64,000 nt of DNA from Desulfobacterales bacterium (GTDB lineage: Bacteria; Desulfobacterota; Desulfobacteria; Desulfobacterales; UBA5852), in assembly GCA_963674755.2 (NCBI GenBank), contig CAXXVS010000003.1:928001-992000 (forward strand). The letters run 5' to 3'. How positions within the stretch are numbered: the stretch's first letter is position 1; every line of letters starts with the position of its first letter. The notes under the pieces are model-generated. The model was given only the letters and a program-made list of their open reading frames with translations. It had not been told where the DNA came from and did not search any database. Positions 1 to 64,000 of this stretch are shown piece after piece. Position numbers and translations under genes: made by a program.

Positions 1-1585
1 CAGGGGGGAGCTCCATTTCGTCCAGGATCTCCCAAAGGGAAATGGGGTCGGCCTCGGGCAGGTGGTCCTTGAAGATGCGCAGGCAGCTGGCGCAGGCCAT
101 GACCGGGCGGGGGCGCCCCAATCTTTCCCAGCGTCCCTTCCAGAGGTTCAACTCGGTTGCAAAGCGCGCCTGCTGCCCGGCCCAGTGGGCCGGCGCCCCG
201 CAGCAGCCCAGCATCAGGGCCACCCCGTCGGTCAGGTGGTGCCGCAGGTGGTCGTAAACCCGGGGCACCTGGCCGGGGGCCGAGGCGCACAACTGGCATC
301 CCGGAAAGAAAAGATAACGGCTGGTGGTGCGGCCGGGTTCGTGCCGGGCCAGGGCAAACCGGTCGCTCTGGGAGAAAGCCATGTCCTGGAGGGCGAAGTC
401 ATGGGCCGAAGGGGGCATCTTGCTGCGCCCCACCATGCTCTGGCGGGCGGCCAGGCAGAGATCCTGCATGGCGAAGTCATGGGGGCAGACCGCCTCGCAC
501 AAACCGCAAAGGCTGCACGAATTGATCAGGCGGTTGGCCTTGCGTTCCCCCAGCACCAGGGCTTCGTTGTTGTAAATTTCCCGGACGTAGCGTTTGGGAT
601 AGGCGCCGAAATGCGCCAGGTAGGCGCAGACCTTGACGCATTCCAGGCACTGGCACTGGATGCAGCGCCCGGCTTCATCGAGGGCTTCCGTCTCGCTGTA
701 GCCCGAGCCGGGATCGGCCGGTGTCACGGCCGTCAGGGGCGCGATGCCCTGGAGGTTCGTATAAAGGCGGGTGCCCTGGGGACCTTCCTTTTCCCGGCCG
801 GCGGTAGGGGAGACCTTTTGCAGCCAGCGGTCCATGGTGGTGGCGGCCCAGCGGCCCTGGGCGGTCTGCCAGACGGGCGAGGGGTGGTCGCCGCCGGAAA
901 AGAGGCCCTCATCTCCGGTGGTACCGAAAGAGCCTTGGGGGGCGGCGGTTGCCGGAGCCATCGCCCAGGGGTCGGGCGATACGGCATCCAGACCGACATA
1001 GACGGCGGCATGGTCCTTCCGGCAGCGTTGGCCGTCTTCAGCGGTAGCGAATCCGGTGCCGGTTTTGAAGCGGACGCCCAGGGATGTCATCAGGCGGATT
1101 TCCCGCTCGATAATCTCCCGGGAGAGGCGCTGGGGATGGCTGCGGAGGAGAAAAGCCGCGGGCTCTTGTTCCGGTACGTAAACTGTGACCGGATAACCCT
1201 TGCGGGCCAGATCCCAGGCGGCGGTGAGGCTGCTCAGCCCGCTGCCCACGACAGCGATGCGATGTGTTTTTGCGGGCAGCGGCATCACCCGGCGGCGGTC
1301 TTCGGTGCGGCTTACACAGGCGCGCTCCAGGTCGCCGATCCGGATGGCCTCACCGGCTTCCTTGCGGTTGCAGGCCGTCTGGCAGGGCGTGTCGCAGATC
1401 CGGCCCAGGATGCCGGGCAGGGGCATGACCCTGTGGAGCGTTTTAAGGGCATCCGCCCAGCGGCCGCCCTGCAGGAAGCCGATAAAGGCCCGGGCGTCCA
1501 CGTGCAGCGGACAGGCGGCCATGCAGGGGGGCGGTTCCTCCTGGATGCAGCGCTGCTCCCATTGCCGGAGTTCCGACTGGTCCAA
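1..1585 (-). CDS. Pyridine nucleotide-disulfide oxidoreductase / dicluster-binding protein (GltD-like Fe-S + FAD Rossmann + ferredoxin + CCG domain); runs off the left edge
   Basis: Absent from the ORF track because it is truncated. Hand translation from TTG at 1585 (GGGAG RBS upstream) gives MDQSELRQWEQRCIQEEPPPCMAACPLHVD...GRICDTPCQTACNR...IAVVGSGLSSLTAA, then RCIQCQCLECVKVC, CSLCGLCEAVCP and FPGCQL. Confidence 0.85.
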   Translation of the reverse strand, partial: MDQSELRQWEQRCIQEEPPPCMAACPLHVDARAFIGFLQGGRWADALKTLHRVMPLPGILGRICDTPCQTACNRKEAGEAIRIGDLERACVSRTEDRRRVMPLPAKTHRIAVVGSGLSSLTAAWDLARKGYPVTVYVPEQEPAAFLLRSHPQRLSREIIEREIRLMTSLGVRFKTGTGFATAEDGQRCRKDHAAVYVGLDAVSPDPWAMAPATAAPQGSFGTTGDEGLFSGGDHPSPVWQTAQGRWAATTMDRWLQKVSPTAGREKEGPQGTRLYTNLQGIAPLTAVTPADPGSGYSETEALDEAGRCIQCQCLECVKVCAYLAHFGAYPKRYVREIYNNEALVLGERKANRLINSCSLCGLCEAVCPHDFAMQDLCLAARQSMVGRSKMPPSAHDFALQDMAFSQSDRFALARHEPGRTTSRYLFFPGCQLCASAPGQVPRVYDHLRHHLTDGVALMLGCCGAPAHWAGQQARFATELNLWKGRWERLGRPRPVMACASCLRIFKDHLPEADPISLWEILDEMELPP

Positions 1586-1682
1586 GACGTTTTTCTCCCG
1601 GCCCGTTGAGCGCCTCCCGGAGCAGGCTGCGGGAGGCGCTGGGGCGTTTATGGTAGCGGGGGGATCGGATGCCCCCCGGGTT

Positions 1683-4409
1683 TCAGCCGGCGGCCTGCAA
1701 CCCGGCCAGCACTTTCTCCGGCAGGGCCGGCAGCTGTTTGATGCAGACGCCGCAGGCCTTGTTAATGGCGTTGATGATGGCCGCATGGGGGCTGGTCAGC
1801 GGCAGTTCCCCGACCCCGGCTGCCCCGAAGGGACCCTCGGGGCGGCTGTTTTCCACATAGATGATTTCCATGGCGTCCGGGATCTGTTCGCAATAGGGCA
1901 ACCCTGCGCCCTTGAGGGTACTGTGCTTTTGAATGTCTTCGAAATCCTCCCACAGGGCCAGGCCGATGCCCTGGGCCAGCCCCCCGAAAATCTGCCCGTC
2001 GGTGACCAGACGGTTGTTGATCTTGCCGATGTCGGCCACCAGGGTCATCTTTTCCACCGTGGTTTTGCCTGTAGCGGTTTCCACGGCCACCTCGGCCATG
2101 AAAACCCCGTACATATAGACCGGGAAGGGGTCGCCTTTGCCGGTTTCATCGCAGACCGTGCAGGGTGTGGTCCACTGGCCCTCGTATTTGAGGGGCAGGC
2201 CCTCGGCCTGCATCTCATCAAAGGTGCGGTAGCTGCCGTCGGATTTGCGCATGGCATCCAGCAGGGCCTGGCAGGCGGCGATGATGGCCCGGCCGGTGAC
2301 CACCTGCTGGCGGCTGCCGCCCGAGGGGCCGCTGTCCGGGCAAGTGGCCATGTCGTTCATCACGAGGCGGATCTTTTCCGGCGGCACCCCGAGGGGGCGC
2401 AGGGCCTCGTGGGCCGTGCCCAGGGTGCCGGCGTCGGCGCCCTGGCCGTGGTCGGACCAGGTGTTGTAGATGGTGACGCTGTTGTCCGGCCCCAACTCGG
2501 CCGCCACGGCCGAAGGATCCGGTCCGTCGCCGCCGCAGCCGTACATGCCCAGGGAAATGCCCACCCCGCGTTTGAGCGTGTCGCTGGAGGCGGCCCGGGT
2601 TCGCTTCAGGGCTTCCTGGTACTTGGGCCGCAGGATGTCGAGCATTTCAGGATAGCTGTAGACTTCGGGGGCCTGCCCGTGGGGCATGGTGGCCCCGGGC
2701 CGCAGCACGTTGGCGTAGCGCAGCTCCAGGGGATCCTGGCCGAGCTTCTCGGCCAGGAGGTCCATGAGCACCTCGGAGGCGAATTCGCTTTGGGGGCCGC
2801 CATAGGCCCGGAAGGCCGATCCCCAGGCGTGGTTGGTGCACACCGTACGGCCGATGCCCCGGATGTGGGGGATGTCGTAGCCCGCACCGATAAATTGGGC
2901 GCCCCGCTGGGTGAGCAGGTCGCCGAATTCGGAATAGGGCCCGTGGTCCACGGTCCAGTCCGATTCCATGCCCAAAAGCTTGCCGTCGGCATCGGCGGCC
3001 AGGCGCAGGTGAATGAAAAAGGGCGAGCGTTTGCCCGTATAGGTCATCTGCTGATGGTAGTCGTAGCGCAGGACCACGGGCCGGCCCGTAGCCAGACAGG
3101 CCACTCCCACGAGGGCTTCCATGGTGGGGCTGAATTTATAGCCGAAGGTGCCGCCGGTGGGGTTCTGGGCCAGGAAGAGTTTTTCCGGCGCCACGCCCAA
3201 CCCCTCGGCGATCATCAGGTGATGGGTGTAAAGTGCGATGGACTTGCTGCCGATATGCAGCCCCTCCTCATCGTCCAGATAGGCGTAGCCCACATCCGGT
3301 TCCATGGGCATGTGGGGCTGGCGGCCCACATAGAAGTCGTCCTCGATCACATGGGCGGCATCGCGGAAAACGGGGGCCGTATCCTCGCCCTTGATGATTT
3401 TCTGGGTGAAATAGATATTGGGGGTGCCCGGGTGGATCTCGATGGCATCTTCAGCCATGGCGGCCGGGGCGCTCATATAAGCCGGCAGGGGCTCCAGGTC
3501 GACCTTGACCTTGGCGGCCGCGGCCCGGGCATGGGCCTCGCTGTCGGCGCAGACGATGGCGATGGCATCCCCATACTGGTAGACTTTCTCATCGCACAGG
3601 ATGGGCCTGTCCCAGCCGTCCCCCAGATGGCCCACCGGAAACAGCACCAGCCCGTTGATGCGGTTTTTGCCCTGGACATCCCGGTGGGTGAGGATTTTGA
3701 CCACCCCGGGCATCTTTTCGGCGTCGGCGGTATCGATGGCGCGGATATTGGCATGGGAGATCTCGGCCTGCACCAGGGCCAGCTGCAGGGTCTCGGGCGG
3801 CATTTTGACGCCGGTGTCGGCCCCGTAGTCGCAGGTGCCGGTGACCTTGGCCAGGGCGCTGGGGCGGGGAATGGTGCTGCCCCAGATGCGGCCGTCGGCC
3901 GGGATCTTGAACATGAGCTCTTCCATGGTGAGCTCGCCCCGCAGCACGCGGCCCGCATCCTGGACCGCATCCACCAGTTGTTTGTAGCCGGTGCAGCGGC
4001 AGGCGTTGCGGTGCACCTGGAACCAGCGGCGGATGTCTTCCCGGCTGGGATCGGGGTTGCTGTCCAGGAGAGCCTTGGTGGAAACGATGAAGCCCGGGCT
4101 GCAGAAGCCGCACTGGGCGCCGCCGTGCACCATCCAGGAGAGCTGGACCGGATGCAGGTGGGTCGCGTCCCCCAGGCCCTCGATGGTCAGGATATGGGCG
4201 CCGTCCGGGACTTTGTTCATGGGGGTCACGCAGGAGCGCACCAGCTTGTCGTTCAAAATGACATTGCAGCAGCCGCACTGCCCCTGGCCGCAGCCCACCT
4301 TGGTGCCGGTGAGGCGCAATTGTTCCCGGAGCACCTGGGCCAGAGAGCTGTCCGCGTCCACAATGAGGGTTCGGGGAACCTGATTGATCACCAGCTGTTT
4401 CTTTACCAT
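1683..4409 (-). CDS. mop: Molybdopterin-dependent aldehyde oxidoreductase (Mop type, xanthine oxidase family), paralogue 1
   Basis: 908 aa; 2x[2Fe-2S] motifs CGQGQCGCC and QCGFC...NACRCTGY; GGTFGYKFSPT, AFRAYG, DHGQG; catalytic Glu in GVGELP. Confidence 0.95.
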   Translation of the reverse strand: MVKKQLVINQVPRTLIVDADSSLAQVLREQLRLTGTKVGCGQGQCGCCNVILNDKLVRSCVTPMNKVPDGAHILTIEGLGDATHLHPVQLSWMVHGGAQCGFCSPGFIVSTKALLDSNPDPSREDIRRWFQVHRNACRCTGYKQLVDAVQDAGRVLRGELTMEELMFKIPADGRIWGSTIPRPSALAKVTGTCDYGADTGVKMPPETLQLALVQAEISHANIRAIDTADAEKMPGVVKILTHRDVQGKNRINGLVLFPVGHLGDGWDRPILCDEKVYQYGDAIAIVCADSEAHARAAAAKVKVDLEPLPAYMSAPAAMAEDAIEIHPGTPNIYFTQKIIKGEDTAPVFRDAAHVIEDDFYVGRQPHMPMEPDVGYAYLDDEEGLHIGSKSIALYTHHLMIAEGLGVAPEKLFLAQNPTGGTFGYKFSPTMEALVGVACLATGRPVVLRYDYHQQMTYTGKRSPFFIHLRLAADADGKLLGMESDWTVDHGPYSEFGDLLTQRGAQFIGAGYDIPHIRGIGRTVCTNHAWGSAFRAYGGPQSEFASEVLMDLLAEKLGQDPLELRYANVLRPGATMPHGQAPEVYSYPEMLDILRPKYQEALKRTRAASSDTLKRGVGISLGMYGCGGDGPDPSAVAAELGPDNSVTIYNTWSDHGQGADAGTLGTAHEALRPLGVPPEKIRLVMNDMATCPDSGPSGGSRQQVVTGRAIIAACQALLDAMRKSDGSYRTFDEMQAEGLPLKYEGQWTTPCTVCDETGKGDPFPVYMYGVFMAEVAVETATGKTTVEKMTLVADIGKINNRLVTDGQIFGGLAQGIGLALWEDFEDIQKHSTLKGAGLPYCEQIPDAMEIIYVENSRPEGPFGAAGVGELPLTSPHAAIINAINKACGVCIKQLPALPEKVLAGLQAAG

Positions 4410-4571
4410 TTACCGTCCTTTCCATTTCGTTGCGAGGCGTCGGGCCGGAGGGATCGTCCACCCGGCGCCCATGACAGGCTGAAGGCGACCGGCAACGGGT
4501 GTCGCAGCGGATCGCCTTCAGGATGGGGCCAGGGGGCGACTATTCCCCCAGGCGGGTTTTACGGTTTGCGA

Positions 4572-7289
4572 TCAGGCTTGCAGGCCGGCCAGCACCTTTT
4601 CCGGCAGGGCCGGCAGTTTGGTGATGCGGACACCGCAGGCGTTATAGATGCCGTTGATCACCGCCGCGTGGGGGCTGGTCAAGGGCATTTCACCCACACC
4701 GCCGGCGCCGAAGGGGCCGTCCTTGCGGGGGGTTTCCACATAGATCAAATCCATTTCGTCGGGGATTTGTTTGATATAGGGGAAGCCTGCACCGGCCAGG
4801 GTGGAATGCTTCTTGAGATCTTCGTAATCCTCGGTCAGGGCCAATCCGATGCCCTGGGCCAGGCCGCCGTACATCTGGCCGTCCACCACCAGGCGGTTGT
4901 TGATCTTGCCGATGTCGGATACCAGGGTCATCTTCTCTACCATGGTTTTACCCGTAGCGACCTCCACGGCCACCTCGGCCATGAACACGCCGTACATATA
5001 GACGGAAAAAGGAGACCCCTGGCTGTTCTCGTCACAATTGGTGGCCGGGGCCGTCCATTGCCCGGTGTAGTGGACCGGGATGTTGTCGGCCTGCATTTCG
5101 GCGTAGCTGCGATAGCTGCCGTCGGGTTTTTTCATGGCGGCCACCAGGGCCTCCGCGCCGTTGCGAATGGCCTGGCCGGTCATGACCTGGGAACGGCTGC
5201 CACCGGCGGGTCCCGAATTGGGGGCTTTGCTGGTGTCATTCATCACCAGGCGAATCCGGTCGGGTGTGATCCCGGTCACCCGCAGGGCCTCGTGGGCGAC
5301 CCCCAGCGCACCGGCGTCGGCGCCCTGGCCGTGATCCTCCCAGCAGTTATAGACGGTGACCGTATCGTCGGCATTGAGTTCCACCCAGGCCTCGGAGGCA
5401 TCCGGACCGTCCAGTCCGCAGCCATAAACGCCAACGGAGATGCCGACGCCTTTTTTGATTTCGGCGCTGGAAGCAGCTTTGGCCTTGTCCAGGGCGGCTT
5501 TGTATCTGGGCCGCAGGATGTCGAGCATCTCCGGCAGGCTGTAGACTTCCGGCGCCTGGCCGGTGGGGGTTGTGGAGCCCTCGCGGTAGACGTTCTTGTA
5601 GCGCAGCTCCAGGGGATCGATAGCGAGCTTTTCCGCCAGCTCATCCATGAGCACTTCGGAAGCGAACTCGCTCTGGGGGGAGCCGTAGGCCCGGAAGGCG
5701 GATCCCCAGGCGTGGTTGGTGCATACGGTGCGGCCCTCGCCGCGAATGTGAGGGATGTCGTAGCCGGCGCCCATGAACTGGGTGCCGCGCAGGGTCAGCA
5801 GGTCGCCGAATTCCGAGTAGGGGCCGTGATCCACGCTGTAGTCGGTTTCCATGGCCAGCAACTTGCCCTCTTTATCCGCGGCGAAACGCATGTTCATGAA
5901 GAAGGGCGAGCGCTTGCCGGTATAGGCCATCTGCTGCTGGTAGTCGTATTTGAGGAAGCAGGGTCTTCCGGTGGCCATGCAGGCTGCCCCCACCAGGGCT
6001 TCCATGGTGGGGCTGAATTTATAGCCGAAGGTGCCGCCCGCCGGATTCTGCACCATGACCAGGTTCTCCAGCTCGACCCCCAGGCCGGGAGCGATCATGG
6101 CGGCGTGCAGGTGCAGGCCGATGGACTTGGAATGAATCACCAGTTTGCCGTCGTCGTCCTTGTAGGCAAAGCCCACATCCGGCTCGATGGGCATGTGGGG
6201 CTGACGGCCGACATAGAAGTCATCCTCCACCACGGCATCCGCCGCGGCGAAAATAGGCCCGGTTTCATCCCCCTTGGCGATTTTCTGGACATAATAGACG
6301 TTGGGCGTGCCCGGATGGATCTCGATGGCATCGTCGGCCATGGCGGCCGGGGCGCTCATGTATTCGGGCAGCGGTTCCAGATCCACCTTGACCTTGGCCG
6401 CGGCCGCCTTGGCATTGGCCTCGCTGTCGGCACAGACGATGGCGATGGCGTCGCCGTATTGGAAGACCTTGCGGTCGCACAAGATAGGCCGGTCCCAGCC
6501 GTCGCCCTTGTTGGAGGGGAAGGTGATCAGGCCGCTGATACGGTTTTTGCCGGGTACATCCTTGTGGGTGACCACCTTGAAGACCCCGGGCATTTGTTCG
6601 GCCTCGGCCGTGTCGATGCCGTTGATGTCGGCATGGGAGACCGTGGCCTGGACCAGGGCCAGGTGAAGACGGTCGTCGGGCAGTTTGAGGCCCAGGTCCG
6701 CTCCGTAGTCCAGAGTGCCGGTCACTTTGGCGATGGCGCTGGGCCGGGGGTATTTGGTGCCCCAGATGCGGCCGTCGGCCGGAATCTTGAAATTGAGTTC
6801 GTCGGCCGCCATTTCACCGCGCAGCACTTTGGCCGCATCCATCACGGCATCCACCAGTGGTTTGTAGCCGGTGCAGCGGCAGGCATTGCGGTGCTTCTGA
6901 AACCAGTCACGGACGTCGTCGCGGGTGGGCGACGGAGTTTCATCCAGCAGGGCCTTGGCTGAGACGATGAACCCGGGGCTGCAGAAACCGCACTGGGCGC
7001 AGCCATGGGCCATCCAGGCCAGTTGCAGGGGATGCAGACCGGTGGGCGTGCCGATGCCCTCGATGGTGGTGACATGGGCGCCGTCGGCCACCCGGGAGAG
7101 CTTGGTGATGCAGGAGCGCACCAATTTGCCGTCCAGGATGACATTGCATGCCGCGCATTGACCCTGACCGCAACCGATTTTCGTACCGGTCAGGCCAAGT
7201 TGTTCCCGGAGCACGGTGGCCAGCGCGTCATCGGCCGATGCAATCAAAACCTTGGGGGTGCCGTTGAGGATAATGTTGCGTTTAATCAT
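4572..7289 (-). CDS. mop: Molybdopterin-dependent aldehyde oxidoreductase (Mop type), paralogue 2
   Basis: Start reassigned to ATG 7289 (MIKRNIILNG; GGGGAGGG RBS); 905 aa; same motif set, GVGEMP. Confidence 0.95.
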   Translation of the reverse strand: MIKRNIILNGTPKVLIASADDALATVLREQLGLTGTKIGCGQGQCAACNVILDGKLVRSCITKLSRVADGAHVTTIEGIGTPTGLHPLQLAWMAHGCAQCGFCSPGFIVSAKALLDETPSPTRDDVRDWFQKHRNACRCTGYKPLVDAVMDAAKVLRGEMAADELNFKIPADGRIWGTKYPRPSAIAKVTGTLDYGADLGLKLPDDRLHLALVQATVSHADINGIDTAEAEQMPGVFKVVTHKDVPGKNRISGLITFPSNKGDGWDRPILCDRKVFQYGDAIAIVCADSEANAKAAAAKVKVDLEPLPEYMSAPAAMADDAIEIHPGTPNVYYVQKIAKGDETGPIFAAADAVVEDDFYVGRQPHMPIEPDVGFAYKDDDGKLVIHSKSIGLHLHAAMIAPGLGVELENLVMVQNPAGGTFGYKFSPTMEALVGAACMATGRPCFLKYDYQQQMAYTGKRSPFFMNMRFAADKEGKLLAMETDYSVDHGPYSEFGDLLTLRGTQFMGAGYDIPHIRGEGRTVCTNHAWGSAFRAYGSPQSEFASEVLMDELAEKLAIDPLELRYKNVYREGSTTPTGQAPEVYSLPEMLDILRPRYKAALDKAKAASSAEIKKGVGISVGVYGCGLDGPDASEAWVELNADDTVTVYNCWEDHGQGADAGALGVAHEALRVTGITPDRIRLVMNDTSKAPNSGPAGGSRSQVMTGQAIRNGAEALVAAMKKPDGSYRSYAEMQADNIPVHYTGQWTAPATNCDENSQGSPFSVYMYGVFMAEVAVEVATGKTMVEKMTLVSDIGKINNRLVVDGQMYGGLAQGIGLALTEDYEDLKKHSTLAGAGFPYIKQIPDEMDLIYVETPRKDGPFGAGGVGEMPLTSPHAAVINGIYNACGVRITKLPALPEKVLAGLQA

Positions 7290-7353
7290 GTTCCCTCCCC
7301 TCGTATGTGTTGTTAAAAGCACATGCAAATCAGGCGTGTTCAGGGCTTCGGCC

Positions 7354-8379
7354 TCAATTTTTGCCGAAGCCGCACAGGGGGTAGCGGCAGGTGGGGCAGC
7401 CGGAGCAGAATCCCCCGTGTCCCAGAGCGGCAATGGTGTCGCGTGTAACAGGTTCGCCGGCCAGCAGCCGCGGGATGAGCAGGTCGAAGATGCTGGTGCG
7501 GTAATACATGACACAACCCGGCAGGCCGGCTACCGGCACGTCGCCGATATAGGCCAGCATGAACATGGCCCCCGGGAAGACCGGGGCGCCATAGGTGATG
7601 ACCTCACCGCCCGCGGCCCGGATGCTGGCCGGGGTCTGATCGTCCGGGTCGACGGACATGCCGCCGGTGACCATCACCATTTCAGCCCCTTCGGCGATCA
7701 GCTCCCGAATGGCGTTGACGGTCATTTGCCGGTCGTCGGAAACCAGAATCTGACGCGTCACCTGGCAGCCGAGGTCCTTGAATTTCTTTTCGACGACCGG
7801 ACCGAAGGCATCCTTGATCCGTCCATGGTAGACTTCGCTGCCCGTGGTCACGATGCCGACCCGGCAGGCGTTGAAGGGTTTCACCTGGATGATGGGGCGG
7901 GATGCGGCGCAGATCTGCGCGACCCGCCGGATGGGGGCTTCTTCGATGATCAGGGGCACAACCCGCGTGCCGGCCAGCGGTTGCTCGGCTTTGACCGGCT
8001 GATGGCTGTGCAGGGTGGCAAAGGCAATGTCATCGATGGAATTGATACGGGTCAGGGCCTCCACGTCCACGACGAGCAGACCGTCGGTCTCGGCAATCAG
8101 GTTCACGCGCCCTTCCGAGGGATCGCTCAACCGGATTCCCGGGCCGGCCGCTGCTCGTGCCAAGCGTTCGGCCGCTTCGTTTTCATGCAGCATGCCCGGT
8201 TCCAGATCGAGGACATAGATGTGTTCCTTGCCGATCCTGAGAAATTCGGGGATCTCTTCGGCGCGGATGATGTGCCCTTTTTTAAAGGCGGGGCCTTTTT
8301 CCCGGCCCGGAATGATGCGGGTGATATCATGGGCCAGCACGCAGCCGACCGCTTCCTGGATAGGGATGGCATGAATCAT
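7354..8379 (-). CDS. Molybdopterin-binding protein (MoeA/MogA-like domain, C-terminal Cys cluster)
   Basis: Start ATG 8379; LAHDITRI, VTTGSE, TGGMSVDPDDQT, GLPGC; C-terminal CSGCPTCRYPLC; first gene of the aldehyde oxidoreductase operon. Confidence 0.85.
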   Translation of the reverse strand: MIHAIPIQEAVGCVLAHDITRIIPGREKGPAFKKGHIIRAEEIPEFLRIGKEHIYVLDLEPGMLHENEAAERLARAAAGPGIRLSDPSEGRVNLIAETDGLLVVDVEALTRINSIDDIAFATLHSHQPVKAEQPLAGTRVVPLIIEEAPIRRVAQICAASRPIIQVKPFNACRVGIVTTGSEVYHGRIKDAFGPVVEKKFKDLGCQVTRQILVSDDRQMTVNAIRELIAEGAEMVMVTGGMSVDPDDQTPASIRAAGGEVITYGAPVFPGAMFMLAYIGDVPVAGLPGCVMYYRTSIFDLLIPRLLAGEPVTRDTIAALGHGGFCSGCPTCRYPLCGFGKN

Positions 8380-8603
8380 TTTAATATCAATTCCGACATG
8401 ATGTGAGGTGTTTCTGACAAGCGCCCAGGGGGAAAATGCCAAATGGTCTGGTTTTGCGATAGCCGCGCAACAATGACCTTGAGCGGATATCGGCAAGCTT
8501 GCCCAGCCTTCCGGCATCTTGATTCTGATTTATCGTATAGGGGGAGATATATGTCAATAATGATATCAAACAGGACAAAAAAATTTCCCCTCCTCCCGGG
8601 CGG

Positions 8604-8921
8604 TTAAGGGCGCTTTGGCGCGGCATGCGTGCCTTCGGCTTTCAAGCGGCAGTCGCGCATGACCTCAGGCGGAATCATCTTCACGGCCAGGAGGATGCCC
8701 AGGGGCAGGATGATCAGATCATCCAGGTAACCCAACAGCGGGATAAAATCCGGAATCAGATCGATGGGGCTGAGGGCATAGGCCGTCACCAGCACGACGA
8801 TGATTTTGGCCCGCCGGGGGACCCGGGGGTCCCGGCGGGCCAGGAAGAGAGCCTGGATTTCGGTTTTCAACACCCGGACGCGTTTTTTCCAGCGTTCCAC
8901 CCACCCGTCGCTAAGGATCAT
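8604..8921 (-). CDS. YkvA/DUF1232 family small membrane protein
   Basis: YALSPIDLIPDFIPLLGYLDD signature. Confidence 0.9.
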   Translation of the reverse strand: MILSDGWVERWKKRVRVLKTEIQALFLARRDPRVPRRAKIIVVLVTAYALSPIDLIPDFIPLLGYLDDLIILPLGILLAVKMIPPEVMRDCRLKAEGTHAAPKRP

Positions 8922-9048
8922 CGGAGCCTCGGCAGTTCAAGGACCTTGGCCGCCGGCCAGCCGATATCATCACCACGGGACGTTCGATCAACGCTGCGCA
9001 TGGGGCGCCTCTCCACCGAATGGTGTGGACGATCCCTCGTCCGGAAGA

Positions 9049-9507
9049 TCATGTGGTACGGACGAAGAGGTGCTTGGCATCCCGGGGCGACTCCACCACC
9101 CGCTGAATTTTCTCCTCGATGTCCTTTTTCCGGAGCTCATCCTTGGTTTCCCAGGCCCCTTCGATCTTTTCGACCAGTTCGCTGATCTGGCAGGGTTTGG
9201 TCAGGTAGTCGTAAGCGCCCAGCTTGATCGCTTCCAGGGCCGAGTCGATGGAACCATGTCCGGTCAGAATCAGGGTTTGGGTAAAAAGCCCCAGTTTCTT
9301 GATTTCCTTCAGAGTGGTCAGCCCGTCCATCCCCGGCATTTTAAGGTCCAGCACGACCACGTCGAAATCTTCGTTCTGCAGCGCCCGGATGGCTTCCGCG
9401 CCGCTGTTGACCGCTGTGGAGCGATAGCCGCGGGCATCCAGCAGGGTTTCCATGTTGCGGGTGAAAATGACTTCATCATCCACCAAGAGTATTTTTGATC
9501 CGATCAT
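9049..9507 (-). CDS. Single-domain response regulator (REC) with short charged C-terminal tail
   Basis: LLVDDE, VLDLKMP (phospho-Asp), LTGHG, LTKP; AAAGGAGG RBS. Confidence 0.92.
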   Translation of the reverse strand: MIGSKILLVDDEVIFTRNMETLLDARGYRSTAVNSGAEAIRALQNEDFDVVVLDLKMPGMDGLTTLKEIKKLGLFTQTLILTGHGSIDSALEAIKLGAYDYLTKPCQISELVEKIEGAWETKDELRKKDIEEKIQRVVESPRDAKHLFVRTT

Positions 9508-9574
9508 TGCAGCCTCCTTTCAAAAGGGTGCCTTTTTAGCCCGCGTTAGTTGGGGGTGCCGAAGTTGGAGCGGC

Positions 9575-11380
9575 TCATGCGGCCTGCTCCACCGGGATCA
9601 CATGATCACGTGTTGCGGTTTTAGCGTCCGACGACCGTACGGGCAGCCGGATGATAAAATCGGTTCCCTGGTCGACGACGCTCTTCACCTGAATCCGCCC
9701 CCCCAGCCCCTTGATGATGCTGTAACAGATGGACAGCCCCAGGCCCGTTCCCCGCCCCGTAGGCTTGGTGGTGAAGAAGGGATCGAAGACCTTGGACAGG
9801 ACCTCTCCCGACATGCCGGAACCCGTGTCCGAGACCACGATCTCCACGGTTTCGTCGGCTTCCAGGTAGGTGGTGCTGATGGCCACGGATCCATATTGTT
9901 TGCCCTCGTGGGCGTCGATGGCGTTGGTGATGAGGTTCAAAAAGACCTGCTGGAGCTGGGAAATGTCCGACAGGATCGGCGGTACCTCCGGGGACAGCCG
10001 TTCGAAAAAGGTAATGCCGGAAGACTTGGCCTCCCGTTCCATCAGGTCGACGATCTCGCTGATGAAGGCGTTGATATCCACCGTGTCGATGACGGACTGG
10101 GTGCGGCGGGAAAAGCGGAGCAGATTGTGGGTGATGCGCTTGCAGCGCTGGATCTGAACGTCGATCTGGTTCAGGGAATCGTCCAGCTGGGCGCCGAAGG
10201 CCGAATCGAGATGGTCGACCCTTTGGCAGGCGTCCAGCAAAATCTCCCGTTCCGTCGAAATGATGGCCAGGGGATTGTTGATTTCATGGGCCACCCCCAC
10301 CGAGAGTTCGCCGATGGAGGCCATTTTGCTGGCCTGCATAAGCTGACGATTCAAGGTTTCGGCCTTGGCGTCCCGGCGTTTTACCAGGTTCAGCATGTGG
10401 CGGGTGACCAGAACCGTGGCCCCCAGGATGGTGACGGCGCTGATGAGCAGGAAGATCAGCACCGAATAATTGGCCCGGTTCTCGGTTGCAAAGGCTTCGT
10501 CGTAATCCTGCCGGACGACCAGCATCCATTGGGGGGTCTCCAGCCAGGCCGTGGCAACGATCTGGCGCACGGTGCGTTCTCCATTGAAACCGGCGTCAGC
10601 GGCCTCCTGCCGCACCTGGATGCCGGGATGAATGTCGCCCACCTTTATGGCGGCATTTTCCATGATCCGGCCGCTATAGCGGGAAGTGGTCTGGTAGACG
10701 CCTTGCGGGTTGACAAGGAAGACTTCGCCGGTGCGGCCGATCATGACATTCTCCACCAGCGCCCGGAAGGCCTCCGTATCCACGGTGGCCCGCAGGATCC
10801 AGGGACCTGCCGCGTCATTGCCTTTGACCGCGATGATGAAGTGCGGTTCGCGGCGGAACCCCATGAACATGTCGCTGATGAAAATTCCCTTCTCCATGAC
10901 CTGGCCGAACCAATGCGTCGTGCGATAGTTTTTATCCAGCAGGTCGTAGGGCCCTACATACGCCAGATGCCGGCCTTCGCCGTCGATGACCCCGAGATCG
11001 GTCACGTTCCAGTGCTCCTGATTGAACAGGTCGAAAACGGTCCGCAACCGCCCGGGCTGAACCAGATCCTGACGGTCATGGGTCTGGGCGATGAGTTCCA
11101 GTTTGGCGCGATGTTCCTTCAAGAACAATTGGATGACTTTGCGATGGTGCTGGACCTCGTTGCGGAAGGCGGTCATGATGCGCGTCTCGGCTGAACGCTG
11201 GTAGCGATGGCTGATCACCCACCCCACCAGGAGCAGGGGCACCACCGAGCAGACCAGCGTCAGGAGGACAAACCGTTTGAAAAGCCGTTTGTAGCGATGG
11301 CTCTGATCGCTATCGGAAACCGTCGTGCTGGCAGGATCGGAAACGTTTGCAGGTAAGTCCGGCATGCGGCCTCCTTGCAT
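9575..11380 (-). CDS. Membrane sensor histidine kinase (periplasmic Cache-like domain)
   Basis: Two TM segments; H-box GVAHEINNPL; N-box QQVFLNLITNA; DTGSG; FFTTK; GTGLGL. Start could be 11365. Confidence 0.92.
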   Translation of the reverse strand: MQGGRMPDLPANVSDPASTTVSDSDQSHRYKRLFKRFVLLTLVCSVVPLLLVGWVISHRYQRSAETRIMTAFRNEVQHHRKVIQLFLKEHRAKLELIAQTHDRQDLVQPGRLRTVFDLFNQEHWNVTDLGVIDGEGRHLAYVGPYDLLDKNYRTTHWFGQVMEKGIFISDMFMGFRREPHFIIAVKGNDAAGPWILRATVDTEAFRALVENVMIGRTGEVFLVNPQGVYQTTSRYSGRIMENAAIKVGDIHPGIQVRQEAADAGFNGERTVRQIVATAWLETPQWMLVVRQDYDEAFATENRANYSVLIFLLISAVTILGATVLVTRHMLNLVKRRDAKAETLNRQLMQASKMASIGELSVGVAHEINNPLAIISTEREILLDACQRVDHLDSAFGAQLDDSLNQIDVQIQRCKRITHNLLRFSRRTQSVIDTVDINAFISEIVDLMEREAKSSGITFFERLSPEVPPILSDISQLQQVFLNLITNAIDAHEGKQYGSVAISTTYLEADETVEIVVSDTGSGMSGEVLSKVFDPFFTTKPTGRGTGLGLSICYSIIKGLGGRIQVKSVVDQGTDFIIRLPVRSSDAKTATRDHVIPVEQAA

Positions 11381-11457
11381 CTATTCGCTGGGTTGCTCTG
11401 CAGCATTGATCCCCGGCTTTGATCGAACCGGGACTCTCCAAGATAGGGGTATCCAAA

Positions 11458-11472
11458 TCAAGAAATGTGCCA
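11458..11472 (-). promoter_or_regulatory. sigma54 (-24/-12) promoter for the HK-RR-ykvA genes
   Basis: Minus strand reads TGGCACATTTCTTGA (TGGCAC-N5-TTGA, -12 variant). Confidence 0.65.
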
Positions 11473-11564
11473 AACAGCGCGGTGCTCAACATTTTATTTG
11501 TTCCCATAATTTTAGATGGTTAGTGTTTTTCATAGTGGGTTGGGAGCGTTCCTGGCAGGGCCGC

Positions 11565-11583
11565 TGTCCACTGGCGGATGACA
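11565..11583. promoter_or_regulatory. Putative upstream activator sequence TGTC-N11-GACA
   Basis: TGTCCACTGGCGGATGACA, 92 bp upstream of the sigma54 promoter. Confidence 0.6.
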
Positions 11584-11652
11584 GGGGTGTCTCTCTGCCG
11601 GGCGGCGGACCCCGGCGGAAGCGGCCGGCGTCCGGGCTTCCGGGGAACGCCA

Positions 11653-13914
11653 TCAGACCAGCCGGGGCCAGAAGGGCTTCTGGACTTCAAGCACCATGGC
11701 GATGGCGGAGGGGAGATGGGCGGCCGGCGTGTTTCCGGGGGGGGCCGCATCGCGGCGTCCGGAACCGGTGATGCACAGCTCCTGAAGAAACCGCAGTCCG
11801 CATTCTTCGATGCCTTTGACGCTGTAGCCGCCCTCCAGGATAAAGGCGATGCGCCCGCGGCAAACCAGCTCGGCCATTTGGATCAGCAGGGCGGTGAGGG
11901 TGCCATAGCCGGCCGGAGACACCTGCATGCCCCCCAGCCGGTCATGCCGGTAGAGATCGAACCCCAGGGAAACCAGGATGAAATCGGGTTCGAATTGGCG
12001 GGCCAGGGGCACGATAACGCGTCGGACGGCGCAGATGAAATCCCGGTCTCCGGCGCCTTTGGGCAGCGGAATATTGACCGTGAACCCTTTTCCCGGTCCG
12101 CGGCCGACCTCCCCCAGGTTCCCGGTGCCCGGATAGGCCGGGAAACGATGGGTGGAGACATACAATACGGTGTCGTCTTCATAAAAAGCCGTTTGGATGC
12201 CGTTGCCGTGGTGGGCGTCCAGATCGACGATCATGATTCGGTGCAGGCCATGGTTGTTTTGCAGATACCGCGCGGCCAGAGCGGCATTGTTGAGCAGGCA
12301 GAAACCCATGGCCCGGTCCGGTTCGGCGTGGTGCCCGGGCGGGCGTACGGCGGCCATCCCACGGGTTGCCCGGCCGTCGCAGATCCCGTCCAGCAGGTGA
12401 AAAACGCCTCCCACGGCCAGACAGGCCACTTCCCATGAGCGGGCCGTGGTCTGGGTGTCCAGATCCAGGGTGACCAGTTGCCGGCCGGCGGTTCGTTCCA
12501 ACCGGTCCAGGTAGTCGCTGGTATGGATCCAGAGCAGTTGCTCGCGTTCGGCCGGTGCCGCCATCAGCGAATGCCAGCGACCGGCAACGCTCGGGTGGGC
12601 CAGTGCCCGTTGGAAGGCCTCGAACCGTTTGGGGCTTTCCAGGTGAAACACATGCTGCAGATGCAGGGCGAAGCGCGGATCGTCGACCACCAGGATGGTG
12701 GTTTGGGTATCGGGTTCCGTGCCGGCGATTTTCACCCGGCAGGCCCGGGTGGCGAAATCGATAAGCGATGCGGCTTCGGGTATCCGGCGTTCGTTTTTCA
12801 GCAGAAGCGCCAGGGCCGTGGTCGCCGGATAAGGTTGGCGGTCGCACATGAGGCAGTGCTTGATAAACGCCAAACGCCATGGACGGCGGAGGTTGTGATC
12901 CGGTTTGCATAGGGCCTTGAGGGTGTTCTCGATGTAGCGTTCCAGCTTGGGCCGCACCCGACCGATGGGCGTCCGTTCATCGTCGGCCATGTCGGCAATG
13001 GCGGACAACAGATAGCCGCGCGGGGTTTTCAGGACGAACCGGCACAGCCGCTGTTCCTGGAAACCGCAGTCCCGATAAAATTGCTGGGCGCCCACCTCGC
13101 CGTCCAGAAAAATATGACGGACCTGGGGGAGCAGGGCCTGCCACAGCATCCAGGCACCCGCCACCAAAAAGGTGCCGACCCCCTGAGGGGGCTGCTGGAT
13201 ATCCTCCTGGTGCGGCATGCGCCGGGCAATATAGCGGATTTCAAGACGGGTATTGGCGACTTGCCGGTGCAACTCGAGCTTGACGAGCCCCCAAATGTCC
13301 TGCTGCACGATGCAGGCGAAGATCCAGGGCAAGGTCCCGTCCGTCCAGCTCTCCAGAACAAACCGGACGTCGAAGAATTCGAAGCGCTGCGCGGCCATTT
13401 GGGACAGGGTTGCCCGGTTGAGGGGCAGGGGAATGAAGCGGGCCGGTTGGCCGCCGGCCAGGTGGCCGCTGAAATGCGGTCCGTCGGCGCGGAAGTCCGG
13501 CATGCGCAGGGCGGCGTCCAGATCGGCGGGCACCTTCGGCAGACGCCGCAGCTCATGGTTCACAAGGGCGGCGGCCCCGGCCTGGCGCATATCGCCGGCC
13601 AGCTGCCGTACGTTGCCGGATATCCAGGCGGTGGTGCAGGCGTGCTTTTGCCGGAGTTCCCCCAGTTTGAAGACCAGCGATTGTTCCAGGATGGGGATGC
13701 CGCGGGCCACAAAGGCGGTTTTGGGGATGTCCACCCGTTCCCCGTCGAAATAGTAATGGAAAGAACGCGTACCCGCCACCTGATCACGGGCCTGTTCAGA
13801 AGCCGGGACCGTAATGCGGTGTGCATCGAACAGGCCCCTGAGTCCTAAACCGGCGGCCGGATCAACGGCGTTGACAGCGGCGATGGCCGCCTGGAGATGT
13901 TCGGGCTTGATCAT
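11653..13914 (-). CDS. Fusion protein: uncharacterised N-terminal region + GNAT-like acetyltransferase domain + Zn-dependent HDAC/AcuC-family deacylase
   Basis: C-terminal RPPGHHA, GFCLLNN, DLDAHHGNG, YPGTG, GFDLYRHD, LEGGY (full HDAC catalytic set). Central LEIRYIA...QGVGTFLV...HIFLDG...AQQFYRDCGF matches GNAT motif A/B. Confidence 0.85.
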   Translation of the reverse strand: MIKPEHLQAAIAAVNAVDPAAGLGLRGLFDAHRITVPASEQARDQVAGTRSFHYYFDGERVDIPKTAFVARGIPILEQSLVFKLGELRQKHACTTAWISGNVRQLAGDMRQAGAAALVNHELRRLPKVPADLDAALRMPDFRADGPHFSGHLAGGQPARFIPLPLNRATLSQMAAQRFEFFDVRFVLESWTDGTLPWIFACIVQQDIWGLVKLELHRQVANTRLEIRYIARRMPHQEDIQQPPQGVGTFLVAGAWMLWQALLPQVRHIFLDGEVGAQQFYRDCGFQEQRLCRFVLKTPRGYLLSAIADMADDERTPIGRVRPKLERYIENTLKALCKPDHNLRRPWRLAFIKHCLMCDRQPYPATTALALLLKNERRIPEAASLIDFATRACRVKIAGTEPDTQTTILVVDDPRFALHLQHVFHLESPKRFEAFQRALAHPSVAGRWHSLMAAPAEREQLLWIHTSDYLDRLERTAGRQLVTLDLDTQTTARSWEVACLAVGGVFHLLDGICDGRATRGMAAVRPPGHHAEPDRAMGFCLLNNAALAARYLQNNHGLHRIMIVDLDAHHGNGIQTAFYEDDTVLYVSTHRFPAYPGTGNLGEVGRGPGKGFTVNIPLPKGAGDRDFICAVRRVIVPLARQFEPDFILVSLGFDLYRHDRLGGMQVSPAGYGTLTALLIQMAELVCRGRIAFILEGGYSVKGIEECGLRFLQELCITGSGRRDAAPPGNTPAAHLPSAIAMVLEVQKPFWPRLV

Positions 13915-13920
13915 GGCCCA

Positions 13921-14808
13921 TCATTCCGCAAGCGGTTCACCGGCATCGACATGGGCATCGTCCAGGTAAATCAGTACATCCCGCAGCCGAACCACCCCCA
14001 GGACCCGCCGGTTCGCATCGGTTACCGGCAATGTGCGAAACCCCTTGTCCATCATAAGCGCGGCAACTTCCCGCAACGGGGTTTGAGGCGTCACGGCAAT
14101 GGTTTCCCGCTGCATCACCGCGGCCACGGTTTTATCCGGCAGCCATTGGGGATTGGCGGAAAGTTCCTGCCAGGTGGGCATGACGCCCGTGTCGGGCCGC
14201 GCGACCTGGCGGACGATGTCCTGTTTACTCAAATGGCCGCTCAGGCAGCCCTCGGCATCCACGATGAAAAGGGTTTCGCCCGCCATCCGGGGCAGTCGGT
14301 GGTTGAAAACGGAGAAGGCTTCCAAGAGGGGATCGGCATCCTCGATCCGGCGAAAGGCCTCCAGGATCAATTCCCCGGCGGTCGAACGCGGCCACAGGAT
14401 GGGACGGCGTCGAATTTGTCCGATGGTACAGGCCACCTCCAATTTGGCCACCAGGTCCTCGATGCTGCAGGGTTTCATGAGATAATCGAAAGCCCCCTGC
14501 CGGATGGCCTCGATCCCGGTTTCCAGGGAGGCATGACCGGTCAGCATGATGACCGGCGGTGGCGAGGCCTTTTGCTGGATACGGCCCAGGGCGGTCAGGC
14601 CGTCCATCAGGGGCATGCGGATATCCAACACCAGGACATCAAAAGGCTGGTGGTCGATCAATTCCAGGGCCCGGCGGCCGTCACCGGCCGTGGCGACCTG
14701 GAAATGGTGTCTTTCCAGAAGCCTGCGCATCTGCGTGCAGAACCGCTCCTCATCGTCCACCAGCAGCACCCGCCGGGGCGGCGTGGTTTTTAGCGAGGCC
14801 TGTTCCAT
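13921..14808 (-). CDS. Response regulator with REC + tandem CBS domains
   Basis: LLVDDE, VLDIRMP, LTGH, KP; then two CBS-like repeats (LFIVDAEGCLSGHLSKQD; TLPVTDANRRVLGVVRLRD); 6-bp gap to the deacetylase fusion. Confidence 0.9.
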   Translation of the reverse strand: MEQASLKTTPPRRVLLVDDEERFCTQMRRLLERHHFQVATAGDGRRALELIDHQPFDVLVLDIRMPLMDGLTALGRIQQKASPPPVIMLTGHASLETGIEAIRQGAFDYLMKPCSIEDLVAKLEVACTIGQIRRRPILWPRSTAGELILEAFRRIEDADPLLEAFSVFNHRLPRMAGETLFIVDAEGCLSGHLSKQDIVRQVARPDTGVMPTWQELSANPQWLPDKTVAAVMQRETIAVTPQTPLREVAALMMDKGFRTLPVTDANRRVLGVVRLRDVLIYLDDAHVDAGEPLAE

Positions 14809-15045
14809 GGCATAGTCCTTTCCGGGATCCAGAGGATCATCCCACAGCCTTCAATCCGCCAATGGCGGACAAGGGGTTAATTCCCTGCCGCTTACGGCGT
14901 CACATGGCCTTCATCGATACCCCGCTGTCTTGCGGCGGGGCAGTTCATTTTTGCCGGCACCATCTCAAGCAAGGCCCTATCTGGTGCATGGCCCCCTCCT
15001 GGTCGATGCCCGTCGCATACCACCCGTAGACACAAATCCGGCGTT

Positions 15046-15064
15046 TGTCCATTGCGGATGGACA
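15046..15064. promoter_or_regulatory. Perfect palindromic activator site TGTCCAT-N5-ATGGACA
   Basis: TGTCCATTGCGGATGGACA in the divergent intergenic region, 106 bp before a sigma54 promoter. Confidence 0.65.
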
Positions 15065-15170
15065 CCGCAGCGTAAAAGCGCCAACATCGACGGGCCGCTC
15101 CGGTACGCGGAAGCCCCATCCTGCTGGTTGCGGGACCGTTTAAGGATCGAAACGGCCCAATTGACCGGGA

Positions 15171-15186
15171 TGGCACTCGGTTTGCA
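15171..15186 (+). promoter_or_regulatory. sigma54 promoter for the CBS micro-protein gene
   Basis: TGGCACTCGGTTTGCA, canonical GG-N10-GC. Confidence 0.75.
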
Positions 15187-15294
15187 GTCGCGTTAGATCA
15201 ACGTCGGCGCGCCGCCGATCACCTTCCCCCTGATGCGGCGTGAGGCCTGGACCACATGACAGCCCACCTGACGCAGACGATCTTTCCCGGGGGC

Positions 15295-15519
15295 ATGATG
15301 GACACCCGTACCCTGAGCAATGTCCGCGAGATCCTTCTTCCGTATTCCGGTGACCTGCCGTTGACGCCCGCGGTCAGCATCGAGGATTCGATCTCCAGAG
15401 TCATCGAGGTCATGGTCCGGCACAATGTACGCATCCTGCCCGTATTCCGCGATAAGCGCCCCGTAGGGCAGGTGCGTATGCAAGATGCGTTTGCCATCCT
15501 GGGCATCCGGATGCCCTGA
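15295..15519 (+). CDS. Small single-CBS-domain protein (~74 aa)
   Basis: VSIEDSISRVIEVMVRHNVRILPVFRDKRPVGQVRMQD is a CBS repeat; start ATG 15295/15298 (track start 15256). Confidence 0.75.
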   Translation: MMDTRTLSNVREILLPYSGDLPLTPAVSIEDSISRVIEVMVRHNVRILPVFRDKRPVGQVRMQDAFAILGIRMP

Positions 15520-15575
15520 GTCGATTCGGACACGATAGATGGAAGGATCCTCGGACGATTGCTTGGCCCATCCTT

Positions 15576-17024
15576 CTATACCGGAGAGGCATCCATCTCC
15601 GGCGCATCGGCTTCCCCGTCGGCCAGTTCTTTATAGTCCTCGGTCACGAGTCCCGCTTCTTTCATGAGACGGTGCAGGTACTGGCGCTGGATGCCTGCCT
15701 TCAGGGCGGCCCGGCTCACATTGCCGCCATTGTCACGCAGCAGATGATCGATATACTGCCGGTGAAAGATCGCGATCATCTGCTCCTTGGCATCCTTGAA
15801 TGCCAGCTGACGAAGGTCGGGCGGGAGGGTATAGGGCCCCTCCGGCGCTTCCGGGGCTTGGTCAAGGAAAAGATCGGCGGTTCGCAGCGTCGCGGTCCGG
15901 CAGAAAATGACGCCCCGTTCGATGATATTTTCCAATTCCCGCACGTTGCCGGGATAATCAAGCGTCATGAGCCGTTGCATGGCCCGCGGGCTGATGGCGG
16001 TAATGGCCTTTTGGTTGAGGACGGCATATTTTTTTAGGAAGTGCTGACCGAGCAGAGGAATATCGCCACGCCGGGCCGCCAGGGGCGGCAATTCGATATT
16101 GATCACATTGAGGCGGTAATAGAGATCCTCCCGGAAGTTCCCCCGGGCGATTTCTTCCTTGAGGAGGCGATTGGTGGCCGCAATGAAGCGGATGTCGGCC
16201 TTGCGGGTGGCATTGCCGCCTACGGGCCGGTATTCGCCTTCCTGGAGCAGGCGGAGCATCTTGGTCTGCAGGACGGGGCTCAGGTCGCCGATTTCATCCA
16301 GAAACAAGGTGCCGCCATGGGCGTCTTCGGCCAGGCCGCGCTTGTCTTTCCAGGCGCTGGTAAAGGCGCCCTTCAGGTGACCGAAAAGTTCGCTTTCGAG
16401 CACGTTTTCCGGAATGACGGTGCAGTTGAGGGTGACGAAACGCTTCGTGCGGCGGCGGCTATGGTCATGCAAGGCTTTGGCCACCAATTCCTTGCCGGTT
16501 CCGCTGGGGCCGGTGATGAGGACGGTGCCCTGGGTGGGGGCGACCTGGCGGATGCGTTCGAAAATGTCGTGCATCACCGGCGTCGTCCCCAGCAGCGCGG
16601 CAAACCCGTTCCGCTGGCCCAAGGCCTCCCGCAGGGCGTGATTTTCACGGCTGACGGTCTGAAAACTCATCACGTTTTCGATGGTCACCAGGATGCGTTC
16701 GCGGCGGAAGGGTTTGGTGATGAAATCGCAGGCCCCCTTGCGGGTGGCTTCGACCGCCGTATCGATGGTCCCGAAGGCGGTCATGACCACCACCGCCAGG
16801 GCCGGGTCGACCGACTTGACCTTTTCCAGCAGGCGCAGGCCGTCCATTCCGGGCATCTTGAGATCCGTTATCACCATATCGAAACCGCCGGTCTTGACCT
16901 TTTCCAAGGCGTCCAGGGGGTCATGGGTGGTGACCACTTTGTGGCGGGTTTCTTCGCTGATGATGCGCTCGATCAACAGCAACATATCCCGTTCATCGTC
17001 CACGATCAGGATGCTTCCTCTCAT
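15576..17024 (-). CDS. sigma54-dependent response regulator (REC-AAA+-HTH, NtrC family)
   Basis: IVDDE/TDLKMP; Walker A GPSGTGKE; ESELFGH-GAFTSA; LFLDEI; FREDLYYRL; PGNVREL; Fis-like HTH. Confidence 0.95.
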   Translation of the reverse strand: MRGSILIVDDERDMLLLIERIISEETRHKVVTTHDPLDALEKVKTGGFDMVITDLKMPGMDGLRLLEKVKSVDPALAVVVMTAFGTIDTAVEATRKGACDFITKPFRRERILVTIENVMSFQTVSRENHALREALGQRNGFAALLGTTPVMHDIFERIRQVAPTQGTVLITGPSGTGKELVAKALHDHSRRRTKRFVTLNCTVIPENVLESELFGHLKGAFTSAWKDKRGLAEDAHGGTLFLDEIGDLSPVLQTKMLRLLQEGEYRPVGGNATRKADIRFIAATNRLLKEEIARGNFREDLYYRLNVINIELPPLAARRGDIPLLGQHFLKKYAVLNQKAITAISPRAMQRLMTLDYPGNVRELENIIERGVIFCRTATLRTADLFLDQAPEAPEGPYTLPPDLRQLAFKDAKEQMIAIFHRQYIDHLLRDNGGNVSRAALKAGIQRQYLHRLMKEAGLVTEDYKELADGEADAPEMDASPV

Positions 17025-19156
17025 ACGGCCTCCTGCTGACGTTGGGGCAATTTTACGATGAAGGTGGTACCACTCCGCTCCCGGCCGCCTGAATCGCGGC
17101 TTTCACAGTGAATGGATCCGCCGAAGCTGGTGATGATGCCGTAACTGACAAACAGTCCCAGCCCGGTTCCCTCGCCTTCGGGTTTGGTCGTGAAAAAGGG
17201 TTCGTAGATGCGGTCCAGGTCGGCCTCGGGGATGCCGCGGCCGGTGTCCGATACCTTGACGACCGCATTCCGGCTGCTTTTGTCGAAAGATGCGCGGATG
17301 GTCAGCAGGCCGCCGTCGGGCATGGCCGCCACGGCGTTGTTCATGAGATTGAGAAAGACCTGCTGAAGCTGCCGGCAGTCGCCCCGCACGGCGGGCAGCC
17401 GACGGGCGATGTCGGTTTTGAGGGTGACGGTGCGTCGTTCAATGCTGTGGCGGGCCACCTTGATGATTTCCTCCAGACAGTGATGCAGATCGGTGCTTTC
17501 CTCGGACACCTTGCGGTCCCGGGCGAAGCTGAGCAGATTGTCGACAATTTCTTTGCAGTGCAGTCCCTGCCGTTCGATGATTTTCAAGTCGTCATAGGCT
17601 TGGCTGCCCGGCGGCTGCTTGCGAACCAGCAGGTCGCAAAACCCCAGGATGACGCCCAAGGGGTTGTTGATCTCATGGGCCACCCCGGCCGCCAGGGTCC
17701 CCAGGGCGGCCAGTTTTTCGGTGGCGATCAGGTTGCGCTGCAAGGTTTTATTCTCGGTGATATCCCGTGCGATGCACAGGGCGGCATGGATTTCGCCGGC
17801 TTCGTTTTTCAACGGCATATAGTTGGCATTGAGCCATACCGCAGGATCCACGGACCGGATTTCGATTTCTTCGCGGACACTGCGCCCGGTGGCGAAAACC
17901 TGTTGAACGGCCTTGATGTTGCGCTGCCCCACATCGTCGCTCAGCAGATCGGCCAGGGGGCGGTCCACTAGGTTGTCGGGATCGCTGCCGAAGAAATGGG
18001 CCGTGTAGCTGTTGACGGATTTCAAGCGGACGGCGGCATCCAGGGTGAAGATAAAGTCCTCGGCGCTCTCGATGAGCAGACGGTATTTTTCCTCCGAGCG
18101 TTTCAGCGCCTGGGTGCGGACTGCCACCAGTTTTTCCAGGCGACGGGAGAAACGGATTTCGAACAGGAACAAAGCCGCGGCCGCCGCTGCCACGACCAGG
18201 ATCATCAGGGCCTGGAGCATCAGCTGCCAGCGATGGATCTTGCCGACGGTGTCTGCGATTTCGTGGGTCGGGGCGACCACCGCGACACTCCAAAACTGGC
18301 GGGGTGTCTGGGCAACGTGAATGGGGCAATAGGCGATCAGCTTGGCAATTTCGCCGGTGAGCCCCCTGTGCCAGCCCGATTGATAGGTTCCGGTGCCTTC
18401 CCGGCCTTGCAGCATCTCTTCCTTCTGGATGTGATCGATTTGGACGAAGTCCAGATCGGGATAGGTTTCCTGACGTGCTTCGAAGACGCTGCGGCCGATA
18501 TAATCCGTGAAGGGATGATAGAGGAAACGGCCCTGATCGTCGATGATCCATGCATAGCCGCTGTTGCCGGAGCGAATGTTCTTGAGGAGCGGGGTGAGAA
18601 ACCAGGCCAGGTCGACCTTCAGCAGGAGCAATTGCTCCCGGCGGCGGTCCAGCGCGGTTGCCAGGGACAGGATCATCCGGGAACCGCTTACGCGGGGGCG
18701 GACCACGCTGATTTCACCCGGTTCCGGCAGCGTTGCCATGGCCGGCATGGGCCGTGCCGAGGCGGCCGATTGGACGGCGGAACCATAAGCATACACCCAT
18801 AGCGTATCGGCGCTCCGGTTCCAGACCTGAATTTCCATGACCCCGGCCTTGCCCAATCGCTCCAGTTCGATTGGCAGGTAGGCCTGCTGTTCGGCCGGAC
18901 CCGGCGGCGCCGCCGTGATCCTTACGGCCAGTTGCAGCAGCTCTTCCTCCAGGATACCGAGGGATTGTTCCACCAGCATCTGGGTGCTGCGCGCTACGGC
19001 GAGCTGCTCCTGGTTGAACTGATCGCTGACGAGCATGACCATCTGTCGCCCGAATCGAATCTGTACCACGGTGGCCACCAACAGGGTTACGGCCGCGGCG
19101 GCCACGATAATCCAGGCGGGCCCCTGTCGGGGATTCATGTGTGCGATCGTGTCCAT
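17021..19156 (-). CDS. Cache/PAS sensor histidine kinase
   Basis: TM, SGYAWIIDDQGRFLYHP (Cache), TM, PAS, GVAHEINNPL, FFTTKPEGEGTGLGL; 4-bp ATGA overlap with the sigma54 regulator. Confidence 0.93.
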   Translation of the reverse strand: MDTIAHMNPRQGPAWIIVAAAAVTLLVATVVQIRFGRQMVMLVSDQFNQEQLAVARSTQMLVEQSLGILEEELLQLAVRITAAPPGPAEQQAYLPIELERLGKAGVMEIQVWNRSADTLWVYAYGSAVQSAASARPMPAMATLPEPGEISVVRPRVSGSRMILSLATALDRRREQLLLLKVDLAWFLTPLLKNIRSGNSGYAWIIDDQGRFLYHPFTDYIGRSVFEARQETYPDLDFVQIDHIQKEEMLQGREGTGTYQSGWHRGLTGEIAKLIAYCPIHVAQTPRQFWSVAVVAPTHEIADTVGKIHRWQLMLQALMILVVAAAAAALFLFEIRFSRRLEKLVAVRTQALKRSEEKYRLLIESAEDFIFTLDAAVRLKSVNSYTAHFFGSDPDNLVDRPLADLLSDDVGQRNIKAVQQVFATGRSVREEIEIRSVDPAVWLNANYMPLKNEAGEIHAALCIARDITENKTLQRNLIATEKLAALGTLAAGVAHEINNPLGVILGFCDLLVRKQPPGSQAYDDLKIIERQGLHCKEIVDNLLSFARDRKVSEESTDLHHCLEEIIKVARHSIERRTVTLKTDIARRLPAVRGDCRQLQQVFLNLMNNAVAAMPDGGLLTIRASFDKSSRNAVVKVSDTGRGIPEADLDRIYEPFFTTKPEGEGTGLGLFVSYGIITSFGGSIHCESRDSGGRERSGTTFIVKLPQRQQEAV

Positions 19157-19351
19157 GGCGTGGTTAAGGGCAGCAAATCATGTGCCAGGGAAAAGGCGCC
19201 GCCCGGGGGTATTCCTACCCGGGAAAAAAGCCGTTGCGCGGGCGGCTGGGGCCGGGGAGGCGTGCCTCAGGCGCAACGGCCTGTCAGTTTTTTTTACTGA
19301 TTGTAAATCAACATCGCCGGCATTCGCCTGCCAGACGATGGGGGTGTGGTA

Positions 19352-19888
19352 TCAGACGCCCCAAAAGGCGATGATCACAAACGCCAGGCAGGCCGCGCAT
19401 ACCGTGTGGCTTACGACGCCTTTTTTAAGGGGATGGAAATGCGCTTCGTTGCGCCGATGACCGTCCGGGCAGATATATTCCACGACTGTCCGGCCGCTGC
19501 GCTTGGACACGTGGCGGATCCGCCTGACCGGCGCGCCGCAGAAACCGTGCGCGTCCTTTGAGCGGGCCTGACAGGTCATGCGGTTGCCCGCGACGAGGCT
19601 GGTCAGGTTGTAGATCCAGTTCCAGGTGATGGCCCCGATCAGAAGCGTGAGCAGTATGATGATGACATGGCGCTGGGTGACCCCCAGGGACGATAGGGAA
19701 GCGCCAATATTGGCGGGGGTCAGGGGGCCTTCCACCGTTCCGAAAAGCCCCAGGTAATAAAGGAAGAAGCTGACCCCCATGACGATCAGGGTCAGGCCGA
19801 AGTTGTGCAGACGGCTACGCGCGAAGCCATGGGAAGGCCGGCCGGTTCCGGTCGTATCCATCGTCGGGGGGGGATATGATTTGCTCAT
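19352..19888 (-). CDS. Hypothetical membrane protein with a Cys/His-rich loop
   Basis: AGGAG RBS before ATG 19888; three hydrophobic segments; loop with C...C...CPDGH. Confidence 0.7.
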   Translation of the reverse strand: MSKSYPPPTMDTTGTGRPSHGFARSRLHNFGLTLIVMGVSFFLYYLGLFGTVEGPLTPANIGASLSSLGVTQRHVIIILLTLLIGAITWNWIYNLTSLVAGNRMTCQARSKDAHGFCGAPVRRIRHVSKRSGRTVVEYICPDGHRRNEAHFHPLKKGVVSHTVCAACLAFVIIAFWGV

Positions 19889-19930
19889 CGCGGGGCATCT
19901 CCTGTTTGGTCTCAAGGGCGTGGATCAAAT

Positions 19931-19960
19931 GCTCCCCGGACCGCCGGGGGTCCGGGGAGC
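19931..19960. terminator. 12-bp perfect hairpin between tauE and the downstream membrane protein gene (weak terminator or mRNA stabiliser)
   Basis: GCTCCCCGGACC / GGTCCGGGGAGC; only a short T run downstream on the minus strand. Confidence 0.5.
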
Positions 19961-19973
19961 GCAGGTTAAGGCA

Positions 19974-21020
19974 TCAGGCACCGGCCAATTTGTGCATGAT
20001 GTCCGGGATGATTTTGTAGAAGGCATAGGCCGTCAGTACGAGGCAGTAGGCCGGCACCACGATCTTCCACAGCTTTTCGGGAAAGACGCGTGTCATGTAG
20101 GGCGCCGCCACGGCCGAGAACATGGTGGCCAGCATGAAGCTGGGCAGCAGGATGTAGTCGATCTGCACCCCGCTGGTCAGCATGCCGATCCAAATCAGCA
20201 CCGCGATGGTGCTCACCGTGCCCTCGCTGATGGCGGTAACCGCCAGCATGCTCTTGACCGGTACGCCGGCCAGCAGACCGCCGATGGTCACCACCGGCCC
20301 GTAGCCGCCGCCCCCCACGCCCTTGTTGAACCCGGCCAGAGCGGCCCACAGAACCATGCGTTTGGGGCGATAGGGTCGGTCCTTCCTGGACTGGAACAAT
20401 GAAACCGCGCCCATCATGAGCAGCAGCAATGCCACGTAGAGTTTGATCCAGATTTTACCCACATGGAAGATCTTGTAGACCCCGATGATGGCCGTGAGGT
20501 TGAACAAAACGCCGGTTCCGGCGATGATGAGCCAGAGCTTGACGGTTTCGCTCATGGGTGAAAATTTCCATTCCACGTTTTCGAATTCCCGATGCAGGAA
20601 GGCCCCCACCAGGCCGGCCGCGCCCTGCTGGATCATGACCACCGGCACGATCTGTTTGGGATCGAAGCCCACCATGAGCAGCAGCGGGGTCAGGGCCGTG
20701 CCGAAGCCCATGCCGGCCGAGGCGTCCATGAATTCGAAGAAGGCGGCAATCAATACCACGCTCCAGACGATGCTCCACTCGTTGCCCATAAGCCCGTGCT
20801 CCACGACATACTTGGAGGGCATGCGTACGGTGGCCTCGAAGGGATTGCCGGCCAGCCAGATGCCCACGAAAAAGAGCACGAAGAACACGGCGATGCCGCC
20901 GCCGGCCGCCTTGACGTGGTTCCACTCGGGAATCAGGCGCTCCAATATGGTTTTCTTTTTGCCTTCGAGGTCCCGGGCGACCTCCCATCCTGCCACTCTT
21001 TCATTGGTTCCGTTGCTCAT
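19974..21020 (-). CDS. Sulfite exporter TauE/SafE (TSUP) family permease
   Basis: MDASAGMGFGTALTPLL and NKGVGGGGYGPVV repeats; many TM helices; AAGGAGG RBS. Confidence 0.88.
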   Translation of the reverse strand: MSNGTNERVAGWEVARDLEGKKKTILERLIPEWNHVKAAGGGIAVFFVLFFVGIWLAGNPFEATVRMPSKYVVEHGLMGNEWSIVWSVVLIAAFFEFMDASAGMGFGTALTPLLLMVGFDPKQIVPVVMIQQGAAGLVGAFLHREFENVEWKFSPMSETVKLWLIIAGTGVLFNLTAIIGVYKIFHVGKIWIKLYVALLLLMMGAVSLFQSRKDRPYRPKRMVLWAALAGFNKGVGGGGYGPVVTIGGLLAGVPVKSMLAVTAISEGTVSTIAVLIWIGMLTSGVQIDYILLPSFMLATMFSAVAAPYMTRVFPEKLWKIVVPAYCLVLTAYAFYKIIPDIMHKLAGA

Positions 21021-21125
21021 TTGTGCCTCCTTCCAAAAGTATTCTGATGTGGGTGAAGCGTTGTTGCATCGTTTTTGCCATCGGAAACGGTGCGGTTATG
21101 AGCCATGCTCTTGGAACCGTCCTTT

Positions 21126-21140
21126 ACAAGCGGCATGCCA
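21126..21140 (-). promoter_or_regulatory. sigma54 promoter for the tauE operon
   Basis: Minus strand TGGCATGCCGCTTGT; degenerate box TGTCCACTGCCAGTATCCA (minus strand, 21232-21250) 91 bp upstream. Confidence 0.6.
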
Positions 21141-21469
21141 GATCGGGAAGCGACCCAAAAATTTATAACTATTTGGAATAACGATTAATTCTCAACAAAC
21201 GAATAGCGCCGTGTGCTTCCCCGGGCGTGATTGGATACTGGCAGTGGACACCCTCTGTGGCGGGTGTCTTTCGCTGGAGGACAAGCCCTTGGCGGTTTTT
21301 GGAAGGCACGTTGCCGCGGTCGGTCGGGGTAGCGGCTAACGTGGTGGGAATAGAGAAGGCCGAAAAAAGAACCCGTCCAGCCAGGGGCAGTTGGCCGGAC
21401 GGGCTCCGCGGGGTGGATGACGGCGCCAGGGAGGAGCCGCATCCAGGGGGTGATTCGGTTAGAGGCCCA

Positions 21470-22231
21470 TCATTGCTGATCGCTCATGACGGTGGCGCCC
21501 TGAGGGGCTGCCAAGTCCATGGCCGTTTCCGGTTCCTGGGCGGTCTGCCGGCGCCGGATCAATATCCATTGGCCCAGGGCAACGACGCCGACCGTAAAGA
21601 AGATCATTACGCCGTATTCCACGGCCTTGGTGGGATGCAACAGATTGTGGACATAGGGGTCGGTGATCATCATCTCGCCGCCGACCTTGCCCAGGATGGC
21701 GGAGCCGATATAGACGATAATGGGATAGCGGTCCATGAGCTTGGCCAGCAGGGAACTCATGAAAACCACGAAGGGGATGCTCAGGGCCAGCCCGAAGATG
21801 AGCAGGAAGAAGTTGCCGTGGGAGGCCCCGCCCACGGCCAGCATGTTGTCGATGCCCATGCTCATGTCCGCCACGATGATGATCCATACGGCCTGCCATA
21901 GATTGCCCGCCTCGCGGACGTTTTCATCCTCGGCGCCTTCCACCAGCAATTTGACGGCAATCCACAAAATGACCGCGCCGCCCAGAAGCTTGACGAACGA
22001 AATCATGAGCAGTTTGGCAACGAAGAAGGTGCAGATGACCCGGACGATAACGGCCCCGGCGGCCCCGGCGGTGATGCCCCAGGTCCGCTGGCGCCCGGTG
22101 AGCTTTTTAACGGCCAAGGCGATGACCACCGCATTGTCGCCGGCTAATACCAGATCGATAATCACGATACTGACCAGGGCGGAAAAAAACTGTGCGTTGA
22201 GATGAATTTCTCCCAAAAAACCGAGATCCAT
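21470..22231 (-). CDS. TerC/YjbE family metal-transport membrane protein
   Basis: IDLVLAGDNAVVIA and ADMSMGIDNMLAV motifs. Confidence 0.9.
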   Translation of the reverse strand: MDLGFLGEIHLNAQFFSALVSIVIIDLVLAGDNAVVIALAVKKLTGRQRTWGITAGAAGAVIVRVICTFFVAKLLMISFVKLLGGAVILWIAVKLLVEGAEDENVREAGNLWQAVWIIIVADMSMGIDNMLAVGGASHGNFFLLIFGLALSIPFVVFMSSLLAKLMDRYPIIVYIGSAILGKVGGEMMITDPYVHNLLHPTKAVEYGVMIFFTVGVVALGQWILIRRRQTAQEPETAMDLAAPQGATVMSDQQ

Positions 22232-22294
22232 TTTATACCCCCTATGTTTAATGATTTCCGATGAACGTTGTCATTTTTGTCTGGGGAGCTAAAA

Positions 22295-22310
22295 AGCAAT
22301 TGGCGTGCCT
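22295..22310 (-). promoter_or_regulatory. sigma54 promoter for the terC-like gene
   Basis: Minus strand AGGCACGCCAATTGCT; IHF-like TATCAGATGATTA at 22349-22361; TGTC-N11-GACG at 22404-22422. Confidence 0.7.
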
Positions 22311-22460
22311 TATTCACTTCATTTGGGAGAAGTATTTTTCCAACGTGATATCAGATGATTAAGCTTAATGGAGGGAAGCTGCTAGGATGCCGGCAGCCAT
22401 TAGTGTCACTTGTGCGGAGACGCCGGTGAAATAGACAGGTGACAGATTTTTGAATCGATT

Positions 22461-23747
22461 CTACGGTTCCCCGGCCAGGTGTGCGGCAATTGCGCGAAAG
22501 ACGGCGAGCGATTCGGATGCCATTTCTGTTCCGATCTGCAGGTCATCGGCATCGGCCGAGGTCTTGACGATCACCACGCGATGGCGCGGATGAATGTAGA
22601 TGAACTGGCCGCCAATCCCCATGGCGTAATAGTCTCCCTCGGGAGGGTCCGGCAGCCACCACTGGTAGCCGTATCGCTGGGAAGGCCGGGATGTCGTGTT
22701 GGCGCTCCTCGGCTTCGGGTGCGGGTGGTCGGGGGCCACCGAAGCCCGGACCCAGTGGGCCGGGAGGATCTGCTGACCGCGGAAATTTCGCCCCGCATTT
22801 AAGAAGAGAAGTCCGAAACGGGCATAATCCCGAAGGCTGGCATTGAGGCCGCCGAAGGCCATTTCCATGCCGCTATCATCCACCAGCCAAAAGGCATCCG
22901 CCTCGACCCCCAAGCGGGACCACAGCTTCTCCTCCATATAGGTGCTCAGGCTACGCCCGGTAGCCTCCCGCAGCACCATGGCCAACACTTGCGCATCCAT
23001 GCTCACCATGCCATGGGCTTTACCCGGCGGTCGGATCCGGCGGGTGGCGACAACGATATCATCCATGACGGTACCCCAGGCGATGGAACGCCACACGCGG
23101 TTGATGTCCGATGCGAGCCGGGCATAATTTTCGTCGAAAACGATCCCCGAGGACATTTGCAAGGCGTCCTGCAACGTGACCCCGGCATACCCGGAGATGT
23201 TCAGCAGCGGAACATAGTCGTTGACCAGGTCGGTCGTGCTGCGGAGCAGCCCTTCCTCCAGGGCGCAGCCCGCAAGGGCCGTGATGACGGGATGACTTGC
23301 GGACCAGGCCACCCAATGGGTGCGGGCGTCGTTTCCCCGGTAATAGCGTTCGAAGGCGATCGCCCCGTCGTGCACGACAATAAGGCCGCTGGTGGTGGTG
23401 GCCGCAATCCATCCCGTCAGGTCATGCGCGCTTCCCATGTAGACGTAGGATTCGGGGAGGGGCTTGTTGTTGTAAGGCAGCCGGTAGGTCGGTCCGCTGC
23501 GGCGTACGGTCGTATAATCCCAAACACGGGTCATGCTCCTGAAGTTTTCGACAATCGCGGAGGGCTGAAAGAGTGTGAGGACGAAATGGAGGCGAAAGAG
23601 ATCCTTTTTCAAAAGCTGGGAGACGCCCAACAGGACGAGCAGGACGACGCCGATGGTGAAGCCGATTTTACGCCATATGGGGTTTTGGAAAGCGACCACG
23701 CTTGGACTCCCGGCCCGGACGATTCCGGAAGCGTATCGGCCGGGCAA
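22461..23747 (-). CDS. Beta-lactamase-fold serine hydrolase (NylB/class C-like), catalytic motifs degenerate; start uncertain
   Basis: N-terminal TM; GLIVVHDG...FERY, LQMSSG, YMEEKLWSRLG, RDYARFG, YGYQWW, AMGIGGQFIYI; SxxK reads SASH. Confidence 0.85.
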   Translation of the reverse strand: MPGRYASGIVRAGSPSVVAFQNPIWRKIGFTIGVVLLVLLGVSQLLKKDLFRLHFVLTLFQPSAIVENFRSMTRVWDYTTVRRSGPTYRLPYNNKPLPESYVYMGSAHDLTGWIAATTTSGLIVVHDGAIAFERYYRGNDARTHWVAWSASHPVITALAGCALEEGLLRSTTDLVNDYVPLLNISGYAGVTLQDALQMSSGIVFDENYARLASDINRVWRSIAWGTVMDDIVVATRRIRPPGKAHGMVSMDAQVLAMVLREATGRSLSTYMEEKLWSRLGVEADAFWLVDDSGMEMAFGGLNASLRDYARFGLLFLNAGRNFRGQQILPAHWVRASVAPDHPHPKPRSANTTSRPSQRYGYQWWLPDPPEGDYYAMGIGGQFIYIHPRHRVVIVKTSADADDLQIGTEMASESLAVFRAIAAHLAGEP

Positions 23748-23918
23748 CGGAAATTTTTTCGAACCGGAGGCCTATAGGGTCCCGTTCCCTTATTGTCTAT
23801 CCCGGTAGGCGGTGAAACTCAAGCGGCTTGCTGGCAAGATATTCAGGCGGATGGGCAACGACGCGACAAGCACCTGCGCGGGGGGGCTCCGGCAGGTGCT
23901 CGTTTCTGAAGATTGGGG

Positions 23919-24806
23919 CTACAGTTTGAACTGCTTTTTGAATTCCTCACGGGGAATGATGCCGTCCTCCCGGACGATAAAATCGACATGGTCCAAATCC
24001 ACCAGGCAGTGGGAATGGATGGTCATGGAATAGCTGGTATGCCCTTCCGTCCGATTTTCATGCTTTTCGTGGATGCGGTGGGCGGAGCTGGGTTTATGCG
24101 AGAACTTGAGACTGTTGGCAAAGAGATAAATCGGAATCTTGTTCAAATGGCACAAACCGACAACTTCCGCCGCTCCCAAAGGGCACACGGCCCTGTGATC
24201 CGGGGTGATGGAAATGGTGCCCAGGAAGAACTTGTTGGCTTTGACAATGAAGTTGCTCAGGTTGTACTCGGGGATGACTTGATGGTCGATGTTCTCGCCA
24301 TGGGCCGTCCATATCAGCTTGCGGGTTTTGGTGAAATCCTGCTTCAAAATCAGCACCTCGAAGGGTTTGCCGATCTTGTTGGCTTGGACGAGGGTATCGC
24401 GGATGGACGCGCTGGTGGAGTAGACGATGATGACGTCGTAGCGATCGATGCACTTCAAGCCGCTCACGACCATCTGTTCGCCGATCGTCTTGAGCCGATC
24501 GATCTTGGACGTGAGGGCGCCGACGATTTTGTTCTTGGTGGCTTGGCAGTCGTCACTGTATTGGCCGGTCATCTCCTTTTCGAAATCTTCGATCAGGTGC
24601 ACCAGCGGTGTAACCTGGGGCTCGGTATTTTTAATGGTTTCAACAAGCTCGGTCACCAAAGGCTCCAGCTTCCCGGCCGAACATCTAAGATCCTGGATGG
24701 AGCGGCGAAACGATTCCAGGGCCACCTGGGTTGTACCATGGGTTCCCAGGACGTCGCCGTGGTCACGGAAGAGTTTGAACAGATTTTGACGGTCGATTTC
24801 TTTCAT
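23919..24806 (-). CDS. eIF2B alpha/beta/delta (IF-2B; MtnA/ribose-1,5-bisphosphate isomerase-like) family protein
   Basis: Helical N-domain then Rossmann-like domain (IIVYSTS, VLILKQ, FFLGTISI, IPIYLFANSLKF, DFIVREDG); ATG 24806 overlaps the transporter stop. Confidence 0.75.
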   Translation of the reverse strand: MKEIDRQNLFKLFRDHGDVLGTHGTTQVALESFRRSIQDLRCSAGKLEPLVTELVETIKNTEPQVTPLVHLIEDFEKEMTGQYSDDCQATKNKIVGALTSKIDRLKTIGEQMVVSGLKCIDRYDVIIVYSTSASIRDTLVQANKIGKPFEVLILKQDFTKTRKLIWTAHGENIDHQVIPEYNLSNFIVKANKFFLGTISITPDHRAVCPLGAAEVVGLCHLNKIPIYLFANSLKFSHKPSSAHRIHEKHENRTEGHTSYSMTIHSHCLVDLDHVDFIVREDGIIPREEFKKQFKL

Positions 24807-26107
24807 AATGACACCCATAGATAGACGGATAAAAAGATGGAAGCGACGACCAGTGTGATCAAGGTGATAACGGCACTAACCTTCATGAATTCCAGGAAAC
24901 TGATATTGACGTTGTGCCGTTTGGCCATGCCCACGGAGACGATATTGGCGGAAGCGCCGATCATGGTGAGGTTGCCGCCCAGGCAGGCCCCCAAAGACAA
25001 GGCCCACCAGAGAATGTCGTTCGGAATCGGGTGGGATTCGAGCATGAGTTTGACGATGGGGATCATGGTGATCGTGAAGGGAATGTTGTCCAGGAAACCG
25101 GAGACAATCCCGGAGACCCACAGGACCATCAGCACGATCACGTAAGGGTTGTCCCCGACCCTCAGAAACACGTTGTGGGCAATCCATTCCAGCACGTGTT
25201 TTTCTTCCAGAACCCCCACCAGGATGAACAGGCCGGAAAAAAACAGCAGCGTGGTCCACTCGATTTCCTCCATGAGGTGTTCCACGTCGACGTTGGTAAG
25301 CATGATAAGAAGCATGGCGACGGTCAGCGCCACGACCCCGGGGGACATGCCGGTGATGGTTTGGGTGACGAACAGCAGAATTGCCAGGGCCAGGCAGGAC
25401 AGCCCTTTTGTCAGGAATACGCGGTCAATTTTGGTGGTCAGAAATTCATTGCGGATTTTTTCCAGCAATAGCTGGACGCTGAACAGTTTGGCCAGGTTCG
25501 TGTCGATGGGCCGGAACTTTTCGCGGTTGGTCATCCATAGATAGAGCAGGCCGCCTGCGAAACACACGGCTACGGGAAGACCCAGGTTCAAAACGAAGGC
25601 GTTGAAGGTCAGCCCCACCTTGGAACCGATGATGATGTTCGGGGGGTCACCGATCAGCGTGGCGGTGCCCCCGATGTTGGAAATCACCGCCTGGCTGATG
25701 ACATAGAGCTTGGGATCGAGCCCCATGCCGGTGGTCAGTTCAATGACGATGGGGATGATGATCAGAACGGTGGTGACATTGTCGAGAAAGGCCGACAATA
25801 GGGCCGTCACGACCGAAAAGAAAATGAGAATTTTGAGCGGGCTGCCTTTGGTCAGTTCGGCAATTCGCACCGAAAGCATGGTAAACACGCCGGTGCGCCG
25901 CAGGATGGCCACGATCGTCATCATTCCCAGGAGCAGCATGATGGTTTCCGTATCGATGAAGGCAATCGCTTCACGTTCGTGCACCACATGCAGGATGAGC
26001 AGCACCATCACGCCAAATAGCGCGGCAACGGCCTTGTTGACCAGCTCAAGGGAAATGGCCACATAGACCAGAAGAAATATGATAATTGGGAGAAGAGCCC
26101 CTTCCAT
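24803..26107 (-). CDS. ArsB/NhaD (ion transporter superfamily, SLC13/P-protein-like) permease
   Basis: SAFLDNVTT, SNIGGTATLIGDPPNI, SGFLDNIP, GACLGGNLTMIGASAN; AAGGAG RBS. Confidence 0.92.
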   Translation of the reverse strand: MEGALLPIIIFLLVYVAISLELVNKAVAALFGVMVLLILHVVHEREAIAFIDTETIMLLLGMMTIVAILRRTGVFTMLSVRIAELTKGSPLKILIFFSVVTALLSAFLDNVTTVLIIIPIVIELTTGMGLDPKLYVISQAVISNIGGTATLIGDPPNIIIGSKVGLTFNAFVLNLGLPVAVCFAGGLLYLWMTNREKFRPIDTNLAKLFSVQLLLEKIRNEFLTTKIDRVFLTKGLSCLALAILLFVTQTITGMSPGVVALTVAMLLIMLTNVDVEHLMEEIEWTTLLFFSGLFILVGVLEEKHVLEWIAHNVFLRVGDNPYVIVLMVLWVSGIVSGFLDNIPFTITMIPIVKLMLESHPIPNDILWWALSLGACLGGNLTMIGASANIVSVGMAKRHNVNISFLEFMKVSAVITLITLVVASIFLSVYLWVSL

Positions 26108-26290
26108 CGCGTTTGACTCCTTTTTTTTAACCTTAGGGGGACAGTCGTCGCATTTATGAGACTAAAAAACGCTACATATAGCGGCCCAACCTATTGTGGC
26201 AATCATTATTAACCGAGCAGCGTTCACCGGATAAAAGCTGTTCAAAATTTATAGTATGCTCTCATAAGGCCCGCCTGATGGCCGGCAAGG

Positions 26291-26319
26291 TTGAATTCCA
26301 AGCCTGATGATTTTATAGT
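26291..26319 (+). promoter_or_regulatory. sigma70 promoter upstream of the DHH-MBL-sirC-ccsA-hemA cluster
   Basis: TTGAAT-N17-TATAGT. Confidence 0.5.
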
Positions 26320-26428
26320 AGCCCATTTGATGGTCCTTCATGATGGGGCGCAGAGCGCTTTTCTCCAGGGGCACGGCGGGCACCGCTTGCCACGGCGCCG
26401 GCCCAAAACTTTTCTGAAAGCCTGGGCG

Positions 26429-27442
26429 ATGATATCCAAAGCCAAGGAGCGGCTGCGTCGCTTTTACCAGCAGTTTGCGAACAGTGATCAGGTACTGATC
26501 CTGATCAATGCCGACCCGGATGCCATTGCCAGTGCCATGGCGGTGAAGCGACTCCTCTGGCGGCGGGTGGCCGGCGTCACCATCGCTCATATCAATGTCC
26601 TGCAGCGGCCGGACAACCTGACCATGATCCGGCTGCTGGGCGTCCGGATGGTTCATCTGGACAGCATCGATCCGACCCGTTATGCGCGCCTGGTGCTCGT
26701 GGATTCCCAGCCGAACCACAACGAAGCGTTGGACCGCTTTACCTATGATGCCATCATTGACCACCATCCGGACAGCCGCCCCAAGGGCGGTCATGTGGAC
26801 ATCCGCCCCAAATACGGTGCCACGGCCAGCGTGCTGACCGAGTACCTGCGGGCGGCCAAGATCAAGCCCAGCCGCAAATTGGCCACGGCCCTTTTTCATG
26901 CCATCAAGGTCGACACCTGCAATTTCGAGCGTGAGACCCTGATCGAAGATGTCATTGCGTTTCAGTATCTTTTCCGGTATGCGAATATCCCCCTGGCCCG
27001 GCGCATCGAGCAGGCGGACCTGAAGCTGGATTATCTGGCGTTTTTCCGCAGGGCCATTCAGGTGCGGCGTTTCCGCAGGGGGAAGATATTCGCCTACCTG
27101 GGGACAGTGCCCCATCCGGATGTTTGTGTGCTGATCGCGGATTTTTTCATGCGGGTGGAAACGGTGGCCTGGAGCATCGTGGCGGGACGCCACGGCCACC
27201 ATCTCGTGGTGATCCTGCGCAACGACGGGATTCGTAAGGACGCCGGGGCGTTGGCCCAATGCAGCTTTGGGGAATTCGGATCGGCCGGCGGCCATAAGAC
27301 CATGGCACGTGCCGAACTGGCCCTGCCGGCCGTTGGTGAAGCCGTTGACTATACCCACAGTAAGCGCATGATGGAATGGTTGATCCATCGTGTCGAACAA
27401 CGTACCTGGACGAATCGTGACATCGACTGCAAACATACCTGA
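26429..27442 (+). CDS. DHH/DHHA1 family phosphoesterase
   Basis: NADPDAIASA, LVDSQ, IDHHP, KVDT, AGGH motifs; start ATG 26429 chosen. Confidence 0.88.
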   Translation: MISKAKERLRRFYQQFANSDQVLILINADPDAIASAMAVKRLLWRRVAGVTIAHINVLQRPDNLTMIRLLGVRMVHLDSIDPTRYARLVLVDSQPNHNEALDRFTYDAIIDHHPDSRPKGGHVDIRPKYGATASVLTEYLRAAKIKPSRKLATALFHAIKVDTCNFERETLIEDVIAFQYLFRYANIPLARRIEQADLKLDYLAFFRRAIQVRRFRRGKIFAYLGTVPHPDVCVLIADFFMRVETVAWSIVAGRHGHHLVVILRNDGIRKDAGALAQCSFGEFGSAGGHKTMARAELALPAVGEAVDYTHSKRMMEWLIHRVEQRTWTNRDIDCKHT

Positions 27443-28214
27443 CGGCATCCGCGTTACGGTCCTGGGCTCCGGCACCTGCGTACCGCGCCTGGCGCGCAGC
27501 GCCTGTGCGGTCCTGATGCGGGTGGGCGGAAAACAGCTGGTCTTCGATGCCGGACCGGGTACGATGCGTCGCCTGCTGGAGGCCGGCAGCGATATCTACC
27601 AAATCGATTATCTGTTTTTGAGTCATTTCCACCCGGATCACAGCGCCGAGCTGGTGCCGTTATTGTTTGCCACCAAATATCCGGATGCCCAGCGCCGCCG
27701 CAAGTGTCTGACGATCGTCGGCGGGCCCGGATTGAAACACTTTTTTGAAAGCCTGGTAGCGGTTTACGGGCATTGGATTCAGCTGGCCGAGCATCAGATC
27801 AAATTTATCGAGCTGACCGACCGGCCGGGGGACGCCCTCGACGACGGGGGGATTCGGATCACCGCCGCTCCGGTGGTGCACAATCCGGAAAGTGTGGCCT
27901 ACCGGGTCGAAACCCCTTCCGGGGCCTCCGCGGTCTATTCCGGGGATACGGATTATGCCGATCGACTGGTAACCCTGGCCCGCCGGGCCGGTTTGCTGAT
28001 ATGTGAGTCGGCCGTGCCCGATGAAGAGAAGATCCCGGGTCACCTTACACCGGCCCTGGCCGGCCGGATCGCCAGCGAAGCCGGGGTGCGCCAATTGATG
28101 CTGACCCATTTTTATCCGGCCTGCGATCATGCCGATATCGCGGCCCAGTGCCGGCGCACCTACCAGGGACCGCTGGTTCTGGCGGAAGATCTCCTGACGG
28201 TGCAGGTGGCTTGA
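27390..28214 (+). CDS. Metallo-beta-lactamase fold hydrolase, RNase Z/BN-like (start uncertain)
   Basis: VLGSGT, FDAGPG, SHFHPDH, YSGDT, GHLT, LTHFYP. Confidence 0.88.
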   Translation: MSNNVPGRIVTSTANIPDGIRVTVLGSGTCVPRLARSACAVLMRVGGKQLVFDAGPGTMRRLLEAGSDIYQIDYLFLSHFHPDHSAELVPLLFATKYPDAQRRRKCLTIVGGPGLKHFFESLVAVYGHWIQLAEHQIKFIELTDRPGDALDDGGIRITAAPVVHNPESVAYRVETPSGASAVYSGDTDYADRLVTLARRAGLLICESAVPDEEKIPGHLTPALAGRIASEAGVRQLMLTHFYPACDHADIAAQCRRTYQGPLVLAEDLLTVQVA

Positions 28215-28876
28215 TGCGCTATTACCCCGTCTATCTCGATATGCGTGAACGCAAGGCCCTGGTGGTCGGGGGCGGCGCCGTGGGAAGCCGCAAGGCGCAG
28301 ACCCTGCTGCGGGCCGGCGCCCGGGTGACAGTGGTCAGCCCCCAGGCCAGCGAGGACATCCGGACCCTGGCGGCGGAAGGACGGTTGACGTGGCACCCGC
28401 GTCCCTATTGCGCATCCGATCTCGAGGACATGTTTCTGGTATTCGGTGCAACGGACGACCCGGAACTCGACCGGCGGATTCAAGCCGATGCGGAACAGGG
28501 GCATGTGTTGTGCAATTTTGCCGCACAGCCGGATCGGGGCCAGTTTATCCTTCCTTCGATTGTTGAACGGGGAGATTTGCTGGTCAGCATTTCAACGTGC
28601 GGCCAAAGCCCGGCGGTGGCCCGCCGCCTGCGTCGGGAACTGGAAGACCGGTTCGGCGAAGAATACGCCCCCTTTCTGCAGCTGATGGGCGCCGTGCGCG
28701 CCTGGCTTGTCAAGCGTGAGCATGCGCCGGAAGATCATCGGGCACTTTTCAACCGGTTGATCGACGGAGGGCTGCTGGCTTTGGTCAAGGCCGGCGACCG
28801 GGAGGACATCGATGCTTTGTTGCGATCGGTCCTGGGTGACGACTTGGACATGGGGCGTCTCATGAATCGCCACTAA
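28214..28876 (+). CDS. sirC: Precorrin-2 dehydrogenase / sirohydrochlorin ferrochelatase (CysG N-terminal type)
   Basis: MRYYPVYL, VVGGGAVGSRK, GATDD, ISTCGQSP; TGATG overlap with the upstream gene. Confidence 0.88.
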   Translation: MRYYPVYLDMRERKALVVGGGAVGSRKAQTLLRAGARVTVVSPQASEDIRTLAAEGRLTWHPRPYCASDLEDMFLVFGATDDPELDRRIQADAEQGHVLCNFAAQPDRGQFILPSIVERGDLLVSISTCGQSPAVARRLRRELEDRFGEEYAPFLQLMGAVRAWLVKREHAPEDHRALFNRLIDGGLLALVKAGDREDIDALLRSVLGDDLDMGRLMNRH

Positions 28877-28906
28877 TGGCAGAGGCTGGAGGCGGAAGAT
28901 TTATTC

Positions 28907-29728
28907 ATGGAAATCGGAATTCTCGGCACCCTGACGCTTTATGCGCTAAGCACCGCGACGTATGTCACTTTTCTTTTCATACAGAAGAAAAGCATGTACC
29001 GCCACGGGGTTTGGCTGCTGTCGGCCGGTTTTGTGCTCCACACCCTGTCGATCGGCTACGAAACCTATGCCGCGGGCTACATCCCCGTCAATACCTTGCG
29101 GGATACCCTCTCCTTTGCGGCCTGGGCCGTGGTCGGGGTCTTCCTTCTCTTTCAATACCGCTACCGTTTGAAGGTGATGGGGATTTTCGCCGCGCCCCTG
29201 GCCGCCTTCACCATGGCGGCGGTGGCTGTTATGTCGCCCAGCGCCCTCGTGGCCAAACCGGTCCTGAAGAGCCTGTGGCTGGTATCCCATGTCACCTTTA
29301 TATTCATCGGGGAAGCCGGAATGGCGCTGGCCTGCGGGCTGGGGGTGCTCTACCTGGTGCAGGAGAAGGCCATCAAGTCCAAGAAGCCGGGTTTCTTCTT
29401 CCGGCGCCTGCCGTCCCTCGACCAGCTCGATTCAGCGGGCTACGGCTGCATTTTGGGCGGGTTTCTGATGATGACCCTGGGGCTGATCATGGGGGTGGTC
29501 TACGCCAAGACCATTTGGGGCCGTTTCTGGAGCTGGGACCCGAAAGAGGTCTGGTCCGGCATCACCTGGCTGCTGTATGCCGCCATGATTCATTTACGGC
29601 TTTCGGTGGGTTGGCAGGGGCGGCGCTCGGCCATCATGGCCATCATCGGTTTTGCCACCGTGCTGTTCACCTTTCTGGGGGTCAACTTTTTCCTGAGCGG
29701 GCACCACGGCGAATTTACCCAGCGTTAG
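28907..29728 (+). CDS. ccsA: Cytochrome c biogenesis protein CcsA-type
   Basis: WWD domain WGRFWSWDPKE; conserved His residues; multi-TM. Confidence 0.9.
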   Translation: MEIGILGTLTLYALSTATYVTFLFIQKKSMYRHGVWLLSAGFVLHTLSIGYETYAAGYIPVNTLRDTLSFAAWAVVGVFLLFQYRYRLKVMGIFAAPLAAFTMAAVAVMSPSALVAKPVLKSLWLVSHVTFIFIGEAGMALACGLGVLYLVQEKAIKSKKPGFFFRRLPSLDQLDSAGYGCILGGFLMMTLGLIMGVVYAKTIWGRFWSWDPKEVWSGITWLLYAAMIHLRLSVGWQGRRSAIMAIIGFATVLFTFLGVNFFLSGHHGEFTQR

Positions 29729-29824
29729 GCCGGGAGAGACAATAGCGTGCACGGGCCGCCATATGGCGGCCATGCACAGGATGGAACGACAGGTGATCGG
29801 CGCGCGAGCCGCCGATAAAGATAG

Positions 29825-31111
29825 ATGATCGACAAGCGCGATATACTGCTGATTGGATTGAACCATAAAACCGCTCCGGTGGAAGTCCGGGAATGCATCG
29901 GATTTGCCGGTGACGAAACCGACCAGGCCCTGCTGGCCTTACATGCCCTGGAAGCGGTGCAGGAGGTTATGCTGGTGTCCACCTGCAACCGGGTGGAAGT
30001 CCTTTTGGCCACCCCGGCCAAGGACGATGCGGCCCGCCAGGTGATCGCTTTCCTGTCGGAGATGAACAACATTCCGGTGGACCGCTTCGAAGACAATCTT
30101 TACCGGCACACCGGCGATGATGCGGTGCGTCACATTTTTCGCGTGGCGGCCAGTCTGGATTCCATGGTGGTGGGGGAACCCCAGATCCTGGGGCAGATCA
30201 AGGAGGCCTACCGCAAGGCGGCTTTCAAGAAAACATCCGGCGTCATTTTAAACCGCCTGCTACACCGCACCTTTCTGGTGGCCAAGCGGATCCGCAGCGA
30301 AACGGGCATCGGGGATCATGCGGTTTCCATCAGCTATGCGGCCATCGAACTGGCGCGCAAGATCTTCGGGGACCTTGAAGGCCGCAAGGTGCTTTTGATC
30401 GGGGCTGGCGAAATGGCGGAACTGGCGGTCGAGCACCTCATCCGCAACCGCGCTGACGAGATCCTGGTGGCCAACCGCACCTTCGAGCGCGGGGTGGCGC
30501 TGGCCCAGCGGTTTGACGGGCATGCCATCCGTTTCGAAGAGATTCCAGATGCTCTGGAGACCGTGGATATCGTCATCAGTTCCACCGGGGCTTCGGATAT
30601 CGTCATCCGCCGCGATCAGGTCCGGAGGGCCATGCGCCGCCGGCGCAACCGGCCGCTCTTTTTCATCGACATCGCCGTACCGCGGGACATCGACCCAGAC
30701 ATCAACCGTTTGAACAACATCTACGTCTACGACATCGACGATCTCAAAGGGGTTATCGAAGAGAACATCGAAGACCGTCAGCGGGCCGCCATCAAGGGCG
30801 AGCGCATCGTGGACGAAGCGGTAATCCGTTTTCGCCAGTGGTACGAGAACCTGGACGTGGTGCCGACCATCGTGGGGCTGCGCCGCAAGTTCGAGGAAGT
30901 CATCCGGGCCGAGGTGGGCCGCACCTGCCCGGGCGGTGATGCCCGGGGAGTGGCCCCGGACGCCTTGGACAAGATGGTCAACGCCCTGGTCAACAAAATT
31001 CTGCACGACCCCACCACCATCCTGAAACGCGAGGAGGGGCACGGCGACAAAGCCCAACTCCTGGCGGCTGTCCGCAAGCTTTTCAAGCTGGATGACCATG
31101 ACGCCCCATAA
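29825..31111 (+). CDS. hemA: Glutamyl-tRNA reductase
   Basis: GLNHKTAP, STCNR, LDSMVVGEPQILGQ, GAGEM, DIAVPRDI. Confidence 0.97.
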   Translation: MIDKRDILLIGLNHKTAPVEVRECIGFAGDETDQALLALHALEAVQEVMLVSTCNRVEVLLATPAKDDAARQVIAFLSEMNNIPVDRFEDNLYRHTGDDAVRHIFRVAASLDSMVVGEPQILGQIKEAYRKAAFKKTSGVILNRLLHRTFLVAKRIRSETGIGDHAVSISYAAIELARKIFGDLEGRKVLLIGAGEMAELAVEHLIRNRADEILVANRTFERGVALAQRFDGHAIRFEEIPDALETVDIVISSTGASDIVIRRDQVRRAMRRRRNRPLFFIDIAVPRDIDPDINRLNNIYVYDIDDLKGVIEENIEDRQRAAIKGERIVDEAVIRFRQWYENLDVVPTIVGLRRKFEEVIRAEVGRTCPGGDARGVAPDALDKMVNALVNKILHDPTTILKREEGHGDKAQLLAAVRKLFKLDDHDAP

Positions 31112-31195
31112 AAACTGATCGCCCCCCGGCAGGCATTGCCGTCATTCCCCGCGTCACGCCTGTTGCCGTGTCAGGCCTTGGCGGCTGGGCGACCA

Positions 31196-31840
31196 TCAGG
31201 CCGGGGTTTTATCGGGATAGGGGCACAGACGCCGGAGCGGGCAGGAAGGACAAACGGGTTTACGCGCCAGGCAGACATCCCGTCCGAAGTGAATCAACTG
31301 CAGGCTGAAGGTATTCCAGGCCCGCTTGGGCATAATGGCCATGAGATCCTGTTCGATCTTGGCTGGATCGGTATGCGCCGTCAGGCCCAGGCGGCCCGAC
31401 AGGCGTTTGACATGGGTGTCCACCACCATGCCGGGAATGCCGAAGGCCGCTCCCAGCACCACATTGGCGGTCTTGCGGCCCACTCCGGGCAGAGCGGTGA
31501 GGGCTTCCAGGCGGTGAGGGACCCGGCCTTCATGCTTTTCGGCCAGAGCCCGCGCGCAGGCCCGGATGTTGCGTGCCTTGTTGTGGTAAAAACCCGTGGG
31601 CCGGATAAGGGCTTCGATGTCACGCACAGGAGCCGCGGCCAGGTCGTCTGCGGTGGGGTAGCGATCGAAGAGAGCCGGGGTAACGCTGTTGACCTGGCGG
31701 TCGGTGGTCTGGGCCGAGAGAATGGTGGCCACGAGGAGTTCAAAGGGGTTGCGGTGGGTCAGGGCCGTCTTGACATCCGGATAGGTGTTCCTTAGGATTT
31801 TGCGGATTTTGTCGGTGCGGCGGCGGAGGTGCGAATCCAT
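31196..31840 (-). CDS. nth: Endonuclease III
   Basis: LSAQTTD, HhH LPGVGRKTANV, VDTH, CLARKPVCPSCPLRRLC Fe-S motif; start ATG 31840. Confidence 0.95.
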   Translation of the reverse strand: MDSHLRRRTDKIRKILRNTYPDVKTALTHRNPFELLVATILSAQTTDRQVNSVTPALFDRYPTADDLAAAPVRDIEALIRPTGFYHNKARNIRACARALAEKHEGRVPHRLEALTALPGVGRKTANVVLGAAFGIPGMVVDTHVKRLSGRLGLTAHTDPAKIEQDLMAIMPKRAWNTFSLQLIHFGRDVCLARKPVCPSCPLRRLCPYPDKTPA

Positions 31841-32114
31841 AGATCTTCCATTCGGTTGGGCGTACGGGCGATGGCATTTGTTGATGTTCATCCAGAGATG
31901 GTCGCTTTGGGTTTCGGCCAAGGTCGCAGGGAATTGTCCAGCGTTGCTGGACTTCCCGTCCGGTCCAACCCCGTTGTGGGTGCAAACCGCAGGCGAAGCT
32001 TGGCTATGACCCGGATTTCCAAAGCGCCCGCCAACCGGGGCCAAAAGATGCCATTCATGGATGGACTCGATCTACGATGGCGGCGGCCAGACGATCAGCG
32101 GATGGGTAGATACC

Positions 32115-33113
32115 ATGAACAACTCTGAAAAAAAAGGCGTGCGGGCCCTGGGGCTTTGCTCGGGCGGGCTGGACAGCATTCTGGCGGGCCTGGTGCTGCG
32201 ACAGCAGGGCGTCGACGTGGCCTGGGTGAGCTTTGAAACCCCGTTTTTTTCGGCCGACAAGGCCCGTGCCGCTTCCCGTATCACCGGAATCCCCCTCACC
32301 GTCCAGCGCATAACAGACGTCTACCTGCCCATGCTGCGCAGTCCCGCCTGCGGATACGGGAAAAATATGAACCCCTGCATGGACTGCCACGCCCTGATGT
32401 TTCGCCTGGCCGGGGAACGGATGCGGCCGGAAGGTTTCGACTTCCTGTTCAGTGGAGAGGTGCTGGGCCAGCGGCCCATGAGCCAGAACAAGACCGCCCT
32501 GCGCTATGTGGAAAAACACTCCGGCTATGACGGCTACATTCTTCGTCCCCTCAGCGCCCGCCTGCTGCCGGAGACCCGCCCGGAAGTCGAAGGCTTGGTG
32601 GATCGCGCGCGGTTGCTGGATTTGAGCGGCCGGGGACGCAAGCCCCAGATGGCGCTGGCGGAGGCCTTCGGGCTCACCGACTATCCGGCTCCGGCCGGCG
32701 GTTGCCTGCTGACGGATCCCAACTATTCCCGGCGCTTGAAAGATCTCTTCGACCATCAGGAAGCGGTGCGCGAGGCCCAGCTCGAACTGCTCAAATACGG
32801 GCGCCATTTCCGGCTGGACGAGCATACCAAAATCGTGGTGGGCCGCACCCAGGGGGAAAACCAGCGCATTCTGGATTTTTACGACCCGACCGGCGATATC
32901 CTGCTGAAGCTCAAGGCCTATCCGGGACCCACGGTGCTCGCCCCCCACGACGCATCCTCCGAGGCCCTCCAAAAGGCGGCCGCCATCTGTGCGGGATACA
33001 GCAAGGCGCCTTCGGATCGGGCGGTCGATGTGCAGATAACAAGGCCGGGTAAGCGGGGTGTCCTCCAGGTGGTGCCTTTATCGCCCGACACGGTCGGCAG
33101 CCTGCTGATCTGA
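32115..33113 (+). CDS. PP-loop tRNA thiolation protein (ThiI/MnmA-like)
   Basis: SGGLDS PP-loop, PCMDCH, GEVLGQRPMSQ, PAGGCLLT. Confidence 0.85.
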   Translation: MNNSEKKGVRALGLCSGGLDSILAGLVLRQQGVDVAWVSFETPFFSADKARAASRITGIPLTVQRITDVYLPMLRSPACGYGKNMNPCMDCHALMFRLAGERMRPEGFDFLFSGEVLGQRPMSQNKTALRYVEKHSGYDGYILRPLSARLLPETRPEVEGLVDRARLLDLSGRGRKPQMALAEAFGLTDYPAPAGGCLLTDPNYSRRLKDLFDHQEAVREAQLELLKYGRHFRLDEHTKIVVGRTQGENQRILDFYDPTGDILLKLKAYPGPTVLAPHDASSEALQKAAAICAGYSKAPSDRAVDVQITRPGKRGVLQVVPLSPDTVGSLLI

Positions 33114-33232
33114 AACGGCCGCCTAAGTGCCCCTATTCATAAAGACGATGCCATTCGACCGCCTATCCATCCATCCTGCCTGACGGCGTTGCGAAACCAC
33201 AGAATATTCCCGATATTCTTTAGCACACGATG

Positions 33233-34297
33233 TCAATCCGGTTTTGGGTCATGTGCTTCGCTGCGCGCTTTAAGTTGACCGCAGGCGGCCGAGATGTCGC
33301 GGCCCTTGCTGTGCCGGATGATGGCGGTATAGCCCAGGTCCACGAGCGATTGTTGAAAGGCATCGATAACGGTTTCCGAAGGGCGCCGGAAACGGCAGCC
33401 TTCATGTTCGTTGAAGGGGATCAGGTTGATCTTGGCACGGATGGGGCGCAGGAGGGCCGCCAGGCGCCGGGCGTCTTCCGCACGGTCGTTGACGCCCTCC
33501 ATCAGGATGTATTCGAAGGTGATCCGGCGATGGGGCCGCAAGGGGTAGCGGCGGCAGGCCTCCAGAAGGGTTTCGAGGGGATAGCGGCGGTTGATGGGCA
33601 TCAAACGGCTGCGGGTGGCATCGTCGGTGGCATTGAGGGAAACGGCCAGGCTGACGTCGGTATCACGCCCCAGGGCCTCCATTTGCGGCACCAGCCCGGC
33701 AGTGGAGACGGTGATCTTGCGCCGCGAAAAGCCGAAGCCGGCCTTGTTGTCCGTCAACAGCTGGATGGCATCCACCACATTGCGGTAATTGGCCAACGGT
33801 TCCCCCATGCCCATGAAGACGATGTTGGTCAGGCTTTCCGGGGCACGGAGCTCTTTGCGGATATCCCGCACCTGGGCCAGAATCTCTCCCAGGGTGAGGT
33901 TGCGCTCCCAGCCGCCGGTGGCGGTGAAGCAGAAGCGGCAGTTCTGGGCGCAGCCCACCTGACTCGAGAGGCATAGGGTGGCATGGTTGCGCTCGGGGAT
34001 CAGGACGCTTTCGATGTGCCGGCCGTCGTTTAGCCCGAAAAGGAATTTCTGGGCGCCGTCGCCGGCGATTTCGCGGGCCTCCATGGTCAGCCGTCCGATA
34101 GAAAAGCATTCCGCCAGGGTGGCCCGCAGCGCCTTGCTGAGGTTGCTCATGTCATCAAAGCGGTCCACCTGTTCGCGGTAGATCCAACGCCAGATCTGGT
34201 CGGCCCGATAACCCGCCTCCCCCTGCGCCTGCAGCCACTGCTGAAGCGTGGCGCGATTGTAATCCTTGATGTCCGTCCGACGGTCCGCGATGATCAT
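33233..34297 (-). CDS. rlmN: Dual-specificity 23S rRNA/tRNA C2-methyltransferase (radical SAM)
   Basis: SSQVGCAQNCRFC, MGMGEP, ISAACGQL. Confidence 0.96.
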   Translation of the reverse strand: MIIADRRTDIKDYNRATLQQWLQAQGEAGYRADQIWRWIYREQVDRFDDMSNLSKALRATLAECFSIGRLTMEAREIAGDGAQKFLFGLNDGRHIESVLIPERNHATLCLSSQVGCAQNCRFCFTATGGWERNLTLGEILAQVRDIRKELRAPESLTNIVFMGMGEPLANYRNVVDAIQLLTDNKAGFGFSRRKITVSTAGLVPQMEALGRDTDVSLAVSLNATDDATRSRLMPINRRYPLETLLEACRRYPLRPHRRITFEYILMEGVNDRAEDARRLAALLRPIRAKINLIPFNEHEGCRFRRPSETVIDAFQQSLVDLGYTAIIRHSKGRDISAACGQLKARSEAHDPKPD

Positions 34298-34441
34298 TTT
34301 ATTTGCAATTTTTAGTGACTTAGGTTAATATAAAAAGATAACACACTCCAGAAAGCAATCTACCCGCCCCGGCTTCCATTTCGTGTGTGGTCCCCCCTGT
34401 CTAAGGGGAAAAAGGTTCTGTTTCAAGCTTTCCTTTTGTAC

Positions 34442-34470
34442 TTGACATACCATTATCAAAATTCTAAATT
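34442..34470 (+). promoter_or_regulatory. sigma70 promoter of the ffh operon
   Basis: TTGACA-N17-TAAATT. Confidence 0.7.
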
Positions 34471-34510
34471 CAACGATTTATGATGATAGAGAGCGGATTG
34501 GGGAAAGGTT

Positions 34511-35842
34511 ATGTTTGAAAACCTGTCCGACAAACTTGATGCCGTCTTCAAAAAGCTCAAGGGCCACGGCAAGCTGACGGAAAGCAACGTCGAGGAAGGC
34601 CTCCGGGAAGTGCGCTTGGCATTGCTGGAGGCGGATGTTCATTTCCGGGTGGTCAAGCAGTTTATCGCGGACATCAAGGAGCGCGCGCTTGGCCAGGAAG
34701 TACTGGCCAGCCTGACCCCGGGCCAGCAGATCATCAAGATCGTCAACGAGCAGCTCACCGAGCTGATGGGCTCGCAACACGAGCAGCTCGATCTCCAGGG
34801 GGCCCGGCCGGTGGCGGTCATGCTGGTGGGCCTGCAGGGGTCTGGTAAGACGACTACGGCCGGCAAGCTGGCCGTACATCTGCGTAACGAGGGGCACAAG
34901 CCGTATTTGGTGCCGGCGGATGTCTACCGACCCGCGGCCATCGACCAGTTGACCAAGCTCGCCGGGCAGCTGTCGGTCCCGGTCTATGCCTCCCGGACCG
35001 ACATGGATCCGGTCGATATCTGTCTGGAAGCCCGTGTCGCCGCCCAAATGGCGGGCTGTGACGTTCTGCTGCTGGATACCGCGGGCCGCCTGCACATCGA
35101 CGAGTCCCTGATGGCCGAGTTGGCACGGATCAAGGACGCCGTCAAGCCGTCGGACACCCTGTTGGTGGCCGATGCCATGACCGGCCAGGATGCGGTCAAC
35201 ATCGCCGAGTCCTTTAACGAAGCGCTGGATATCGGCGGCATCGTCCTGACCAAGACGGACGGCGACGCCCGCGGTGGTGCCGCCCTTTCCGTCAAGGCGG
35301 TCACCGGCAAGCCCATCAAGTTCGTCGGCACTGGTGAAAAGCTCACTCAGCTGGAAGCCTTCCACCCCGACCGGATGGCGTCCACCATCCTGGGAATGGG
35401 GGATGTGCTGACCCTCATCGAGAAGGCCCAGGCGGTCGTCGATGAGAAAAAAGCGGTCGAACTTGAAAAGAAGCTCCGCAAGAGCCAATTTACGTTGGAG
35501 GACTTTCGTGATCAGCTCGTGCAGGTACGCAAAATGGGGTCCCTGTCCGAATTGCTCCAGATGATCCCGGGCATGGGCAAGATGAAGCAGATGAAGCATC
35601 TTGAGGTGGACGACGGCGAGCTCGTCAAAATCGAAGCGATTATCAACTCCATGACCCGTAAGGAGCGGCAGAACCATGCCATCATCAACGGCAGCCGGCG
35701 CAAGCGCATTGCCAAGGGCAGCGGGACGCGCGTGCAGGATGTGAACAGCCTGCTCAAGAACTATACGCAGGTCATGAAAATGATGAAGAAGATGAATAAA
35801 AGCGGCATGCGCGGGCTTGGCCGGGGTATGCTACCTTTCTAA
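34511..35842 (+). CDS. ffh: Signal recognition particle protein
   Basis: [20 protein letters not shown] domain. Confidence 0.98.
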
Positions 35843-35855
35843 AGGAGAAGAGCGA

Positions 35856-36110
35856 ATGGCAGTAAGAATCAGATTGGCCAGACATGGCGCCAAAAAGAAA
35901 CCGTTTTACCGCATTGTCGTTGCCGACAGTGAATCCCCGCGTGACGGAAGATACCTGGAAGCGGTTGGAACATACAATCCGTTGCTTGATCCGGCTGAGA
36001 TTACGGTAAAGCAGGAGCGCGTCCAGTACTGGCTGGAACAAGGGGCTATTCCGACCGACACGGTCAAAAGCCTGCTGAAGAAGGAGGTCGCCTCGCAAGA
36101 GACCGCATAG
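35856..36110 (+). CDS. rpsP: 30S ribosomal protein S16
   Basis: [22 protein letters not shown]. Confidence 0.97.
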
Positions 36111-36156
36111 CCCCCACTGCCCCATATTCTCACCCACCAACAAAGGAGATGGCGCT

Positions 36157-36387
36157 ATGAGAGACCTGATCGATTACATCGCACGGGCGTTGGTTGACAA
36201 TCCTGACGAGGTCTCGGTTTCAGAAGTCGAAGGCAACCAGACATCGGTGCTTGAGCTTAAGGTGGCCAAAGAGGATTTGGGTAAAGTCATAGGGAAGCAG
36301 GGGCGCACGGCGCGGGCCATGCGGACGATTTTGAGCGCGGCTTCGGCCAAAGTGAAAAAACGGACGGTACTTGAAATCATCGAATGA
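36157..36387 (+). CDS. khpA: KH-domain RNA-binding protein
   Basis: [13 protein letters not shown]; conserved position after rpsP. Confidence 0.93.
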
Positions 36388-36901
36388 CAGGACCCCTCCC
36401 GGCGATACCCAATTGATAGGCGAAATCGTCGGTGTGCACGGCCTGGGCGGTGCTTTGAAAGTTCGGTCCTATGCCGATTCGCCACTGATGTTCGAAGCGG
36501 GCCTGGCGCTTTATCTGGAAAGCCCCGCGGGTCTTGTTCAGGCGTGTACGCTGGATTGGGCCAAACCCCATGGCAAGGGCGTCCTCTTATCCATCACGGG
36601 GGTTGCCGATCGCGAAACCGCCGAAAGACTCGTCGGAACTCGCCTTTTGGTGGACAAGGCCATACTCCCCGCTTTGGAAGAGGGGACCTATTACTGGTTT
36701 GAACTCATCGGATTGTCGGTCTATACCACCCAGGGCGAATACCTGGGGACGTTAGACAGCATATTGCCGACCGGCAGCAACGATGTTTATGTGGTGCGTG
36801 ACGGCGATGCGGAGACCTTGGTGCCGGCGCTGGCATCGGTGGTCCAGGCCATCGATACCGATCAGGGCCGAATGGAGGTCAACCTTCCCGAAGGATTGTA
36901 G
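36371..36901 (+). CDS. rimM: Ribosome maturation factor RimM (TTG start, exact start uncertain)
   Basis: [28 protein letters not shown]. Confidence 0.93.
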
Positions 36902-36921
36902 ACGGCAGGGGGAAGGACTGC

Positions 36922-37716
36922 ATGACAATGGATGTCGCTGTTCTGACCATTTTCCCGGAGATGTTCGCGCCGTTCTGGCATCACGGGATTGTCAGGCGGG
37001 CCGTCGAACAAGGGTATCTTAAGAGCGAGGCCGTCGATATCCGGGCCTACGCCGAAGACCGTCACAAGGTGACCGACGACCGGCCCTATGGCGGCGGATG
37101 CGGCATGGTGATGAAACCGGAGCCGCTGGCCAAAGCCCTGCGGGCGACGCGGAGGCGCATGCCGGATGCCGTCACCTTGTTGATGACACCCCAGGGCCGC
37201 CCCTTCAGCCAACAGATGGCCGCCGCGCTGGCCGGCCGGAAGGGGCTGATTTTTATTTGCGGGCGCTATGAAGGGGTGGACGAGCGTTTTGCCGAACAAT
37301 TCGTCGATGAGGAGATTTCCATCGGCGATTATGTGCTGACCGGCGGTGAACTGCCGGCCATGGTAGTTGTGGATGCGGTGGTACGGCTCATTCCGGGCGT
37401 TCTGGGCGGCGACGACTCGGCGGCCCAGGATTCGTTTGCGGACGGCCTGCTGGAACACGCCCATTACACCCGCCCACGTGCTTTTGAGGGGCGGGAGGTA
37501 CCCGAGGTTCTGTTGTCCGGCAATCACGCCGCCATCGCCCAATGGCGCCTCGAAGGGGCGTTGATGCAAACCTTTTTAAAACGACCGGATCTCCTCGAGA
37601 ACCGCGAGTTTTCGGCTCAGGAAAGCGCCATCCTGAGAAAGTGGTCCCAGAGACTTGAAAACCTTATCCGGGGTCAATCTGCACGTCGCCCTGATTCACT
37701 ACCCGGTGGTGAATAA
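36922..37716 (+). CDS. trmD: tRNA (guanosine(37)-N1)-methyltransferase
   Basis: TIFPEMF, DDRPYGGG, CGRYEGVDER, SIGDYVLTGGE, HYTRP, SGNH. Confidence 0.97.
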   Translation: MTMDVAVLTIFPEMFAPFWHHGIVRRAVEQGYLKSEAVDIRAYAEDRHKVTDDRPYGGGCGMVMKPEPLAKALRATRRRMPDAVTLLMTPQGRPFSQQMAAALAGRKGLIFICGRYEGVDERFAEQFVDEEISIGDYVLTGGELPAMVVVDAVVRLIPGVLGGDDSAAQDSFADGLLEHAHYTRPRAFEGREVPEVLLSGNHAAIAQWRLEGALMQTFLKRPDLLENREFSAQESAILRKWSQRLENLIRGQSARRPDSLPGGE

Positions 37717-38230
37717 GCATGGCGAAACGGTGGCCTCGGCGGTTACCAATCTCGATCTGCACGACATGGCCCGTGCCGCCCGCACGTTCGGCGTCCGGGC
37801 GTTGCATGTGATTACCCCGCTGGCGGACCAGCGGGCCCTGGCGGAGAAGATCGTCCGCCACTGGACCAGCGGACCCGGCGGCGTGCATAATCCTAAGCGC
37901 CGCGCGGCCTTGGAGCTCGTTCGGGTGACGGCCTCCCTGGAGGAGACCCGTTTGCTCATCGCGCAGGATTGCGGCCGGCCGCCGGTGGTTGTGGCGACCT
38001 GTGCCCGGCGCTACCCGGAAGCCTGCGGGTTTGAGGAACTGGCCGGGAGGATGGCGAAAGGCATACCGCATCTGGTGCTGTTCGGCACCGCCTGGGGGCT
38101 GGCGCCGGAATTGGTTGCGGCCGCGGATGCTGTTCTGGAGCCGATCGTGGGCCAAGGGGACTACAATCATTTATCGGTTCGCTGCGCGGCCGCAATCGTT
38201 ATGGATCGGCTGATGATGGGCCGACATTAA
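37655..38230 (+). CDS. SPOUT-class RNA methyltransferase (trmD-associated)
   Basis: ALIHYPV, VTNLDLHDMAR, FGTAWGL, YNHLSVR; overlaps trmD by 62 nt. Confidence 0.88.
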   Translation: MKTLSGVNLHVALIHYPVVNKHGETVASAVTNLDLHDMARAARTFGVRALHVITPLADQRALAEKIVRHWTSGPGGVHNPKRRAALELVRVTASLEETRLLIAQDCGRPPVVVATCARRYPEACGFEELAGRMAKGIPHLVLFGTAWGLAPELVAAADAVLEPIVGQGDYNHLSVRCAAAIVMDRLMMGRH

Positions 38231-38267
38231 TTGTTAAACTGATCGGAATCAACATTAGGGGTTTATT

Positions 38268-38612
38268 ATGGAAAAGCTCAAACAACTGGAAAAAGAAATG
38301 ATGCGGCTTGATCTGCCGGAGTTCGTGCCCGGTGATACGGTCAAGGTGCATGTCAAGATCAAGGAAGGCGAGAAGGAGCGTATTCAGGTCTTCCAGGGGG
38401 TGGTGATCAGCAAGCGCAAGGGGACCACCAATGCGACCTTCACGGTCCGCAAGGTTTCCTATGGTGTCGGCGTGGAGCGTGTTTTCCCGATGCATTCACC
38501 CATCATCGACAAGATCGAGGTGGTGACCCGGGGCCGCGTGCGCCGCGCCAAGATCTACTACCTGCGCAAATTGCGCGGCAAAGCCGCCCGTATCAAAGAG
38601 CGCCGTTTCTAA
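38268..38612 (+). CDS. rplS: 50S ribosomal protein L19
   Basis: [32 protein letters not shown]. Confidence 0.98.
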
Positions 38613-38744
38613 TCCGTCCGTCGTCGCCATTGATGGCGGGGCCCTGCAAGCCGATGCTTTTCAAGATGGGCGGGGCTTTTCAACGCAGAAGGCCGGGGCG
38701 TCGGGACCCTTTAGGGGACCTGCCGCCCTGGGAGCCGACGCCGC

Positions 38745-39377
38745 GTGAATCAGGACCCGAAGTGTTTCGAAAACGAAGTCCACGCCCGGGGGTATCGCCG
38801 GGTGGCCGGCGTCGATGAAGCCGGTCGGGGGCCGCTGGCCGGGCCGGTGGTGGCGTCCGCGGTTATCCTGGGTGACAGGATCCGGCTGGACGGCATCAAC
38901 GATTCCAAACAGCTGACGGCACAGCGTCGCCTGGCCGCCTATCAGCGCATATGCCAGGAGGCCTTGGCCGTCGGTATCGGAGTGATCGATGCCGGGATCA
39001 TCGACCGCATCAATATCCTGCAATCCGCTCTTCTGGCGATGGAGGTGGCGGTGGCGCACCTCGACCCCCAGGCAGATTTTTTGCTGATCGACGGAAACCA
39101 TCCCACCGCCCTGAGTCTGCCCCAGCGCACCATCATCAAGGGGGATGCCCGCAGTGCTTCCATTGCCGCAGCCTCGATTGTGGCCAAAGTGACGCGGGAC
39201 CGCCTGATGGAGGGCTACCATACCCAGTATCCGGCTTACGGCTTTGATCGGCACAAAGGGTATCCCACCCGGGCGCATCGCGAGGCGGTTCGCCAGCACG
39301 GGTGTTGCCCGATCCACCGGTTCACATTCAGAGGGGTCAGGGAATATGCCCCGTTGACCCAGGTTCCAGGGGAATGA
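38745..39377 (+). CDS. rnhB: Ribonuclease HII
   Basis: GVDEAGRG, DSK, IDGN, AASIVAKVTRD, HKGYPT. Confidence 0.96.
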   Translation: MNQDPKCFENEVHARGYRRVAGVDEAGRGPLAGPVVASAVILGDRIRLDGINDSKQLTAQRRLAAYQRICQEALAVGIGVIDAGIIDRINILQSALLAMEVAVAHLDPQADFLLIDGNHPTALSLPQRTIIKGDARSASIAAASIVAKVTRDRLMEGYHTQYPAYGFDRHKGYPTRAHREAVRQHGCCPIHRFTFRGVREYAPLTQVPGE

Positions 39378-39430
39378 TTCAGCGGGTCATACAGTTTTGG
39401 CGGCACTCGGGAGGACTGATCGGGGGGACG

Positions 39431-39808
39431 ATGCCCAGCAATCCGCACGCGTTTGGTCAGCAGGCCGAAACGATGGCGGCCCGCTTCCTCAAGAAACAGG
39501 GCTATAAAATCATCGTCCGCAATCACCGTACCCGCAGCGGCGAAATCGACATCATCGCCCGGGAGGGCGAAACCTTGGTCTTTGTCGAAGTCAAAGCGCG
39601 CACTTCAGAGCGCTACGGCAGTGCCAAGGCGGCCGTGACCCCCCAGAAGCAGCGGCAGATCGCCAAGGTGGCCCTGGGCTATCTCAAAATGACCGATCAA
39701 TCCTATGCCAAGGCCCGTTTCGATGTGGTCACCGTGACGCGCCGTGTCAAAGGCCACGATATCCATCTCATCCGCAATGCTTTTGGGCTGAACGATGACC
39801 GCGTCTGA
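39431..39808 (+). CDS. yraN: YraN family PD-(D/E)XK protein
   Basis: GEIDIIA, LVFVEVK, RFDVV. Confidence 0.92.
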   Translation: MPSNPHAFGQQAETMAARFLKKQGYKIIVRNHRTRSGEIDIIAREGETLVFVEVKARTSERYGSAKAAVTPQKQRQIAKVALGYLKMTDQSYAKARFDVVTVTRRVKGHDIHLIRNAFGLNDDRV

Positions 39809-40679
39809 CGGGATGACGGGCGGGATGCTGTATGTCGTGGCCACCCCCATCGGCAACATGGATGACATTACGCTGCGCGCCCTGAAGATTTTGCAGGCCG
39901 TCGACCGGATCGCCGCTGAAGATACCCGCCATACCGGGCGCCTGCTGAATCACCACGGTATCCAAACCCCCCTTGTCTCCTATCATGAACACAATGAGCG
40001 CCAGCGCACCGCGGAACTTCTGGCTGCTCTGGAACAGGGGGCATCGATCGCCCTGGTGTCCGATGCGGGAACTCCGGCCATTTCCGATCCGGGCTACGTG
40101 CTCGTGCACGAAGCGGTGCAGAAGGGGATAGCGGTTTCGCCGATCCCCGGGGCTTCGGCCCTTGTGGCCGCCCTTTCGGCGTCCGGTTTAGCCACCGATG
40201 CTTTTGTCTTTATGGGGTTCCCCGCCCGTAAAGCGGGCCGACGCCAGCGCGCGCTGGCGTCGCTGAAGGAAGAGCGCCGGACCTTGATCTGGTATGAATC
40301 GCCCCATCGCATCGCGGCTTTTATAGAAGACGTGCGGCGGGTCATGGGGGACCGGTTCGCGGTCATCGGCCGGGAAATGACCAAGCACTACGAAGAGTTT
40401 TTGCGCGGCCCCCTCTCGGAACTGGCCAGGACGCTGGAGGCACGTGGTGACATCAAGGGTGAAATCACCCTGCTGGTCGCCGGCTGTGACGGTACACCGC
40501 CGGAAAGCGCGGCCTCACTGGAAGAAGCAATCGTTCAGGCGCTTCAGGCGGGGGATAAGAGTCATTCGGCCCTGGCCCGGGAAATGGCTTCGGCTTTCGG
40601 GATCTCCCGGCGGGAGGCGTATGACCGCATCCTGGCCCTGCGCCAGGGGTTGGATTCGGCCGGTGATGGGAACGCGTAG
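39795..40679 (+). CDS. rsmI: 16S rRNA (cytidine(1402)-2'-O)-methyltransferase
   Basis: VATPIGN, AEDTR, SDAGTP, YESPHR, REMTK. Confidence 0.96.
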   Translation: MTASDGMTGGMLYVVATPIGNMDDITLRALKILQAVDRIAAEDTRHTGRLLNHHGIQTPLVSYHEHNERQRTAELLAALEQGASIALVSDAGTPAISDPGYVLVHEAVQKGIAVSPIPGASALVAALSASGLATDAFVFMGFPARKAGRRQRALASLKEERRTLIWYESPHRIAAFIEDVRRVMGDRFAVIGREMTKHYEEFLRGPLSELARTLEARGDIKGEITLLVAGCDGTPPESAASLEEAIVQALQAGDKSHSALAREMASAFGISRREAYDRILALRQGLDSAGDGNA

Positions 40680-40792
40680 CAATTTGTTTGTACCTGGTCT
40701 GAAATCCGTGCCTTCGCGGCGCGCAACGCCCCTCCCGGCCGGGAAGACGGCAAGCGGGCCGCAGGGTGACGAAACCCTATAGGGAGTAATGA

Positions 40793-42961
40793 ATGGAGAA
40801 AATAGAAGCGATTTTTTCTCCCGGATCGGTGGCGGTGGTCGGTGCCTCCACCACACCCGGGAAGGTTGGCCACGATATCTTCGCCAATATCCTGCGCGGC
40901 GGCTACAAGGGCGTTCTCTACCCCGTCAACCCGACGGCCAAATCGGTGCTCAGTGTCCGGGCTTACGGCACCATCAGCGATATTCCGGACGAGGTCGATT
41001 TGGCCATGATCATCCTTCCCCCGCGACTTGCCGTGAAGGCGATCGATGACGCGATTCACAAAGGGGTCAAGGGGGTGGTGGTCGTATCGGCCGGTTTTCG
41101 GGAGGTTGGCCCGGAAGGGCGGGCGGTTGAGGACCGCATTGTCGCCATGTGCCGCGAGGCCGGGGTGCGCATGGTGGGCCCCAATTGCCTGGGGGTGATC
41201 AACCCCCATACCGATGTCCGCCTGAATGCCAGTTTTTCTTCGCGCATGCCCAATTCAGGGAACATCTCCTTCATTTCCCAAAGCGGGGCGCTGTGCACGG
41301 CCGTTCTCGATTTTGCGGCTGCCCGGGATTTCGGCTTCTCCAAGTTTATTTCCATCGGCAACAAGGCCGATGTGAACGAACTGGATTTGCTCCAGTACCT
41401 GCACCGGGATCTGGATACGGACGTCATTATGCTCTACATCGAAGAGCTGCGGCGGGGCGCGGAATTCGTGGAGGTTGTCAAAAACATCACCTCCGGCAAC
41501 CGCCCCACACCGGTTTTGGTCATCAAATCCGGCCGGACGGTGGCCGGCGCCCAGGCCGCCGCTTCCCATACCGGTGCCCTGGCCGGCACCGAAGCTGTCT
41601 ACGACGCCATCTTCGAACAGTCCGGGGTGATTCGGGTAGACACCATCGATGAATTGTTCGATTTTGCCAGTGCTTTCGCCTTCAAGGCGGAGAGCACCCT
41701 GGGCAAGGTCGCCCGGCGTATTCCCAACGGCAACCGGGTGGCCATCGTGACCAATGCCGGCGGTCCCGGTATTGTGGCGACGGATATGACGGTTTCTTCC
41801 GGTCTGCAGCTGGCCCAACTGACGCCGGAAACGATCGAGGTGCTGGCCAGCCATCTGCCTTCCACCGCCAATATCCACAATCCGGTGGACGTCATCGGGG
41901 ATGCCACCCAGGATCGTTACGAGAACGCTTTGGCGGCGGTTGTTCGGGATGAAGGCGTCGACGGCGCGCTGGTCATCCTGACCCCCCAGTCCATGACCAA
42001 TGCGCTGGAAACCGCCAAGGCCATCACCAGGGTTGCCCGCAACGCTCACAAACCGATTCTGTGCAGTTTCATGGGGATCGTCGATGTGTCGGCCGGGGTC
42101 CAATATCTCCAGGAGCAGGGCTATCCGGTCTACCGCTTTCCGGAGAATGCCGCCAAGTCATTCGGTGCCCTCTACCGTTATTCCCGCTGGCTCAACCGTC
42201 AGACGCTGGCACCCCACCGGTTCAGTCATGACACGGACCGGGCGCGCGCCATCATCGCCCAGTGCCGGCAAGAGGGCCGCACGGCCATTGGAGAACTCGA
42301 AGGGGCCCGTATCCTGGAATGCTACGGGTTCCATGTGTTGCCGACCCACCTGGCACACAGCCCGGAGGAGGCGGCCGATCTGGCCCAGGATATGGCCTTC
42401 CCGGTGGTCATGAAGATCGTTTCGCCCCAGATCCTGCACAAATCCGATGCCGGAGGGGTGGTGGTCGGGATCACGACGCCGGAAGAGGCCCGGGCGGCCT
42501 ACGAACGGATCGTGAGCAACGCCCGCGCCTATCAGCCGGAGGCTGAAATCGAGGGCGTCCTGGTGGTAAAAATGGCACCGGCCGGTCAGGAGACCATCCT
42601 GGGGATGAATCGCTATCCCGGTTTTGGTCCGCTGCTCATGTTCGGTTTCGGCGGCGTTTTTGTGGAAGTCTTCAAGGACGTCACCTTTCGCCTGGCCCCG
42701 GTCGGTCGCAATGAAGCCCGCCGCATGCTCAATGCGGTCCGCGCCGTCAAGCTGCTCAAGGGTTTTCGCGGGACGCCGGCCGCGGATACGGGTGCCATCG
42801 AAGAGGCCATCGTCCGGTTGTCGGACCTTGCCCTGGCGCATCCGGAAATTGCCGAACTCGATATCAACCCCCTGTTGGCCCATCCCCAGGGGCAAGGCGT
42901 CACGGTTGCGGACTGCCGTATGATTTTAACGCCCCTCGAAGCGCAAGCAAGCGAAGCCTAG
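40793..42961 (+). CDS. ADP-forming acetate/acyl-CoA ligase (fused alpha-beta)
   Basis: VGAS, GPNCLG, SQSG, ASHTG (phospho-His), NPVD, HKSD, ELDINP; no C-terminal GNAT. Confidence 0.92.
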   Translation: MEKIEAIFSPGSVAVVGASTTPGKVGHDIFANILRGGYKGVLYPVNPTAKSVLSVRAYGTISDIPDEVDLAMIILPPRLAVKAIDDAIHKGVKGVVVVSAGFREVGPEGRAVEDRIVAMCREAGVRMVGPNCLGVINPHTDVRLNASFSSRMPNSGNISFISQSGALCTAVLDFAAARDFGFSKFISIGNKADVNELDLLQYLHRDLDTDVIMLYIEELRRGAEFVEVVKNITSGNRPTPVLVIKSGRTVAGAQAAASHTGALAGTEAVYDAIFEQSGVIRVDTIDELFDFASAFAFKAESTLGKVARRIPNGNRVAIVTNAGGPGIVATDMTVSSGLQLAQLTPETIEVLASHLPSTANIHNPVDVIGDATQDRYENALAAVVRDEGVDGALVILTPQSMTNALETAKAITRVARNAHKPILCSFMGIVDVSAGVQYLQEQGYPVYRFPENAAKSFGALYRYSRWLNRQTLAPHRFSHDTDRARAIIAQCRQEGRTAIGELEGARILECYGFHVLPTHLAHSPEEAADLAQDMAFPVVMKIVSPQILHKSDAGGVVVGITTPEEARAAYERIVSNARAYQPEAEIEGVLVVKMAPAGQETILGMNRYPGFGPLLMFGFGGVFVEVFKDVTFRLAPVGRNEARRMLNAVRAVKLLKGFRGTPAADTGAIEEAIVRLSDLALAHPEIAELDINPLLAHPQGQGVTVADCRMILTPLEAQASEA

Positions 42962-42975
42962 GAGATTCAAGCGGA

Positions 42976-43572
42976 ATGACCTCCTCGGGATCACGCCGGG
43001 TACTCAAGCCGGTTCTCGTGGCTGTACCCGCACGAATCCAGGGGTGGACGGGGCCGCGTCGCGTGCGCGCCTTGAGCCGGCTGGCGCGGGCGGCGGCCCG
43101 GATGTCGGCCCGTAGCGCCGGTGGCGTTCTGGGGCGCCTGGCCAAAGATCCCGACGGTGTGCCCCTGCCGACCAACGGATGGCACTGGTCGGTGGCCCAC
43201 AAACCGGGTTATGTGGCCGGCGTGGCGGGGACGGGGCCCCTGGGCATCGACATCGAGCCCGTAACACCCCGCAACCGCAATTTGTTCAGCAAGATTGCCA
43301 CGCCGGAGGAATGGCGCCTGGGCCATGAAGAGGAGTGGTATCTTTTCTACCGGTTCTGGACCGCGAAAGAGGCGGTCTTGAAGGCGGTCGGGTTGGGGTT
43401 GAAGGGGCTTTCCCGCTGTCGCGTGGTGGCGATCGACGCCCCCTTACGGATGACGCTGGAATTCGAGGGCCGGTGTTGGCCGGTGGCGCAAGTCTATCGG
43501 AACGGCTATCTGGCCGCCCTGGCAGCGCAAGATTGGCGGGTGCACTGGATTTGGTCGGATATCACTCCCTGA
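42976..43572 (+). CDS. Sfp-type 4'-phosphopantetheinyl transferase
   Basis: SVAH, GIDIE, FWTAKEAVLKA. Confidence 0.85.
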   Translation: MTSSGSRRVLKPVLVAVPARIQGWTGPRRVRALSRLARAAARMSARSAGGVLGRLAKDPDGVPLPTNGWHWSVAHKPGYVAGVAGTGPLGIDIEPVTPRNRNLFSKIATPEEWRLGHEEEWYLFYRFWTAKEAVLKAVGLGLKGLSRCRVVAIDAPLRMTLEFEGRCWPVAQVYRNGYLAALAAQDWRVHWIWSDITP

Positions 43573-43584
43573 CGGAAGGAACCG

Positions 43585-44163
43585 TTACAGGGAGGGGATG
43601 GGTTCGATTTTAAAAATGGAACTGCATTTTTTGCAGCGGGTGGTGATGCCGACCTGGTCGTCGCGGATCGCGTAGCGCTGGCCACAGTGGGGACAGGCGG
43701 TTTTGGCCATAACCGGTTGCGTCACCACGGGTTGGCTGCTTTCCGCCGCCGCCCGGATGGTTTCAGGATCCAGGAGGCCGTCGGTGGTCTGGTTGGTTTC
43801 TTCTTCCACCCGCCGCTTTTTTTCCAGGTAAGCCTCGTATTTCGTAAAAATGATGCCGCAGCGCAGGCATTCCAGAGCATTCTCCGGGTTTCCGAAACCA
43901 CATTTCGGGCAGGGGTTTTTCGGGGTCGGCGGCGCGGGTGACGCCACAGGGCCTGTTTCCGTCAGGTCAGTTTCAGGCATGTGCTCCTCCCTGGTGGAGG
44001 CTTCCGTAGGTTTTCCGGAGGCAGAATCGTCATCCTCGGAGAATTGCAATGGTGCGTCGTCACGGTGGGTCATTTTCTGTTCGACATAGGCGTAGTCGAT
44101 GCCGCATTGGGGACACTCGCGGTCTCCGGGTTTACGCGGATAGTCACATCGCGGGCATTTCAT
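43585..44163 (-). CDS. Hypothetical protein with three zinc-ribbon modules
   Basis: CPRC..CPQC, CPKC..CLRC, CPHC..CKKC separated by acidic/Pro-rich linkers. Confidence 0.75.
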   Translation of the reverse strand: MKCPRCDYPRKPGDRECPQCGIDYAYVEQKMTHRDDAPLQFSEDDDSASGKPTEASTREEHMPETDLTETGPVASPAPPTPKNPCPKCGFGNPENALECLRCGIIFTKYEAYLEKKRRVEEETNQTTDGLLDPETIRAAAESSQPVVTQPVMAKTACPHCGQRYAIRDDQVGITTRCKKCSSIFKIEPIPSL

Positions 44164-44348
44164 GAGACACTCCGAAAAGTAGCGTCCGAACGCAATTCAG
44201 ATCCCATCTTGAGCACTCTTTAATTGAACGGTGGGGCAGACCGCCGAGCGCTTTTGCCGAATGTATCAAAGATGCTGCCGCTCTGGGGGTGAAACGCCGC
44301 GATTAGTGCGATTCCACAATCTGCCAATGCCCTAGCGCATGCCTATTA

Positions 44349-44387
44349 TGACACCACAAATGTAGCAGAAATTTTTTTTGGTGTCAA
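44349..44387 (-). promoter_or_regulatory. sigma70 promoter for the zinc-ribbon gene, overlapped by an inverted repeat
   Basis: Minus strand TTGACA-N17-TACATT (44387-44359); IR TGACACCA (44349-44356) / TGGTGTCA (44379-44386). Confidence 0.55.
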
Positions 44388-44648
44388 AACAGACCAGATG
44401 ATTAGCGGGCCTCCCCGACACCGGGCCGCCGGCTAAGCGCAGGGCCGAAGGCGCGTGATGCATTGGGCTTGCATGCCTCCGATGCTTGTGGGTATAGTTC
44501 AACGATCAACCAGACGACACCACGGTTTTTGTCGCTGCTGCAGCCCAACGCCTGCCGCGCGGGAAGGCGCGATTGGTTTCCTTCGTTTCAACGGGGATTC
44601 TCAAATTGCTGCGGTCTTTGGCCCAAGGCGCCCGAAAGGAGACGGTTC

Positions 44649-46151
44649 ATGCACGATTTAACCCTTTACGATTTGTTCCACCGCAACGCTTTGTTGCATG
44701 GCAATCGCCCGGCCCTCAAAAGCGATGAGGGGCAGGTGACGTTCCGCCAGCTGGCCGACCGATCGGCGTCGCTGGCCCGGATCCTGGTCCGGAAAGGGGT
44801 GACCAAGGGCGACCGTTTAGGTCTTATGGCCTATAACAGCGAAGCCTGTTTGCTCGTCATGGGTGCGGCGGCCTGCCTGGGGGCCATTTTAGTCCCCCTG
44901 AACTGGCGCCTGGCCATCGAAGAACTCCATCATATTGTGACGGATGCCGAACCCGTATGGCTGTTTTTTGATGACGCCCATGCGGCGGCCGTGGAAAGCC
45001 TGTCGGCCATGAGCGGCTTTCCGGATCATCAAACCCGCCTGGAGGCCCTGCCCGACCTGCTCGATAACGACCGCGGGGATCGGTCCTGGAATCCCGACGA
45101 TCATCCGGTGGCCGGCGACGATCCCTATTGCCTCATTTACACGGCCGCGGTCGAAGGCCGCTCGCGGGGGGCGGTGCTGAGCCATCATAATTTCATTTAC
45201 AGTAACATCCAGACCATTGCGACCCTGGGGCTGACCTCCCGGGATGCCTACCTGAACATGCTGCCCCTCTTCCATATCACCGGACTCAATCTGGCTCTCT
45301 CGGTCATGCATGTGGGCGGTCTGAATGTGATCATGGACCGCTTCGATGCCCAGCGGGCTATTGCATGGATCGCGAAAGCCAAGGTCACGCTGTTGGGCAG
45401 TTTCCCGCCAATTTTGAGCAAGCTTTCAGAGGCCCTCGATCAGGATCCCCAGGATCTCACCTCCCTCAAACACATTATGGGACTCGACCATCCCGACGCC
45501 ATCGCGGCTTTCGAGCAGCGGACCGGCTGCCGGTTCTGGACGCTGTACGGCCAGACGGAGACCTCCGGTTTCGTGACCCTGTCGCCGGTGTCTGAAAACC
45601 CCGGTTCGGCCGGCCGGCAGGGGCTCTTGACCTCCTACCGCATCGTGGACGAGCAGGACAATGAAGTGCCCGGCGGTGAAACCGGTGAAATTGTCGTCCG
45701 GGGACCGCTGGTCTTCCTGGGGTTCTGGCGGCAGGAGGTCTACAATGAGAAAATTTTCCGCAACGGCTGGCATCATACCGGCGATCTCGGCTGTGTGGAT
45801 GCCGAAGGGACGCTTTGGTTCAAGGGCCGCAAGCCCGAAAAAGAACTCATCAAACCGGGGGGTGAAAATGTCTATCCGGCCGAGGTGGAAGCGGTTATCC
45901 TGACCCATGAGGCCGTGGCCGAGGTGGCGGTGATCGGGGTGCCGGACCCGCAATTCGGCGAGGGCATCAAGGCCGTTTGCGTTCTTGAAGCCGGCCGGAC
46001 GGTTTCAGCGGAGGACCTGGCGGAGTTCGTGGCGGGCCGCATCGCACGCTACAAGAAACCCCGCTATGTGATCTTCGTGGAGCGGCTGCCCAAAAAAACG
46101 GACGGCACCACCGACCGGGAACAGGTGAAAGCGCTTTACGGCCAAGCTTAA
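44649..46151 (+). CDS. AMP-binding (acyl-CoA synthetase-like) protein with divergent core motifs
   Basis: AAGGAG RBS; LPLFH, YGQTE, WHHTGD, GGENVYPAEVE; P-loop reads YTAAVEGRSRG. Confidence 0.88.
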   Translation: MHDLTLYDLFHRNALLHGNRPALKSDEGQVTFRQLADRSASLARILVRKGVTKGDRLGLMAYNSEACLLVMGAAACLGAILVPLNWRLAIEELHHIVTDAEPVWLFFDDAHAAAVESLSAMSGFPDHQTRLEALPDLLDNDRGDRSWNPDDHPVAGDDPYCLIYTAAVEGRSRGAVLSHHNFIYSNIQTIATLGLTSRDAYLNMLPLFHITGLNLALSVMHVGGLNVIMDRFDAQRAIAWIAKAKVTLLGSFPPILSKLSEALDQDPQDLTSLKHIMGLDHPDAIAAFEQRTGCRFWTLYGQTETSGFVTLSPVSENPGSAGRQGLLTSYRIVDEQDNEVPGGETGEIVVRGPLVFLGFWRQEVYNEKIFRNGWHHTGDLGCVDAEGTLWFKGRKPEKELIKPGGENVYPAEVEAVILTHEAVAEVAVIGVPDPQFGEGIKAVCVLEAGRTVSAEDLAEFVAGRIARYKKPRYVIFVERLPKKTDGTTDREQVKALYGQA

Positions 46152-46236
46152 CGACCCTATTCATATCGATACAACGGCCTTCGGCCGCCAATGCATCCTG
46201 TCGGACAGCGTTGCGAAACCACGGAAAGGAAACTTC

Positions 46237-47826
46237 ATGGATGTCACATTTCACGGGGCGGTGCGGGAAGTAACCGGATCGGCCCATCTGCTGGGCAACG
46301 GCAATGATCGGATTTTGCTGGATTGCGGCATGTTTCAGGGCCGGCGCAAGGAGAGCAGCGAAAAGAACCGTCATTTGCCTTTTGACGGCCGTACGATAAC
46401 GAACGTGGTGCTCTCCCATGCCCATATCGACCATTCCGGAAGGATCCCCCTGCTGGCCCGCGAAGGATTTGCCGGGCGCGTTTTCGCCACCCGGGCCACC
46501 GCGGACGCCTGCGAATATCTCCTGACCGATGCTGCCCACATCCAGGAATCGGACGCGCTCTACCTGAACTATAAGATGGTGCGCGCCCATCTGTGCCAGA
46601 TGAAAGACGCCGGGGCGGGTAAAGGAACGCCATGCAACACCAACAGCGAGATCCGCAGGTTCCTCAAAAAAAGCGGCCACGAACTCAATGTGGACAACAT
46701 CAACGAGATGATCCGGGTTCACCATTTGGACCCGGTAACGCCGCTCTATACCATGCCTGATGCCGAGGCCTCCCTTACCCTTTTCGACGGCTATCCCTAC
46801 CGCAATCCCATCACCATCGGGAAGGATATGACCTGCACTTTCTACGACGCCGGCCACATCCTGGGGTCGGCCATCAGCATGGTCCAGGTGCGCCGCAACG
46901 GGCAGACCAAGACGATCTGTTTTACCGGCGACCTGGGACGTTTCGGCAAACCCATTCTGCGCGACCCGGTCCTGACCTTCCCGGAGGAACACCGTGCGAT
47001 CGATCTGCTGATCATGGAGAGCACTTACGGCGATCGTCTGCACGAACCGGTCATCGATCTCAAACCGCGCCTGCAGGCCGTGGTGACGGAGGCGGTCGCG
47101 CGCGGTGGCTCCATCCTGATCCCGTCCTTTGCCTTCGGCCGCACCCAGGAGCTGCTCTATGTCCTGCACGAGCTGTATATGGAAGGCAGCGTGCCGCGCC
47201 TGCCCGTCTTTGTGGACAGCCCCCTGGCGGTCAAGCTCACTAAAGTCTTCGGCGAACATCCGGAAGTCTATGATCGGGACACGCAAGAAACCTTTCTGCG
47301 AAGCGGGCAAAACCCGTTTATGTTCGATCAAATCCATTTTGTCCAATCCGTGGAGGAGTCCATCGCCCTGACCCGGGATGAAAAGCCCCACATCGTCATT
47401 TCAGCCTCGGGCATGTGTGAGGCGGGCCGTATCCTGCATCATTTGCGCTATCGGATCCACAATCCTAAAAATACGATTCTGATCGTGGGATTCATGGCCC
47501 AGCATACCCTGGGAAGACGCATCCTGGAATTGGGCGAGGCTTACGCGGCCGAAGGACGCAAAGGGCAGCCGCCAACGGTCAAATTTCTAAACAAGGAATA
47601 TCCCCTGGCAGCGCACGTGGTGAAGATCGGCGGGTTCAGCGCCCATGCGGACCGTGATGAAATGATGCATTTCCTGGAGGCTTCCAACCTCAAGATCAAA
47701 CGCATCGCCGTGGTTCATGGCGAAGAAGACCAGGCCCTGGCCTTTGCCGGCCACCTGGGCCAAAAGGGCTATGATGCTTTTGTCCCCCAGCTCGGTGAAT
47801 CCGTCACGATCGACGGCGCCGCCTAA
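46237..47826 (+). CDS. MBL/beta-CASP ribonuclease (YSH1/CPSF73-like)
   Basis: LDCG, SHAHIDH, AGHILG, TGDLG, MESTYG, FSAHAD, VHGE. Confidence 0.92.
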   Translation: MDVTFHGAVREVTGSAHLLGNGNDRILLDCGMFQGRRKESSEKNRHLPFDGRTITNVVLSHAHIDHSGRIPLLAREGFAGRVFATRATADACEYLLTDAAHIQESDALYLNYKMVRAHLCQMKDAGAGKGTPCNTNSEIRRFLKKSGHELNVDNINEMIRVHHLDPVTPLYTMPDAEASLTLFDGYPYRNPITIGKDMTCTFYDAGHILGSAISMVQVRRNGQTKTICFTGDLGRFGKPILRDPVLTFPEEHRAIDLLIMESTYGDRLHEPVIDLKPRLQAVVTEAVARGGSILIPSFAFGRTQELLYVLHELYMEGSVPRLPVFVDSPLAVKLTKVFGEHPEVYDRDTQETFLRSGQNPFMFDQIHFVQSVEESIALTRDEKPHIVISASGMCEAGRILHHLRYRIHNPKNTILIVGFMAQHTLGRRILELGEAYAAEGRKGQPPTVKFLNKEYPLAAHVVKIGGFSAHADRDEMMHFLEASNLKIKRIAVVHGEEDQALAFAGHLGQKGYDAFVPQLGESVTIDGAA

Positions 47827-48397
47827 CAGCAGCCGAATGCGGCGGGGGTGTCATGAATGGATCGGTGCCTTCTGCGCCATCCATGCATGGCCTTCCCCTG
47901 CCGACGGCCACCAGCCCTCACTGGAAACGGTTCCCCTATCGTTACGGTCTTGACGGGAGTGGATCGGCCCCTATTTTTATAATATTGGTAGCGGTATTCT
48001 GCTGATTATTGTTCCTCTGCTTTTCTCGCTGCCCGGAGCTGATGCGCTGGGGCGCATGCCTGCCCCGTTCGCCTGGCGGCCTATTCCTGCCCACGATCTG
48101 ACCTTCACACGTTGACGTTACGTCTTTCCGTGCGCTGATCAACGGCGGTGCCCGGCCGTGCTTCCGGCGGGCCATTATCACACGGCGCTGGCGCGCCCAT
48201 GGCAGAAAGGAAGTCCCATGCCTGGATTCTGCTTCAACGGAAGATCCAAAGTGCCGATAATCACGTCTCCGGGTTGGGCGTGTTGACCTGGAGACGGCAG
48301 GTTGGCGGGTGAAGGCGGCGATCGGAGCGGGGGCGGAGGCATGTCAGAAACGATGCCACCGCACCCGATGAGGCAATCTTGGACCAGGAGGCCGATC

Positions 48398-48592
48398 ATG
48401 AAATTCCAGGACTTTTTTGTGCCGCGGTGGCAGCACTCCAATCCGGATGTGCGCCAGAAAGCCGTGCTGCGACTGAATGACCCGGCGCTGCTGCGCCAGA
48501 TCATCGACAAGGACGATGATGAAATGGTGCGGTTGAGCGCCAAGGAGCGCTTGGTCGCGCTGAGCAGCGACAACGTTACCGTGGATGCTTAG
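48398..48592 (+). CDS. Small HEAT-like repeat protein (64 aa)
   Basis: AGGAGG RBS; HSNPDVRQKAV and DDDEMVRLSA HEAT/PBS-type repeats. Confidence 0.7.
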   Translation: MKFQDFFVPRWQHSNPDVRQKAVLRLNDPALLRQIIDKDDDEMVRLSAKERLVALSSDNVTVDA

Positions 48593-48875
48593 CAGATGGC
48601 CGCTGCGCGATGCCAGGTTTATCAGGGTGCCGGTATACGGAGCTGCATGCCGGCACCCCGTCATGTAATATGCCCCTTCACAGGATAGCGGCTTCCCAAG
48701 CCCGTTTCGAAATGGGAGCGATCCATCCCGGCCCTTTTCTTTTATGTCAGCCGTGTTATATTGAACCCCATCAATCCGCTGGCAGTATCGATCATGGCGA
48801 GGCGCCCTAGCAGGGGGCCTGCCTCTTGGATCGCGTTGCACAGGGGACAATCATCTTCAGGAGGGTTTCGATCGC

Positions 48876-49304
48876 ATGAAATATAAACAAGCTGTTTGCC
48901 TGGCCATCCTAGCGGCCGCGATGGTGTTAGGGCTCCATTCGTTGGATACGGTCCAGTCCGGTGAACAGATCAAATGGTATACCTACGATGAGGGCATGGC
49001 CAAAGCAAAGCAGACCGGCAAGAGCATCGTATTTTATTTCTACGCGGACTGGTGCAGTTATTGTGTCCGCATGCAGAAGGAAACCTTTTCCCACGCTTCG
49101 GTCATCGACTTCCTGAACAACAGGGTTATTGCCGTAAAAGTGGATGTCGACCAGAACAAGGACCTCGCCCGCACTTACCGGGTGCGTGGTCTTCCGGCGA
49201 CAGTTCTCCTGATGCGCAACGGGGAACAGGTGGGGCCAATGCCGGGCTTCATACCGGCCCAAAGCTATCTGGCCATGTTAACCAAAATCATGGAGCAATC
49301 CTGA
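48876..49304 (+). CDS. Exported thioredoxin-fold protein
   Basis: Signal peptide; WCSYC; cis-Pro GLPA; AGGAGG RBS. Confidence 0.9.
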   Translation: MKYKQAVCLAILAAAMVLGLHSLDTVQSGEQIKWYTYDEGMAKAKQTGKSIVFYFYADWCSYCVRMQKETFSHASVIDFLNNRVIAVKVDVDQNKDLARTYRVRGLPATVLLMRNGEQVGPMPGFIPAQSYLAMLTKIMEQS

Positions 49305-49317
49305 ACCGTTTCCCGCT

Positions 49318-49347
49318 CGCTTCCGTTCGCGGATGCGGCGTTTTTTT
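49318..49347 (+). terminator. Possible intrinsic terminator after the thioredoxin gene
   Basis: Stem CGC-TCCG / CGGA-GCG with TTCG loop, followed by T7. Confidence 0.5.
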
Positions 49348-49351
49348 ACGC

Positions 49352-49846
49352 ATGCCAGATGTGATTAAAAAAGTGGTTTTTCTGCTGAGCGCGGCTATTG
49401 GCCTGGCCTTGCTGGTCAACGGCCTCTCCCCCCACGGCATTCCCCTGATGGGACAATGGGACACCCGGCAGGGAGTCGTCACGGCCGATGCCGCGGCGGC
49501 CGCCCTGTGGATGGATTTTGAAATCCCCGATCCGGCCGCGGCCAAGCAAATCTTGGATGCGGGCGATGCGCTTTTTGTGGATGTCCGCAGTCGGGAAATG
49601 TACCTGGAAGGCCATATCCCCGGTGCGGTATCCTTACCCCTGGAAGAATTCGATGACCGAGTGGAGGCCTTTGCCCGGGAAGTGTCCCCTGAGCGCCCCA
49701 TTGTAACCTATTGTTCAGGACGCCTTTGCCAGGACAGCCACACGGTGGCCATGCTCCTCATGGAGCGCGGATATGAAAACGTGGTGGTGTTTATCGACGG
49801 CTACCCGGGATGGACGGATAATGGATACCCTGTCGCCAGGCAATAG
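49352..49846 (+). CDS. Membrane-anchored rhodanese domain protein
   Basis: N-terminal TM; VDVRS, GHIPGA, YCSGRLC, DGYPGW. Confidence 0.88.
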   Translation: MPDVIKKVVFLLSAAIGLALLVNGLSPHGIPLMGQWDTRQGVVTADAAAAALWMDFEIPDPAAAKQILDAGDALFVDVRSREMYLEGHIPGAVSLPLEEFDDRVEAFAREVSPERPIVTYCSGRLCQDSHTVAMLLMERGYENVVVFIDGYPGWTDNGYPVARQ

Positions 49847-50300
49847 CGCGAACTGGCACGCCAACGGGTGGCTGGACCTCGGCCTGCGCTGGCTGTTAGG
49901 CGGACTTTTCGTGATGGCCAGTGCCCATAAAATCATGGATCCGGCCGCTTTCGCCAAAATTGTCTACGGCTATGATCTCTTCCCGCTGGCGGCCATCAAC
50001 CTCATCGCCATTATCGTGCCCTTTATCGAATTGACCGCCGGGCTGGCATTGTTGAGCGGGGTCTATCCGCGTGCCGCGGCCGTTATGCTTTGCGGACTGC
50101 TGCTGACCTTTATCATGGTTATCGGGATCAATGCCCTGCGGGGGCATGTTTTCGACTGCGGCTGTTTCGCCACCAGCGAAGCGGCCCTGTGGCAGAATCA
50201 TCCCGGGTTGATGCTGGGGCGCAATGCCGCGTTGCTCCTGATCGGATGGCGTGTCGCGGTTTTCCGGGGACGCCGCAGACTTCTGGTCTGCGCCGGCTGA
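49821..50300 (+). CDS. MauE/DoxX family membrane protein
   Basis: RWLLGGLF..K..DP, PFIEL, DCGCF motif. Confidence 0.88.
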   Translation: MDTLSPGNSANWHANGWLDLGLRWLLGGLFVMASAHKIMDPAAFAKIVYGYDLFPLAAINLIAIIVPFIELTAGLALLSGVYPRAAAVMLCGLLLTFIMVIGINALRGHVFDCGCFATSEAALWQNHPGLMLGRNAALLLIGWRVAVFRGRRRLLVCAG

Positions 50301-50407
50301 TCCATATCGCCGTGTATCGTCTATGACCGGATAAGGTGTCTTACCACCCCGATACAACCACACCCGCCCCACGCGTTTTTACCTGACAGAGTTCTCCGCA
50401 GGCCCTG

Positions 50408-50608
50408 CTACTTCCGTAAGAGCCACAAAATGAGGGATACCACCAGGCTGACCAGGATCATCGTGGTGACAGGGATGTAGATCTTCAGTTGCGGCCGATT
50501 GATGATAATGTCGCCGGGCAGGCGCCCCAGCGGCAATTTTCCCAGCCAGGGCCAGAGCAGGCCCACCGCCAACACCGCGATTCCCACAGTGATCAATATT
50601 TTCTGCAT
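50408..50608 (-). CDS. DUF2905 small membrane protein
   Basis: LGRLPGDI, YIPVTTM; GGAGG RBS. Confidence 0.85.
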   Translation of the reverse strand: MQKILITVGIAVLAVGLLWPWLGKLPLGRLPGDIIINRPQLKIYIPVTTMILVSLVVSLILWLLRK

Positions 50609-50648
50609 GAGGCCGCCTCCATGAGGGTTCGGACACCGGCCGATGCTA

Positions 50649-51554
50649 TCAGAAGATATCCAGGGACGCCAACGTGATTTTGCGTGTCAGGGAAAAGGCG
50701 ATGTTTTCGTAATAGTAGGCGGCTTCGTTGATAAAGACCGGGTAGCGGACCTCGGAACCCTCGTAATGCCAGATGTGGCCGGCCAGATTCTCGAAAATGG
50801 GCTGGCCGGGATGCAGCGGCTGGTAGTCGCGGCCTTCCAGGTCGCGATGGATGAAGGCCGGCGGCCCATCGGGGACGGTTTCCGGAAAGGCCATGTGCCG
50901 GTCATGCCGATAGAGCGTGGCCTGGGGGTCCGGCGGCGCAAGCGCGCCCCGGTTGAAGCGTTCGAGGGTGGCCAGCACACGCGCCACGGCGGCGCGGGTC
51001 GTGTCCAGGATGTCGTGGCGCAGAACCCCCTGGGGAATCGGGCCGATTTCAATGCCCAGCCCCCCTGGGGCGGCAGCCCGCAGGCACGAATTGATGCGGT
51101 CGCTGTCGGCGAAGCTATAGACCCGGGCCCCCTCCAGGTCCTTTTGAACCGCGAGCGCAATGGCCAGATTGGCGGGCGCGCTGTCGGTGATGAGGGTCGT
51201 TCCCATGCAGGCCGTGGAGGTGTGCAGGTCGATGGCAAAGGTCCGCCGACCGTCCTGTCCGGCAGCTATCCAGGCCGAGATTTCCCGGGCGCGTTTGATT
51301 TCGTAAGCGTTGGCCGCGGAGTCCTCGAGGTGGTGGGGAAGAAAACTGCGGTTCAGGTCGCAGTCGACGAAGCGGATGTTGCGTCGAATGGCTTCCGTGT
51401 TGCTCAGCAGGGTCCGGGTGGCAAAGGTTTCCCCCTGGATTTCAGCAGGATTTTTTTGCCAGTGCTGTACGAGCGCGACACCGGTGCGTTCGTTGCCATG
51501 GGTGCCGCCGGCAATCACGACATCATCGAATGGGGTAGGCGAAGAATCGGTCAT
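50649..51554 (-). CDS. Aspartoacylase (AstE/AspA family, ASPA-like)
   Basis: GGTHGNE, DLNRSF, DLHT, IEIGP, FINEAAY. Confidence 0.9.
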   Translation of the reverse strand: MTDSSPTPFDDVVIAGGTHGNERTGVALVQHWQKNPAEIQGETFATRTLLSNTEAIRRNIRFVDCDLNRSFLPHHLEDSAANAYEIKRAREISAWIAAGQDGRRTFAIDLHTSTACMGTTLITDSAPANLAIALAVQKDLEGARVYSFADSDRINSCLRAAAPGGLGIEIGPIPQGVLRHDILDTTRAAVARVLATLERFNRGALAPPDPQATLYRHDRHMAFPETVPDGPPAFIHRDLEGRDYQPLHPGQPIFENLAGHIWHYEGSEVRYPVFINEAAYYYENIAFSLTRKITLASLDIF

Positions 51555-51603
51555 CGTCACTCTGCGCAATAGCGGTTAGGGTTGCAGAACGTCCTGGAAA
51601 GGC

Positions 51604-51630
51604 GGCACCCGCGGACGGACCGCGGGTGCC
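51604..51630. terminator. 11-bp perfect hairpin after the binding-protein gene
   Basis: GGCACCCGCGG / CCGCGGGTGCC; only a short T run on the minus strand. Confidence 0.5.
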
Positions 51631-51651
51631 CAAGGGATTGAAGCGCAAACG

Positions 51652-52806
51652 TCAGGGGGTAATCAGGGCCATATCCGTAACCACCCCGAAATGGCGGAAA
51701 CGGCCGTCCTTGACGATCTGGACCTGGACGTCCTTGACCACTTCCCCGACCTCGGTGAAGCCTTTGATGACGCCCGTGAGGCCGTTATAGTCCTTCGTGG
51801 CGGCAATGGCCTGCTGGACGGCCGGGCCCTCGGTGGAACCGGCCCGCCGGATGCCATCGCAGATGATCATGAAGGCGTCATAGGCGGAGGCGCCCACCAT
51901 GTCGGGCTGGATCTTGTAGCGGTCTTCATACGTCTTCAGGAAGTTTTGCACCACCGGGCGCGGATCATCCCGGTCCAGGTTGGTGACAATGACGAAGCCC
52001 TCGGCGTCCGGTCCGGCGATTTCCAGGAATTTAGGGGAGTCGGCGCCCTCTTCCCCCAGGACTTGGACGTTCAGGCCCATTTCCCGGGCCTGCTTGACCA
52101 CGGGGCCGGTCTGGAAGTAGTACCCGCTGGCAAAGAGCAAATCGGGATTGGCTTCCTTGATCTTGGCGAGATAGGGTTTGAAGTCTTTTTCAGAAAAAGG
52201 ATAGGTCTGCTCGAAGACGATCTGGGCGCCCTGGGCCTGGTTGGCCAGGTAGTCCTTGAACCCCTCGGCCAGGGTGCGGCCGAAGTCGTTGTCGCTGGTG
52301 AGCAGGGCGATGCGTTTGGCCTTCAGAAGCTGCACCGAAACATAGCCCGCGCATTTGCCCTCCACCGTACCCAGGAAGCCGTTGCGGAAGCAGTACTTGC
52401 CGGCCAGGGTGATGTCCGGATGGACGGCATAGGCCGCCACAAAGGGGATCTCCTCGTCTTCGAAGATCGGGGCCACGGCCCGGCTGGGGGTGCTGTAGGA
52501 GCCCCCCACCACACCGACCACCTGGTCCTGCTGAATCAGTTTGCGGGCCAGGGCCACGGCATCCTTGCCGTCGGCGCGATCGTCATAGTAGACCAGTTCC
52601 ACCTGGCGGCCCAGCAGACCGCCCTCCTGGTTGACCCGCTCCACGGCCAGTTTTACCGAATTGAGGGCGCTCAACCCGTCGGCGGCGGCAAAGCCGGTCA
52701 GAGGGGCCAGCATACCGATTTTGACGGTGTCCGCCGCGCCGGCCCCGCCGGGCATCACCAGCAGGCCGATCAGCAATAGAAGTAAAACTCTGTAGATCGA
52801 TTTCAT
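51652..52806 (-). CDS. livK: Branched-chain amino acid-type (HAAT) ABC substrate-binding protein
   Basis: Signal peptide; KIGMLAPLTG, GGLLGRQVELVYYDD, AYDAF. Confidence 0.9.
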   Translation of the reverse strand: MKSIYRVLLLLLIGLLVMPGGAGAADTVKIGMLAPLTGFAAADGLSALNSVKLAVERVNQEGGLLGRQVELVYYDDRADGKDAVALARKLIQQDQVVGVVGGSYSTPSRAVAPIFEDEEIPFVAAYAVHPDITLAGKYCFRNGFLGTVEGKCAGYVSVQLLKAKRIALLTSDNDFGRTLAEGFKDYLANQAQGAQIVFEQTYPFSEKDFKPYLAKIKEANPDLLFASGYYFQTGPVVKQAREMGLNVQVLGEEGADSPKFLEIAGPDAEGFVIVTNLDRDDPRPVVQNFLKTYEDRYKIQPDMVGASAYDAFMIICDGIRRAGSTEGPAVQQAIAATKDYNGLTGVIKGFTEVGEVVKDVQVQIVKDGRFRHFGVVTDMALITP

Positions 52807-52899
52807 AACAACCTCCTTGTCATTAGGTCAGCGTCAATCGCCACTACATGCTAATGATGGCGCACACGGCCGGCATGGGCCGGCCGGGTTTTCCTTCTT

Positions 52900-53610
52900 T
52901 CAATGGCCCAGGTAGACGGCTTTCACCCGGGGGTCTTCCATCAGTTCCGCCGCCGGGCCGGAATAGGCGCAGGTGCCGGTTTCCAGGACGTAAGCCCGGC
53001 CGGAAATGGCCAGGGACGCCACGGCATTCTGTTCCACCAGTAAAATGGTGAGCCCCTGCTCCCGGTTGAGGCGGGCCAGCAGGTCGAAGACCTGATCCAC
53101 CAGCTTGGGCATCAGGCCCATGGAGACCTCGTCCACGACCAGCAGCTTGGGATCCGAGATCAGGGCCCGGGCAATGGCCATCTGCTGCTGTTCGCCGCCC
53201 GAAAGGGTGGCCGCCGGCTGCCGGTGGCGCTCCTTCAGAATGGGAAACAGGTCATAGAGCCATTCCAGCCGTTCGGCCAGCGGGATCTTGCGCTTGAGGC
53301 CGTAAACCCCGGTCATCAGATTTTCATAAACGGAAAGGCGCGGAAACACGCGGGCCCGCTCCGGCACCATGCGGATGCCGGCTCGCGCCCGGCGGTAGGC
53401 CGGCAGGGCTGTCAGCTCTTCACCCTGAAAGCGCAGGCTTCCCCGGCGCAGGGGGACGAGCCCCATGACGCCGTTGAGAATCGATGTCTTGCCGGCGCCG
53501 TTGGCGCCGATGATGGACACCAGCTCGCCCTCGTCGAGGTAAAAGTCGACCCCGTTGACCGCCCGTATATCGCCGTAGGCGACATGCAGATCGGTGGCTT
53601 CAAGCAGCAT
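52900..53610 (-). CDS. livF: HAAT ABC ATP-binding protein
   Basis: GANGAGKT, LSGGEQQ, VDE, VEQN. Confidence 0.93.
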   Translation of the reverse strand: MLLEATDLHVAYGDIRAVNGVDFYLDEGELVSIIGANGAGKTSILNGVMGLVPLRRGSLRFQGEELTALPAYRRARAGIRMVPERARVFPRLSVYENLMTGVYGLKRKIPLAERLEWLYDLFPILKERHRQPAATLSGGEQQQMAIARALISDPKLLVVDEVSMGLMPKLVDQVFDLLARLNREQGLTILLVEQNAVASLAISGRAYVLETGTCAYSGPAAELMEDPRVKAVYLGH

Positions 53611-54367
53611 GGCGGCCTCCCCCCCGGCCGAGATAGGCTTCGATGACCTGCTCGTTTTCCTGGATCGCGCGGGGCTCGCCCTGGGCGATTTTGCGACCGT
53701 GGTCGAGGACCACGATGCGATCGCATAATTCCATGGTGACGCGCATGTTATGCTCGATCAACAGGACCGTGATGCCGTCCTCCCGAATGTGGCGGATCAA
53801 GGCTTCCAGCTGGGCAATCTCCTCATGGCGCAGGCCGGAGAAGGACTCGTCTAGCAGGATCAATTGATGCCCCACCACCAGGGCCCGGGCGATTTCCAGC
53901 CGTCGCAAATTCCCCAGGGGCAGAAGTCCGGCCTTGCGGTGGGCCAGGTCCGCCAGGCCGACGCGCTCCAGCATTGCCATTCCGGCCGTGACTTCCGAGC
54001 GCGCTTTCCAGGGGGACCAGAGCCGCCCGAAACGTCCGTAGCGGGTGATACCGCGGGCCACCAGAACATTTTCGAGCACGGTCAGGGATGCAAAGGGCTT
54101 GACGATCTGGAAGGTGCGGCCGATGCCCCGGCGGGCGACCAGGTGGGACGGCAGCCCATCGATACGCCGGCCGTTGAAATGAATTTCCCCGGCGGTGGGG
54201 CGGTAAACCCCGGAAATCAAATTGAAGCAGACGGTTTTCCCAGCCCCGTTAGGCCCGAGCAGTCCCAGGATTTCACCGGTGTTAATCTCCAGATTCACCT
54301 GGTCGACGGCCTTGAGGCCGCCGAAATGTTTGGAGAGGTCGCGGGTTTGTAACAAGATCTCGGTCAT
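53600..54367 (-). CDS. livG: HAAT ABC ATP-binding protein
   Basis: Start ATG 54367; HFGGLKAV, GPNGAGKT, RTFQ, IEHN, AYLG. Confidence 0.92.
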   Translation of the reverse strand: MTEILLQTRDLSKHFGGLKAVDQVNLEINTGEILGLLGPNGAGKTVCFNLISGVYRPTAGEIHFNGRRIDGLPSHLVARRGIGRTFQIVKPFASLTVLENVLVARGITRYGRFGRLWSPWKARSEVTAGMAMLERVGLADLAHRKAGLLPLGNLRRLEIARALVVGHQLILLDESFSGLRHEEIAQLEALIRHIREDGITVLLIEHNMRVTMELCDRIVVLDHGRKIAQGEPRAIQENEQVIEAYLGRGGGRHAA

Positions 54368-55248
54368 ACCCGTTCTCCCGCCGGTTTCAGGACCAGCCAT
54401 TTGCGTAGCAAGCTGCCCTCCCCCAATAGGCCGCCGGGCTGGAAGCGGATCATAACGAGTAAAAGCGCCGTGTAAAAGAGAATCCGGTAGTCCACCAGAG
54501 GGCGAAAAAGCTCCGGCAGAATGCCTAACAGGACGGCGCCCAGCAGAGGCCCCCAAAGGGTGCCCATGCCCCCCAGGACGATCATGGACAGAAAAGTGAT
54601 GGACATGGGGAAAGAGAAATCCGTGGCGCTGATAAAGCGCATATAATGGGCGTAGAGGGCGCCCCCCAGTCCGGCCATCATGGTGCCGATGACGAAGGCC
54701 AGGAGTTTGAAACGCACCGGCGAGATGCCCATGCTGGCCGCAGCAGACTCGTCTTCCCGCAGGGCGAAGCAGGCCACGCCGCTCCAGCTGCGGGTAAACC
54801 ACCAGCAAATGACCATTACGATGGCCAGGAAAGACAGGCACAGCAGGAAAAAGGCCAGCCCCTTCAATTTGATGCCGAAAAGGACCACCCGCGGGATGCC
54901 GCCGATGCCCAGCGCGCCGCCGAAAAAGGGGATATAGAGAAAGAGGGCCTCGACGATGAAGTTGATGCCGATAGTAGTAATGGCCAGGAAGTCTTCCTTC
55001 AGGCGCAGGCTGGGCAGTCCCAGCAGCATGCCGATCAGGCCGCTCAGAACAATGACGATGGGCAGGGCCTGCCAGAAGGACAGCCCGGCCTTGGTGGAGA
55101 GCAGCGCCGATGCATAGGCGCCGATTCCGAAGAAGGCGGCATGGCCCAGAGAGATCTGGCCCGCATAGCCTACGATGACATTGAGGCCGTAGACGGTGAT
55201 GGCATAGATGACGATCAACGTCCCGATGGTAATCAGATAGGCATTCAC
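54364..55248 (-). CDS. livM: HAAT ABC permease
   Basis: GYAGQISLGHAAF, ALREDE, LGGMGT. Confidence 0.92.
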   Translation of the reverse strand: MNAYLITIGTLIVIYAITVYGLNVIVGYAGQISLGHAAFFGIGAYASALLSTKAGLSFWQALPIVIVLSGLIGMLLGLPSLRLKEDFLAITTIGINFIVEALFLYIPFFGGALGIGGIPRVVLFGIKLKGLAFFLLCLSFLAIVMVICWWFTRSWSGVACFALREDESAAASMGISPVRFKLLAFVIGTMMAGLGGALYAHYMRFISATDFSFPMSITFLSMIVLGGMGTLWGPLLGAVLLGILPELFRPLVDYRILFYTALLLVMIRFQPGGLLGEGSLLRKWLVLKPAGERV

Positions 55249-55266
55249 CTTAAAAATCCCTCCCGA

Positions 55267-56130
55267 TCATTTCGACCCCATCAGCCCTTCGGAGCGCCAC
55301 AGGAGAACCGCGATCATGGCGATAAAGGCCAATGCGTCCCGTGGCAGCGGGATTTGGGCATAACCGATCAAAAGCGTCTCCGCCACCCCGAGCAGCAGGG
55401 AGGCGATCACCGCCCCCGGTATGGAGCCCATGCCCCCCACCACGATCAAGGCCAGGGTTTTATAAGCCGGCACTGCCCCCATGGTGGGGTAGACCTGGTT
55501 GTAGTAGATGCCCACCAGAATGCCGGCGATGGCGGCGATGGAAGAGCCGATCACAAAGGTGATGCTGACGATGGCGTGGCTGTTGATGCCCATGGCGTCG
55601 GCGATGGGGATGTCCTGGGAGGTGGCCCGCATGGCCAGTCCCAGCTCGGTCCGGGTGGAAATGAACCAGAGCAGCGCCAGAACGCCGATGGTGATGACGT
55701 AGACCGCCGTGAGCGTCGAGGAGATCGTCACGCCCCCGATCTGAAATTCAGGAAAGGGCAGACGGGCCGGAAAGGTCAGGATGTAGGGACCGGCCACCAG
55801 ACGGCAGATTTCCTCGATGGAGAGCATGATGGCGATGCTGCCGATCAGCGGTACGTAGGGCGGATATTTCAACAGGGGGTAGTAGACCAGCCGCTCGATG
55901 GCCACCCCCAGGACGGAGCAGAACACCATGCCGCCCAGAAAGCCCGCCAGCAGGCTGCCGGTCTGGCTGTAGCAGAAGAGTCCCACGTAGGCGCCCACCG
56001 TGTAGACGGCGGCATGGGCCACGTGCAGAATCCGCAGAATGCCGTAGACCAGGGCGAGGCCCAGGGTGATCAGGGCGTAGATGGAGCCCATGGCGATACC
56101 GTTCAGAAGCTGTTCAATAAAAAGCTGCAT
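55267..56130 (-). CDS. livH: HAAT ABC permease
   Basis: NGIAMGSIYAL, GLAMRA, VGGMGSIPG. Confidence 0.92.
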   Translation of the reverse strand: MQLFIEQLLNGIAMGSIYALITLGLALVYGILRILHVAHAAVYTVGAYVGLFCYSQTGSLLAGFLGGMVFCSVLGVAIERLVYYPLLKYPPYVPLIGSIAIMLSIEEICRLVAGPYILTFPARLPFPEFQIGGVTISSTLTAVYVITIGVLALLWFISTRTELGLAMRATSQDIPIADAMGINSHAIVSITFVIGSSIAAIAGILVGIYYNQVYPTMGAVPAYKTLALIVVGGMGSIPGAVIASLLLGVAETLLIGYAQIPLPRDALAFIAMIAVLLWRSEGLMGSK

Positions 56131-56148
56131 CGATTTTCGGCATAGGGT

Positions 56149-56766
56149 TTAGAGGTTGATGTCGGTCTTGATGGCGGCTTCCAGCTCGGCGGCCCGGTCT
56201 TCCAGTTCAGTGGCCCTTTCCGTCATCCGGGTTCGGAAATCTTCGTTCCGTATGCTTTGCAGGTTGATGCGGACATTATAGACCGCGCCCTGCAATGCGG
56301 CCCGGGCGAATAGGGCGCCCACGGCCCCGTCCGAGAGGGCGTTGGGATTGCCCTGGCGGATCGCCGTGTGGGCCAGGGTCATGGCCTCCAGGGCCATTTC
56401 AGCCACGGACAATGGTACCCGGGCGGCTTCACAGATGGCTTCTTGGATGGCTTCGTCCCGGAGCGATTTTTCCCGGCCACTTGTTTGAGGCAGTTTCCGG
56501 GCGGCCATGACCCCGGTGTAAGCGCCGGCATCACGGTCCATGGCAGCCAAAAGGTCCTTGCGCAACCGCTGCGCCGAGGCGTTCAGCGCTTGCATGGCAG
56601 GCTCGGCATCAATGTAGCGTGGGCGCCCGATCGTGAGGCCCGCCACCATTTGGGCCAGGGCCGCCCCCATGGCCGCCGCCAGGGCCGAAAGGCTGCCTCC
56701 TCCGGGCACCGGCGTGCCGGCCGCGGTTTGTTCCAGCAGTTCCGTCAGGGTCAGTTCAGGCAGCAT
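56149..56766 (-). CDS. Stand-alone formiminotetrahydrofolate cyclodeaminase/cyclohydrolase (FTCD_C domain)
   Basis: PVPGGGS, MVAGLT, DRDAGAY, GNPNALSDG, NVRINL. Confidence 0.88.
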   Translation of the reverse strand: MLPELTLTELLEQTAAGTPVPGGGSLSALAAAMGAALAQMVAGLTIGRPRYIDAEPAMQALNASAQRLRKDLLAAMDRDAGAYTGVMAARKLPQTSGREKSLRDEAIQEAICEAARVPLSVAEMALEAMTLAHTAIRQGNPNALSDGAVGALFARAALQGAVYNVRINLQSIRNEDFRTRMTERATELEDRAAELEAAIKTDINL

Positions 56767-58033
56767 CTATTCGTCCTCCCCGGGTTTTGTCGAATACCAG
56801 GCGCCCGCGTTTGATGACTTTTTCCACCGTATTGACCCCGATATGGTAGGGCATGAAGCGGTGGGAGGGGTACTCCAGAATAACGACATCGCCCTGTTTG
56901 CCGGGTTCCAGGCTGCCGACTCGGTCCGCCCGGTCCACGGCCGCAGCCCCGTTCAGGGTAATGGCCGTAAGGGCCTCCTCCGGGGTCATGCCCATGTAAA
57001 GGGTGGCCAGGGCCACCAGCAGCGGGATGCTGTTGGTAAAGCAGCTGCCCGGATTGAGATCGGTGGCCAGGGCCACGGCGCAGCCCCGGTCGATCATGGT
57101 GCGGGCCCGGGCGTAAGGCTCTTTCAAGCTGAAGGCCGTCATGGGCAGGAGGGTGGCCACCACCCCATTATCCGCCATGCCCTGGATGCCGGCATCGGAG
57201 GCGTGCAGCAGGTGATCGGCGGAGACCGCCCCCAGTTCCACGGCCAGTTCGGCGCCCCCCAGGGGGACGATTTCATCGGCGTGCAGGGTCAGTTTGAGGC
57301 CCATTTCCCTGGCCAGGGTCAGCAGGCGGCGGGATTGGTCCACGGAAAAGACCTGATCTTCGCAGAAGATATCGCAGAATTCCGCCAGACCGCCTTCGGC
57401 CACGGCCGGCAGGACGTCGGTCATGACGAAACCAAGGTAGGCTTCCGCGCCGCCGGTGTAATCTTTGGGGACGGCGTGGGCTCCCAGAAAAGTGGAGACG
57501 ATATCCAGGGGATGCTCCCGTTCCAGCAAGGCCATGGCCTCCAACTGCCGCAGCTCGGTGTCGCAGTCGAGACCGTAGCCGCTTTTCCCTTCCACGGTGG
57601 TCACCCCGAAGCTCAGCATGCTGTCAAGCCGCCGTCGGCCGTCCCGGACCAGGGTCTCCAGGTCGGCCTGGCGGGTGGCGTCCATCGTGCTGACGATGCC
57701 CCCGCCCCGGGCCATGATCTCCATGTAGCTCATCCCCTGCAGACGCCAGGCGAATTCGTCGGCCCGGTAGCCCCCGAAAATGAAATGGGTGTGGGAGTCC
57801 ACGAAGCCCGGCAGCACGGCCCGACCGGAAGCGTCGATGACGGTGAAGGCCTGGGAGTCGACCGTCGCCAGTATATCGTCGGTTTTTCCCACAGCGCTGA
57901 TGATGCCCTTTTCGATGCAGACCGCGCCGTCGGGCACGATGTGCAGCTCGTTCATGGCCTGGCCGCAGCGGGCTTGATCGCCCTGGCTGGTGGCAAGCTC
58001 GGCGGCGTGGATCACGATCAGATTGCCGTTCAT
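56756..58033 (-). CDS. hutI: Imidazolonepropionase
   Basis: DSHTH, EGKSGYGL, HADE, SADHL, ATDLNPG. Confidence 0.96.
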   Translation of the reverse strand: MNGNLIVIHAAELATSQGDQARCGQAMNELHIVPDGAVCIEKGIISAVGKTDDILATVDSQAFTVIDASGRAVLPGFVDSHTHFIFGGYRADEFAWRLQGMSYMEIMARGGGIVSTMDATRQADLETLVRDGRRRLDSMLSFGVTTVEGKSGYGLDCDTELRQLEAMALLEREHPLDIVSTFLGAHAVPKDYTGGAEAYLGFVMTDVLPAVAEGGLAEFCDIFCEDQVFSVDQSRRLLTLAREMGLKLTLHADEIVPLGGAELAVELGAVSADHLLHASDAGIQGMADNGVVATLLPMTAFSLKEPYARARTMIDRGCAVALATDLNPGSCFTNSIPLLVALATLYMGMTPEEALTAITLNGAAAVDRADRVGSLEPGKQGDVVILEYPSHRFMPYHIGVNTVEKVIKRGRLVFDKTRGGRIDAA

Positions 58034-60060
58034 GACCCGTTCTCCAGAGTCGCGGCGATCAAGTCATCATCCACCCAATAGGGCAGGGTGACATGGTCGC
58101 GGCCTTCGGCACTGCGGTTGTGGGCGGCAATGGTCTCCAAGGCGTTGGGGTTGCGGGCCCAGGCGCGTCGGGCCACACCGCCCAGGACATCCCAGGGCAT
58201 GGCCCGCCGGATGATGGCGTCCACCCGTTCGCTGCCGTCCAGCACAAGGCCGAAGCCGCCATTGATCGCTTTGCCGATACCGACGCCGCCCCCGTTGTGC
58301 AGGGCCACCAGACTCATGCCCCGGGCGGCGTTGCCCGCAAAGCAATGGGTGGCCATGTCGGCCATGACGTTGCTGCCGTCGTAGATGTTGGCGGTTTCAC
58401 GATAGGGCGAGTCCGTGCCGCCCGTGTCGTGGTGATCGCGCCCCAGCATGACCGGGCCGATGGCACCCTGGCGGACCATTTCGTTGAACTTCAGGGCGAT
58501 GCGGGTGCGGCCCTCGGCATCCTGGTAGAGGATGCGGGCTTGGGAGCCCACCACCAGCTTGTTTTTCCCGGCGTCGCGGATCCAGTTGTAATTGTCCCGG
58601 TCCTGGAAGCGCCGGTCCGGATCGATGCAGTCCATGGCGGCCTGATCCGTGGCGGTCAGGTCTTCCGGCCGTCCGCTCAGGCAGACCCAGCGGAAGGGGC
58701 CGTAGCCGTAGTCGAACATCAGGGGTCCCATCAGGTCTTCCACGTAGGAAGGGAAGATAAATCCCTCCAGGGTATTGCGCCCGTTGCGGCAGACCTCGGT
58801 CACGCCGGCATCGGCGATGGCCTTCAGGAAGCTGTTCCCGTAATCGAAAAAGTAGGTGCCCTGTTTTACCAGCTGACGGACCAGTTCGAAATGCTGCTTC
58901 AAGGAGGCGTCCACCAGGGTCCTGAAACGGTCATAGTCCGTTTTGAGCATGGCGGTGCGCTCCGCGAAGGTGAGCCCCTGGGGGCAATAGCCGCCCTCGT
59001 AGACCACATGGCAGGAGGTCTGGTCGGAAAGCAGATCGATGGGCACCTCATGGTCCACGGCGTATGCCAGCAGATCGACGATATTGCCGTGGAAGGCGAT
59101 GGCCGCCGGGACCCGTTCGTCCTGGCGGGTCCGTGCCAGCCGGAAGGCTTCCGCCGGATCGCTTACCACATCCCCCACCCAGCCCTGGTCGTGGCGGGTT
59201 CGGATGCGGGAGGCGTCCACTTCGGCGATGATGCCCACCCCGCCGGCGATTTCGATGGCCTTGCCCTGGGCGCCGCTCATGCCCCCCAAACCGGAAGAGA
59301 CAAAGAGACGACCGGCCACATCACCGTCGGCCTGCAGCCCGAACTTGTGCCGGGCCGCATTGAGGATGGTGCTGTAGGTGCCGTGTACGATGCCCTGGGG
59401 GCCGATGTACATCCAGCCGCCGGCGGTCATCTGGCCGTAGTTGGCCACGCCCAGGGCGGCGGCCCGGTTCCATTGTTCCAGGTCGTCGAACTCGCCCACC
59501 ATCAGGCCGTTGGTGATCACCACCCGCGGGGCCTCGGGGTGCGAGGCGAAGAGTCCCAGGGGATGGCCCGAGGCCATAACCAGGGTCTGCTCCCGGGTGA
59601 GTTCTTCCAGATAGCGCTTGATCAGCCGATACTGCATCCAGTTCTGGCAAACCTGGCCGGTTTCCCCGTAGGTCACGAGCTCGTAAGGATAGAGGGCCAC
59701 GTCGAAATCCAGGTTGTTGTCGATCATGACCTGGAAGGCCCGGCCCTCGATGCAGCGGCCGTGGTAAGTGTCGATGGCCCGGGCCCGGATGGCGCCCCGG
59801 GGCCTGAAGCGATAGCCGTAGATGCGTCCTCGGGTTTCGAGTTCTTCCAGGAATTCCGGTGCCAGGGCGGCGTGCCAGGCCGGCGGCACATAGCGCAGGG
59901 CATTTTTAAGGGCCAGCGCGGTTTCGTCCCGGCTGAGGTGGATGTGGCGGCGCGGCGCGCGCCGGATACCGTCTTCAAAGACAGCCGGCGCGGGCATTTG
60001 GTCGAAGACGTCTTCCAGCCGGATGCGCATGGCATCGCGGATGTCCCGGTTGGTCAGCAT
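58030..60060 (-). CDS. hutU: Urocanate hydratase, long (~676 aa) form
   Basis: GRIYGYRFRP, GQMTAG, GPQGIVHGT, GLGGMSGAQ, SDQTSCH, GRDHHD, HNGGG; GGAGG RBS before ATG 60060. Confidence 0.96.
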   Translation of the reverse strand: MLTNRDIRDAMRIRLEDVFDQMPAPAVFEDGIRRAPRRHIHLSRDETALALKNALRYVPPAWHAALAPEFLEELETRGRIYGYRFRPRGAIRARAIDTYHGRCIEGRAFQVMIDNNLDFDVALYPYELVTYGETGQVCQNWMQYRLIKRYLEELTREQTLVMASGHPLGLFASHPEAPRVVITNGLMVGEFDDLEQWNRAAALGVANYGQMTAGGWMYIGPQGIVHGTYSTILNAARHKFGLQADGDVAGRLFVSSGLGGMSGAQGKAIEIAGGVGIIAEVDASRIRTRHDQGWVGDVVSDPAEAFRLARTRQDERVPAAIAFHGNIVDLLAYAVDHEVPIDLLSDQTSCHVVYEGGYCPQGLTFAERTAMLKTDYDRFRTLVDASLKQHFELVRQLVKQGTYFFDYGNSFLKAIADAGVTEVCRNGRNTLEGFIFPSYVEDLMGPLMFDYGYGPFRWVCLSGRPEDLTATDQAAMDCIDPDRRFQDRDNYNWIRDAGKNKLVVGSQARILYQDAEGRTRIALKFNEMVRQGAIGPVMLGRDHHDTGGTDSPYRETANIYDGSNVMADMATHCFAGNAARGMSLVALHNGGGVGIGKAINGGFGLVLDGSERVDAIIRRAMPWDVLGGVARRAWARNPNALETIAAHNRSAEGRDHVTLPYWVDDDLIAATLENGS

Positions 60061-60205
60061 GGCGACCTCCCTCATTGATCGGATAGAACCGTTGCCCCAT
60101 AACGGGCGACGGGACCTATGGCGTCAAGCCACTCAGTATTCTGTAAACTGTCTGAAATTACAGGGAATGGTATTGACAAAGTACAATTGTTATGTATGTA
60201 TTGAC

Positions 60206-60217
60206 TTGTATATACAA
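60206..60217. promoter_or_regulatory. HutC operator in the divergent hutU/hutC promoter region
   Basis: Perfect palindrome TTGTATATACAA containing the HutC core TGTA-N2-TACA; overlaps the -10 region of the minus-strand TTGACA at 60231-60236. Confidence 0.8.
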
Positions 60218-60373
60218 CTCCCCATAAAGCTGTCAAGAAGGTTTGGTAAGAGCGCAACAAAGGGCCGCGGCTCGACCGCCGCCACCCGTTCGGGCCGTTG
60301 CCTCCCCGTCGGGTTGCAGGTCAAATGAACCGGCCGCGGCCGATGGTTCGATAGCGCATCAGAAAGATATTGA

Positions 60374-61129
60374 ATGCCGAATCCAAAGTTAACCCGTTCG
60401 CCGCGCCGCACGCTGTACCAGGAAGTGAAAGCCTACGTGCTGGACCTGATTCAGCGTGAAGAATGGCCCACCCACTATCAGGTGCCCTCGGAACACACCC
60501 TGGTGGAACGGCTGGGAGTCTCCCGCATGACGGTTCATCGGGCTCTGCGCGAATTGTCCAGCGAGGGCCGCCTCTACCGGGTGCAGGGGGTGGGCACCTT
60601 CGTGGCGGCCCAGAAGCCCCAGTCGGCTTTTCTGACCGTCCGCAGCATCGCCGAGGAAATCCAATGCCGGGGCGGCGTTCACAGCAGTGACGTGCTGCTG
60701 CTGCAGGAGGAGCCGGCATCGCCGGAGATTGCCGCTATCATGGGGTTGCCCCGGAAGGCCCCGGTTTTCCATTCGATATTGGTGCACAAGGATCGCGGGG
60801 TGCCGATCCAGTATGCGGAGCGGTTCGTCAATCCGGCCGTGGCACCGGAATTTCTCCAGCAGGACTTTGACCGCACGACACCCAGTGCGTATCTTCTGCG
60901 CATTGCGCCGGTGACGGAGGCGGAGCACGTGGTGGAGGCCGCACCAGTGGAGCCCGGCATCCGCAAGCTGCTTCAGATGCCTGCCCATGAACCTTGTCTG
61001 ATTCTGCACCGCACCACCTGGGTGGGCACTGCCGTCGCCACCCGCAATCGTTTTGTCTACCCGGGGTCGCGCTTTCGCATCGGCAGCCGCTTTCGCGTGA
61101 CGCCGGAGGAAGCGCATTGCGTCATTTAG
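60374..61129 (+). CDS. hutC: Histidine utilization repressor (GntR-UTRA)
   Basis: PSE, VSRMTVHRAL, QGVGTFV, RSIAEEI; UTRA C-terminus. Confidence 0.94.
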   Translation: MPNPKLTRSPRRTLYQEVKAYVLDLIQREEWPTHYQVPSEHTLVERLGVSRMTVHRALRELSSEGRLYRVQGVGTFVAAQKPQSAFLTVRSIAEEIQCRGGVHSSDVLLLQEEPASPEIAAIMGLPRKAPVFHSILVHKDRGVPIQYAERFVNPAVAPEFLQQDFDRTTPSAYLLRIAPVTEAEHVVEAAPVEPGIRKLLQMPAHEPCLILHRTTWVGTAVATRNRFVYPGSRFRIGSRFRVTPEEAHCVI

Positions 61130-61312
61130 TATTCGTCAGGAAATGGCATCTTTTGGCCCCGGCCCGCCGCCGGTGAACAAAACTACCTTTGGCGGACAGG
61201 CCGGCGTTCTCGCCTCCTGTCGGTCCTCGGCGTAGCCGGGCTACGCCTGCGGGCGCCAGTCGGCTGCGGCCTTGCCAGGAACCAAAATCTACCATTTCCA
61301 GACGAATACTAA
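61126..61312. mobile_element. Non-autonomous MITE-like element (~185 bp) with 31-bp terminal inverted repeats
   Basis: Left TTAGTATTCGTCAGGAAATGGCATCTTTTGG vs reverse-complemented right TTAGTATTCGTCTGGAAATGGTAGATTTTGG (27/31); possible TA duplication; internal hairpins. Confidence 0.7.
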
Positions 61313-61340
61313 TCGGCTTTCTTACAACACCATGGGGGAT

Positions 61341-62873
61341 ATGATGGAGACCATTGCACTGGGAATGGAGGGGATGACCCTGGAGGATCTCGTGCGCATC
61401 GCCCGACAGGGCGCGGCCGTAACGCTGACCCCCGGGGCGGCGGAACGGATCCGCCGGGCCTGGGCCCTGATCCAGCGCTGGGTGGACGAGGAGCGCACGG
61501 TGTACGGCGTCACCACCGGTTTCGGGGCCCTGAGCGATGTGACCATTTCCAAGGGGGACACCCGCCAGCTGCAGCTCAACATCCTTAAAAGCCATTCCGT
61601 GGGAGTGGGCCAGCCCCTGGCCGCCGAGATCGTGCGCGCCATGATGGCCCTGCGCCTCAAGGATTTTGCCCGGGGCAATGCGGGGGTTCGTATGGAAACG
61701 GTGCAGGCCCTGGAGCGTTTGTTGAATGCCGGCGTGGTACCCCGGGTGCCTGAAAAAGGTTCCGTGGGGGCCAGCGGGGACCTGGTGCCCCTGGCCCATA
61801 TGGCGATCATCCTGATCGGCGAAGGGCAGGCGTTCATGGACGGCGCCCTCGTTACCGGGCGGGAAGCGCTGGAAGCCTGCGGTCTTACGCCTTTGGCACT
61901 GGAGGCCGGGGAAGGGTTGGCCCTCATCAACGGTACCCAGGCCATGACCGCCATCGGAGGATTGGCGGTGCACGACGCGGCCCGTCTGGCGCGCCATGCG
62001 GACCTTGCCGCCGCCATGAGTCTCGAAGTCCTGATGGGCAGCCGGACCGAGTTCGACCCCCGCATCCACCGGCTGCGCCCCCATCCCGGACAGGCCGTGG
62101 CCGCGGAGAACATGGAACGGATCACTCGCAACAGCGAGATCATCTCTTCCCACCGGGACTGCAAGCGTGTCCAGGACGCCTATACCCTGCGCTGCTCGCC
62201 CCAGGTGCACGGCGCCAGCCGGGATGCCATCGCCTATGCCCGGCAGGTGCTGGAAACCGAGATGAACAGCTCCACCGGCAATCCCCTGATCGATCCGGAA
62301 AGCGGCGTTTTCTTTCTGGGCGGCAATTTTCACGGCCAGCCCGTGGCCCTGGCCCTGGATTTCATGTGCATGGCCGTGGCCGAACTGGCCAACATCGCGG
62401 AGCGCCGCGTCGAACGGCTGGTCAATCCCAAACTAAGCGGCCTGCCCGCTTTTCTCGTCAAGGACGGGGGGCTCAATTCCGGTTTCATGATCGCCCAGTA
62501 CGTGGCCGCCGCCCTGGTGTCGGAGAACAAGGTCATGAGCCATCCGGCCGTGGTGGATTCCATCCCCACCTCCGCCAACAAGGAGGATCATGTCTCCATG
62601 GGGACAATCTCCGCCCGCAAGTGCCGGGAAGTGGTCCAGAACGCAGAGCACGTTATCGCCATCGAGCTCTTGTGCGCGGCCCAGGCCCTGGACCTTTTCA
62701 CCAACATGCAGCCCGGGGTGGGCACCCAAGCCGCCTATGAAGTGATTCGTGGTACCGTCCCCCACCTGGAAAACGATCGCATCCTGTCGGAGGATGTCCG
62801 GCGCATCGTGGGGCTGGTCCGTAGCGGGGTAATTCTGGAGGCCGTTGAAAAGGCGGCCGGAGTTGTGAGGTAG
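61341..62873 (+). CDS. hutH: Histidine ammonia-lyase
   Basis: YGVTTGFG, MIO motif GASGDL, LINGTQ, QDAYTLRC, GGNFHG, EDHVSM; start ATG 61341/61344. Confidence 0.96.
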   Translation: MMETIALGMEGMTLEDLVRIARQGAAVTLTPGAAERIRRAWALIQRWVDEERTVYGVTTGFGALSDVTISKGDTRQLQLNILKSHSVGVGQPLAAEIVRAMMALRLKDFARGNAGVRMETVQALERLLNAGVVPRVPEKGSVGASGDLVPLAHMAIILIGEGQAFMDGALVTGREALEACGLTPLALEAGEGLALINGTQAMTAIGGLAVHDAARLARHADLAAAMSLEVLMGSRTEFDPRIHRLRPHPGQAVAAENMERITRNSEIISSHRDCKRVQDAYTLRCSPQVHGASRDAIAYARQVLETEMNSSTGNPLIDPESGVFFLGGNFHGQPVALALDFMCMAVAELANIAERRVERLVNPKLSGLPAFLVKDGGLNSGFMIAQYVAAALVSENKVMSHPAVVDSIPTSANKEDHVSMGTISARKCREVVQNAEHVIAIELLCAAQALDLFTNMQPGVGTQAAYEVIRGTVPHLENDRILSEDVRRIVGLVRSGVILEAVEKAAGVVR

Positions 62874-62876
62874 CGC

Positions 62877-64000
62877 ATGCCAAAGATCATCGAATGTGTC
62901 CCCAATTTTTCCGAAGGCCGCCGCAAGGAGGTTATCGAGGCCATCGCCGAGGCCATCCGCGCCACGGCCGGCTGTACGCTGCTCGATGTGGATCCCGGCC
63001 GTTCCACCAACCGCACGGTTTATACCTTCGTGGGGTCGCCCCAGGCCGTGGTGGAGGGCGCCCTGGCCGGTGCCCGGGTCGCCCGCCGGCAGATCGACAT
63101 GCGCACCCACAGCGGTGAACACCCCCGCATGGGCGCTCTGGACGTGTGCCCCTTCGTGCCGGTGGCCAACGTGACGATGGATGAATGTGTGGCCGCTTCC
63201 CGGGAATTTGCCCGCCGGGCGGCGGAGGAATTGGGGATCCCGCTGTTCCTCTATGAGGACGCCGCCCAGAACCCCCATCGCAAGACCCTACCCCAGATTC
63301 GCGAGGGCGAATACGAAGGCCTGGCGGAAAGGCTCAAACAGCCGGAATGGAAGCCGGATTACGGCCCGGACCAATTCGACCCCGAATGGGGCGCCACGGT
63401 CACCGGCGCCCGCAATTTCCTGGTCGCTTACAATGTCAACATCCTCGGCACGCCCAACCAGGCCCACCGCATGGCATTGAACCTGCGCGAGGCCGGCCGC
63501 GGTCCGGATGAGCCCGGGCGCCTGAAAGCAGTCAAGGGAATGGGCTGGCTCGTGGACGACTACAATCTGGCCCAGGTGACGGTCAACCTGACCGATTTTC
63601 GCGTAACCCCGCCCCATGTGTTTTTTGAAGCGGTCAAGGAAGAAGCGGCCAAACTCCGAGTGGGCGTGGCCGGTTCGGAAATTGTGGGTCTCCTGCCTCT
63701 GGAAGCCATGCTCATGGCAGCCGATTTTTATATCGAGCGGGAAAATCTGTTTATTTACGAGGAAGACCAGAAGATTCGGCTGGTGGTGGACCGGTTAGGG
63801 CTCAATACGGTGGCTCCCTTCGATCCGGCCGAGAAGATCATCGAATATCGCGTCGCCGAAGCCCCCCGGGAGCCGCTGGCCGGCAGTACTCTGCGGGACT
63901 TCATCGAGCAGATCGCTGCCCGAACCTCCGCCCCGGGAGGCGGATCGGCGTCGGCGGCCATGGCGGCCATGGGGACGGCCCTGGGGGCCATGGTGGCCAA
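62877..64000 (+). CDS. ftcD: Bifunctional glutamate formimidoyltransferase-cyclodeaminase (runs off the right edge)
   Basis: Absent from the track. Hand translation: [56 protein letters not shown]; then cyclodeaminase start [14 protein letters not shown]. Confidence 0.93.

Follow-up and report, generated by a model that had tools for sequence, protein, structure and literature searches.

How the opposed activities of an acetyltransferase and a Zn-dependent deacetylase avoid a futile cycle has only recently been answered, for Bacillus AcuB (available passages of PMC13121692). In the AcuA-AcuB-AcuC-AcsA system of Bacillus and Geobacillus, AcuB, which consists of a CBS pair and an ACT domain, keeps substrate from reaching the deacetylase AcuC and so inhibits it; one Met residue in AcuB is required (same passages). 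A locus of a Desulfobacterales bacterium, situated in a window of 64,000 nt (the whole stretch of DNA analysed), resembles this system in combining a GNAT fold, a Zn deacetylase and a CBS-bearing protein that is modelled at the deacetylase mouth. It differs in that writer and eraser mostly form one chain, the deacetylase appears to be class-II-like and not AcuC, the predicted inhibitor is a receiver-CBS protein modelled to bind by its linker, and the genes lie in a sigma54/two-component/TSUP cassette, with acs adjoining in only 7 of 57 loci. The fusion family may offer a second, independent solution, in which a four-residue linker motif is predicted to plug the deacetylase; the modelled placement of this linker in the deacetylase mouth, which suggests such a role, is new here.

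The fusion gene (nt 11,653–13,914, minus strand, ATG start) encodes 753 aa: an N-terminal domain, a GNAT domain, a helical domain and a Zn deacetylase. A sequence-only reading had proposed a GNAT-like fold joined to an intact Zn deacetylase, and both were recovered, the former by AF2, Foldseek and VIA and the latter by Pfam. It had also warned that annotation as 'histone deacetylase' would hide the GNAT, which is indeed the case in annotated homologues, and no NCBIfam family covers the fusion. In sulfate reducers of sediments, this gene is the mark of a conserved cassette comprising about ten genes, the central enzyme of which is annotated only in that way.

Our favoured reading, to which we give a little less than an even chance, is an acetylation switch of Desulfobacterota that is carried in a sigma54/two-component cassette, with the fusion as enzymatic core and its direction set by the receiver-CBS protein. 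Judging from its catalytic set, the deacetylase half would be an active Zn enzyme, probably on protein acetyl-lysine, while the GNAT half, by its fold and candidate acid/base residues, would bind acetyl-CoA and acetylate the deacetylase's own target. Acetyl-CoA synthetase is the sole named candidate for this target, and a weakly supported one. The receiver-CBS protein, encoded just upstream, would set the direction through Leu138 of its linker, modelled as a lysine mimic that blocks the deacetylase channel. By analogy with AcuB, the plug position may depend on whether D62 is phosphorylated, on adenine nucleotides bound to the CBS pair, or on both, with net acetylation when the plug is in and net deacetylation when it is out. 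If the plug is real, two-component signalling could steer protein acetylation. The narrower proposal, that receiver output is direct pseudo-substrate inhibition and that D62 phosphorylation and adenine-nucleotide sensing flip the chain between writing and erasing lysine acetylation, is rather doubtful; if true, it would connect a bacterial phosphorelay directly to acetylation, by a route that arose independently of AcuB.

The divergent GNAT domain

The N-terminal domain (aa 1–126, nt 13,537–13,914, minus strand) is mostly helical and belongs to no known family; an Atlas search gave no usable match and a PDB sequence search only three weak ones (E 0.49–0.64), while A10, G22, L25, I34 and E121 are invariant in 42 rows. 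The sequence-only reading had regarded about 190 N-terminal residues as unrecognisable, which holds for these 126; the GNAT begins near aa 146, and a helical domain behind it (aa 299–395, nt 12,730–13,020, minus strand), which accompanies the GNAT in split forms, is likewise unrecognised. The GNAT itself occupies aa ~146–298 (nt 13,021–13,479, minus strand), so that the span first proposed for it (nt 13,030–13,330) covered a real fold but only its second half, the start lying at nt ~13,479.

With the window protein alone, Pfam sees the GNAT only as Acetyltransf_7 (E 0.11). Acetyltransf_10 is matched by 21 of 28 family members at E ≤ 1, as is Acetyltransf_7, and every E-value is weak (best 5.7e-5). 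An AF2 model of aa 1–402 (pLDDT 88.3, pTM 0.88) gave Naa30 (7l1k, E 5.2e-4) as top match in Foldseek and 6c30 in VIA (Z 12.8, rmsd 3.1, 158 aligned); among the 50 VIA matches listed, nearly all are acetyltransferases or GNAT folds by title, and an Atlas search with aa 1–400 returned GNAT-like leads only, all below 0.9. The modelled secondary structure follows the GNAT core order beta1-alpha1-alpha2-beta2-4-alpha3-beta5-alpha4-beta6. The fold, as modelled, is complete but divergent, and the expectation that the central region would model as a GNAT was borne out.

Conservation was assessed in a main alignment of 51 rows (the window and 50 of the 57 loci, seven truncated or frameshifted ones being dropped). 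The GxG and FY..GF motifs are kept in homologues, as had been predicted (G245 in 50/51; G247, F279, Y280, G284 and F285 in 51/51). GNAT motif A is defined as (Q/R)-x-x-G-x-(G/A) (PMC11254643); here its first position (aa 242) holds no conserved Q/R (P 20, V 8, A 6 and R 6 of 51) and the motif is preceded by a variable insertion of ~7 residues relative to PatZ spacing. In sequence terms, motif A is non-canonical. Candidate catalytic residues are present, namely an acidic base near beta4/beta5 and a general-acid Tyr in alpha4 (Y280). In yeast Naa30, E118, E120 and Y130 serve as base and acid (PMC7608589), and D271, E273 and Y280 would map to them, judging from a weak HMM alignment (S. pombe Naa30, E 0.012) and from spacing; the motif-B helix start is three residues shorter than that of Naa30 in the HMM alignment. 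E225, E273 and Y280 are found in 51/51, and D271 in 44/51 with E in three more.

The fold is also like that of Pat/PatZ/SlPatA (4u5y_A, Z 12.0, rmsd 2.9, 140 aligned), and E225, at the beta4 start, is comparable by spacing to Pat E809 (available text of bioRxiv 10.1101/2024.11.12.623305). Unlike Pat, the protein has an insertion before GxG, unrelated helical flanks and no NDP-forming acyl-CoA synthetase-like domain among the Pfam and fold matches of aa 1–402, and Pat, as described in that text, has no deacetylase. AcuA is absent among the matches listed by the Foldseek, VIA and HMM searches with the GNAT.

The earlier proposal of a bifunctional switch thus stands as far as the folds go, both being real, conserved and co-occurring (30/30), and is weakened by the altered motif A. 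An alternative, unlikely but the strongest of those considered, is that the GNAT does not catalyse transfer but serves as an acyl-CoA sensor or scaffold, tuning the deacetylase in the manner of PanZ, which would make the protein a doubly regulated eraser. Besides the departures in motif A, this would fit the presence of PanZ among the tied fold matches (4cry_B, Z 11.7, rmsd 2.4, 119 aligned), level in Z with catalytic GNATs, and the behaviour of PanZ itself, which retains GNAT active-site residues yet does not acetylate its partner, and has a narrow distribution bound to one partner enzyme (available passages of PMC4410942). It would also fit the N-terminal Usp-Usp domains carried by sister HDACs of the same order (4/4 long ones scanned). 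Similarly, the module is never intact without an adjoining HDAC gene in the 57 loci; the one that seemed alone at first sight (L097) has an HDAC remnant behind it. PanZ is, however, a lone small domain (same passages of PMC4410942), whereas the fusion has extra domains and more conserved acidic residues. Three of the latter, lying close to the predicted acceptor side, and the Tyr proposed as general acid persist among members of only ~30% identity, and Q172, F181 and R184 of alpha1 are invariant, all of which speak for catalysis. Also against the sensor reading, the full-length model places the module on the HDAC without confident packing (pTM 0.59 vs. 0.88 for the module alone); Foldseek with this model returned HDACs only.

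The deacetylase and the surrounding cassette

The C-terminal part (aa 406–753, nt 11,653–12,699, minus strand) matches Pfam PF00850 at aa 424–710 (E 6.5e-90). All catalytic residues noticed in the sequence-only reading (GHH, DxH, D, EGGY) are in place: G527-H528-H529, D566-x-H568, D653 and E694-G-G-Y697 are invariant in 51/51 apart from x, F538 of the GFC motif is found in 50/51, and RPP (RPPGHH) and EGGY are kept. Classical Zn deacylases are marked by the double His, GFC, the Asp-His-Asp Zn ligands and the Tyr of XGGY (available passages of PMC11532494), and the deacetylase half carries every one of these sequence marks. In a PDB sequence search, the best 60 of 127 matches were HDAC6/15/4/7/10, HDA1, HDAH and similar enzymes, and by these matches (best HDAC6, HDA15 and HDAH) the deacetylase appears to be class-II-like and not AcuC-like. 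It resembles the HdaH-type cluster 1 classical deacylases of Graf et al. 2024 (PMC11532494, available passages) in double His, GFC, Asp-His-Asp, RPP and EGGY, and differs from them by the 400-aa N-module and the subclade marks L425 (within H-L-E), L480, L654 and R659. The main text of that paper does not contain 'Desulfo', and its available passages mention no GNAT fusion.

The conserved cassette comprises TauE, a membrane protein, the receiver-CBS protein, kinases and NtrC, with both halves of the fusion inside. In the window, a small single-CBS protein (nt 15,256–15,519, plus strand) has a sigma54-type site at 15,171–15,185, and is followed on the minus strand by an NtrC-type sigma54 activator (nt 15,576–17,024), a Cache-PAS histidine kinase (nt 17,021–19,156; sigma54-type site 19,173–19,187), a 187-aa membrane protein of no family (nt 19,352–19,915) and a TauE/TSUP permease (nt 19,974–21,020; sigma54-like site near 21,126–21,140). 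Downstream of the fusion, also on the minus strand, are a Cache histidine kinase (nt 9,575–11,380; sigma54-type site 11,458–11,472) and a single-domain receiver (nt 9,049–9,507). No sigma54-type site precedes the receiver-CBS gene of the window. In 38 of 45 loci, the module has a further kinase immediately upstream. This kinase is absent at the window locus, which counts against the favoured reading; its best matches in the window genome share 33–36%, vs. 50–56% between orthologues. Eight of the 57 loci have a DASS gene no further than 10 kb away. The DASS sulfate-transporter cluster of Desulfobacteraceae likewise has Cache kinases, receivers and CBS proteins, but its available description (PMC11887813) names no deacetylase, acetyltransferase or TauE.

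A second alternative, which we consider clearly unlikely, is that both halves act not on proteins but on a small amine or acetamide, such as TauE cargo or a Cache ligand, with the plug still gating hydrolysis. In its favour, all 34 loci with 8 kb of upstream sequence have TauE and 33 of 35 have the membrane protein, the substrates of TSUP proteins are unknown (available text of PMC4641369), and the PDB matches include HDAH-like amidohydrolases such as the propanil and dimethoate hydrolases. The 57 loci contain, on the other hand, no recurring catabolic or biosynthetic enzyme besides acs (7) and a PPDK-like protein (8). Polyamine deacetylases have a Glu gatekeeper, in a PEG motif in HDAC10 or a PIS motif in ApaH (available passages of PMC11532494), and this is absent from the fusion, where R659-L660-G661 stands instead (L660 in 50/51 of the main alignment). 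Also against this alternative, D486, at the position that binds the substrate backbone in HDACs, is invariant in the family, although the 11 outgroup HDACs share it. As to the protein target of the proposed switch, conserved lysines in the cassette proteins singled out no substrate; the nearby acs genes all belong to split forms, six of them in one starred branch, and the window genome has its acs genes elsewhere, none in the fusion operon.

The receiver-CBS protein and its predicted complex

The predicted deacetylase binder (295 aa, nt 13,921–14,808, minus strand) ends 6 nt before the fusion start, and in 41 of the 42 loci that offer sufficient sequence its gene is no more than 3.3 kb upstream. 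Pfam finds only receiver and CBS domains, with no ACT domain. D18, D19, D62, T90, Y109 and K112 are present in 44/44, and on this evidence the protein has the marks of a phosphorylatable receiver (acidic pocket, phospho-Asp, Thr and Lys). In the order's 301 genomes, the CBS part has matches in 28, and 27 of these belong to the 30 that carry the N-module. Directly behind receiver helix 5 is the linker (aa 125–150, nt 14,359–14,436, minus strand; I132, P136, L138, W139), with the motif P-x-L/M-W in 44/44 (P136 and W139 in every one); position 138 is occupied by L in 40 and by M in 4, and K is not seen there. The P-x-L-W linker is absent from 5/5 paralogous receiver-CBS proteins, which belong to DASS-type loci, and the motif from 41 of 42 receiver-like matches of this genome.

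A complex prediction for the receiver-CBS protein and the fusion (truncated at aa 716, with each chain in a single copy and without Zn, phosphate or nucleotide) scored 0.68, and the best of three controls, which were unrelated proteins and not cousins, 0.01. Of 157 solved pairs, 116 attain the mark for such scores, as do 2 of 215 mismatched ones; these counts are a rough guide here, own alignments having been used. Runs agreed in at least 67% of contacts, with a partner pLDDT of at least 78. The modelled contacts (fusion–partner: 538–138, 568–138, 486–137, 425–139) place L138 against F538, G537 and H568 in the deacetylase mouth, much as a lysine mimic would lie, and this suggests that the linker plugs the active site as a pseudo-substrate; Leu/Met138 would be the counterpart of the Met required in AcuB (available passages of PMC13121692). 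Linker conservation was an input of the model and is therefore not independent support for it, and known HDAC structures with peptides and inhibitors could bias a hydrophobic loop into the pocket. None of the contacts named by the model involves the GNAT or the N-domain, and the model is therefore silent on control of the writer.

The sequence-only reading had expected an external signal to choose the direction, by analogy with GlnD or RelA, and the modelled receiver-CBS plug is a candidate for it. The analogy itself fits less well: of 53 evaluable loci, 17 encode the two halves as separate genes, and the one form of control that has been modelled is exerted at the deacetylase mouth by another protein instead of a sensor domain within the chain. 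For these reasons, the system looks more like AcuA/AcuB/AcuC than GlnD.

The same interface could be read in reverse, which we judge quite improbable: the deacetylase pocket would hold the receiver-CBS protein until an acetylated ligand or the acetyl-CoA state released it, the fusion being a metabolic input to the phosphorelay. Consistent with this, the predicted interface takes in receiver residues 102–107 and helix 5, and the cassette contains as many as three kinases and two receivers that lack a DNA-binding output. That both folds retain their full catalytic sets is, however, more readily explained by turnover, and one genome (G225, 96% complete) has the cassette without receiver-CBS and retains the enzyme, with HDAC catalytic residues, GNAT GxG and FY..GF kept. 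The case of G225 also counts against the favoured reading. The reversed reading pictures the role of the fusion in the phosphorelay as a phosphate sink or as kinase control. That G225 lost the interface along with the partner was also considered and found weak. It agrees with the consensus at 13 of 19 interface positions (mean 17.0), and three of its states, P592G among them, are seen in none of the 51 rows. Outside the interface, however, its HDAC domain is divergent too (140/180, mean 157), and locus L071, where the partner is present, keeps only 12 of 19.

Distribution and origin of the fusion

The 57 related loci comprise 36 fusions, 17 cases in which the halves form neighbouring genes and four that are cut by contig ends. 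The N-module and the HDAC subclade co-occur in the same 30 of 301 genomes of the order (30/30), and the top 30 HDAC-domain matches are exactly these genomes. A phylum-wide sample gave matches in 3 of 401 genomes. A profile search of 1.84 billion representatives gave 102 matches, all assigned to the family from their scores and positions and none of them a remote relative; 35 of the 102 are full-length modules (22 with HDAC, 13 without). A short-protein search added 23 matches, apparently family fragments, and 0 of 31 pattern matches in viral contigs were confirmed. A literature search, in which subscription papers were mostly beyond reach, found no description of the family.

Chance read-through, an assembly artefact or a decayed GNAT, to which the weak single-sequence Pfam score and the 17 split loci might point, has a negligible probability and is refuted by the occurrence of 36 fused loci in many families, by independent contigs and cultured isolates, and by a GNAT dN/dS below 0.2. 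The concern that the fusion might be an artefact of one genome is answered by contigs of other runs in which the gene has no gap: X3 record 1 covers nt 11,400–14,770 with 14 other letters and no gaps, and X7 record 17 covers the whole stretch with a single 1-base gap at 14,873, outside the gene. Full-length homologues occur in cultured Desulfosarcina (D. alkanivorans BBO69959.1, D. widdelii BBO76581.1). In three pairwise comparisons, dN/dS was 0.15–0.19 for the GNAT and 0.11–0.15 for the HDAC, and by this measure both folds are conserved under purifying selection.

Fused and split forms require 3–4 changes on a quick tree, with which a single origin of the fusion may be compatible. Other GNAT-HDAC fusions exist, for example at locus L033 (G000:C3) in this genome, and also have both folds in one chain, but they carry canonical, Pfam-detectable GNATs in a different order. 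The L033 HDAC is only 32% identical to that of the window, and hhalign of the two GNATs gave a probability of 3%; from these sequence comparisons, we infer independent origins.

The fused gene and its two catalytic folds

The 753-aa fusion ORF (nt 11653-13914, minus strand) joins two folds that retain their catalytic-type residues, in an obligate pairing set within a recurrent gene cassette, as seen in sequences or models. Pfam searches of the fusion sequence place an HDAC domain at aa 424-710 (E 6.5e-90) while GNAT appears, from that sequence alone, as a mere trace (E 0.11). In a first search, aa 1-400 were matched by 31 proteins including the query, all with an HDAC domain on record. Those with names come from Desulfosarcina, with no annotation beyond histone deacetylase or hypothetical, bearing out the warning of the sequence-only reading that such a label would hide the acetyltransferase.

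An AlphaFold2 model of aa 1-402 (28 sequences; pLDDT 88.3, pTM 0.88) divides into three parts: aa 1-126 form an N-domain that is largely helical, about aa 146-298 a complete GNAT domain, and aa 299-395 a further helical domain. Its top Foldseek match was Naa30 (E 5.2e-4), and a VIA comparison with 6c30 gave Z 12.8 and rmsd 3.1 (158 aligned), so that the GNAT fold proposed for the central region is upheld. VIA ties many GNATs (TacT toxins, PanZ and the GNAT of SlPatA, for example), and the fold therefore reveals no function. Conservation was assessed in 51 aligned rows (the window and 50 of 57 related GTDB loci; seven truncated or frameshifted loci were left out). No row departs from Q172, F181, R184, G209, E225, G247, W255, W258, E273, F279, Y280, G284 or F285, and 50/51 have G245, meaning that homologues keep the GxG and FY..GF motifs. 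D271, E273 and Y280 align with Schizosaccharomyces pombe Naa30 by a weak HMM alignment (E 0.012) and, equated by spacing, would correspond to yeast E118, E120 and Y130; PMC7608589 gives E118 as the base and Y130 as the acid of yeast Naa30. Counting against this catalytic correspondence, motif A lacks the first Q/R and is preceded by an insertion of ~7 residues.

The deacetylase residues H528, H529, D566, H568, D653 and Y697 are kept in 51/51 rows, confirming the catalytic set recognised earlier. Its best matches among solved structures are class-II-like. RPP and EGGY motifs are present and the Glu gatekeeper is absent, features tied to acetyl preference and non-polyamine substrates by Graf et al. 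(PMC11532494). For three pairs, dN/dS was 0.15-0.19 (GNAT) and 0.11-0.15 (HDAC). The full-length model, with a pTM of 0.59, gives no confident packing of the N-module (~aa 1-400) against the HDAC.

Distribution and gene neighbourhood

The gene is covered end to end, with no gap inside it, by contigs of other sequencing runs, so the fusion is not an assembly artefact. The 57 loci include 36 fused forms (one frameshifted), which disposes of the concern that it belonged to one genome only, 17 split forms in which the HDAC gene follows immediately downstream, and four at contig edges. An apparent stand-alone module (L097, G151:C234) has an HDAC remnant behind it. The N-module occurs in 30/301 genomes of the order, and these same genomes supply the top 30 HDAC-domain matches among the 301 (E <= 5.3e-111; next 1.2e-105); 3/401 genomes were positive in a phylum-wide sample. 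Genome and locus counts include kin that are not independent, and therefore show linkage rather than provide a statistical test. On a quick tree, a branch with SH-aLRT 98 separates 51 HDACs accompanying the N-module from 11 outgroup HDACs; the tree is compatible with either fusion or fission. Decayed or frameshifted cassette copies were seen at L111 (G234:C11), L097 and L091. Near-identical Desulfobacterales cassettes at L038, L082 and L083, titled actinomycete or Bacteroidetes or placed in Myxococcota, are more likely mislabelled bins than transfers.

Over loci with enough flank, the cassette includes TauE (34/34), a 187-aa membrane protein (33/35), NtrC (31/33), receiver-CBS (41/42; window 13921..14808, minus strand), a kinase directly upstream (38/45) and a downstream kinase (37/47). 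In the window the order is rearranged and the upstream kinase is absent. The membrane protein matches 28/301 genomes, every one among the 30 with the N-module. The CBS part of receiver-CBS also matches 28/301, 27 of them among the 30; the extra genome (G234) carries the cassette with its middle deleted. The membrane protein (nt 19352-19915) belongs to no family and is found only with this cassette; its conserved C115, C126, C149 and H153 suggest a metal site.

A sigma54-type pattern, picked after the window's own matches were seen (background 1.9%), precedes the small CBS gene (15256..15519, plus strand) in 25/33 loci, the downstream kinase in 25/39 and TauE in 19/35; it was found before the module in 0/53, before the HDAC in 0/54, and not before receiver-CBS in the window. 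The enzyme would usually close a sigma54 operon beginning at TauE. The small CBS gene has canonical sites, whereas those ahead of TauE and of the downstream kinase (seen at 11458-11472 in the window, and in related loci) end in TTGA, not TTGC, in all listed loci. An acs gene lies nearby in 7/57 loci, all split forms, six of them in one starred tree branch. At L059, L065 and L081 the split pair is followed by acs, by an MFS transporter gene and by another, distant HDAC encoded on the opposite strand. Outside the conserved cassette, window 1683-8517 encodes two aldehyde oxidoreductase-like molybdoenzymes in tandem, one of which was scanned, and a molybdopterin-binding protein.

A predicted plug in the deacetylase mouth

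Receiver-CBS was chosen as a partner because it has no DNA-binding output and because of the AcuB precedent. Complex prediction with fusion aa 1-716 and receiver-CBS aa 12-286 scored 0.68 (median of three runs); the best of three controls, made with unrelated proteins, scored 0.01. The score mark is met by 116/157 solved and 2/215 mismatched pairs, counts that are only rough here because alignments were self-supplied. At least 67% of contacts were common to the runs, and partner pLDDT was at least 78. The predicted interface involves, at the deacetylase mouth, aa 422-425, 480, 485-486, 529, 536-538, 568, 592-603 and 660, and, on receiver-CBS, helix 5 and the linker (aa 125-150) with aa 102-107; no contact to GNAT is named. 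Modelled L138 of the linker touches F538, G537 and H568.

All 44 orthologues carry L or M at position 138 and none has K there; P136 and W139 are invariant. The linker motif is absent from five paralogous receiver-CBS proteins and from 41/42 receiver-like matches in the window genome. Several HDAC interface positions differ between subclade and outgroup (for example 425, L/M/I versus mostly P/V; 480, L versus mostly H/Q). The linker conservation was itself an input to the model, whose score is not equal to binding, and which may be biased by solved structures of HDACs with peptides or inhibitors. According to PMC13121692, AcuB blocks the AcuC active site via its ACT domain, M189 being required, and its authors could not crystallise the complex; for these reasons AcuB-AcuC is an unlikely template. 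One genome (G225) keeps the enzyme without the receiver-CBS partner.

Likely mechanism and relation to known systems

The plug would quite probably be real. The GNAT half would probably be catalytic, and its target would, somewhat less surely, be a protein lysine. Phosphorylation of D62 or nucleotides bound by the CBS domains would gate the plug. Taken together as one mechanism, these steps are held tentatively, at a little under an even chance. That the GNAT is instead a PanZ-like sensor is unlikely, although sister HDACs carry Usp domains and there is one PilZ-module fusion. A small-molecule substrate is slightly less likely still, and reversed signal flow is improbable.

By analogy, the system would function like AcuA/AcuB/AcuC, but departs from it in AcuB's domains and in acs linkage; the fusion is not a member of Pat. 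A literature search, with most subscription papers outside its scope, returned no description of the fusion family or of any receiver protein inhibiting a deacetylase; the supplementary tables of Graf et al. or the figures of PMC11887813, outside that search, might list these genes. GNAT and HDAC on one chain are not unique to this fusion, since the same genome encodes a second, unrelated 750-aa HDAC-GNAT fusion (L033, G000:C3, about 2355170-2357420), in which Pfam finds two GNAT stretches and whose HDAC is distant. Elsewhere on that contig (L031:706-2460, about 109900-111600), a stand-alone 324-aa HDAC is immediately followed by a CBS-pair protein, with no ACT domain by Pfam, in an AcuC/AcuB-like arrangement. 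A single Logan contig record (P0048) has PilZ (PF07238, E 2.8e-10) ahead of an N-module, with no HDAC on the chain. Four Desulfobacterales genomes carry Usp-Usp-HDAC fusions sister to the subclade (L104:4034-6064, L105:4385-6379, L106:3750-5957 and L107:4074-6107).

Follow-up and report, generated by a model that had tools for sequence, protein, structure and literature searches.

Organization of the locus

The window, i.e. the whole stretch of 64,000 nucleotides analysed here, encodes a GNAT~HDAC fusion enzyme next to a receiver protein with a tandem CBS pair, REC-CBS (Table 1). Three features pointed out in an earlier, sequence-only reading are borne out: according to the ORF coordinates, the REC-CBS gene ends exactly 6 bp before the GNAT-HDAC start; REC-CBS has an intact phospho-Asp, its receiver residues being kept in orthologues, and no Pfam match to a DNA-binding domain; and on the same strand, after a 272-bp gap, a dCache kinase (HK3) and then a single-domain receiver (REC3) follow. 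Three kinases and three receivers surround the enzyme. A sigma54-like site is located inside the 272-bp gap, and such a site is found upstream of the HK3 orthologue in 10 of 39 cases (0.3 expected); the region upstream of REC-CBS in the window holds no sigma54-like site with at least 9/10 consensus bases. The HK3 start is more likely at 11365, where it is preceded by AAGGAGG. The small single-CBS protein is present in 24 of 42 related loci.

Table 1. Genes and sequence features around the GNAT-HDAC enzyme (positions in the window).
Feature	Position	Strand	Remarks
TauE/SafE-family transporter	19974..21020	-	cassette member
hyp187, small membrane protein	19352..19915	-	conserved Cys/His, no Pfam match; strict cassette member
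HK1, dCache-PAS kinase	17021..19156	-	likely paired with the sigma54 activator; sigma54 consensus site, 19173-19187
NtrC-type sigma54 activator	15576..17024	-	part of flanking two-component system
Small stand-alone single-CBS protein, divergent	15256..15519	+	full sigma54 consensus at 15171-15185
REC-CBS protein, 295 aa	13921..14808	-	receiver intact; linker conserved; two CBS repeats with a conserved insertion; adaptor predicted to plug the deacetylase
REC-CBS linker, residues 134-141 (RRPILWPR)	14386..14409	-	L138/W139 predicted inside HDAC tunnel
Spacer, 6 bp	13915..13920	-	junction formed when a ~1.67-kb pseudokinase gene, still found in relatives, was lost
GNAT~HDAC fusion, 753 aa	11653..13914	-	four-part architecture
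GNAT-fold domain of fusion	13015..13482	-	AF2 model and conserved residues
HDAC domain of fusion	11665..12702	-	catalytic residues; family-specific L425 and R659 at tunnel mouth
Sigma54-like promoter element	11458..11472	-	9/10 consensus bases; upstream of dCache kinase HK3
HK3, dCache histidine kinase	9575..11380	-	H-box intact (H365)
REC3, single-domain receiver	9049..9507	-	Pfam; nearest genomic paralogue of the REC-CBS receiver

The GNAT-HDAC enzyme

The fusion consists of an N-terminal helical domain (residues 1-125), a GNAT fold (~145-300), a helical spacer (~300-390) and a class II-like Zn deacetylase (~405-750; Pfam Hist_deacetyl 424-710, E 6.5e-90). The deacetylase displays all classical features of its kind, i.e. 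the HH dyad, the D-x-H and D Zn ligands and the Tyr of the GGY motif, in 42/42 sequences, with H528, H529, D566, H568, D653, D658 and Y697 kept throughout. Its closest solved relatives are the class II-like HDAC6, HDA15 and HdaH (VIA Z 33-38 against class II-like structures), and an affinity to class I was not found. All catalytic and Zn-binding residues are common to HDAC6 CD2, HDA15, bacterial HdaH and the enzyme described here, which differs by its N-terminal GNAT module and by L425 and R659 in place of commoner tunnel-mouth residues. Neither residue occurs in 75 outgroup HDACs (0%), which come from a scan of genome contigs with HDAC patterns; that scan gave mostly stand-alone HDACs, with 4 of 80 loci full-length, and the outgroup was drawn from the remainder. 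L660 corresponds in the alignment to the DPLG-motif Leu of HDAC6 CD2, a position that we take to be a marker of lysine versus polyamine specificity.

The acetyltransferase half is visible mainly in structure. Pfam and NCBIfam gave no GNAT match in the window's fusion protein, and a Foldseek search with the full fusion model had only HDACs among the matches listed. The GNAT fold was exposed by VIA-align of residues ~145-310 of the AF2 model: the top matches were RimJ (Z 12.7, rmsd 2.8, 152 aligned) and TacT2 (Z 12.5, rmsd 2.6, 136 aligned), and many GNATs followed at Z 11-12.7 and rmsd 2.4-3.7, a tie that does not indicate the substrate. ESM Atlas neighbours of this part carry GNAT names (0.92), and Pfam Acetyltransf was weakly detected at E<=0.001 in two of six relatives scanned and more faintly in one. 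Conservation centres on G245 (42/42) and G247 (41/42), which form a G-x-G loop that presumably binds acetyl-CoA, and on Y280 (41/42), G284 (41/42) and F285 (42/42) in a downstream FY..GF stretch, which we take to be a GNAT motif. The N-terminal GNAT module has no relatives beyond its own family (102 clusters), and residues 1-135 gave no usable ESM Atlas match, domain 1-125 matching no known family. Of 40 loci, 30 have GNAT and HDAC in one protein; in a quick tree, nine split forms are scattered among the fused ones, mostly at open forks. For two of these nine, G165b and G266, the GNAT reading frame is broken and the split form may be an artefact.

The REC-CBS protein

Pfam assigns a receiver (Response_reg 14-123, E 1e-32) and one CBS repeat (228-282) to the window's REC-CBS. 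The first repeat is backed by the AF2 model, by an HHalign match to a tandem-CBS protein (120 columns, prob 97.4) and by Pfam, which detects two CBS stretches in each of the two orthologues scanned; Foldseek with the REC-CBS model had only receiver domains among the matches listed. The receiver signature (DD, phospho-Asp, T/S, K) is complete in all 34 aligned orthologues, with D18, D19, D62, T90 and K112 invariant. The CBS pair is C-terminal to the receiver, the protein stops ~10 residues past CBS2, and an ACT domain is absent by Pfam and in the AF2 model. Generic CBS nucleotide and ribose-binding motifs are retained (G191, T/S194, D197; G271, D277).

The linker between receiver and CBS pair is the most conserved eight-residue window past the receiver (0.85 versus a CBS-half mean of 0.53): among the 34 sequences, W139 and R141 are invariant, and P136 and L138 are each kept in 33. 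Its invariance, seen before any complex was predicted, goes together with a pLDDT below 50 in the monomer model, a combination that would be anticipated for a motif that binds a partner. The motif is present in 53/53 aligned enzyme-linked REC-CBS sequences and, in the window's genome, in a single one of 167 REC-hit ORFs. It is absent (0/5) from a second REC-CBS clade, found in the same genome (C2:422546-423457) and in five related loci beside a DASS transporter, Yip1 and a dCache kinase, with no acetylation enzyme nearby.

Predicted complex of REC-CBS and the deacetylase

Complex prediction, a check proposed by the sequence-only reading, placed REC-CBS in the HDAC tunnel and gave no confident contact to the GNAT part; the three runs scored 0.78, 0.78 and 0.66 (median 0.78), the best of three controls 0.00. 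Among solved complexes 116 of 157 pass the score mark, among mismatched pairs 2 of 215, a calibration that holds only roughly with our own alignments. The runs have at least 77% of contacts in common, with a partner pLDDT of at least 80. The lowest-error predicted contacts are G537, F538, Y594, H568 and H529 for L138, and L425 and L660 for W139 (partner numbering +11); receiver residues 102-107 and 125-133 also lie at the predicted interface. The idea that the receiver stands in for the ACT domain of AcuB therefore does not hold at the level of the domain: the predicted binding element is the Leu-Trp linker together with the alpha4/alpha5 face of the receiver.

Since the three controls were unrelated proteins, with neither a generic HDAC nor the second REC-CBS clade among them, the model may also reflect the docking of a conserved hydrophobic motif into an invariant pocket. 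The enzyme was modelled up to residue 728, leaving out the C-terminal helix; in some bacterial deacetylases a helix of this kind lines the rim of the active site (PMC11532494). On the HDAC side, family-specific conservation shows no enrichment at the interface (Mann-Whitney test, p=0.42; Fisher test, p=0.52, 2/27 positions). G237, the only near-complete genome with the enzyme but without REC-CBS, has the most interface mismatches (13/27, median 6) and the only change at P592 among 42 sequences (n=1); G016 and G368, which both have REC-CBS, come near it with 11 and 12.

A cassette conserved across the order

The sequence-only reading had named neighbourhood conservation as a check, and REC-CBS and the enzyme are indeed co-conserved across the order: among 401 genomes, the enzyme occurs in 40, REC-CBS in 37 and both in 35 (35/40, 35/37), counts that include kin genomes and are not independent. 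One genome, G246 (71% complete), has a REC-CBS with intact motif, and no enzyme was found in it. The two genes belong to a larger cassette with a TauE transporter, the small membrane protein hyp187 and a pseudokinase (HK2). Co-occurrence is common to these members too, hyp187 occurring in 30 of 351 genomes, each of which has the GNAT half as well, and thus does not single out the REC-CBS/enzyme pair.

In most relatives, TauE is directly upstream of hyp187-REC-CBS. In the window lineage, TauE and hyp187 have been relocated upstream of HK1, and REC-CBS remained 6 bp from the enzyme; G039 shows a comparable separation of REC-CBS from hyp187. In five genomes that have the flanking kinases, the cassette is exchanged or absent as one unit. 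Alternative cassettes occupying its position comprise a transporter and a lone REC, and sister cassettes contain a PPDK-like phosphotransferase-type protein instead.

HK2 is located between REC-CBS and the enzyme in 29 of the 32 loci showing REC-CBS. It is a dCache membrane sensor and a paralogue of HK3. The phospho-His of HK2 is absent in 26/29 sequences, and its N, G1, F and G2 boxes are kept; Pfam finds HATPase_c without a HisKA match in 5/5 scanned. Its receiver-docking helix is conserved (D at H+4 in 28/29; N 90%, I 86%). The window's genome lacks an HK2 orthologue (best matches 27-34%), and comparison of the junction with loci L116 and L002 revealed that in both of these loci a CCATGA marks the start of the pseudokinase as well as that of the enzyme. 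Because the pseudokinase normally lies between the two genes and was deleted in the window lineage, the 6-bp gap is derived, and we rejected it as an ancestral coupling. Loss of the phospho-His with retention of the other boxes and of the receiver-docking helix is reminiscent of Caulobacter DivL (PMC4211667). HK2 differs from DivL in being a dCache membrane sensor and HK3 paralogue without a fixed Tyr that is dispensable in the window lineage.

The likely kinase

Both neighbouring kinases had been suggested as phosphodonors; the specificity residues keep HK3 as a candidate and disfavour HK1. Within the genome, REC3 is the nearest paralogue of the REC-CBS receiver (41%), and of the four specificity residues REC-CBS has three in common with REC3 (F, N, L) and none with the sigma54 activator; at one such position the consensus residue is N, but the receiver of the window carries Q. 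Judged by these residues, HK3 is the likely kinase of both REC-CBS and REC3.

Mechanism and alternatives

The observations are best explained if REC-CBS is a dedicated inhibitor of GNAT-HDAC whose Leu-Trp linker plugs the deacetylase tunnel and whose phosphorylation, likely by HK3, likely switches the plug, a reading to which we assign a probability of roughly 0.58; the interface itself is predicted from models. The system could operate in the following manner: Binding of REC-CBS would block deacetylase activity, by analogy with Met188 of AcuB. Phosphorylation of the receiver may shift its alpha4-beta5-alpha5 face, which is part of the predicted interface, and adenine nucleotides may feed in through the CBS pair. 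While the eraser is plugged, the GNAT fused to it would prevail, leaving the target acetylated; a membrane sensor kinase would thereby switch deacetylation directly. In a more tentative, wider form, REC-CBS would be a new response-regulator output, a phosphorylation- and nucleotide-gated inhibitor of an HDAC-family enzyme with an origin independent of AcuB, which turns a fused and otherwise futile GNAT-HDAC into a kinase-controlled switch, likely acting on the cassette's transporter, with the dispensable pseudokinase as an extra input.

Alternatively, REC-CBS might regulate TauE/hyp187 or serve the phosphorelay, as a phosphate sink or partner of the pseudokinase, and be co-operonic with the enzyme by mere arrangement, the complex being an artefact. 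The second REC-CBS clade with its DASS transporter, the transporter and lone REC of the alternative cassettes, the equally strict co-occurrence of hyp187 and the negative conservation test on the HDAC side all fit such a role, which we nevertheless consider unlikely given the complex score, the restriction of the interface motif to the enzyme-linked clade and the history of the window lineage, which moved TauE/hyp187 and lost the pseudokinase but kept REC-CBS beside the enzyme, and a similar separation from hyp187 in G039.

Other alternatives concern what the enzyme acts on. REC-CBS could be a substrate or a substrate-recruiting adaptor of an enzyme that (de)acetylates signalling proteins, with feedback on the phosphorelay: substrates, too, bind at the active-site mouth, the enzyme is embedded amid kinases and receivers, and acetylation of response regulators, e.g. 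PhoP, is reported. The residue placed in the tunnel, however, is Leu in 33 of 34 orthologues and Met in one, never Lys, and the linker has no conserved lysine, which makes this the least probable of the readings. Only a little more credible is an enzyme pair acting on a small molecule, such as an amine or amide moved by TauE, in which case REC-CBS may still gate the hydrolase. The transporter is a fixed cassette member, the bacterial HDAC-fold enzymes among the PDB matches include small-molecule amidohydrolases, sister cassettes have the PPDK-like protein, and the tied GNAT neighbours are uninformative; against this, the best sequence matches are the protein deacetylases HDAC6 and HDA15, L660 matches the DPLG Leu, and a futile fused writer/eraser with a protein inhibitor would suit signalling over catabolism.

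Relation to known systems

Among response regulators, CheB, PleD and RssB have enzymatic or protein-binding outputs; common to them and REC-CBS is receiver phosphorylation steering a non-transcriptional output, whereas the output predicted here would be to block the active site of a deacetylase in trans, through a protein that also carries a CBS sensor. Our full-text search, which covered few subscription papers, listed no description of a REC-CBS deacetylase inhibitor or of the cassette.

The nearest parallel is AcuB-AcuC of the Bacillus/Geobacillus acuABC-acsA locus, which likewise combines a GNAT, a Zn deacetylase and a tandem-CBS adaptor; inhibition of a bacterial HDAC-type enzyme by the protein AcuB was shown only in 2026. 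The proposed AcuABC likeness stands for the mode of action, as judged from the complex prediction, and falls for descent. In AcuB, M188 was modelled in the AcuC tunnel and M189R abolishes inhibition (PMC13039410; PMC13121692), so that M188 and L138 would both be hydrophobic adaptor side chains in a deacetylase tunnel, and the CBS ribose-binding motifs are common to both adaptors. The main AcuC-binding site of AcuB, in contrast, is its ACT domain (PMC13039410), in place of which receiver and linker form the predicted interface; the tandem CBS of AcuB is N-terminal; and its nucleotide-bridging Arg33-His34 motif aligns with E178-T179, a position occupied by E/D in 29/34 orthologues and never by His. 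AcuC is a class I HDAC (PMC13039410), whereas the HDAC here is class II-like and mostly fused to its GNAT, with kinases, pseudokinase and TauE transporter attached.

If the inhibitor reading is true, this cassette in one order of sulfate-reducing bacteria is a second, convergent solution with another plug, another HDAC class and direct two-component control; it would link lysine acetylation to a His-Asp phosphorelay with no transcriptional step in between and offer an answer to how one writer and eraser polypeptide escapes a futile cycle. A natural eight-residue plug of an HDAC6-like tunnel would be of structural interest, the two named residues, L138 and W139, make the prediction cheap to test, and the window lineage is the simplest version to reconstitute because it lost the pseudokinase.

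As targets, the TauE/hyp187 pair or signalling proteins of the cassette are better candidates than acetyl-CoA synthetase. An adjacent gene for an AMP-forming acetyl-CoA synthetase was not found, nor was one among the recurrent neighbour families; the only AcsA above the cut-off in the window's genome is on another contig, and AcsA, lacking genomic support, is a less likely target. The same genome has a separate acuC-acuB-like pair, in which a CBS-ACT protein (C3:109876-110553) beside a stand-alone HDAC (C3:110659-111609) carries the RH motif.

The pair and its gene neighbourhood

The sequence-only reading had paired a receiver-tandem-CBS protein (REC-CBS) with a fused acetyltransferase-deacetylase (GNAT~HDAC, here "the enzyme"). 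This pair stands: the two minus-strand ORFs are spaced by 6 bp, the receiver residues D18, D19, D62, T90 and K112 are each present in 34/34 sequences, every catalytic and Zn residue is kept in a second set of 42/42 HDAC domains, and the AF2 model reveals a GNAT fold. Although the 400 N-terminal residues of the enzyme match nothing in Pfam or NCBIfam, residues ~145-310 of this model (mean pLDDT 80.7) superpose on many GNATs (best Z 12.7, rmsd 2.8, 152 aligned; top GNAT rows tied), residues 130-400 have GNAT-named neighbours in the ESM Atlas (0.92), and G245, G247, Y280, G284 and F285 are each kept in 41-42 of 42 aligned sequences, one of which is a wrong-frame ORF. Confidently modelled as a helical domain, with conserved positions and no Pfam or Atlas match, the first 125 residues are a candidate substrate-binding domain. 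The CBS pair retains the motifs G-h-h-T/S-x-x-D and G-h-h-R-x-x-D, which are compatible with adenine-nucleotide binding.

Coordinates of the features discussed (window numbering unless a fetched locus, L, is named; G000, window's own genome with contigs C2 and C3)
Feature	Coordinates	Strand	Remark
REC-CBS	13921-14808	-	295-aa ORF; receiver plus CBS
Enzyme	11653-13914	-	753-aa ORF; HDAC domain at residues 424-710
Enzyme helical domain	13540-13914	-	
HK3	9575-11380	-	dCache histidine kinase
REC3	9049-9507	-	single receiver
HK1	17021-19156	-	dCache-PAS kinase
Sigma54 activator	15576-17024	-	NtrC-type
Small CBS gene	15256-15519	+	single-CBS protein, 70-90 aa
hyp187	19352-19915	-	small membrane protein
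TauE	19974-21020	-	transporter
Sigma54-like site	11472		upstream of HK3
Sigma54-like site	19187		upstream of HK1
Sigma54-like site	15171		upstream of small CBS gene
Molybdopterin aldehyde oxidoreductases	1683-4409, 4572-7514	-	tandem paralogues
Gene run of stand-alone HDAC, CBS pair, PrmA and sirtuin	L154:8122-11610 (G000 C3:108121-111609)		
Second fusion	L159:8174-10426 (G000 C3:2355173-2357425)		750 aa; HDAC 266-571
CBS-CBS-ACT protein	L156:17570-19865 (G000 C2:437569-439864)		
dCache kinase array	L155:5978-19444 and L156:2547-7988 (G000 C2:~409000-428000)		20 kb
Second GNAT half	L143:9001-10392 (G165)		stand-alone
Pat-type acetyltransferases	L137:13809-16508, L150:3207-5759, L150:17703-19616, L115:17490-20000		

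Across 40 loci from 39 other genomes, the typical order is HK1 - sigma54 activator - (divergent small CBS) - TauE - hyp187 - REC-CBS - HK2 - GNAT~HDAC - HK3 - REC3. REC-CBS is visible at 32/40 loci (misses: six contig ends, one second partial copy, one true loss), the enzyme is fused at 30, split at nine and GNAT-only at one, and HK3 is the next recognised gene at 34/40. HK2, a pseudokinase, separates REC-CBS from the enzyme at 29 of the 32 REC-CBS-bearing loci. An alignment of 29 HK2 ORFs >500 aa out of 34 (27 from fetched loci, two from a separate contig search) lacks the His in 26 and the E-x-N-N-P motif in all 29, with Asp at H+4 in 28; the ATP-binding boxes are retained. HK2 resembles DivL, a protein devoid of kinase and phosphatase activity that binds a phosphorylated receiver (PMC4211667). 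No HK2 orthologue occurs in the window's genome (best matches 27-34%). The 6-bp gap is the product of a clean HK2 deletion and not ancestral, because, around a common CCATGA, the junction corresponds to both ends of HK2 as it stands in the close relatives G395 and L002, and because a quick tree unites these relatives with the four HK2-less rows (support 100).

Distribution and the cassette as a unit

Of 401 genomes drawn from the order, 40 have a match to the N-terminal half of the enzyme; a profile of this half finds 3 among 401 drawn from the phylum, only one of them outside the order (G747, identical gene order). Against 1.84 billion representatives, the same profile yields 102 clusters, many of them fragments. 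Named matches are Desulfosarcina and uncultured Desulfobacterales, and the order is accordingly taken to be Desulfobacterales. A profile of the CBS half, based on enzyme-linked loci, has hits in 37 of the 401 order genomes (E<=1e-25), and co-conservation is borne out by 35 genomes with both proteins. Among the five enzyme-only genomes, the gene lies at a contig end in four and REC-CBS is truly absent from one (G237, 96% complete). The two REC-CBS-only genomes, G246 and G396, are 71% and 80% complete; REC-CBS and the pseudokinase reach the contig end in G396, and other genes come after REC-CBS in G246. The cassette is a real signalling unit restricted to the order. G165 carries a second GNAT half with no HDAC neighbour in the fetched stretch.

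HK3 orthologues occur in 58/401 genomes, about 20 of them without the enzyme, and 15 loci were fetched from such genomes. At five (G046, G124 and G209, from the genus of seven cassette-bearing genomes, plus G148 and G225), both flanks keep their two-component genes and TauE-hyp187-REC-CBS-HK2-enzyme is absent, or swapped for another transporter and a lone receiver, sometimes with a PPDK-like gene. The remaining ten have different or truncated contexts, and none contains a REC-CBS of the enzyme-linked clade. hyp187 is found in 30/351 genomes, all 30 with the enzyme. Because the block is missing or replaced as a whole and hyp187 strictly accompanies the enzyme, these five genes act as one unit; co-occurrence by itself cannot tell which member REC-CBS acts on. 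hyp187, without a Pfam match, has two predicted membrane segments and conserved C...C...C-x-x-G-H...H-F-H residues, possibly metal-binding.

Predicted interface and mechanism

Complex prediction with REC-CBS 12-283 (53-row alignment) and enzyme 1-728 (50 rows; shortened to fit 1000 residues, which removed the C-terminal helix) passed the check, with scores of 0.78, 0.78 and 0.66 in three runs versus 0.00 for the best of three controls, which were not close decoys. The runs share at least 77% of their contacts, and the partner pLDDT is at least 80. The score mark is reached by 116/157 solved complexes and 2/215 mismatched pairs, counts that are only rough with own alignments. Confident contacts are confined to the HDAC domain (422-425, 478-488, 529, 536-538, 568, 592-603, 660). 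In the model, L138 of the linker (REC-CBS residues 134-141) contacts G537, F538, Y594, the Zn ligand H568 and the catalytic H529, W139 contacts L425 and L660, and both are flanked by the ends of receiver alpha4 (102-107) and alpha5 (125-133). The proposed replacement of ACT by a receiver needs correction: the predicted binding element is the linker together with the alpha4/alpha5 face of the receiver.

In favour of this interface, the linker is the most conserved eight-residue window past the receiver (0.85 vs 0.53), although its pLDDT is <50 in the REC-CBS monomer model. Its motif occurs in 53/53 aligned proteins and 1/167 REC-hit ORFs of the window's genome, and is missing in 5/5 members of a second REC-CBS clade, the companion of DASS transporters. 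Against it, and compared with 75 stand-alone HDACs, HDAC interface positions show no more family-specific conservation than others (p=0.42); family-specific positions amount to 2/27 at the interface vs 19/306 elsewhere (p=0.52). Interface mismatches are most numerous in G237, the genome that lost REC-CBS (13/27 vs median 6) and that has the sole P592 change, but two REC-CBS-bearing genomes nearly match its count.

HDAC-peptide complexes exist in the PDB. Even so, the prediction is unlikely to recall a solved AcuB-AcuC complex, because both AcuB papers report that no such structure was obtained (PMC13039410; PMC13121692). The most likely mechanism, at a probability of roughly 0.58, is that REC-CBS, under kinase control, would plug the eraser half (HDAC) of the fused writer-eraser.

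Comparison with AcuB-AcuC

The predicted L138 placement parallels that of AcuB M188, an ACT-domain residue that modelling places in AcuC at the SAHA site; the M189R mutant no longer inhibits (PMC13039410; PMC13121692). In contrast to AcuB, REC-CBS has no ACT domain and has E178/T179 where R33/H34 align, so that the R-H motif is absent; the HDAC is class II-like, unlike AcuC, and, unlike in acuABC-acsA, no acs is adjacent. The pair is predicted to work like AcuB-AcuC but, for these reasons, does not belong with it. Acetyl-CoA synthetase as a target gains no genomic support.

In G000, a stand-alone HDAC is followed after 3 bp by an AcuB-like CBS-pair protein that carries the R-H motif and whose C-terminal extension shares 29% identity with a CBS-ACT protein; PrmA and a sirtuin belong to the same run of genes. 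This is the better AcuC-AcuB candidate, likely a genuine acuC-acuB pair outside Bacillota. The same genome encodes a second, unrelated acetyltransferase-deacetylase fusion with two Pfam GNAT stretches, neighbouring lysine-2,3-aminomutase-like radical SAM and D-Ala-D-Ala-ligase-like genes, and has a Pat-type ATP-grasp/GNAT gene with a CBS-CBS-ACT protein encoded downstream. Full-text literature searches listed no account of the cassette or of a deacetylase inhibitor that contains a receiver.

Wiring, promoters and neighbouring modules

At the four specificity positions, those named in a rewired RR468 structure, REC-CBS has R/F/N/L, REC3 I-V/F/N/L, the second REC-CBS clade Q/F/T/I and the sigma54 activator D/M/L/I. 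Moreover, no receiver in the window's genome is closer to that of REC-CBS than REC3 (41%). HK3 therefore seems the likelier kinase of both, and HK1 that of the sigma54 activator; of the two kinases put forward earlier, HK3 is favoured for REC-CBS and HK1 disfavoured. Sigma54-like sites recur in relatives upstream of HK3 (10/39), TauE (13/33) and the small CBS gene (15/24, a strong promoter), against 0.1-0.3 expected. HK3-REC3 probably has a promoter of its own, and the cassette is probably transcribed under the activator. The small single-CBS gene remains with the flanking two-component system where the cassette is absent; its product could complete, or compete for, a CBS pair.

The G000 array comprises paralogous dCache kinases, many lone receivers, TauE, a PPDK-like gene, two DASS transporters, a Yip1-like protein and a second-clade REC-CBS, and its modules recur next to the cassette in relatives. 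The tandem molybdopterin oxidoreductases, accompanied by a MoeA-like gene, were ruled out as cassette members, since recurrence is limited to the MoeA-like gene and to the closest relative. Pat-type acetyltransferases adjoin the cluster in a few genomes, and one of these neighbours is an acetyl-CoA hydrolase-GNAT fusion. Sister cassettes of a TauE transporter, a PPDK_N/PEP-utilizer-type protein and lone receivers (L166, L167, L169, L172-L177, L183) occupy the position of the acetylation cassette, or one close to it; the combination of transporter, modifying enzyme and receiver may be a general architecture.

Follow-up and report, generated by a model that had tools for sequence, protein, structure and literature searches.

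Within the window, as we call the whole 64,000-nucleotide stretch of Desulfobacterales DNA analyzed here, the stop codon of a permease gene overlaps the start codon of a gene of the IF-2B family. To our knowledge, bacteria have no eIF2, and the locus raises the question of what an eIF2B-like protein does beside an ion transporter. The original prediction was that the second gene encodes a non-catalytic ligand sensor that acts as a cytoplasmic regulatory subunit of the permease. We examined the conservation of the pair, the affiliation of both proteins, and their predicted complex.

A conserved two-gene module

Both genes are located on the minus strand (Table 1), and the ATGA overlap noted between them was confirmed. 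An alternative ATG 12 bases further upstream would extend the IF-2B-like protein (hereafter, the partner) to 299 aa; the relatives keep the ATG at -4. Overlaps of the ATGA type are by themselves a common feature of operons. It was the conservation of the overlap or of a short gap, rather than ATGA itself, that exceeded chance: among 53 non-redundant pairs from the Desulfobacterota clade, 45 had the -4 overlap, and the intergenic gap did not exceed 20 bases in 28 of 29 pairs of a distant clade described below. Scanning of the locus for promoters and terminators returned 3 and 4 sites, which is the chance level. The genome of the window carries a second, paralogous permease/IF-2B-like pair and also a separate, much higher-scoring IF-2B-family gene (E = 7.5e-64), which is presumably the genuine MtnA.

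Table 1. Features of the permease/IF-2B-like locus (positions in the window)
Feature	Position	Strand	Description
Permease ORF, 434 aa	26107-24803	minus	IT superfamily (ArsB/NhaD/DASS fold)
IF-2B-family ORF, 295 aa (start ATG at 24806)	24806-23919	minus	eIF2B-alpha/beta/delta fold, without catalytic residues
ATGA stop/start overlap	24803-24806	minus	Permease stop overlapping partner start; from the sequence
Hydrophobic cytoplasmic linker helix, permease residues 202-224	25436-25504	minus	Predicted docking site
N-terminal helical bundle, partner residues 1-57	24636-24806	minus	Predicted grip: L12, A29, S32, F33, S36, L54
VYSTS, partner residues 128-132	24411-24425	minus	Aligns with THCHS of R15Pi; Ser130 at the catalytic Cys position
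LGTIS, partner residues 195-199	24210-24224	minus	Aligns with GADS of R15Pi; Ile198 at the Asp position
Lys234 of the partner	24105-24107	minus	5-phosphate lysine of R15Pi and eIF2B-alpha
Ser-His-(Asp/Cys), partner residues 265-267	24006-24014	minus	Family-specific, replaces AFD of R15Pi/MtnA

To assess the linkage, 401 genomes of the class were searched with each protein, and the IF-2B-like gene was found in 55 of them. The permease lay directly upstream at 61 of 64 partner places (64 of 65 rows; the row left out continues a frameshifted copy); two of the exceptions are at contig ends, and the third is a fragment of 54 residues. Conversely, the partner lay downstream at 61 of 63 close-permease places (rows with at least 59% identity; rows at or below 43% and a single fragment from a broken copy were left out), the exceptions being one contig end and one true orphan, which is followed by mlaE. 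Among 25 loci from named genomes, a set that partly coincides with the class sample and so is no independent evidence, upstream DNA was available in 22, and all 22 contained the permease (one of them fragmentary). The close relatives are named Desulfobacteraceae or Desulfobacterales.

A profile search revealed a second, distant clade with approximately 23% identity to that of the window. A related permease was located directly upstream in 50 of its 58 metagenome loci, and the other eight have at most 192 bases of upstream DNA; the pair was thus found in 50/50 loci where upstream DNA exists. Ten proteins of this clade were checked for taxonomy: four of them, which come from three loci, bear the name Ca. 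Peregrinibacteria, and no other taxon was given for any of the ten. The 29 distant-clade permeases formed a single branch with a support of 98 (quick IQ-TREE), from which the remaining members may also be assigned to Peregrinibacteria. The same tree left the two partnered clades unjoined, so that a single origin of the permeases has no support there. On a FastTree phylogeny of 78 proteins, built without bootstrap, a long branch with a support of 100 split both partnered clades, together with a third clade, from the MtnA, R15Pi, and aIF2B-type proteins. The third clade (alignment A9) includes members named Bdellovibrionales and Dadabacteria and had no matches in viral contigs; the partner had no plasmid match.

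In the phylum sample, scores in the range of the family were obtained only for the genome of the window and for one genome of the same order, and no permease was located near any of the 28 other IF-2B-family loci. Local synteny apart, no third gene was shared by the loci of the pair. The search for permease-partner fusions among 5646 longer candidates (574-2000 aa) revealed none, which is weak evidence. In the candidate P0181, the end of the permease joins the start of the partner via an out-of-register stretch, which looks like a frameshift read-through, and it was rejected as a fusion. Taken together, the co-occurrence, which the original prediction proposed as a check, leaves next to no doubt that the permease and the IF-2B-like protein form a linked pair, a conserved two-gene module. 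The pairing had been put forward as one not known to be characterized, and we found no description of it in the literature searched, which misses most subscription papers; the module is thus apparently undescribed.

Affiliation of the permease and its IF-2B-like partner

The permease was assigned by Pfam to CitMHS (E = 5.9e-82, score 275.9 against a cut-off of 31.9), with a much weaker match to ArsB (E = 1.2e-8). The best NCBIfam match was MamN (E = 4.5e-52), with a score of 177 below the cut-off of 500. The scores for ArsB (84.6, cut-off 457) and for two NhaD models (57.8 vs. 577 and 42.2 vs. 80) were far under the cut-offs, which rules out ArsB or NhaD proper. The AlphaFold2 model (pLDDT 85.7) matched ArsB best in the Foldseek search (10tp, TM 0.82); NaCT (TM 0.81) and DASS carriers were matched as well. 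The CitMHS score and these fold matches place the permease in the IT superfamily, which is marked by an inverted repeat with two re-entrant hairpins. The name ArsB/NhaD permease used in the original prediction therefore holds for the fold superfamily and not for the families themselves.

The hairpins carry the motifs DNVTT, GDPPN, DNIP, and GASAN. The proton-coupling residues of ArsB, given as Asp112 and Asp148 in the available part of PMC13381914, align with Val111 and Asn144 of the permease; position 111 is Val or Ala in 82/82 sequences, and Asp occurs at position 144 in two of 82. No ars genes were detected among the neighbors common to the pair loci. The cut-off, the residues at the Asp112/Asp148 positions, and the absence of an ars context all speak against an ArsB arsenite pump. 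Asp109, Asp154, and Asp340 adjoin Asn residues of the hairpins, which suggests that the permease uses cation coupling or cation exchange. The transporter would most probably be an ion carrier coupled to Na+ or H+ and not an arsenite pump. As a clue to the substrate, the neighborhood offered no common third gene; an Mrp/NADH-oxidoreductase subunit was found near 4 of 45 loci and Kup near 3 of 45, which is too few for inference.

The partner is a member of the IF-2B superfamily (Pfam PF01008, E = 3.5e-17, 63 bits against a cut-off of 22.4). Its AlphaFold2 model (pLDDT 93.5) consists of a bundle of helices at the N terminus plus a Rossmann-like domain, and VIA-align superposed it on 1vb5 (Z 29.5, rmsd 2.9 over 273) and on R15Pi 5yfx (Z 28.5, rmsd 2.9 over 284). 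Many members of the family are named "translation initiation factor 2B subunit" by JGI, and the ESM Atlas offered only generic names for its matches.

The state of the active site was tallied over 82 non-redundant paired proteins that were mapped to PH0208 by profile alignment, that is, by sequence alignment only; the roles of the R15Pi residues were taken from the accessible part of PMC5789824. Cys was absent from positions 128-132 in 82/82 partners, and Asp or Glu from positions 197-199 in all of them; position 198, which corresponds to the catalytic, sugar-binding Asp of R15Pi, is L, V, I, or M throughout. The absence of the catalytic Cys and Asp from the VYSTS and LGTIS stretches, noted in the original prediction, thus extends to the whole set, and no realignment of catalytic residues elsewhere was seen in the sequences. 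The equivalents of Asn214 and Lys215 of R15Pi were likewise absent (0/82 each), that of Arg22 was found once, and that of Arg65 in seven proteins; in the others, this position is mostly Glu or Gln. Arg22, Arg65, and Lys215 are the ligands of the 1-phosphate, which have therefore been mostly lost. At the 5-phosphate subsite, Gly21, Ser/Thr132, and Lys/Arg/His234 occurred together in 74 of 82 partners (K or R at position 234 in 64, H in 16), and Ser132, a 5-phosphate ligand, is kept in the partner of the window.

New conserved positions were also observed: Ser265 is present in all 82 partners and His266 in 80. Position 130 is S or T in one partnered clade and mostly D in the other; in the distant clade, an HDHSH stretch often occupies the catalytic loop. 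A degenerate subclade (P0163, P0190, P0206, and P0216) has lost the SHD motif too. As judged from the alignment, the active site has been dismantled selectively, with the catalytic and sugar-ring residues lost and the 5-phosphate subsite retained, and the partner is very probably non-catalytic for the known isomerase reactions. Its gene is under purifying selection (dN/dS 0.09-0.14 in five comparisons), and the protein has changed far more quickly than the permease has (mean identity 0.42 vs. 0.71). The correlation of pairwise identities between the two proteins (0.77) was set aside, because adjacent genes have a common history anyway.

Predicted complex and proposed role of the partner

The linker of the permease (residues 200-228), which aligns with the cytoplasmic linker of ArsB, contains a hydrophobic helix that is conserved in both partnered clades. 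According to alignment inspection, none of 21 unpartnered relatives has this helix; 13 of them carry one that is shorter and has more charges. In the model of the permease alone, the linker helix had a low confidence (pLDDT 67-75). The orphan permease falls inside the partnered clade, where its branch is long (0.38, compared with 0.097 for its sister), and departs from the consensus at 7 of 13 conserved linker positions vs. 18 of 198 elsewhere. Its reading frame is intact without the partner, and no partner was found in its genome by profile search, although that genome is 86% complete and a partner could be unassembled. A partnered permease, L070, departs at 6 of the 13 linker positions, close to the value of the orphan.

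The complex was predicted at 1:1 stoichiometry from two alignments of 82 rows in three runs, along with three controls. The runs scored 0.72, 0.71, and 0.72, whereas the best of the three controls scored 0.00. Of the solved pairs, 116 of 157 meet the score mark, and of the mismatched ones, 2 of 215; this calibration is only rough for custom alignments. The score expresses the confidence of the model, and 7 of 44 blindly chosen neighboring genes also meet the mark. All contacts (100%) agreed between the runs, and the pLDDT of the partner in the complex was at least 82. Residues 87, 127, 129, and 202-224 of the permease were predicted to face residues 1-57 and 162 of the partner. The linker helix had been singled out from the alignments before the complex result was obtained, and it coincides with the predicted interface. 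In the partner, conservation was higher in the interface columns than in the remainder of the N-terminal domain (0.59 vs. 0.49 and 0.51 vs. 0.40), whereas the interface columns of the permease were no more conserved than its remainder (0.79 vs. 0.80 and 0.57 vs. 0.63). Such a complex is not described for any of the PDB matches listed for the two chains, and the score is therefore unlikely to come from model memory. Both folds usually oligomerise. The prediction lends support to the proposed cytoplasmic subunit touching the transporter and makes physical binding of the partner to the permease quite likely.

We consider the whole best explained by a partner that would be a dedicated cytoplasmic subunit of the permease, in which a ligand or the protonation state in the cleft tunes transport; we give this reading a probability of roughly 0.6. 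An IF-2B-fold module derived from an enzyme would be made together with the permease from a two-gene unit. Its N-terminal bundle is predicted to grip the hydrophobic linker helix between the two halves of the transporter and also to contact hairpin 1 at its cytoplasmic end (helix 110-127). As described in the available sections of PMC6423476, the C-terminal domains of the parent isomerase R15Pi are held rigidly in an oligomer, and binding of the ligand moves the N-terminal domain alone, which closes onto the C-terminal domain. The same motion in the partner would pull the linker and tune transport; in this way, the linker may shift, and the elevator movement be adjusted, according to whether the remodelled cleft is occupied or how it is protonated. 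The leading candidate for the ligand would be a small anion or a mono-phosphorylated metabolite at the surviving 5-phosphate subsite; alternatively, the conserved histidines may sense pH, or the partner may bind no ligand. The cleft residues differ between the clades, and Lys234 is replaced by His in 16 of 82 proteins, which argues against one common ligand. For the parts of this reading, regulation of transport by the partner is somewhat favored, while ligand control through the cleft is put forward tentatively.

Second to the regulatory subunit, although unlikely, comes a partner that is a structural or assembly subunit only, binding the linker so that the permease can fold, stay stable, or be constitutively active, with the cleft being a relic. 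The loss of nearly all ligand-binding side chains, the hydrophobic linker helix with its pLDDT of 67-75 in the lone permease, the subclade without the SHD motif, and a stop/start overlap that fits fixed stoichiometry are all consistent with such a role. However, the residues G21, S/T132, and K/R/H234 are co-retained across clades at 23% identity, near-invariant Ser265 and His266 have newly appeared, and both these and the 5-phosphate residues lie outside the predicted interface; the reading frame of the orphan permease also remained intact without the partner.

It seems improbable that the partner is an enzyme or substrate handler with new chemistry that is tethered to deliver or process the transported solute, either by channelling similar to that of ArsA/ArsD or by binding a metal or another cation via Glu62, His266, and Asp267. 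The cleft has indeed been remodelled and not randomised, with a conserved Arg turned mostly into Glu or Gln, a new SH(D) motif, and HDHSH in the distant clade, and ArsB has a cytoplasmic partner, ArsA, according to the accessible text of PMC13381914. Nevertheless, Ser265 and His266 are the only residues near-invariant in both clades whose side chains would suit catalysis, the two clades differ at position 130, and no pathway gene co-occurs.

An equally doubtful alternative is a sensor of sugar phosphates or AMP/GMP that resembles eIF2B-alpha and links the carbon or energy state of the cell to the transporter. The phosphate lysine and serine are kept, and eIF2B-alpha binds F6P though it has no 1-phosphate site. 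The equivalents of E198 and N208 of alpha, however, are found in none of the 82 partners; in the sections of PMC8187479 that were available, their loss marks the non-binding beta and delta subunits, and the substitution N208Y abolishes F6P binding in alpha. The premise of the original prediction that eIF2B regulatory subunits bind sugar phosphates is thus valid for alpha and not for beta and delta, and sugar-phosphate sensing by the partner has become weaker; the signal is probably not a sugar phosphate of the eIF2B-alpha type. The least probable case, in which the genes are co-inherited without interaction and the complex score is a false pass, as neighboring genes sometimes meet the mark and no genuine fusion was found (weak evidence), is opposed by the strict two-way linkage across distant phyla, by the coincidence of the independently identified partner-specific helix with the predicted interface, and by the 0.00 of all three controls.

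Comparison with known systems

By its sequence scores, the pair lies outside the MtnA, R15Pi, aIF2B, ArsB, NhaD, and MamN families. The partner has the same two-domain fold as R15Pi (PH0208, TK0185) and MtnA and keeps the equivalents of G23, S137, and K240; in contrast to them, it lacks those of Cys135, Asp204, Asn214, and Lys215 (0/82 each), and its score is 19.9 against a cut-off of 314. The archaeal aIF2B (PH0440, 1VB5, PRK08335), which is also devoid of the catalytic Cys, was the best match in both sequence and structure. However, aIF2B-type proteins, including their bacterial look-alikes, retain the GAD, NKxG, and ExRP motifs, which differ in the partner; with PRK08335, the partner scored 39.7 against a cut-off of 339, and the best of the 82 members reached E = 2.6e-21. 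The archaeal protein binds aIF2-alpha, as reviewed in the part of PMC4787765 available.

The eIF2B subunits alpha, beta, and delta resemble the partner in being catalytically dead derivatives of the same enzyme fold that act via protein contacts. They differ in that the predicted contact here is a membrane transporter and in that the sugar-ring ligands of alpha are absent; E198 and N208 separate the sugar-phosphate-binding alpha from beta and delta, which do not bind F6P according to the accessible part of PMC8187479. The excerpt of PMC4787765 proposes that eIF2B arose by co-opting the ligand-driven domain motion of an enzyme to control a bound partner. The module described here would be a separate, bacterial instance and an independent test of that proposal: a second loss of catalysis in the isomerase fold, with the anion-binding cleft kept and ligand-driven N-terminal closure gating an elevator transporter, is conceivable, although we would not yet call it the likelier outcome. 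If true, a transporter would for the first time be seen with a dedicated IF-2B-fold subunit that senses small molecules, one common to Desulfobacterales, the ultra-small Peregrinibacteria, and possibly a third clade with Bdellovibrionales among its members. A family that has been misannotated in bacteria would also gain a specific role open to testing, and the ligand of the partner, once found, could reveal what these permeases carry.

On the side of the transporter, the ArsB-ArsA system has the same transporter fold, a cytoplasmic partner, and a cytoplasmic linker in ArsB. It differs in that ArsA is the partner of ArsB, and the IF-2B-like protein is not an ATPase. The contact of ArsA and ArsB resisted modelling, with no support for a stable complex from AlphaFold3 in the available text of PMC13381914, whereas a confident dock was predicted here, suggesting that a transporter of the ArsB-type fold carries a stable cytoplasmic subunit, for which the predicted docking helix has been mapped. 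OCA2 (the P protein) is comparable to the permease in its two Asn-bearing hairpin tips (N442 and N741 of OCA2). Presumably, the DN and GASAN motifs of the permease resemble those of OCA2 and NhaD.

Cytoplasmic sensor modules accompany a number of transporters, such as Pho90-SPX, KtrAB, SbtA-SbtB, AmtB-GlnK, and the USP- or CBS-linked carriers, and the arrangement proposed here follows the same logic; the structure search showed that Pho90 shares the fold of the permease. Among 14 downstream ORFs scanned for unpartnered sister permeases, USP (4) or CBS (2) genes were found, which suggests that the slot for a control module on such permeases is filled by different modules. We know of no sensor-gated transporter that uses a fold of the eIF2B type, and a dedicated eIF2B-like subunit would be a new way of controlling such transporters.

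Additional, degraded and orphan copies of the pair

A second, paralogous copy of the pair, that is, of the permease gene and its non-catalytic IF-2B-fold partner gene, was detected in the genome from which the window derives (locus L034; 64% and 41% identity), and this copy was also ATGA-coupled. On one side of it lay ATP-grasp genes together with a gene resembling lysine-2,3-aminomutase, and on the other a histone-deacetylase-family/GNAT fusion gene; this context did not recur among the shared neighbours of the other loci. In one genus, the whole pair was duplicated in tandem at a distance of approximately 2.5–2.8 kb (L035, L036, and L037 in genomes G048, G026, and G044, respectively), and the second copy in G044 ran past the contig end. 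Degraded copies, either second or sole, carried stops, a frameshift or a truncation (contigs G117:C91 and G230:C14, and locus L076). An orphan permease of the partnered clade, lacking the downstream partner, was found in genome G379 (L109); its linker helix, the predicted docking site, was decayed, and its branch was long.

Coordinates of the additional copies and of other genes in the window
Feature	Location	Coordinates	Strand	Context
Paralogous pair	L034 (G000:C3)	8724-10927		
Orphan permease	L109 (G379)	2576-3928		overlaps mlaE
Beta-lactamase-family serine hydrolase	window	22461-23747	-	171 bases downstream of the pair, same strand
Membrane protein (187 aa) bearing paired Cys motifs	window	19352-19915	-	between TauE exporter and Cache/PAS histidine kinase

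Sister permeases and gene neighbourhoods

The unpartnered sister permeases of loci L110-L113, L115-L118, L122, L123, and L125-L127 (38–43% identity) carried an N-terminal extension of approximately 150–200 aa, which opened with a signal-like segment and was covered by no match in a Pfam scan of two of the sister permeases. Downstream of several of these extended permeases, USP or CBS genes were located.

Within the window, the serine hydrolase gene was absent from the neighbours common to related loci, and a Pfam scan of the 187-aa membrane protein gave no match. At some loci of the Peregrinibacteria clade, genes resembling those for proline biosynthesis lay less than 6 kb from the pair (L180, L184, L188, L192, L193, L197, L207, and L215), with a glutamate-kinase-like gene nearby in 8 of the 58 loci of that clade; this proximity may reflect lineage synteny only.

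Divergent members of the IF-2B-fold family

A third clade of the non-catalytic family (P0192, P0198-P0200, P0203, P0213-P0215, P0217-P0219, P0221, P0222, P0234, P0239, and P0250) nested with the Peregrinibacteria clade, and two clusters in it were named Bdellovibrionales and Dadabacteria. Its proteins retained the SHD motif, as well as the Arg of the RP motif (12/12 in the third-clade alignment, A9). The phosphate lysine was lost, along with the SHD motif, in P0163, P0190, P0206, and P0216, which formed a fast-evolving subclade within the Desulfobacterota group. By eye, histidine-phosphatase-like or NUDIX-like genes adjoined some of the loci L131-L136, which encode bacterial aIF2B-like proteins from other classes of the phylum; these proteins lacked the Cys and retained GAD.
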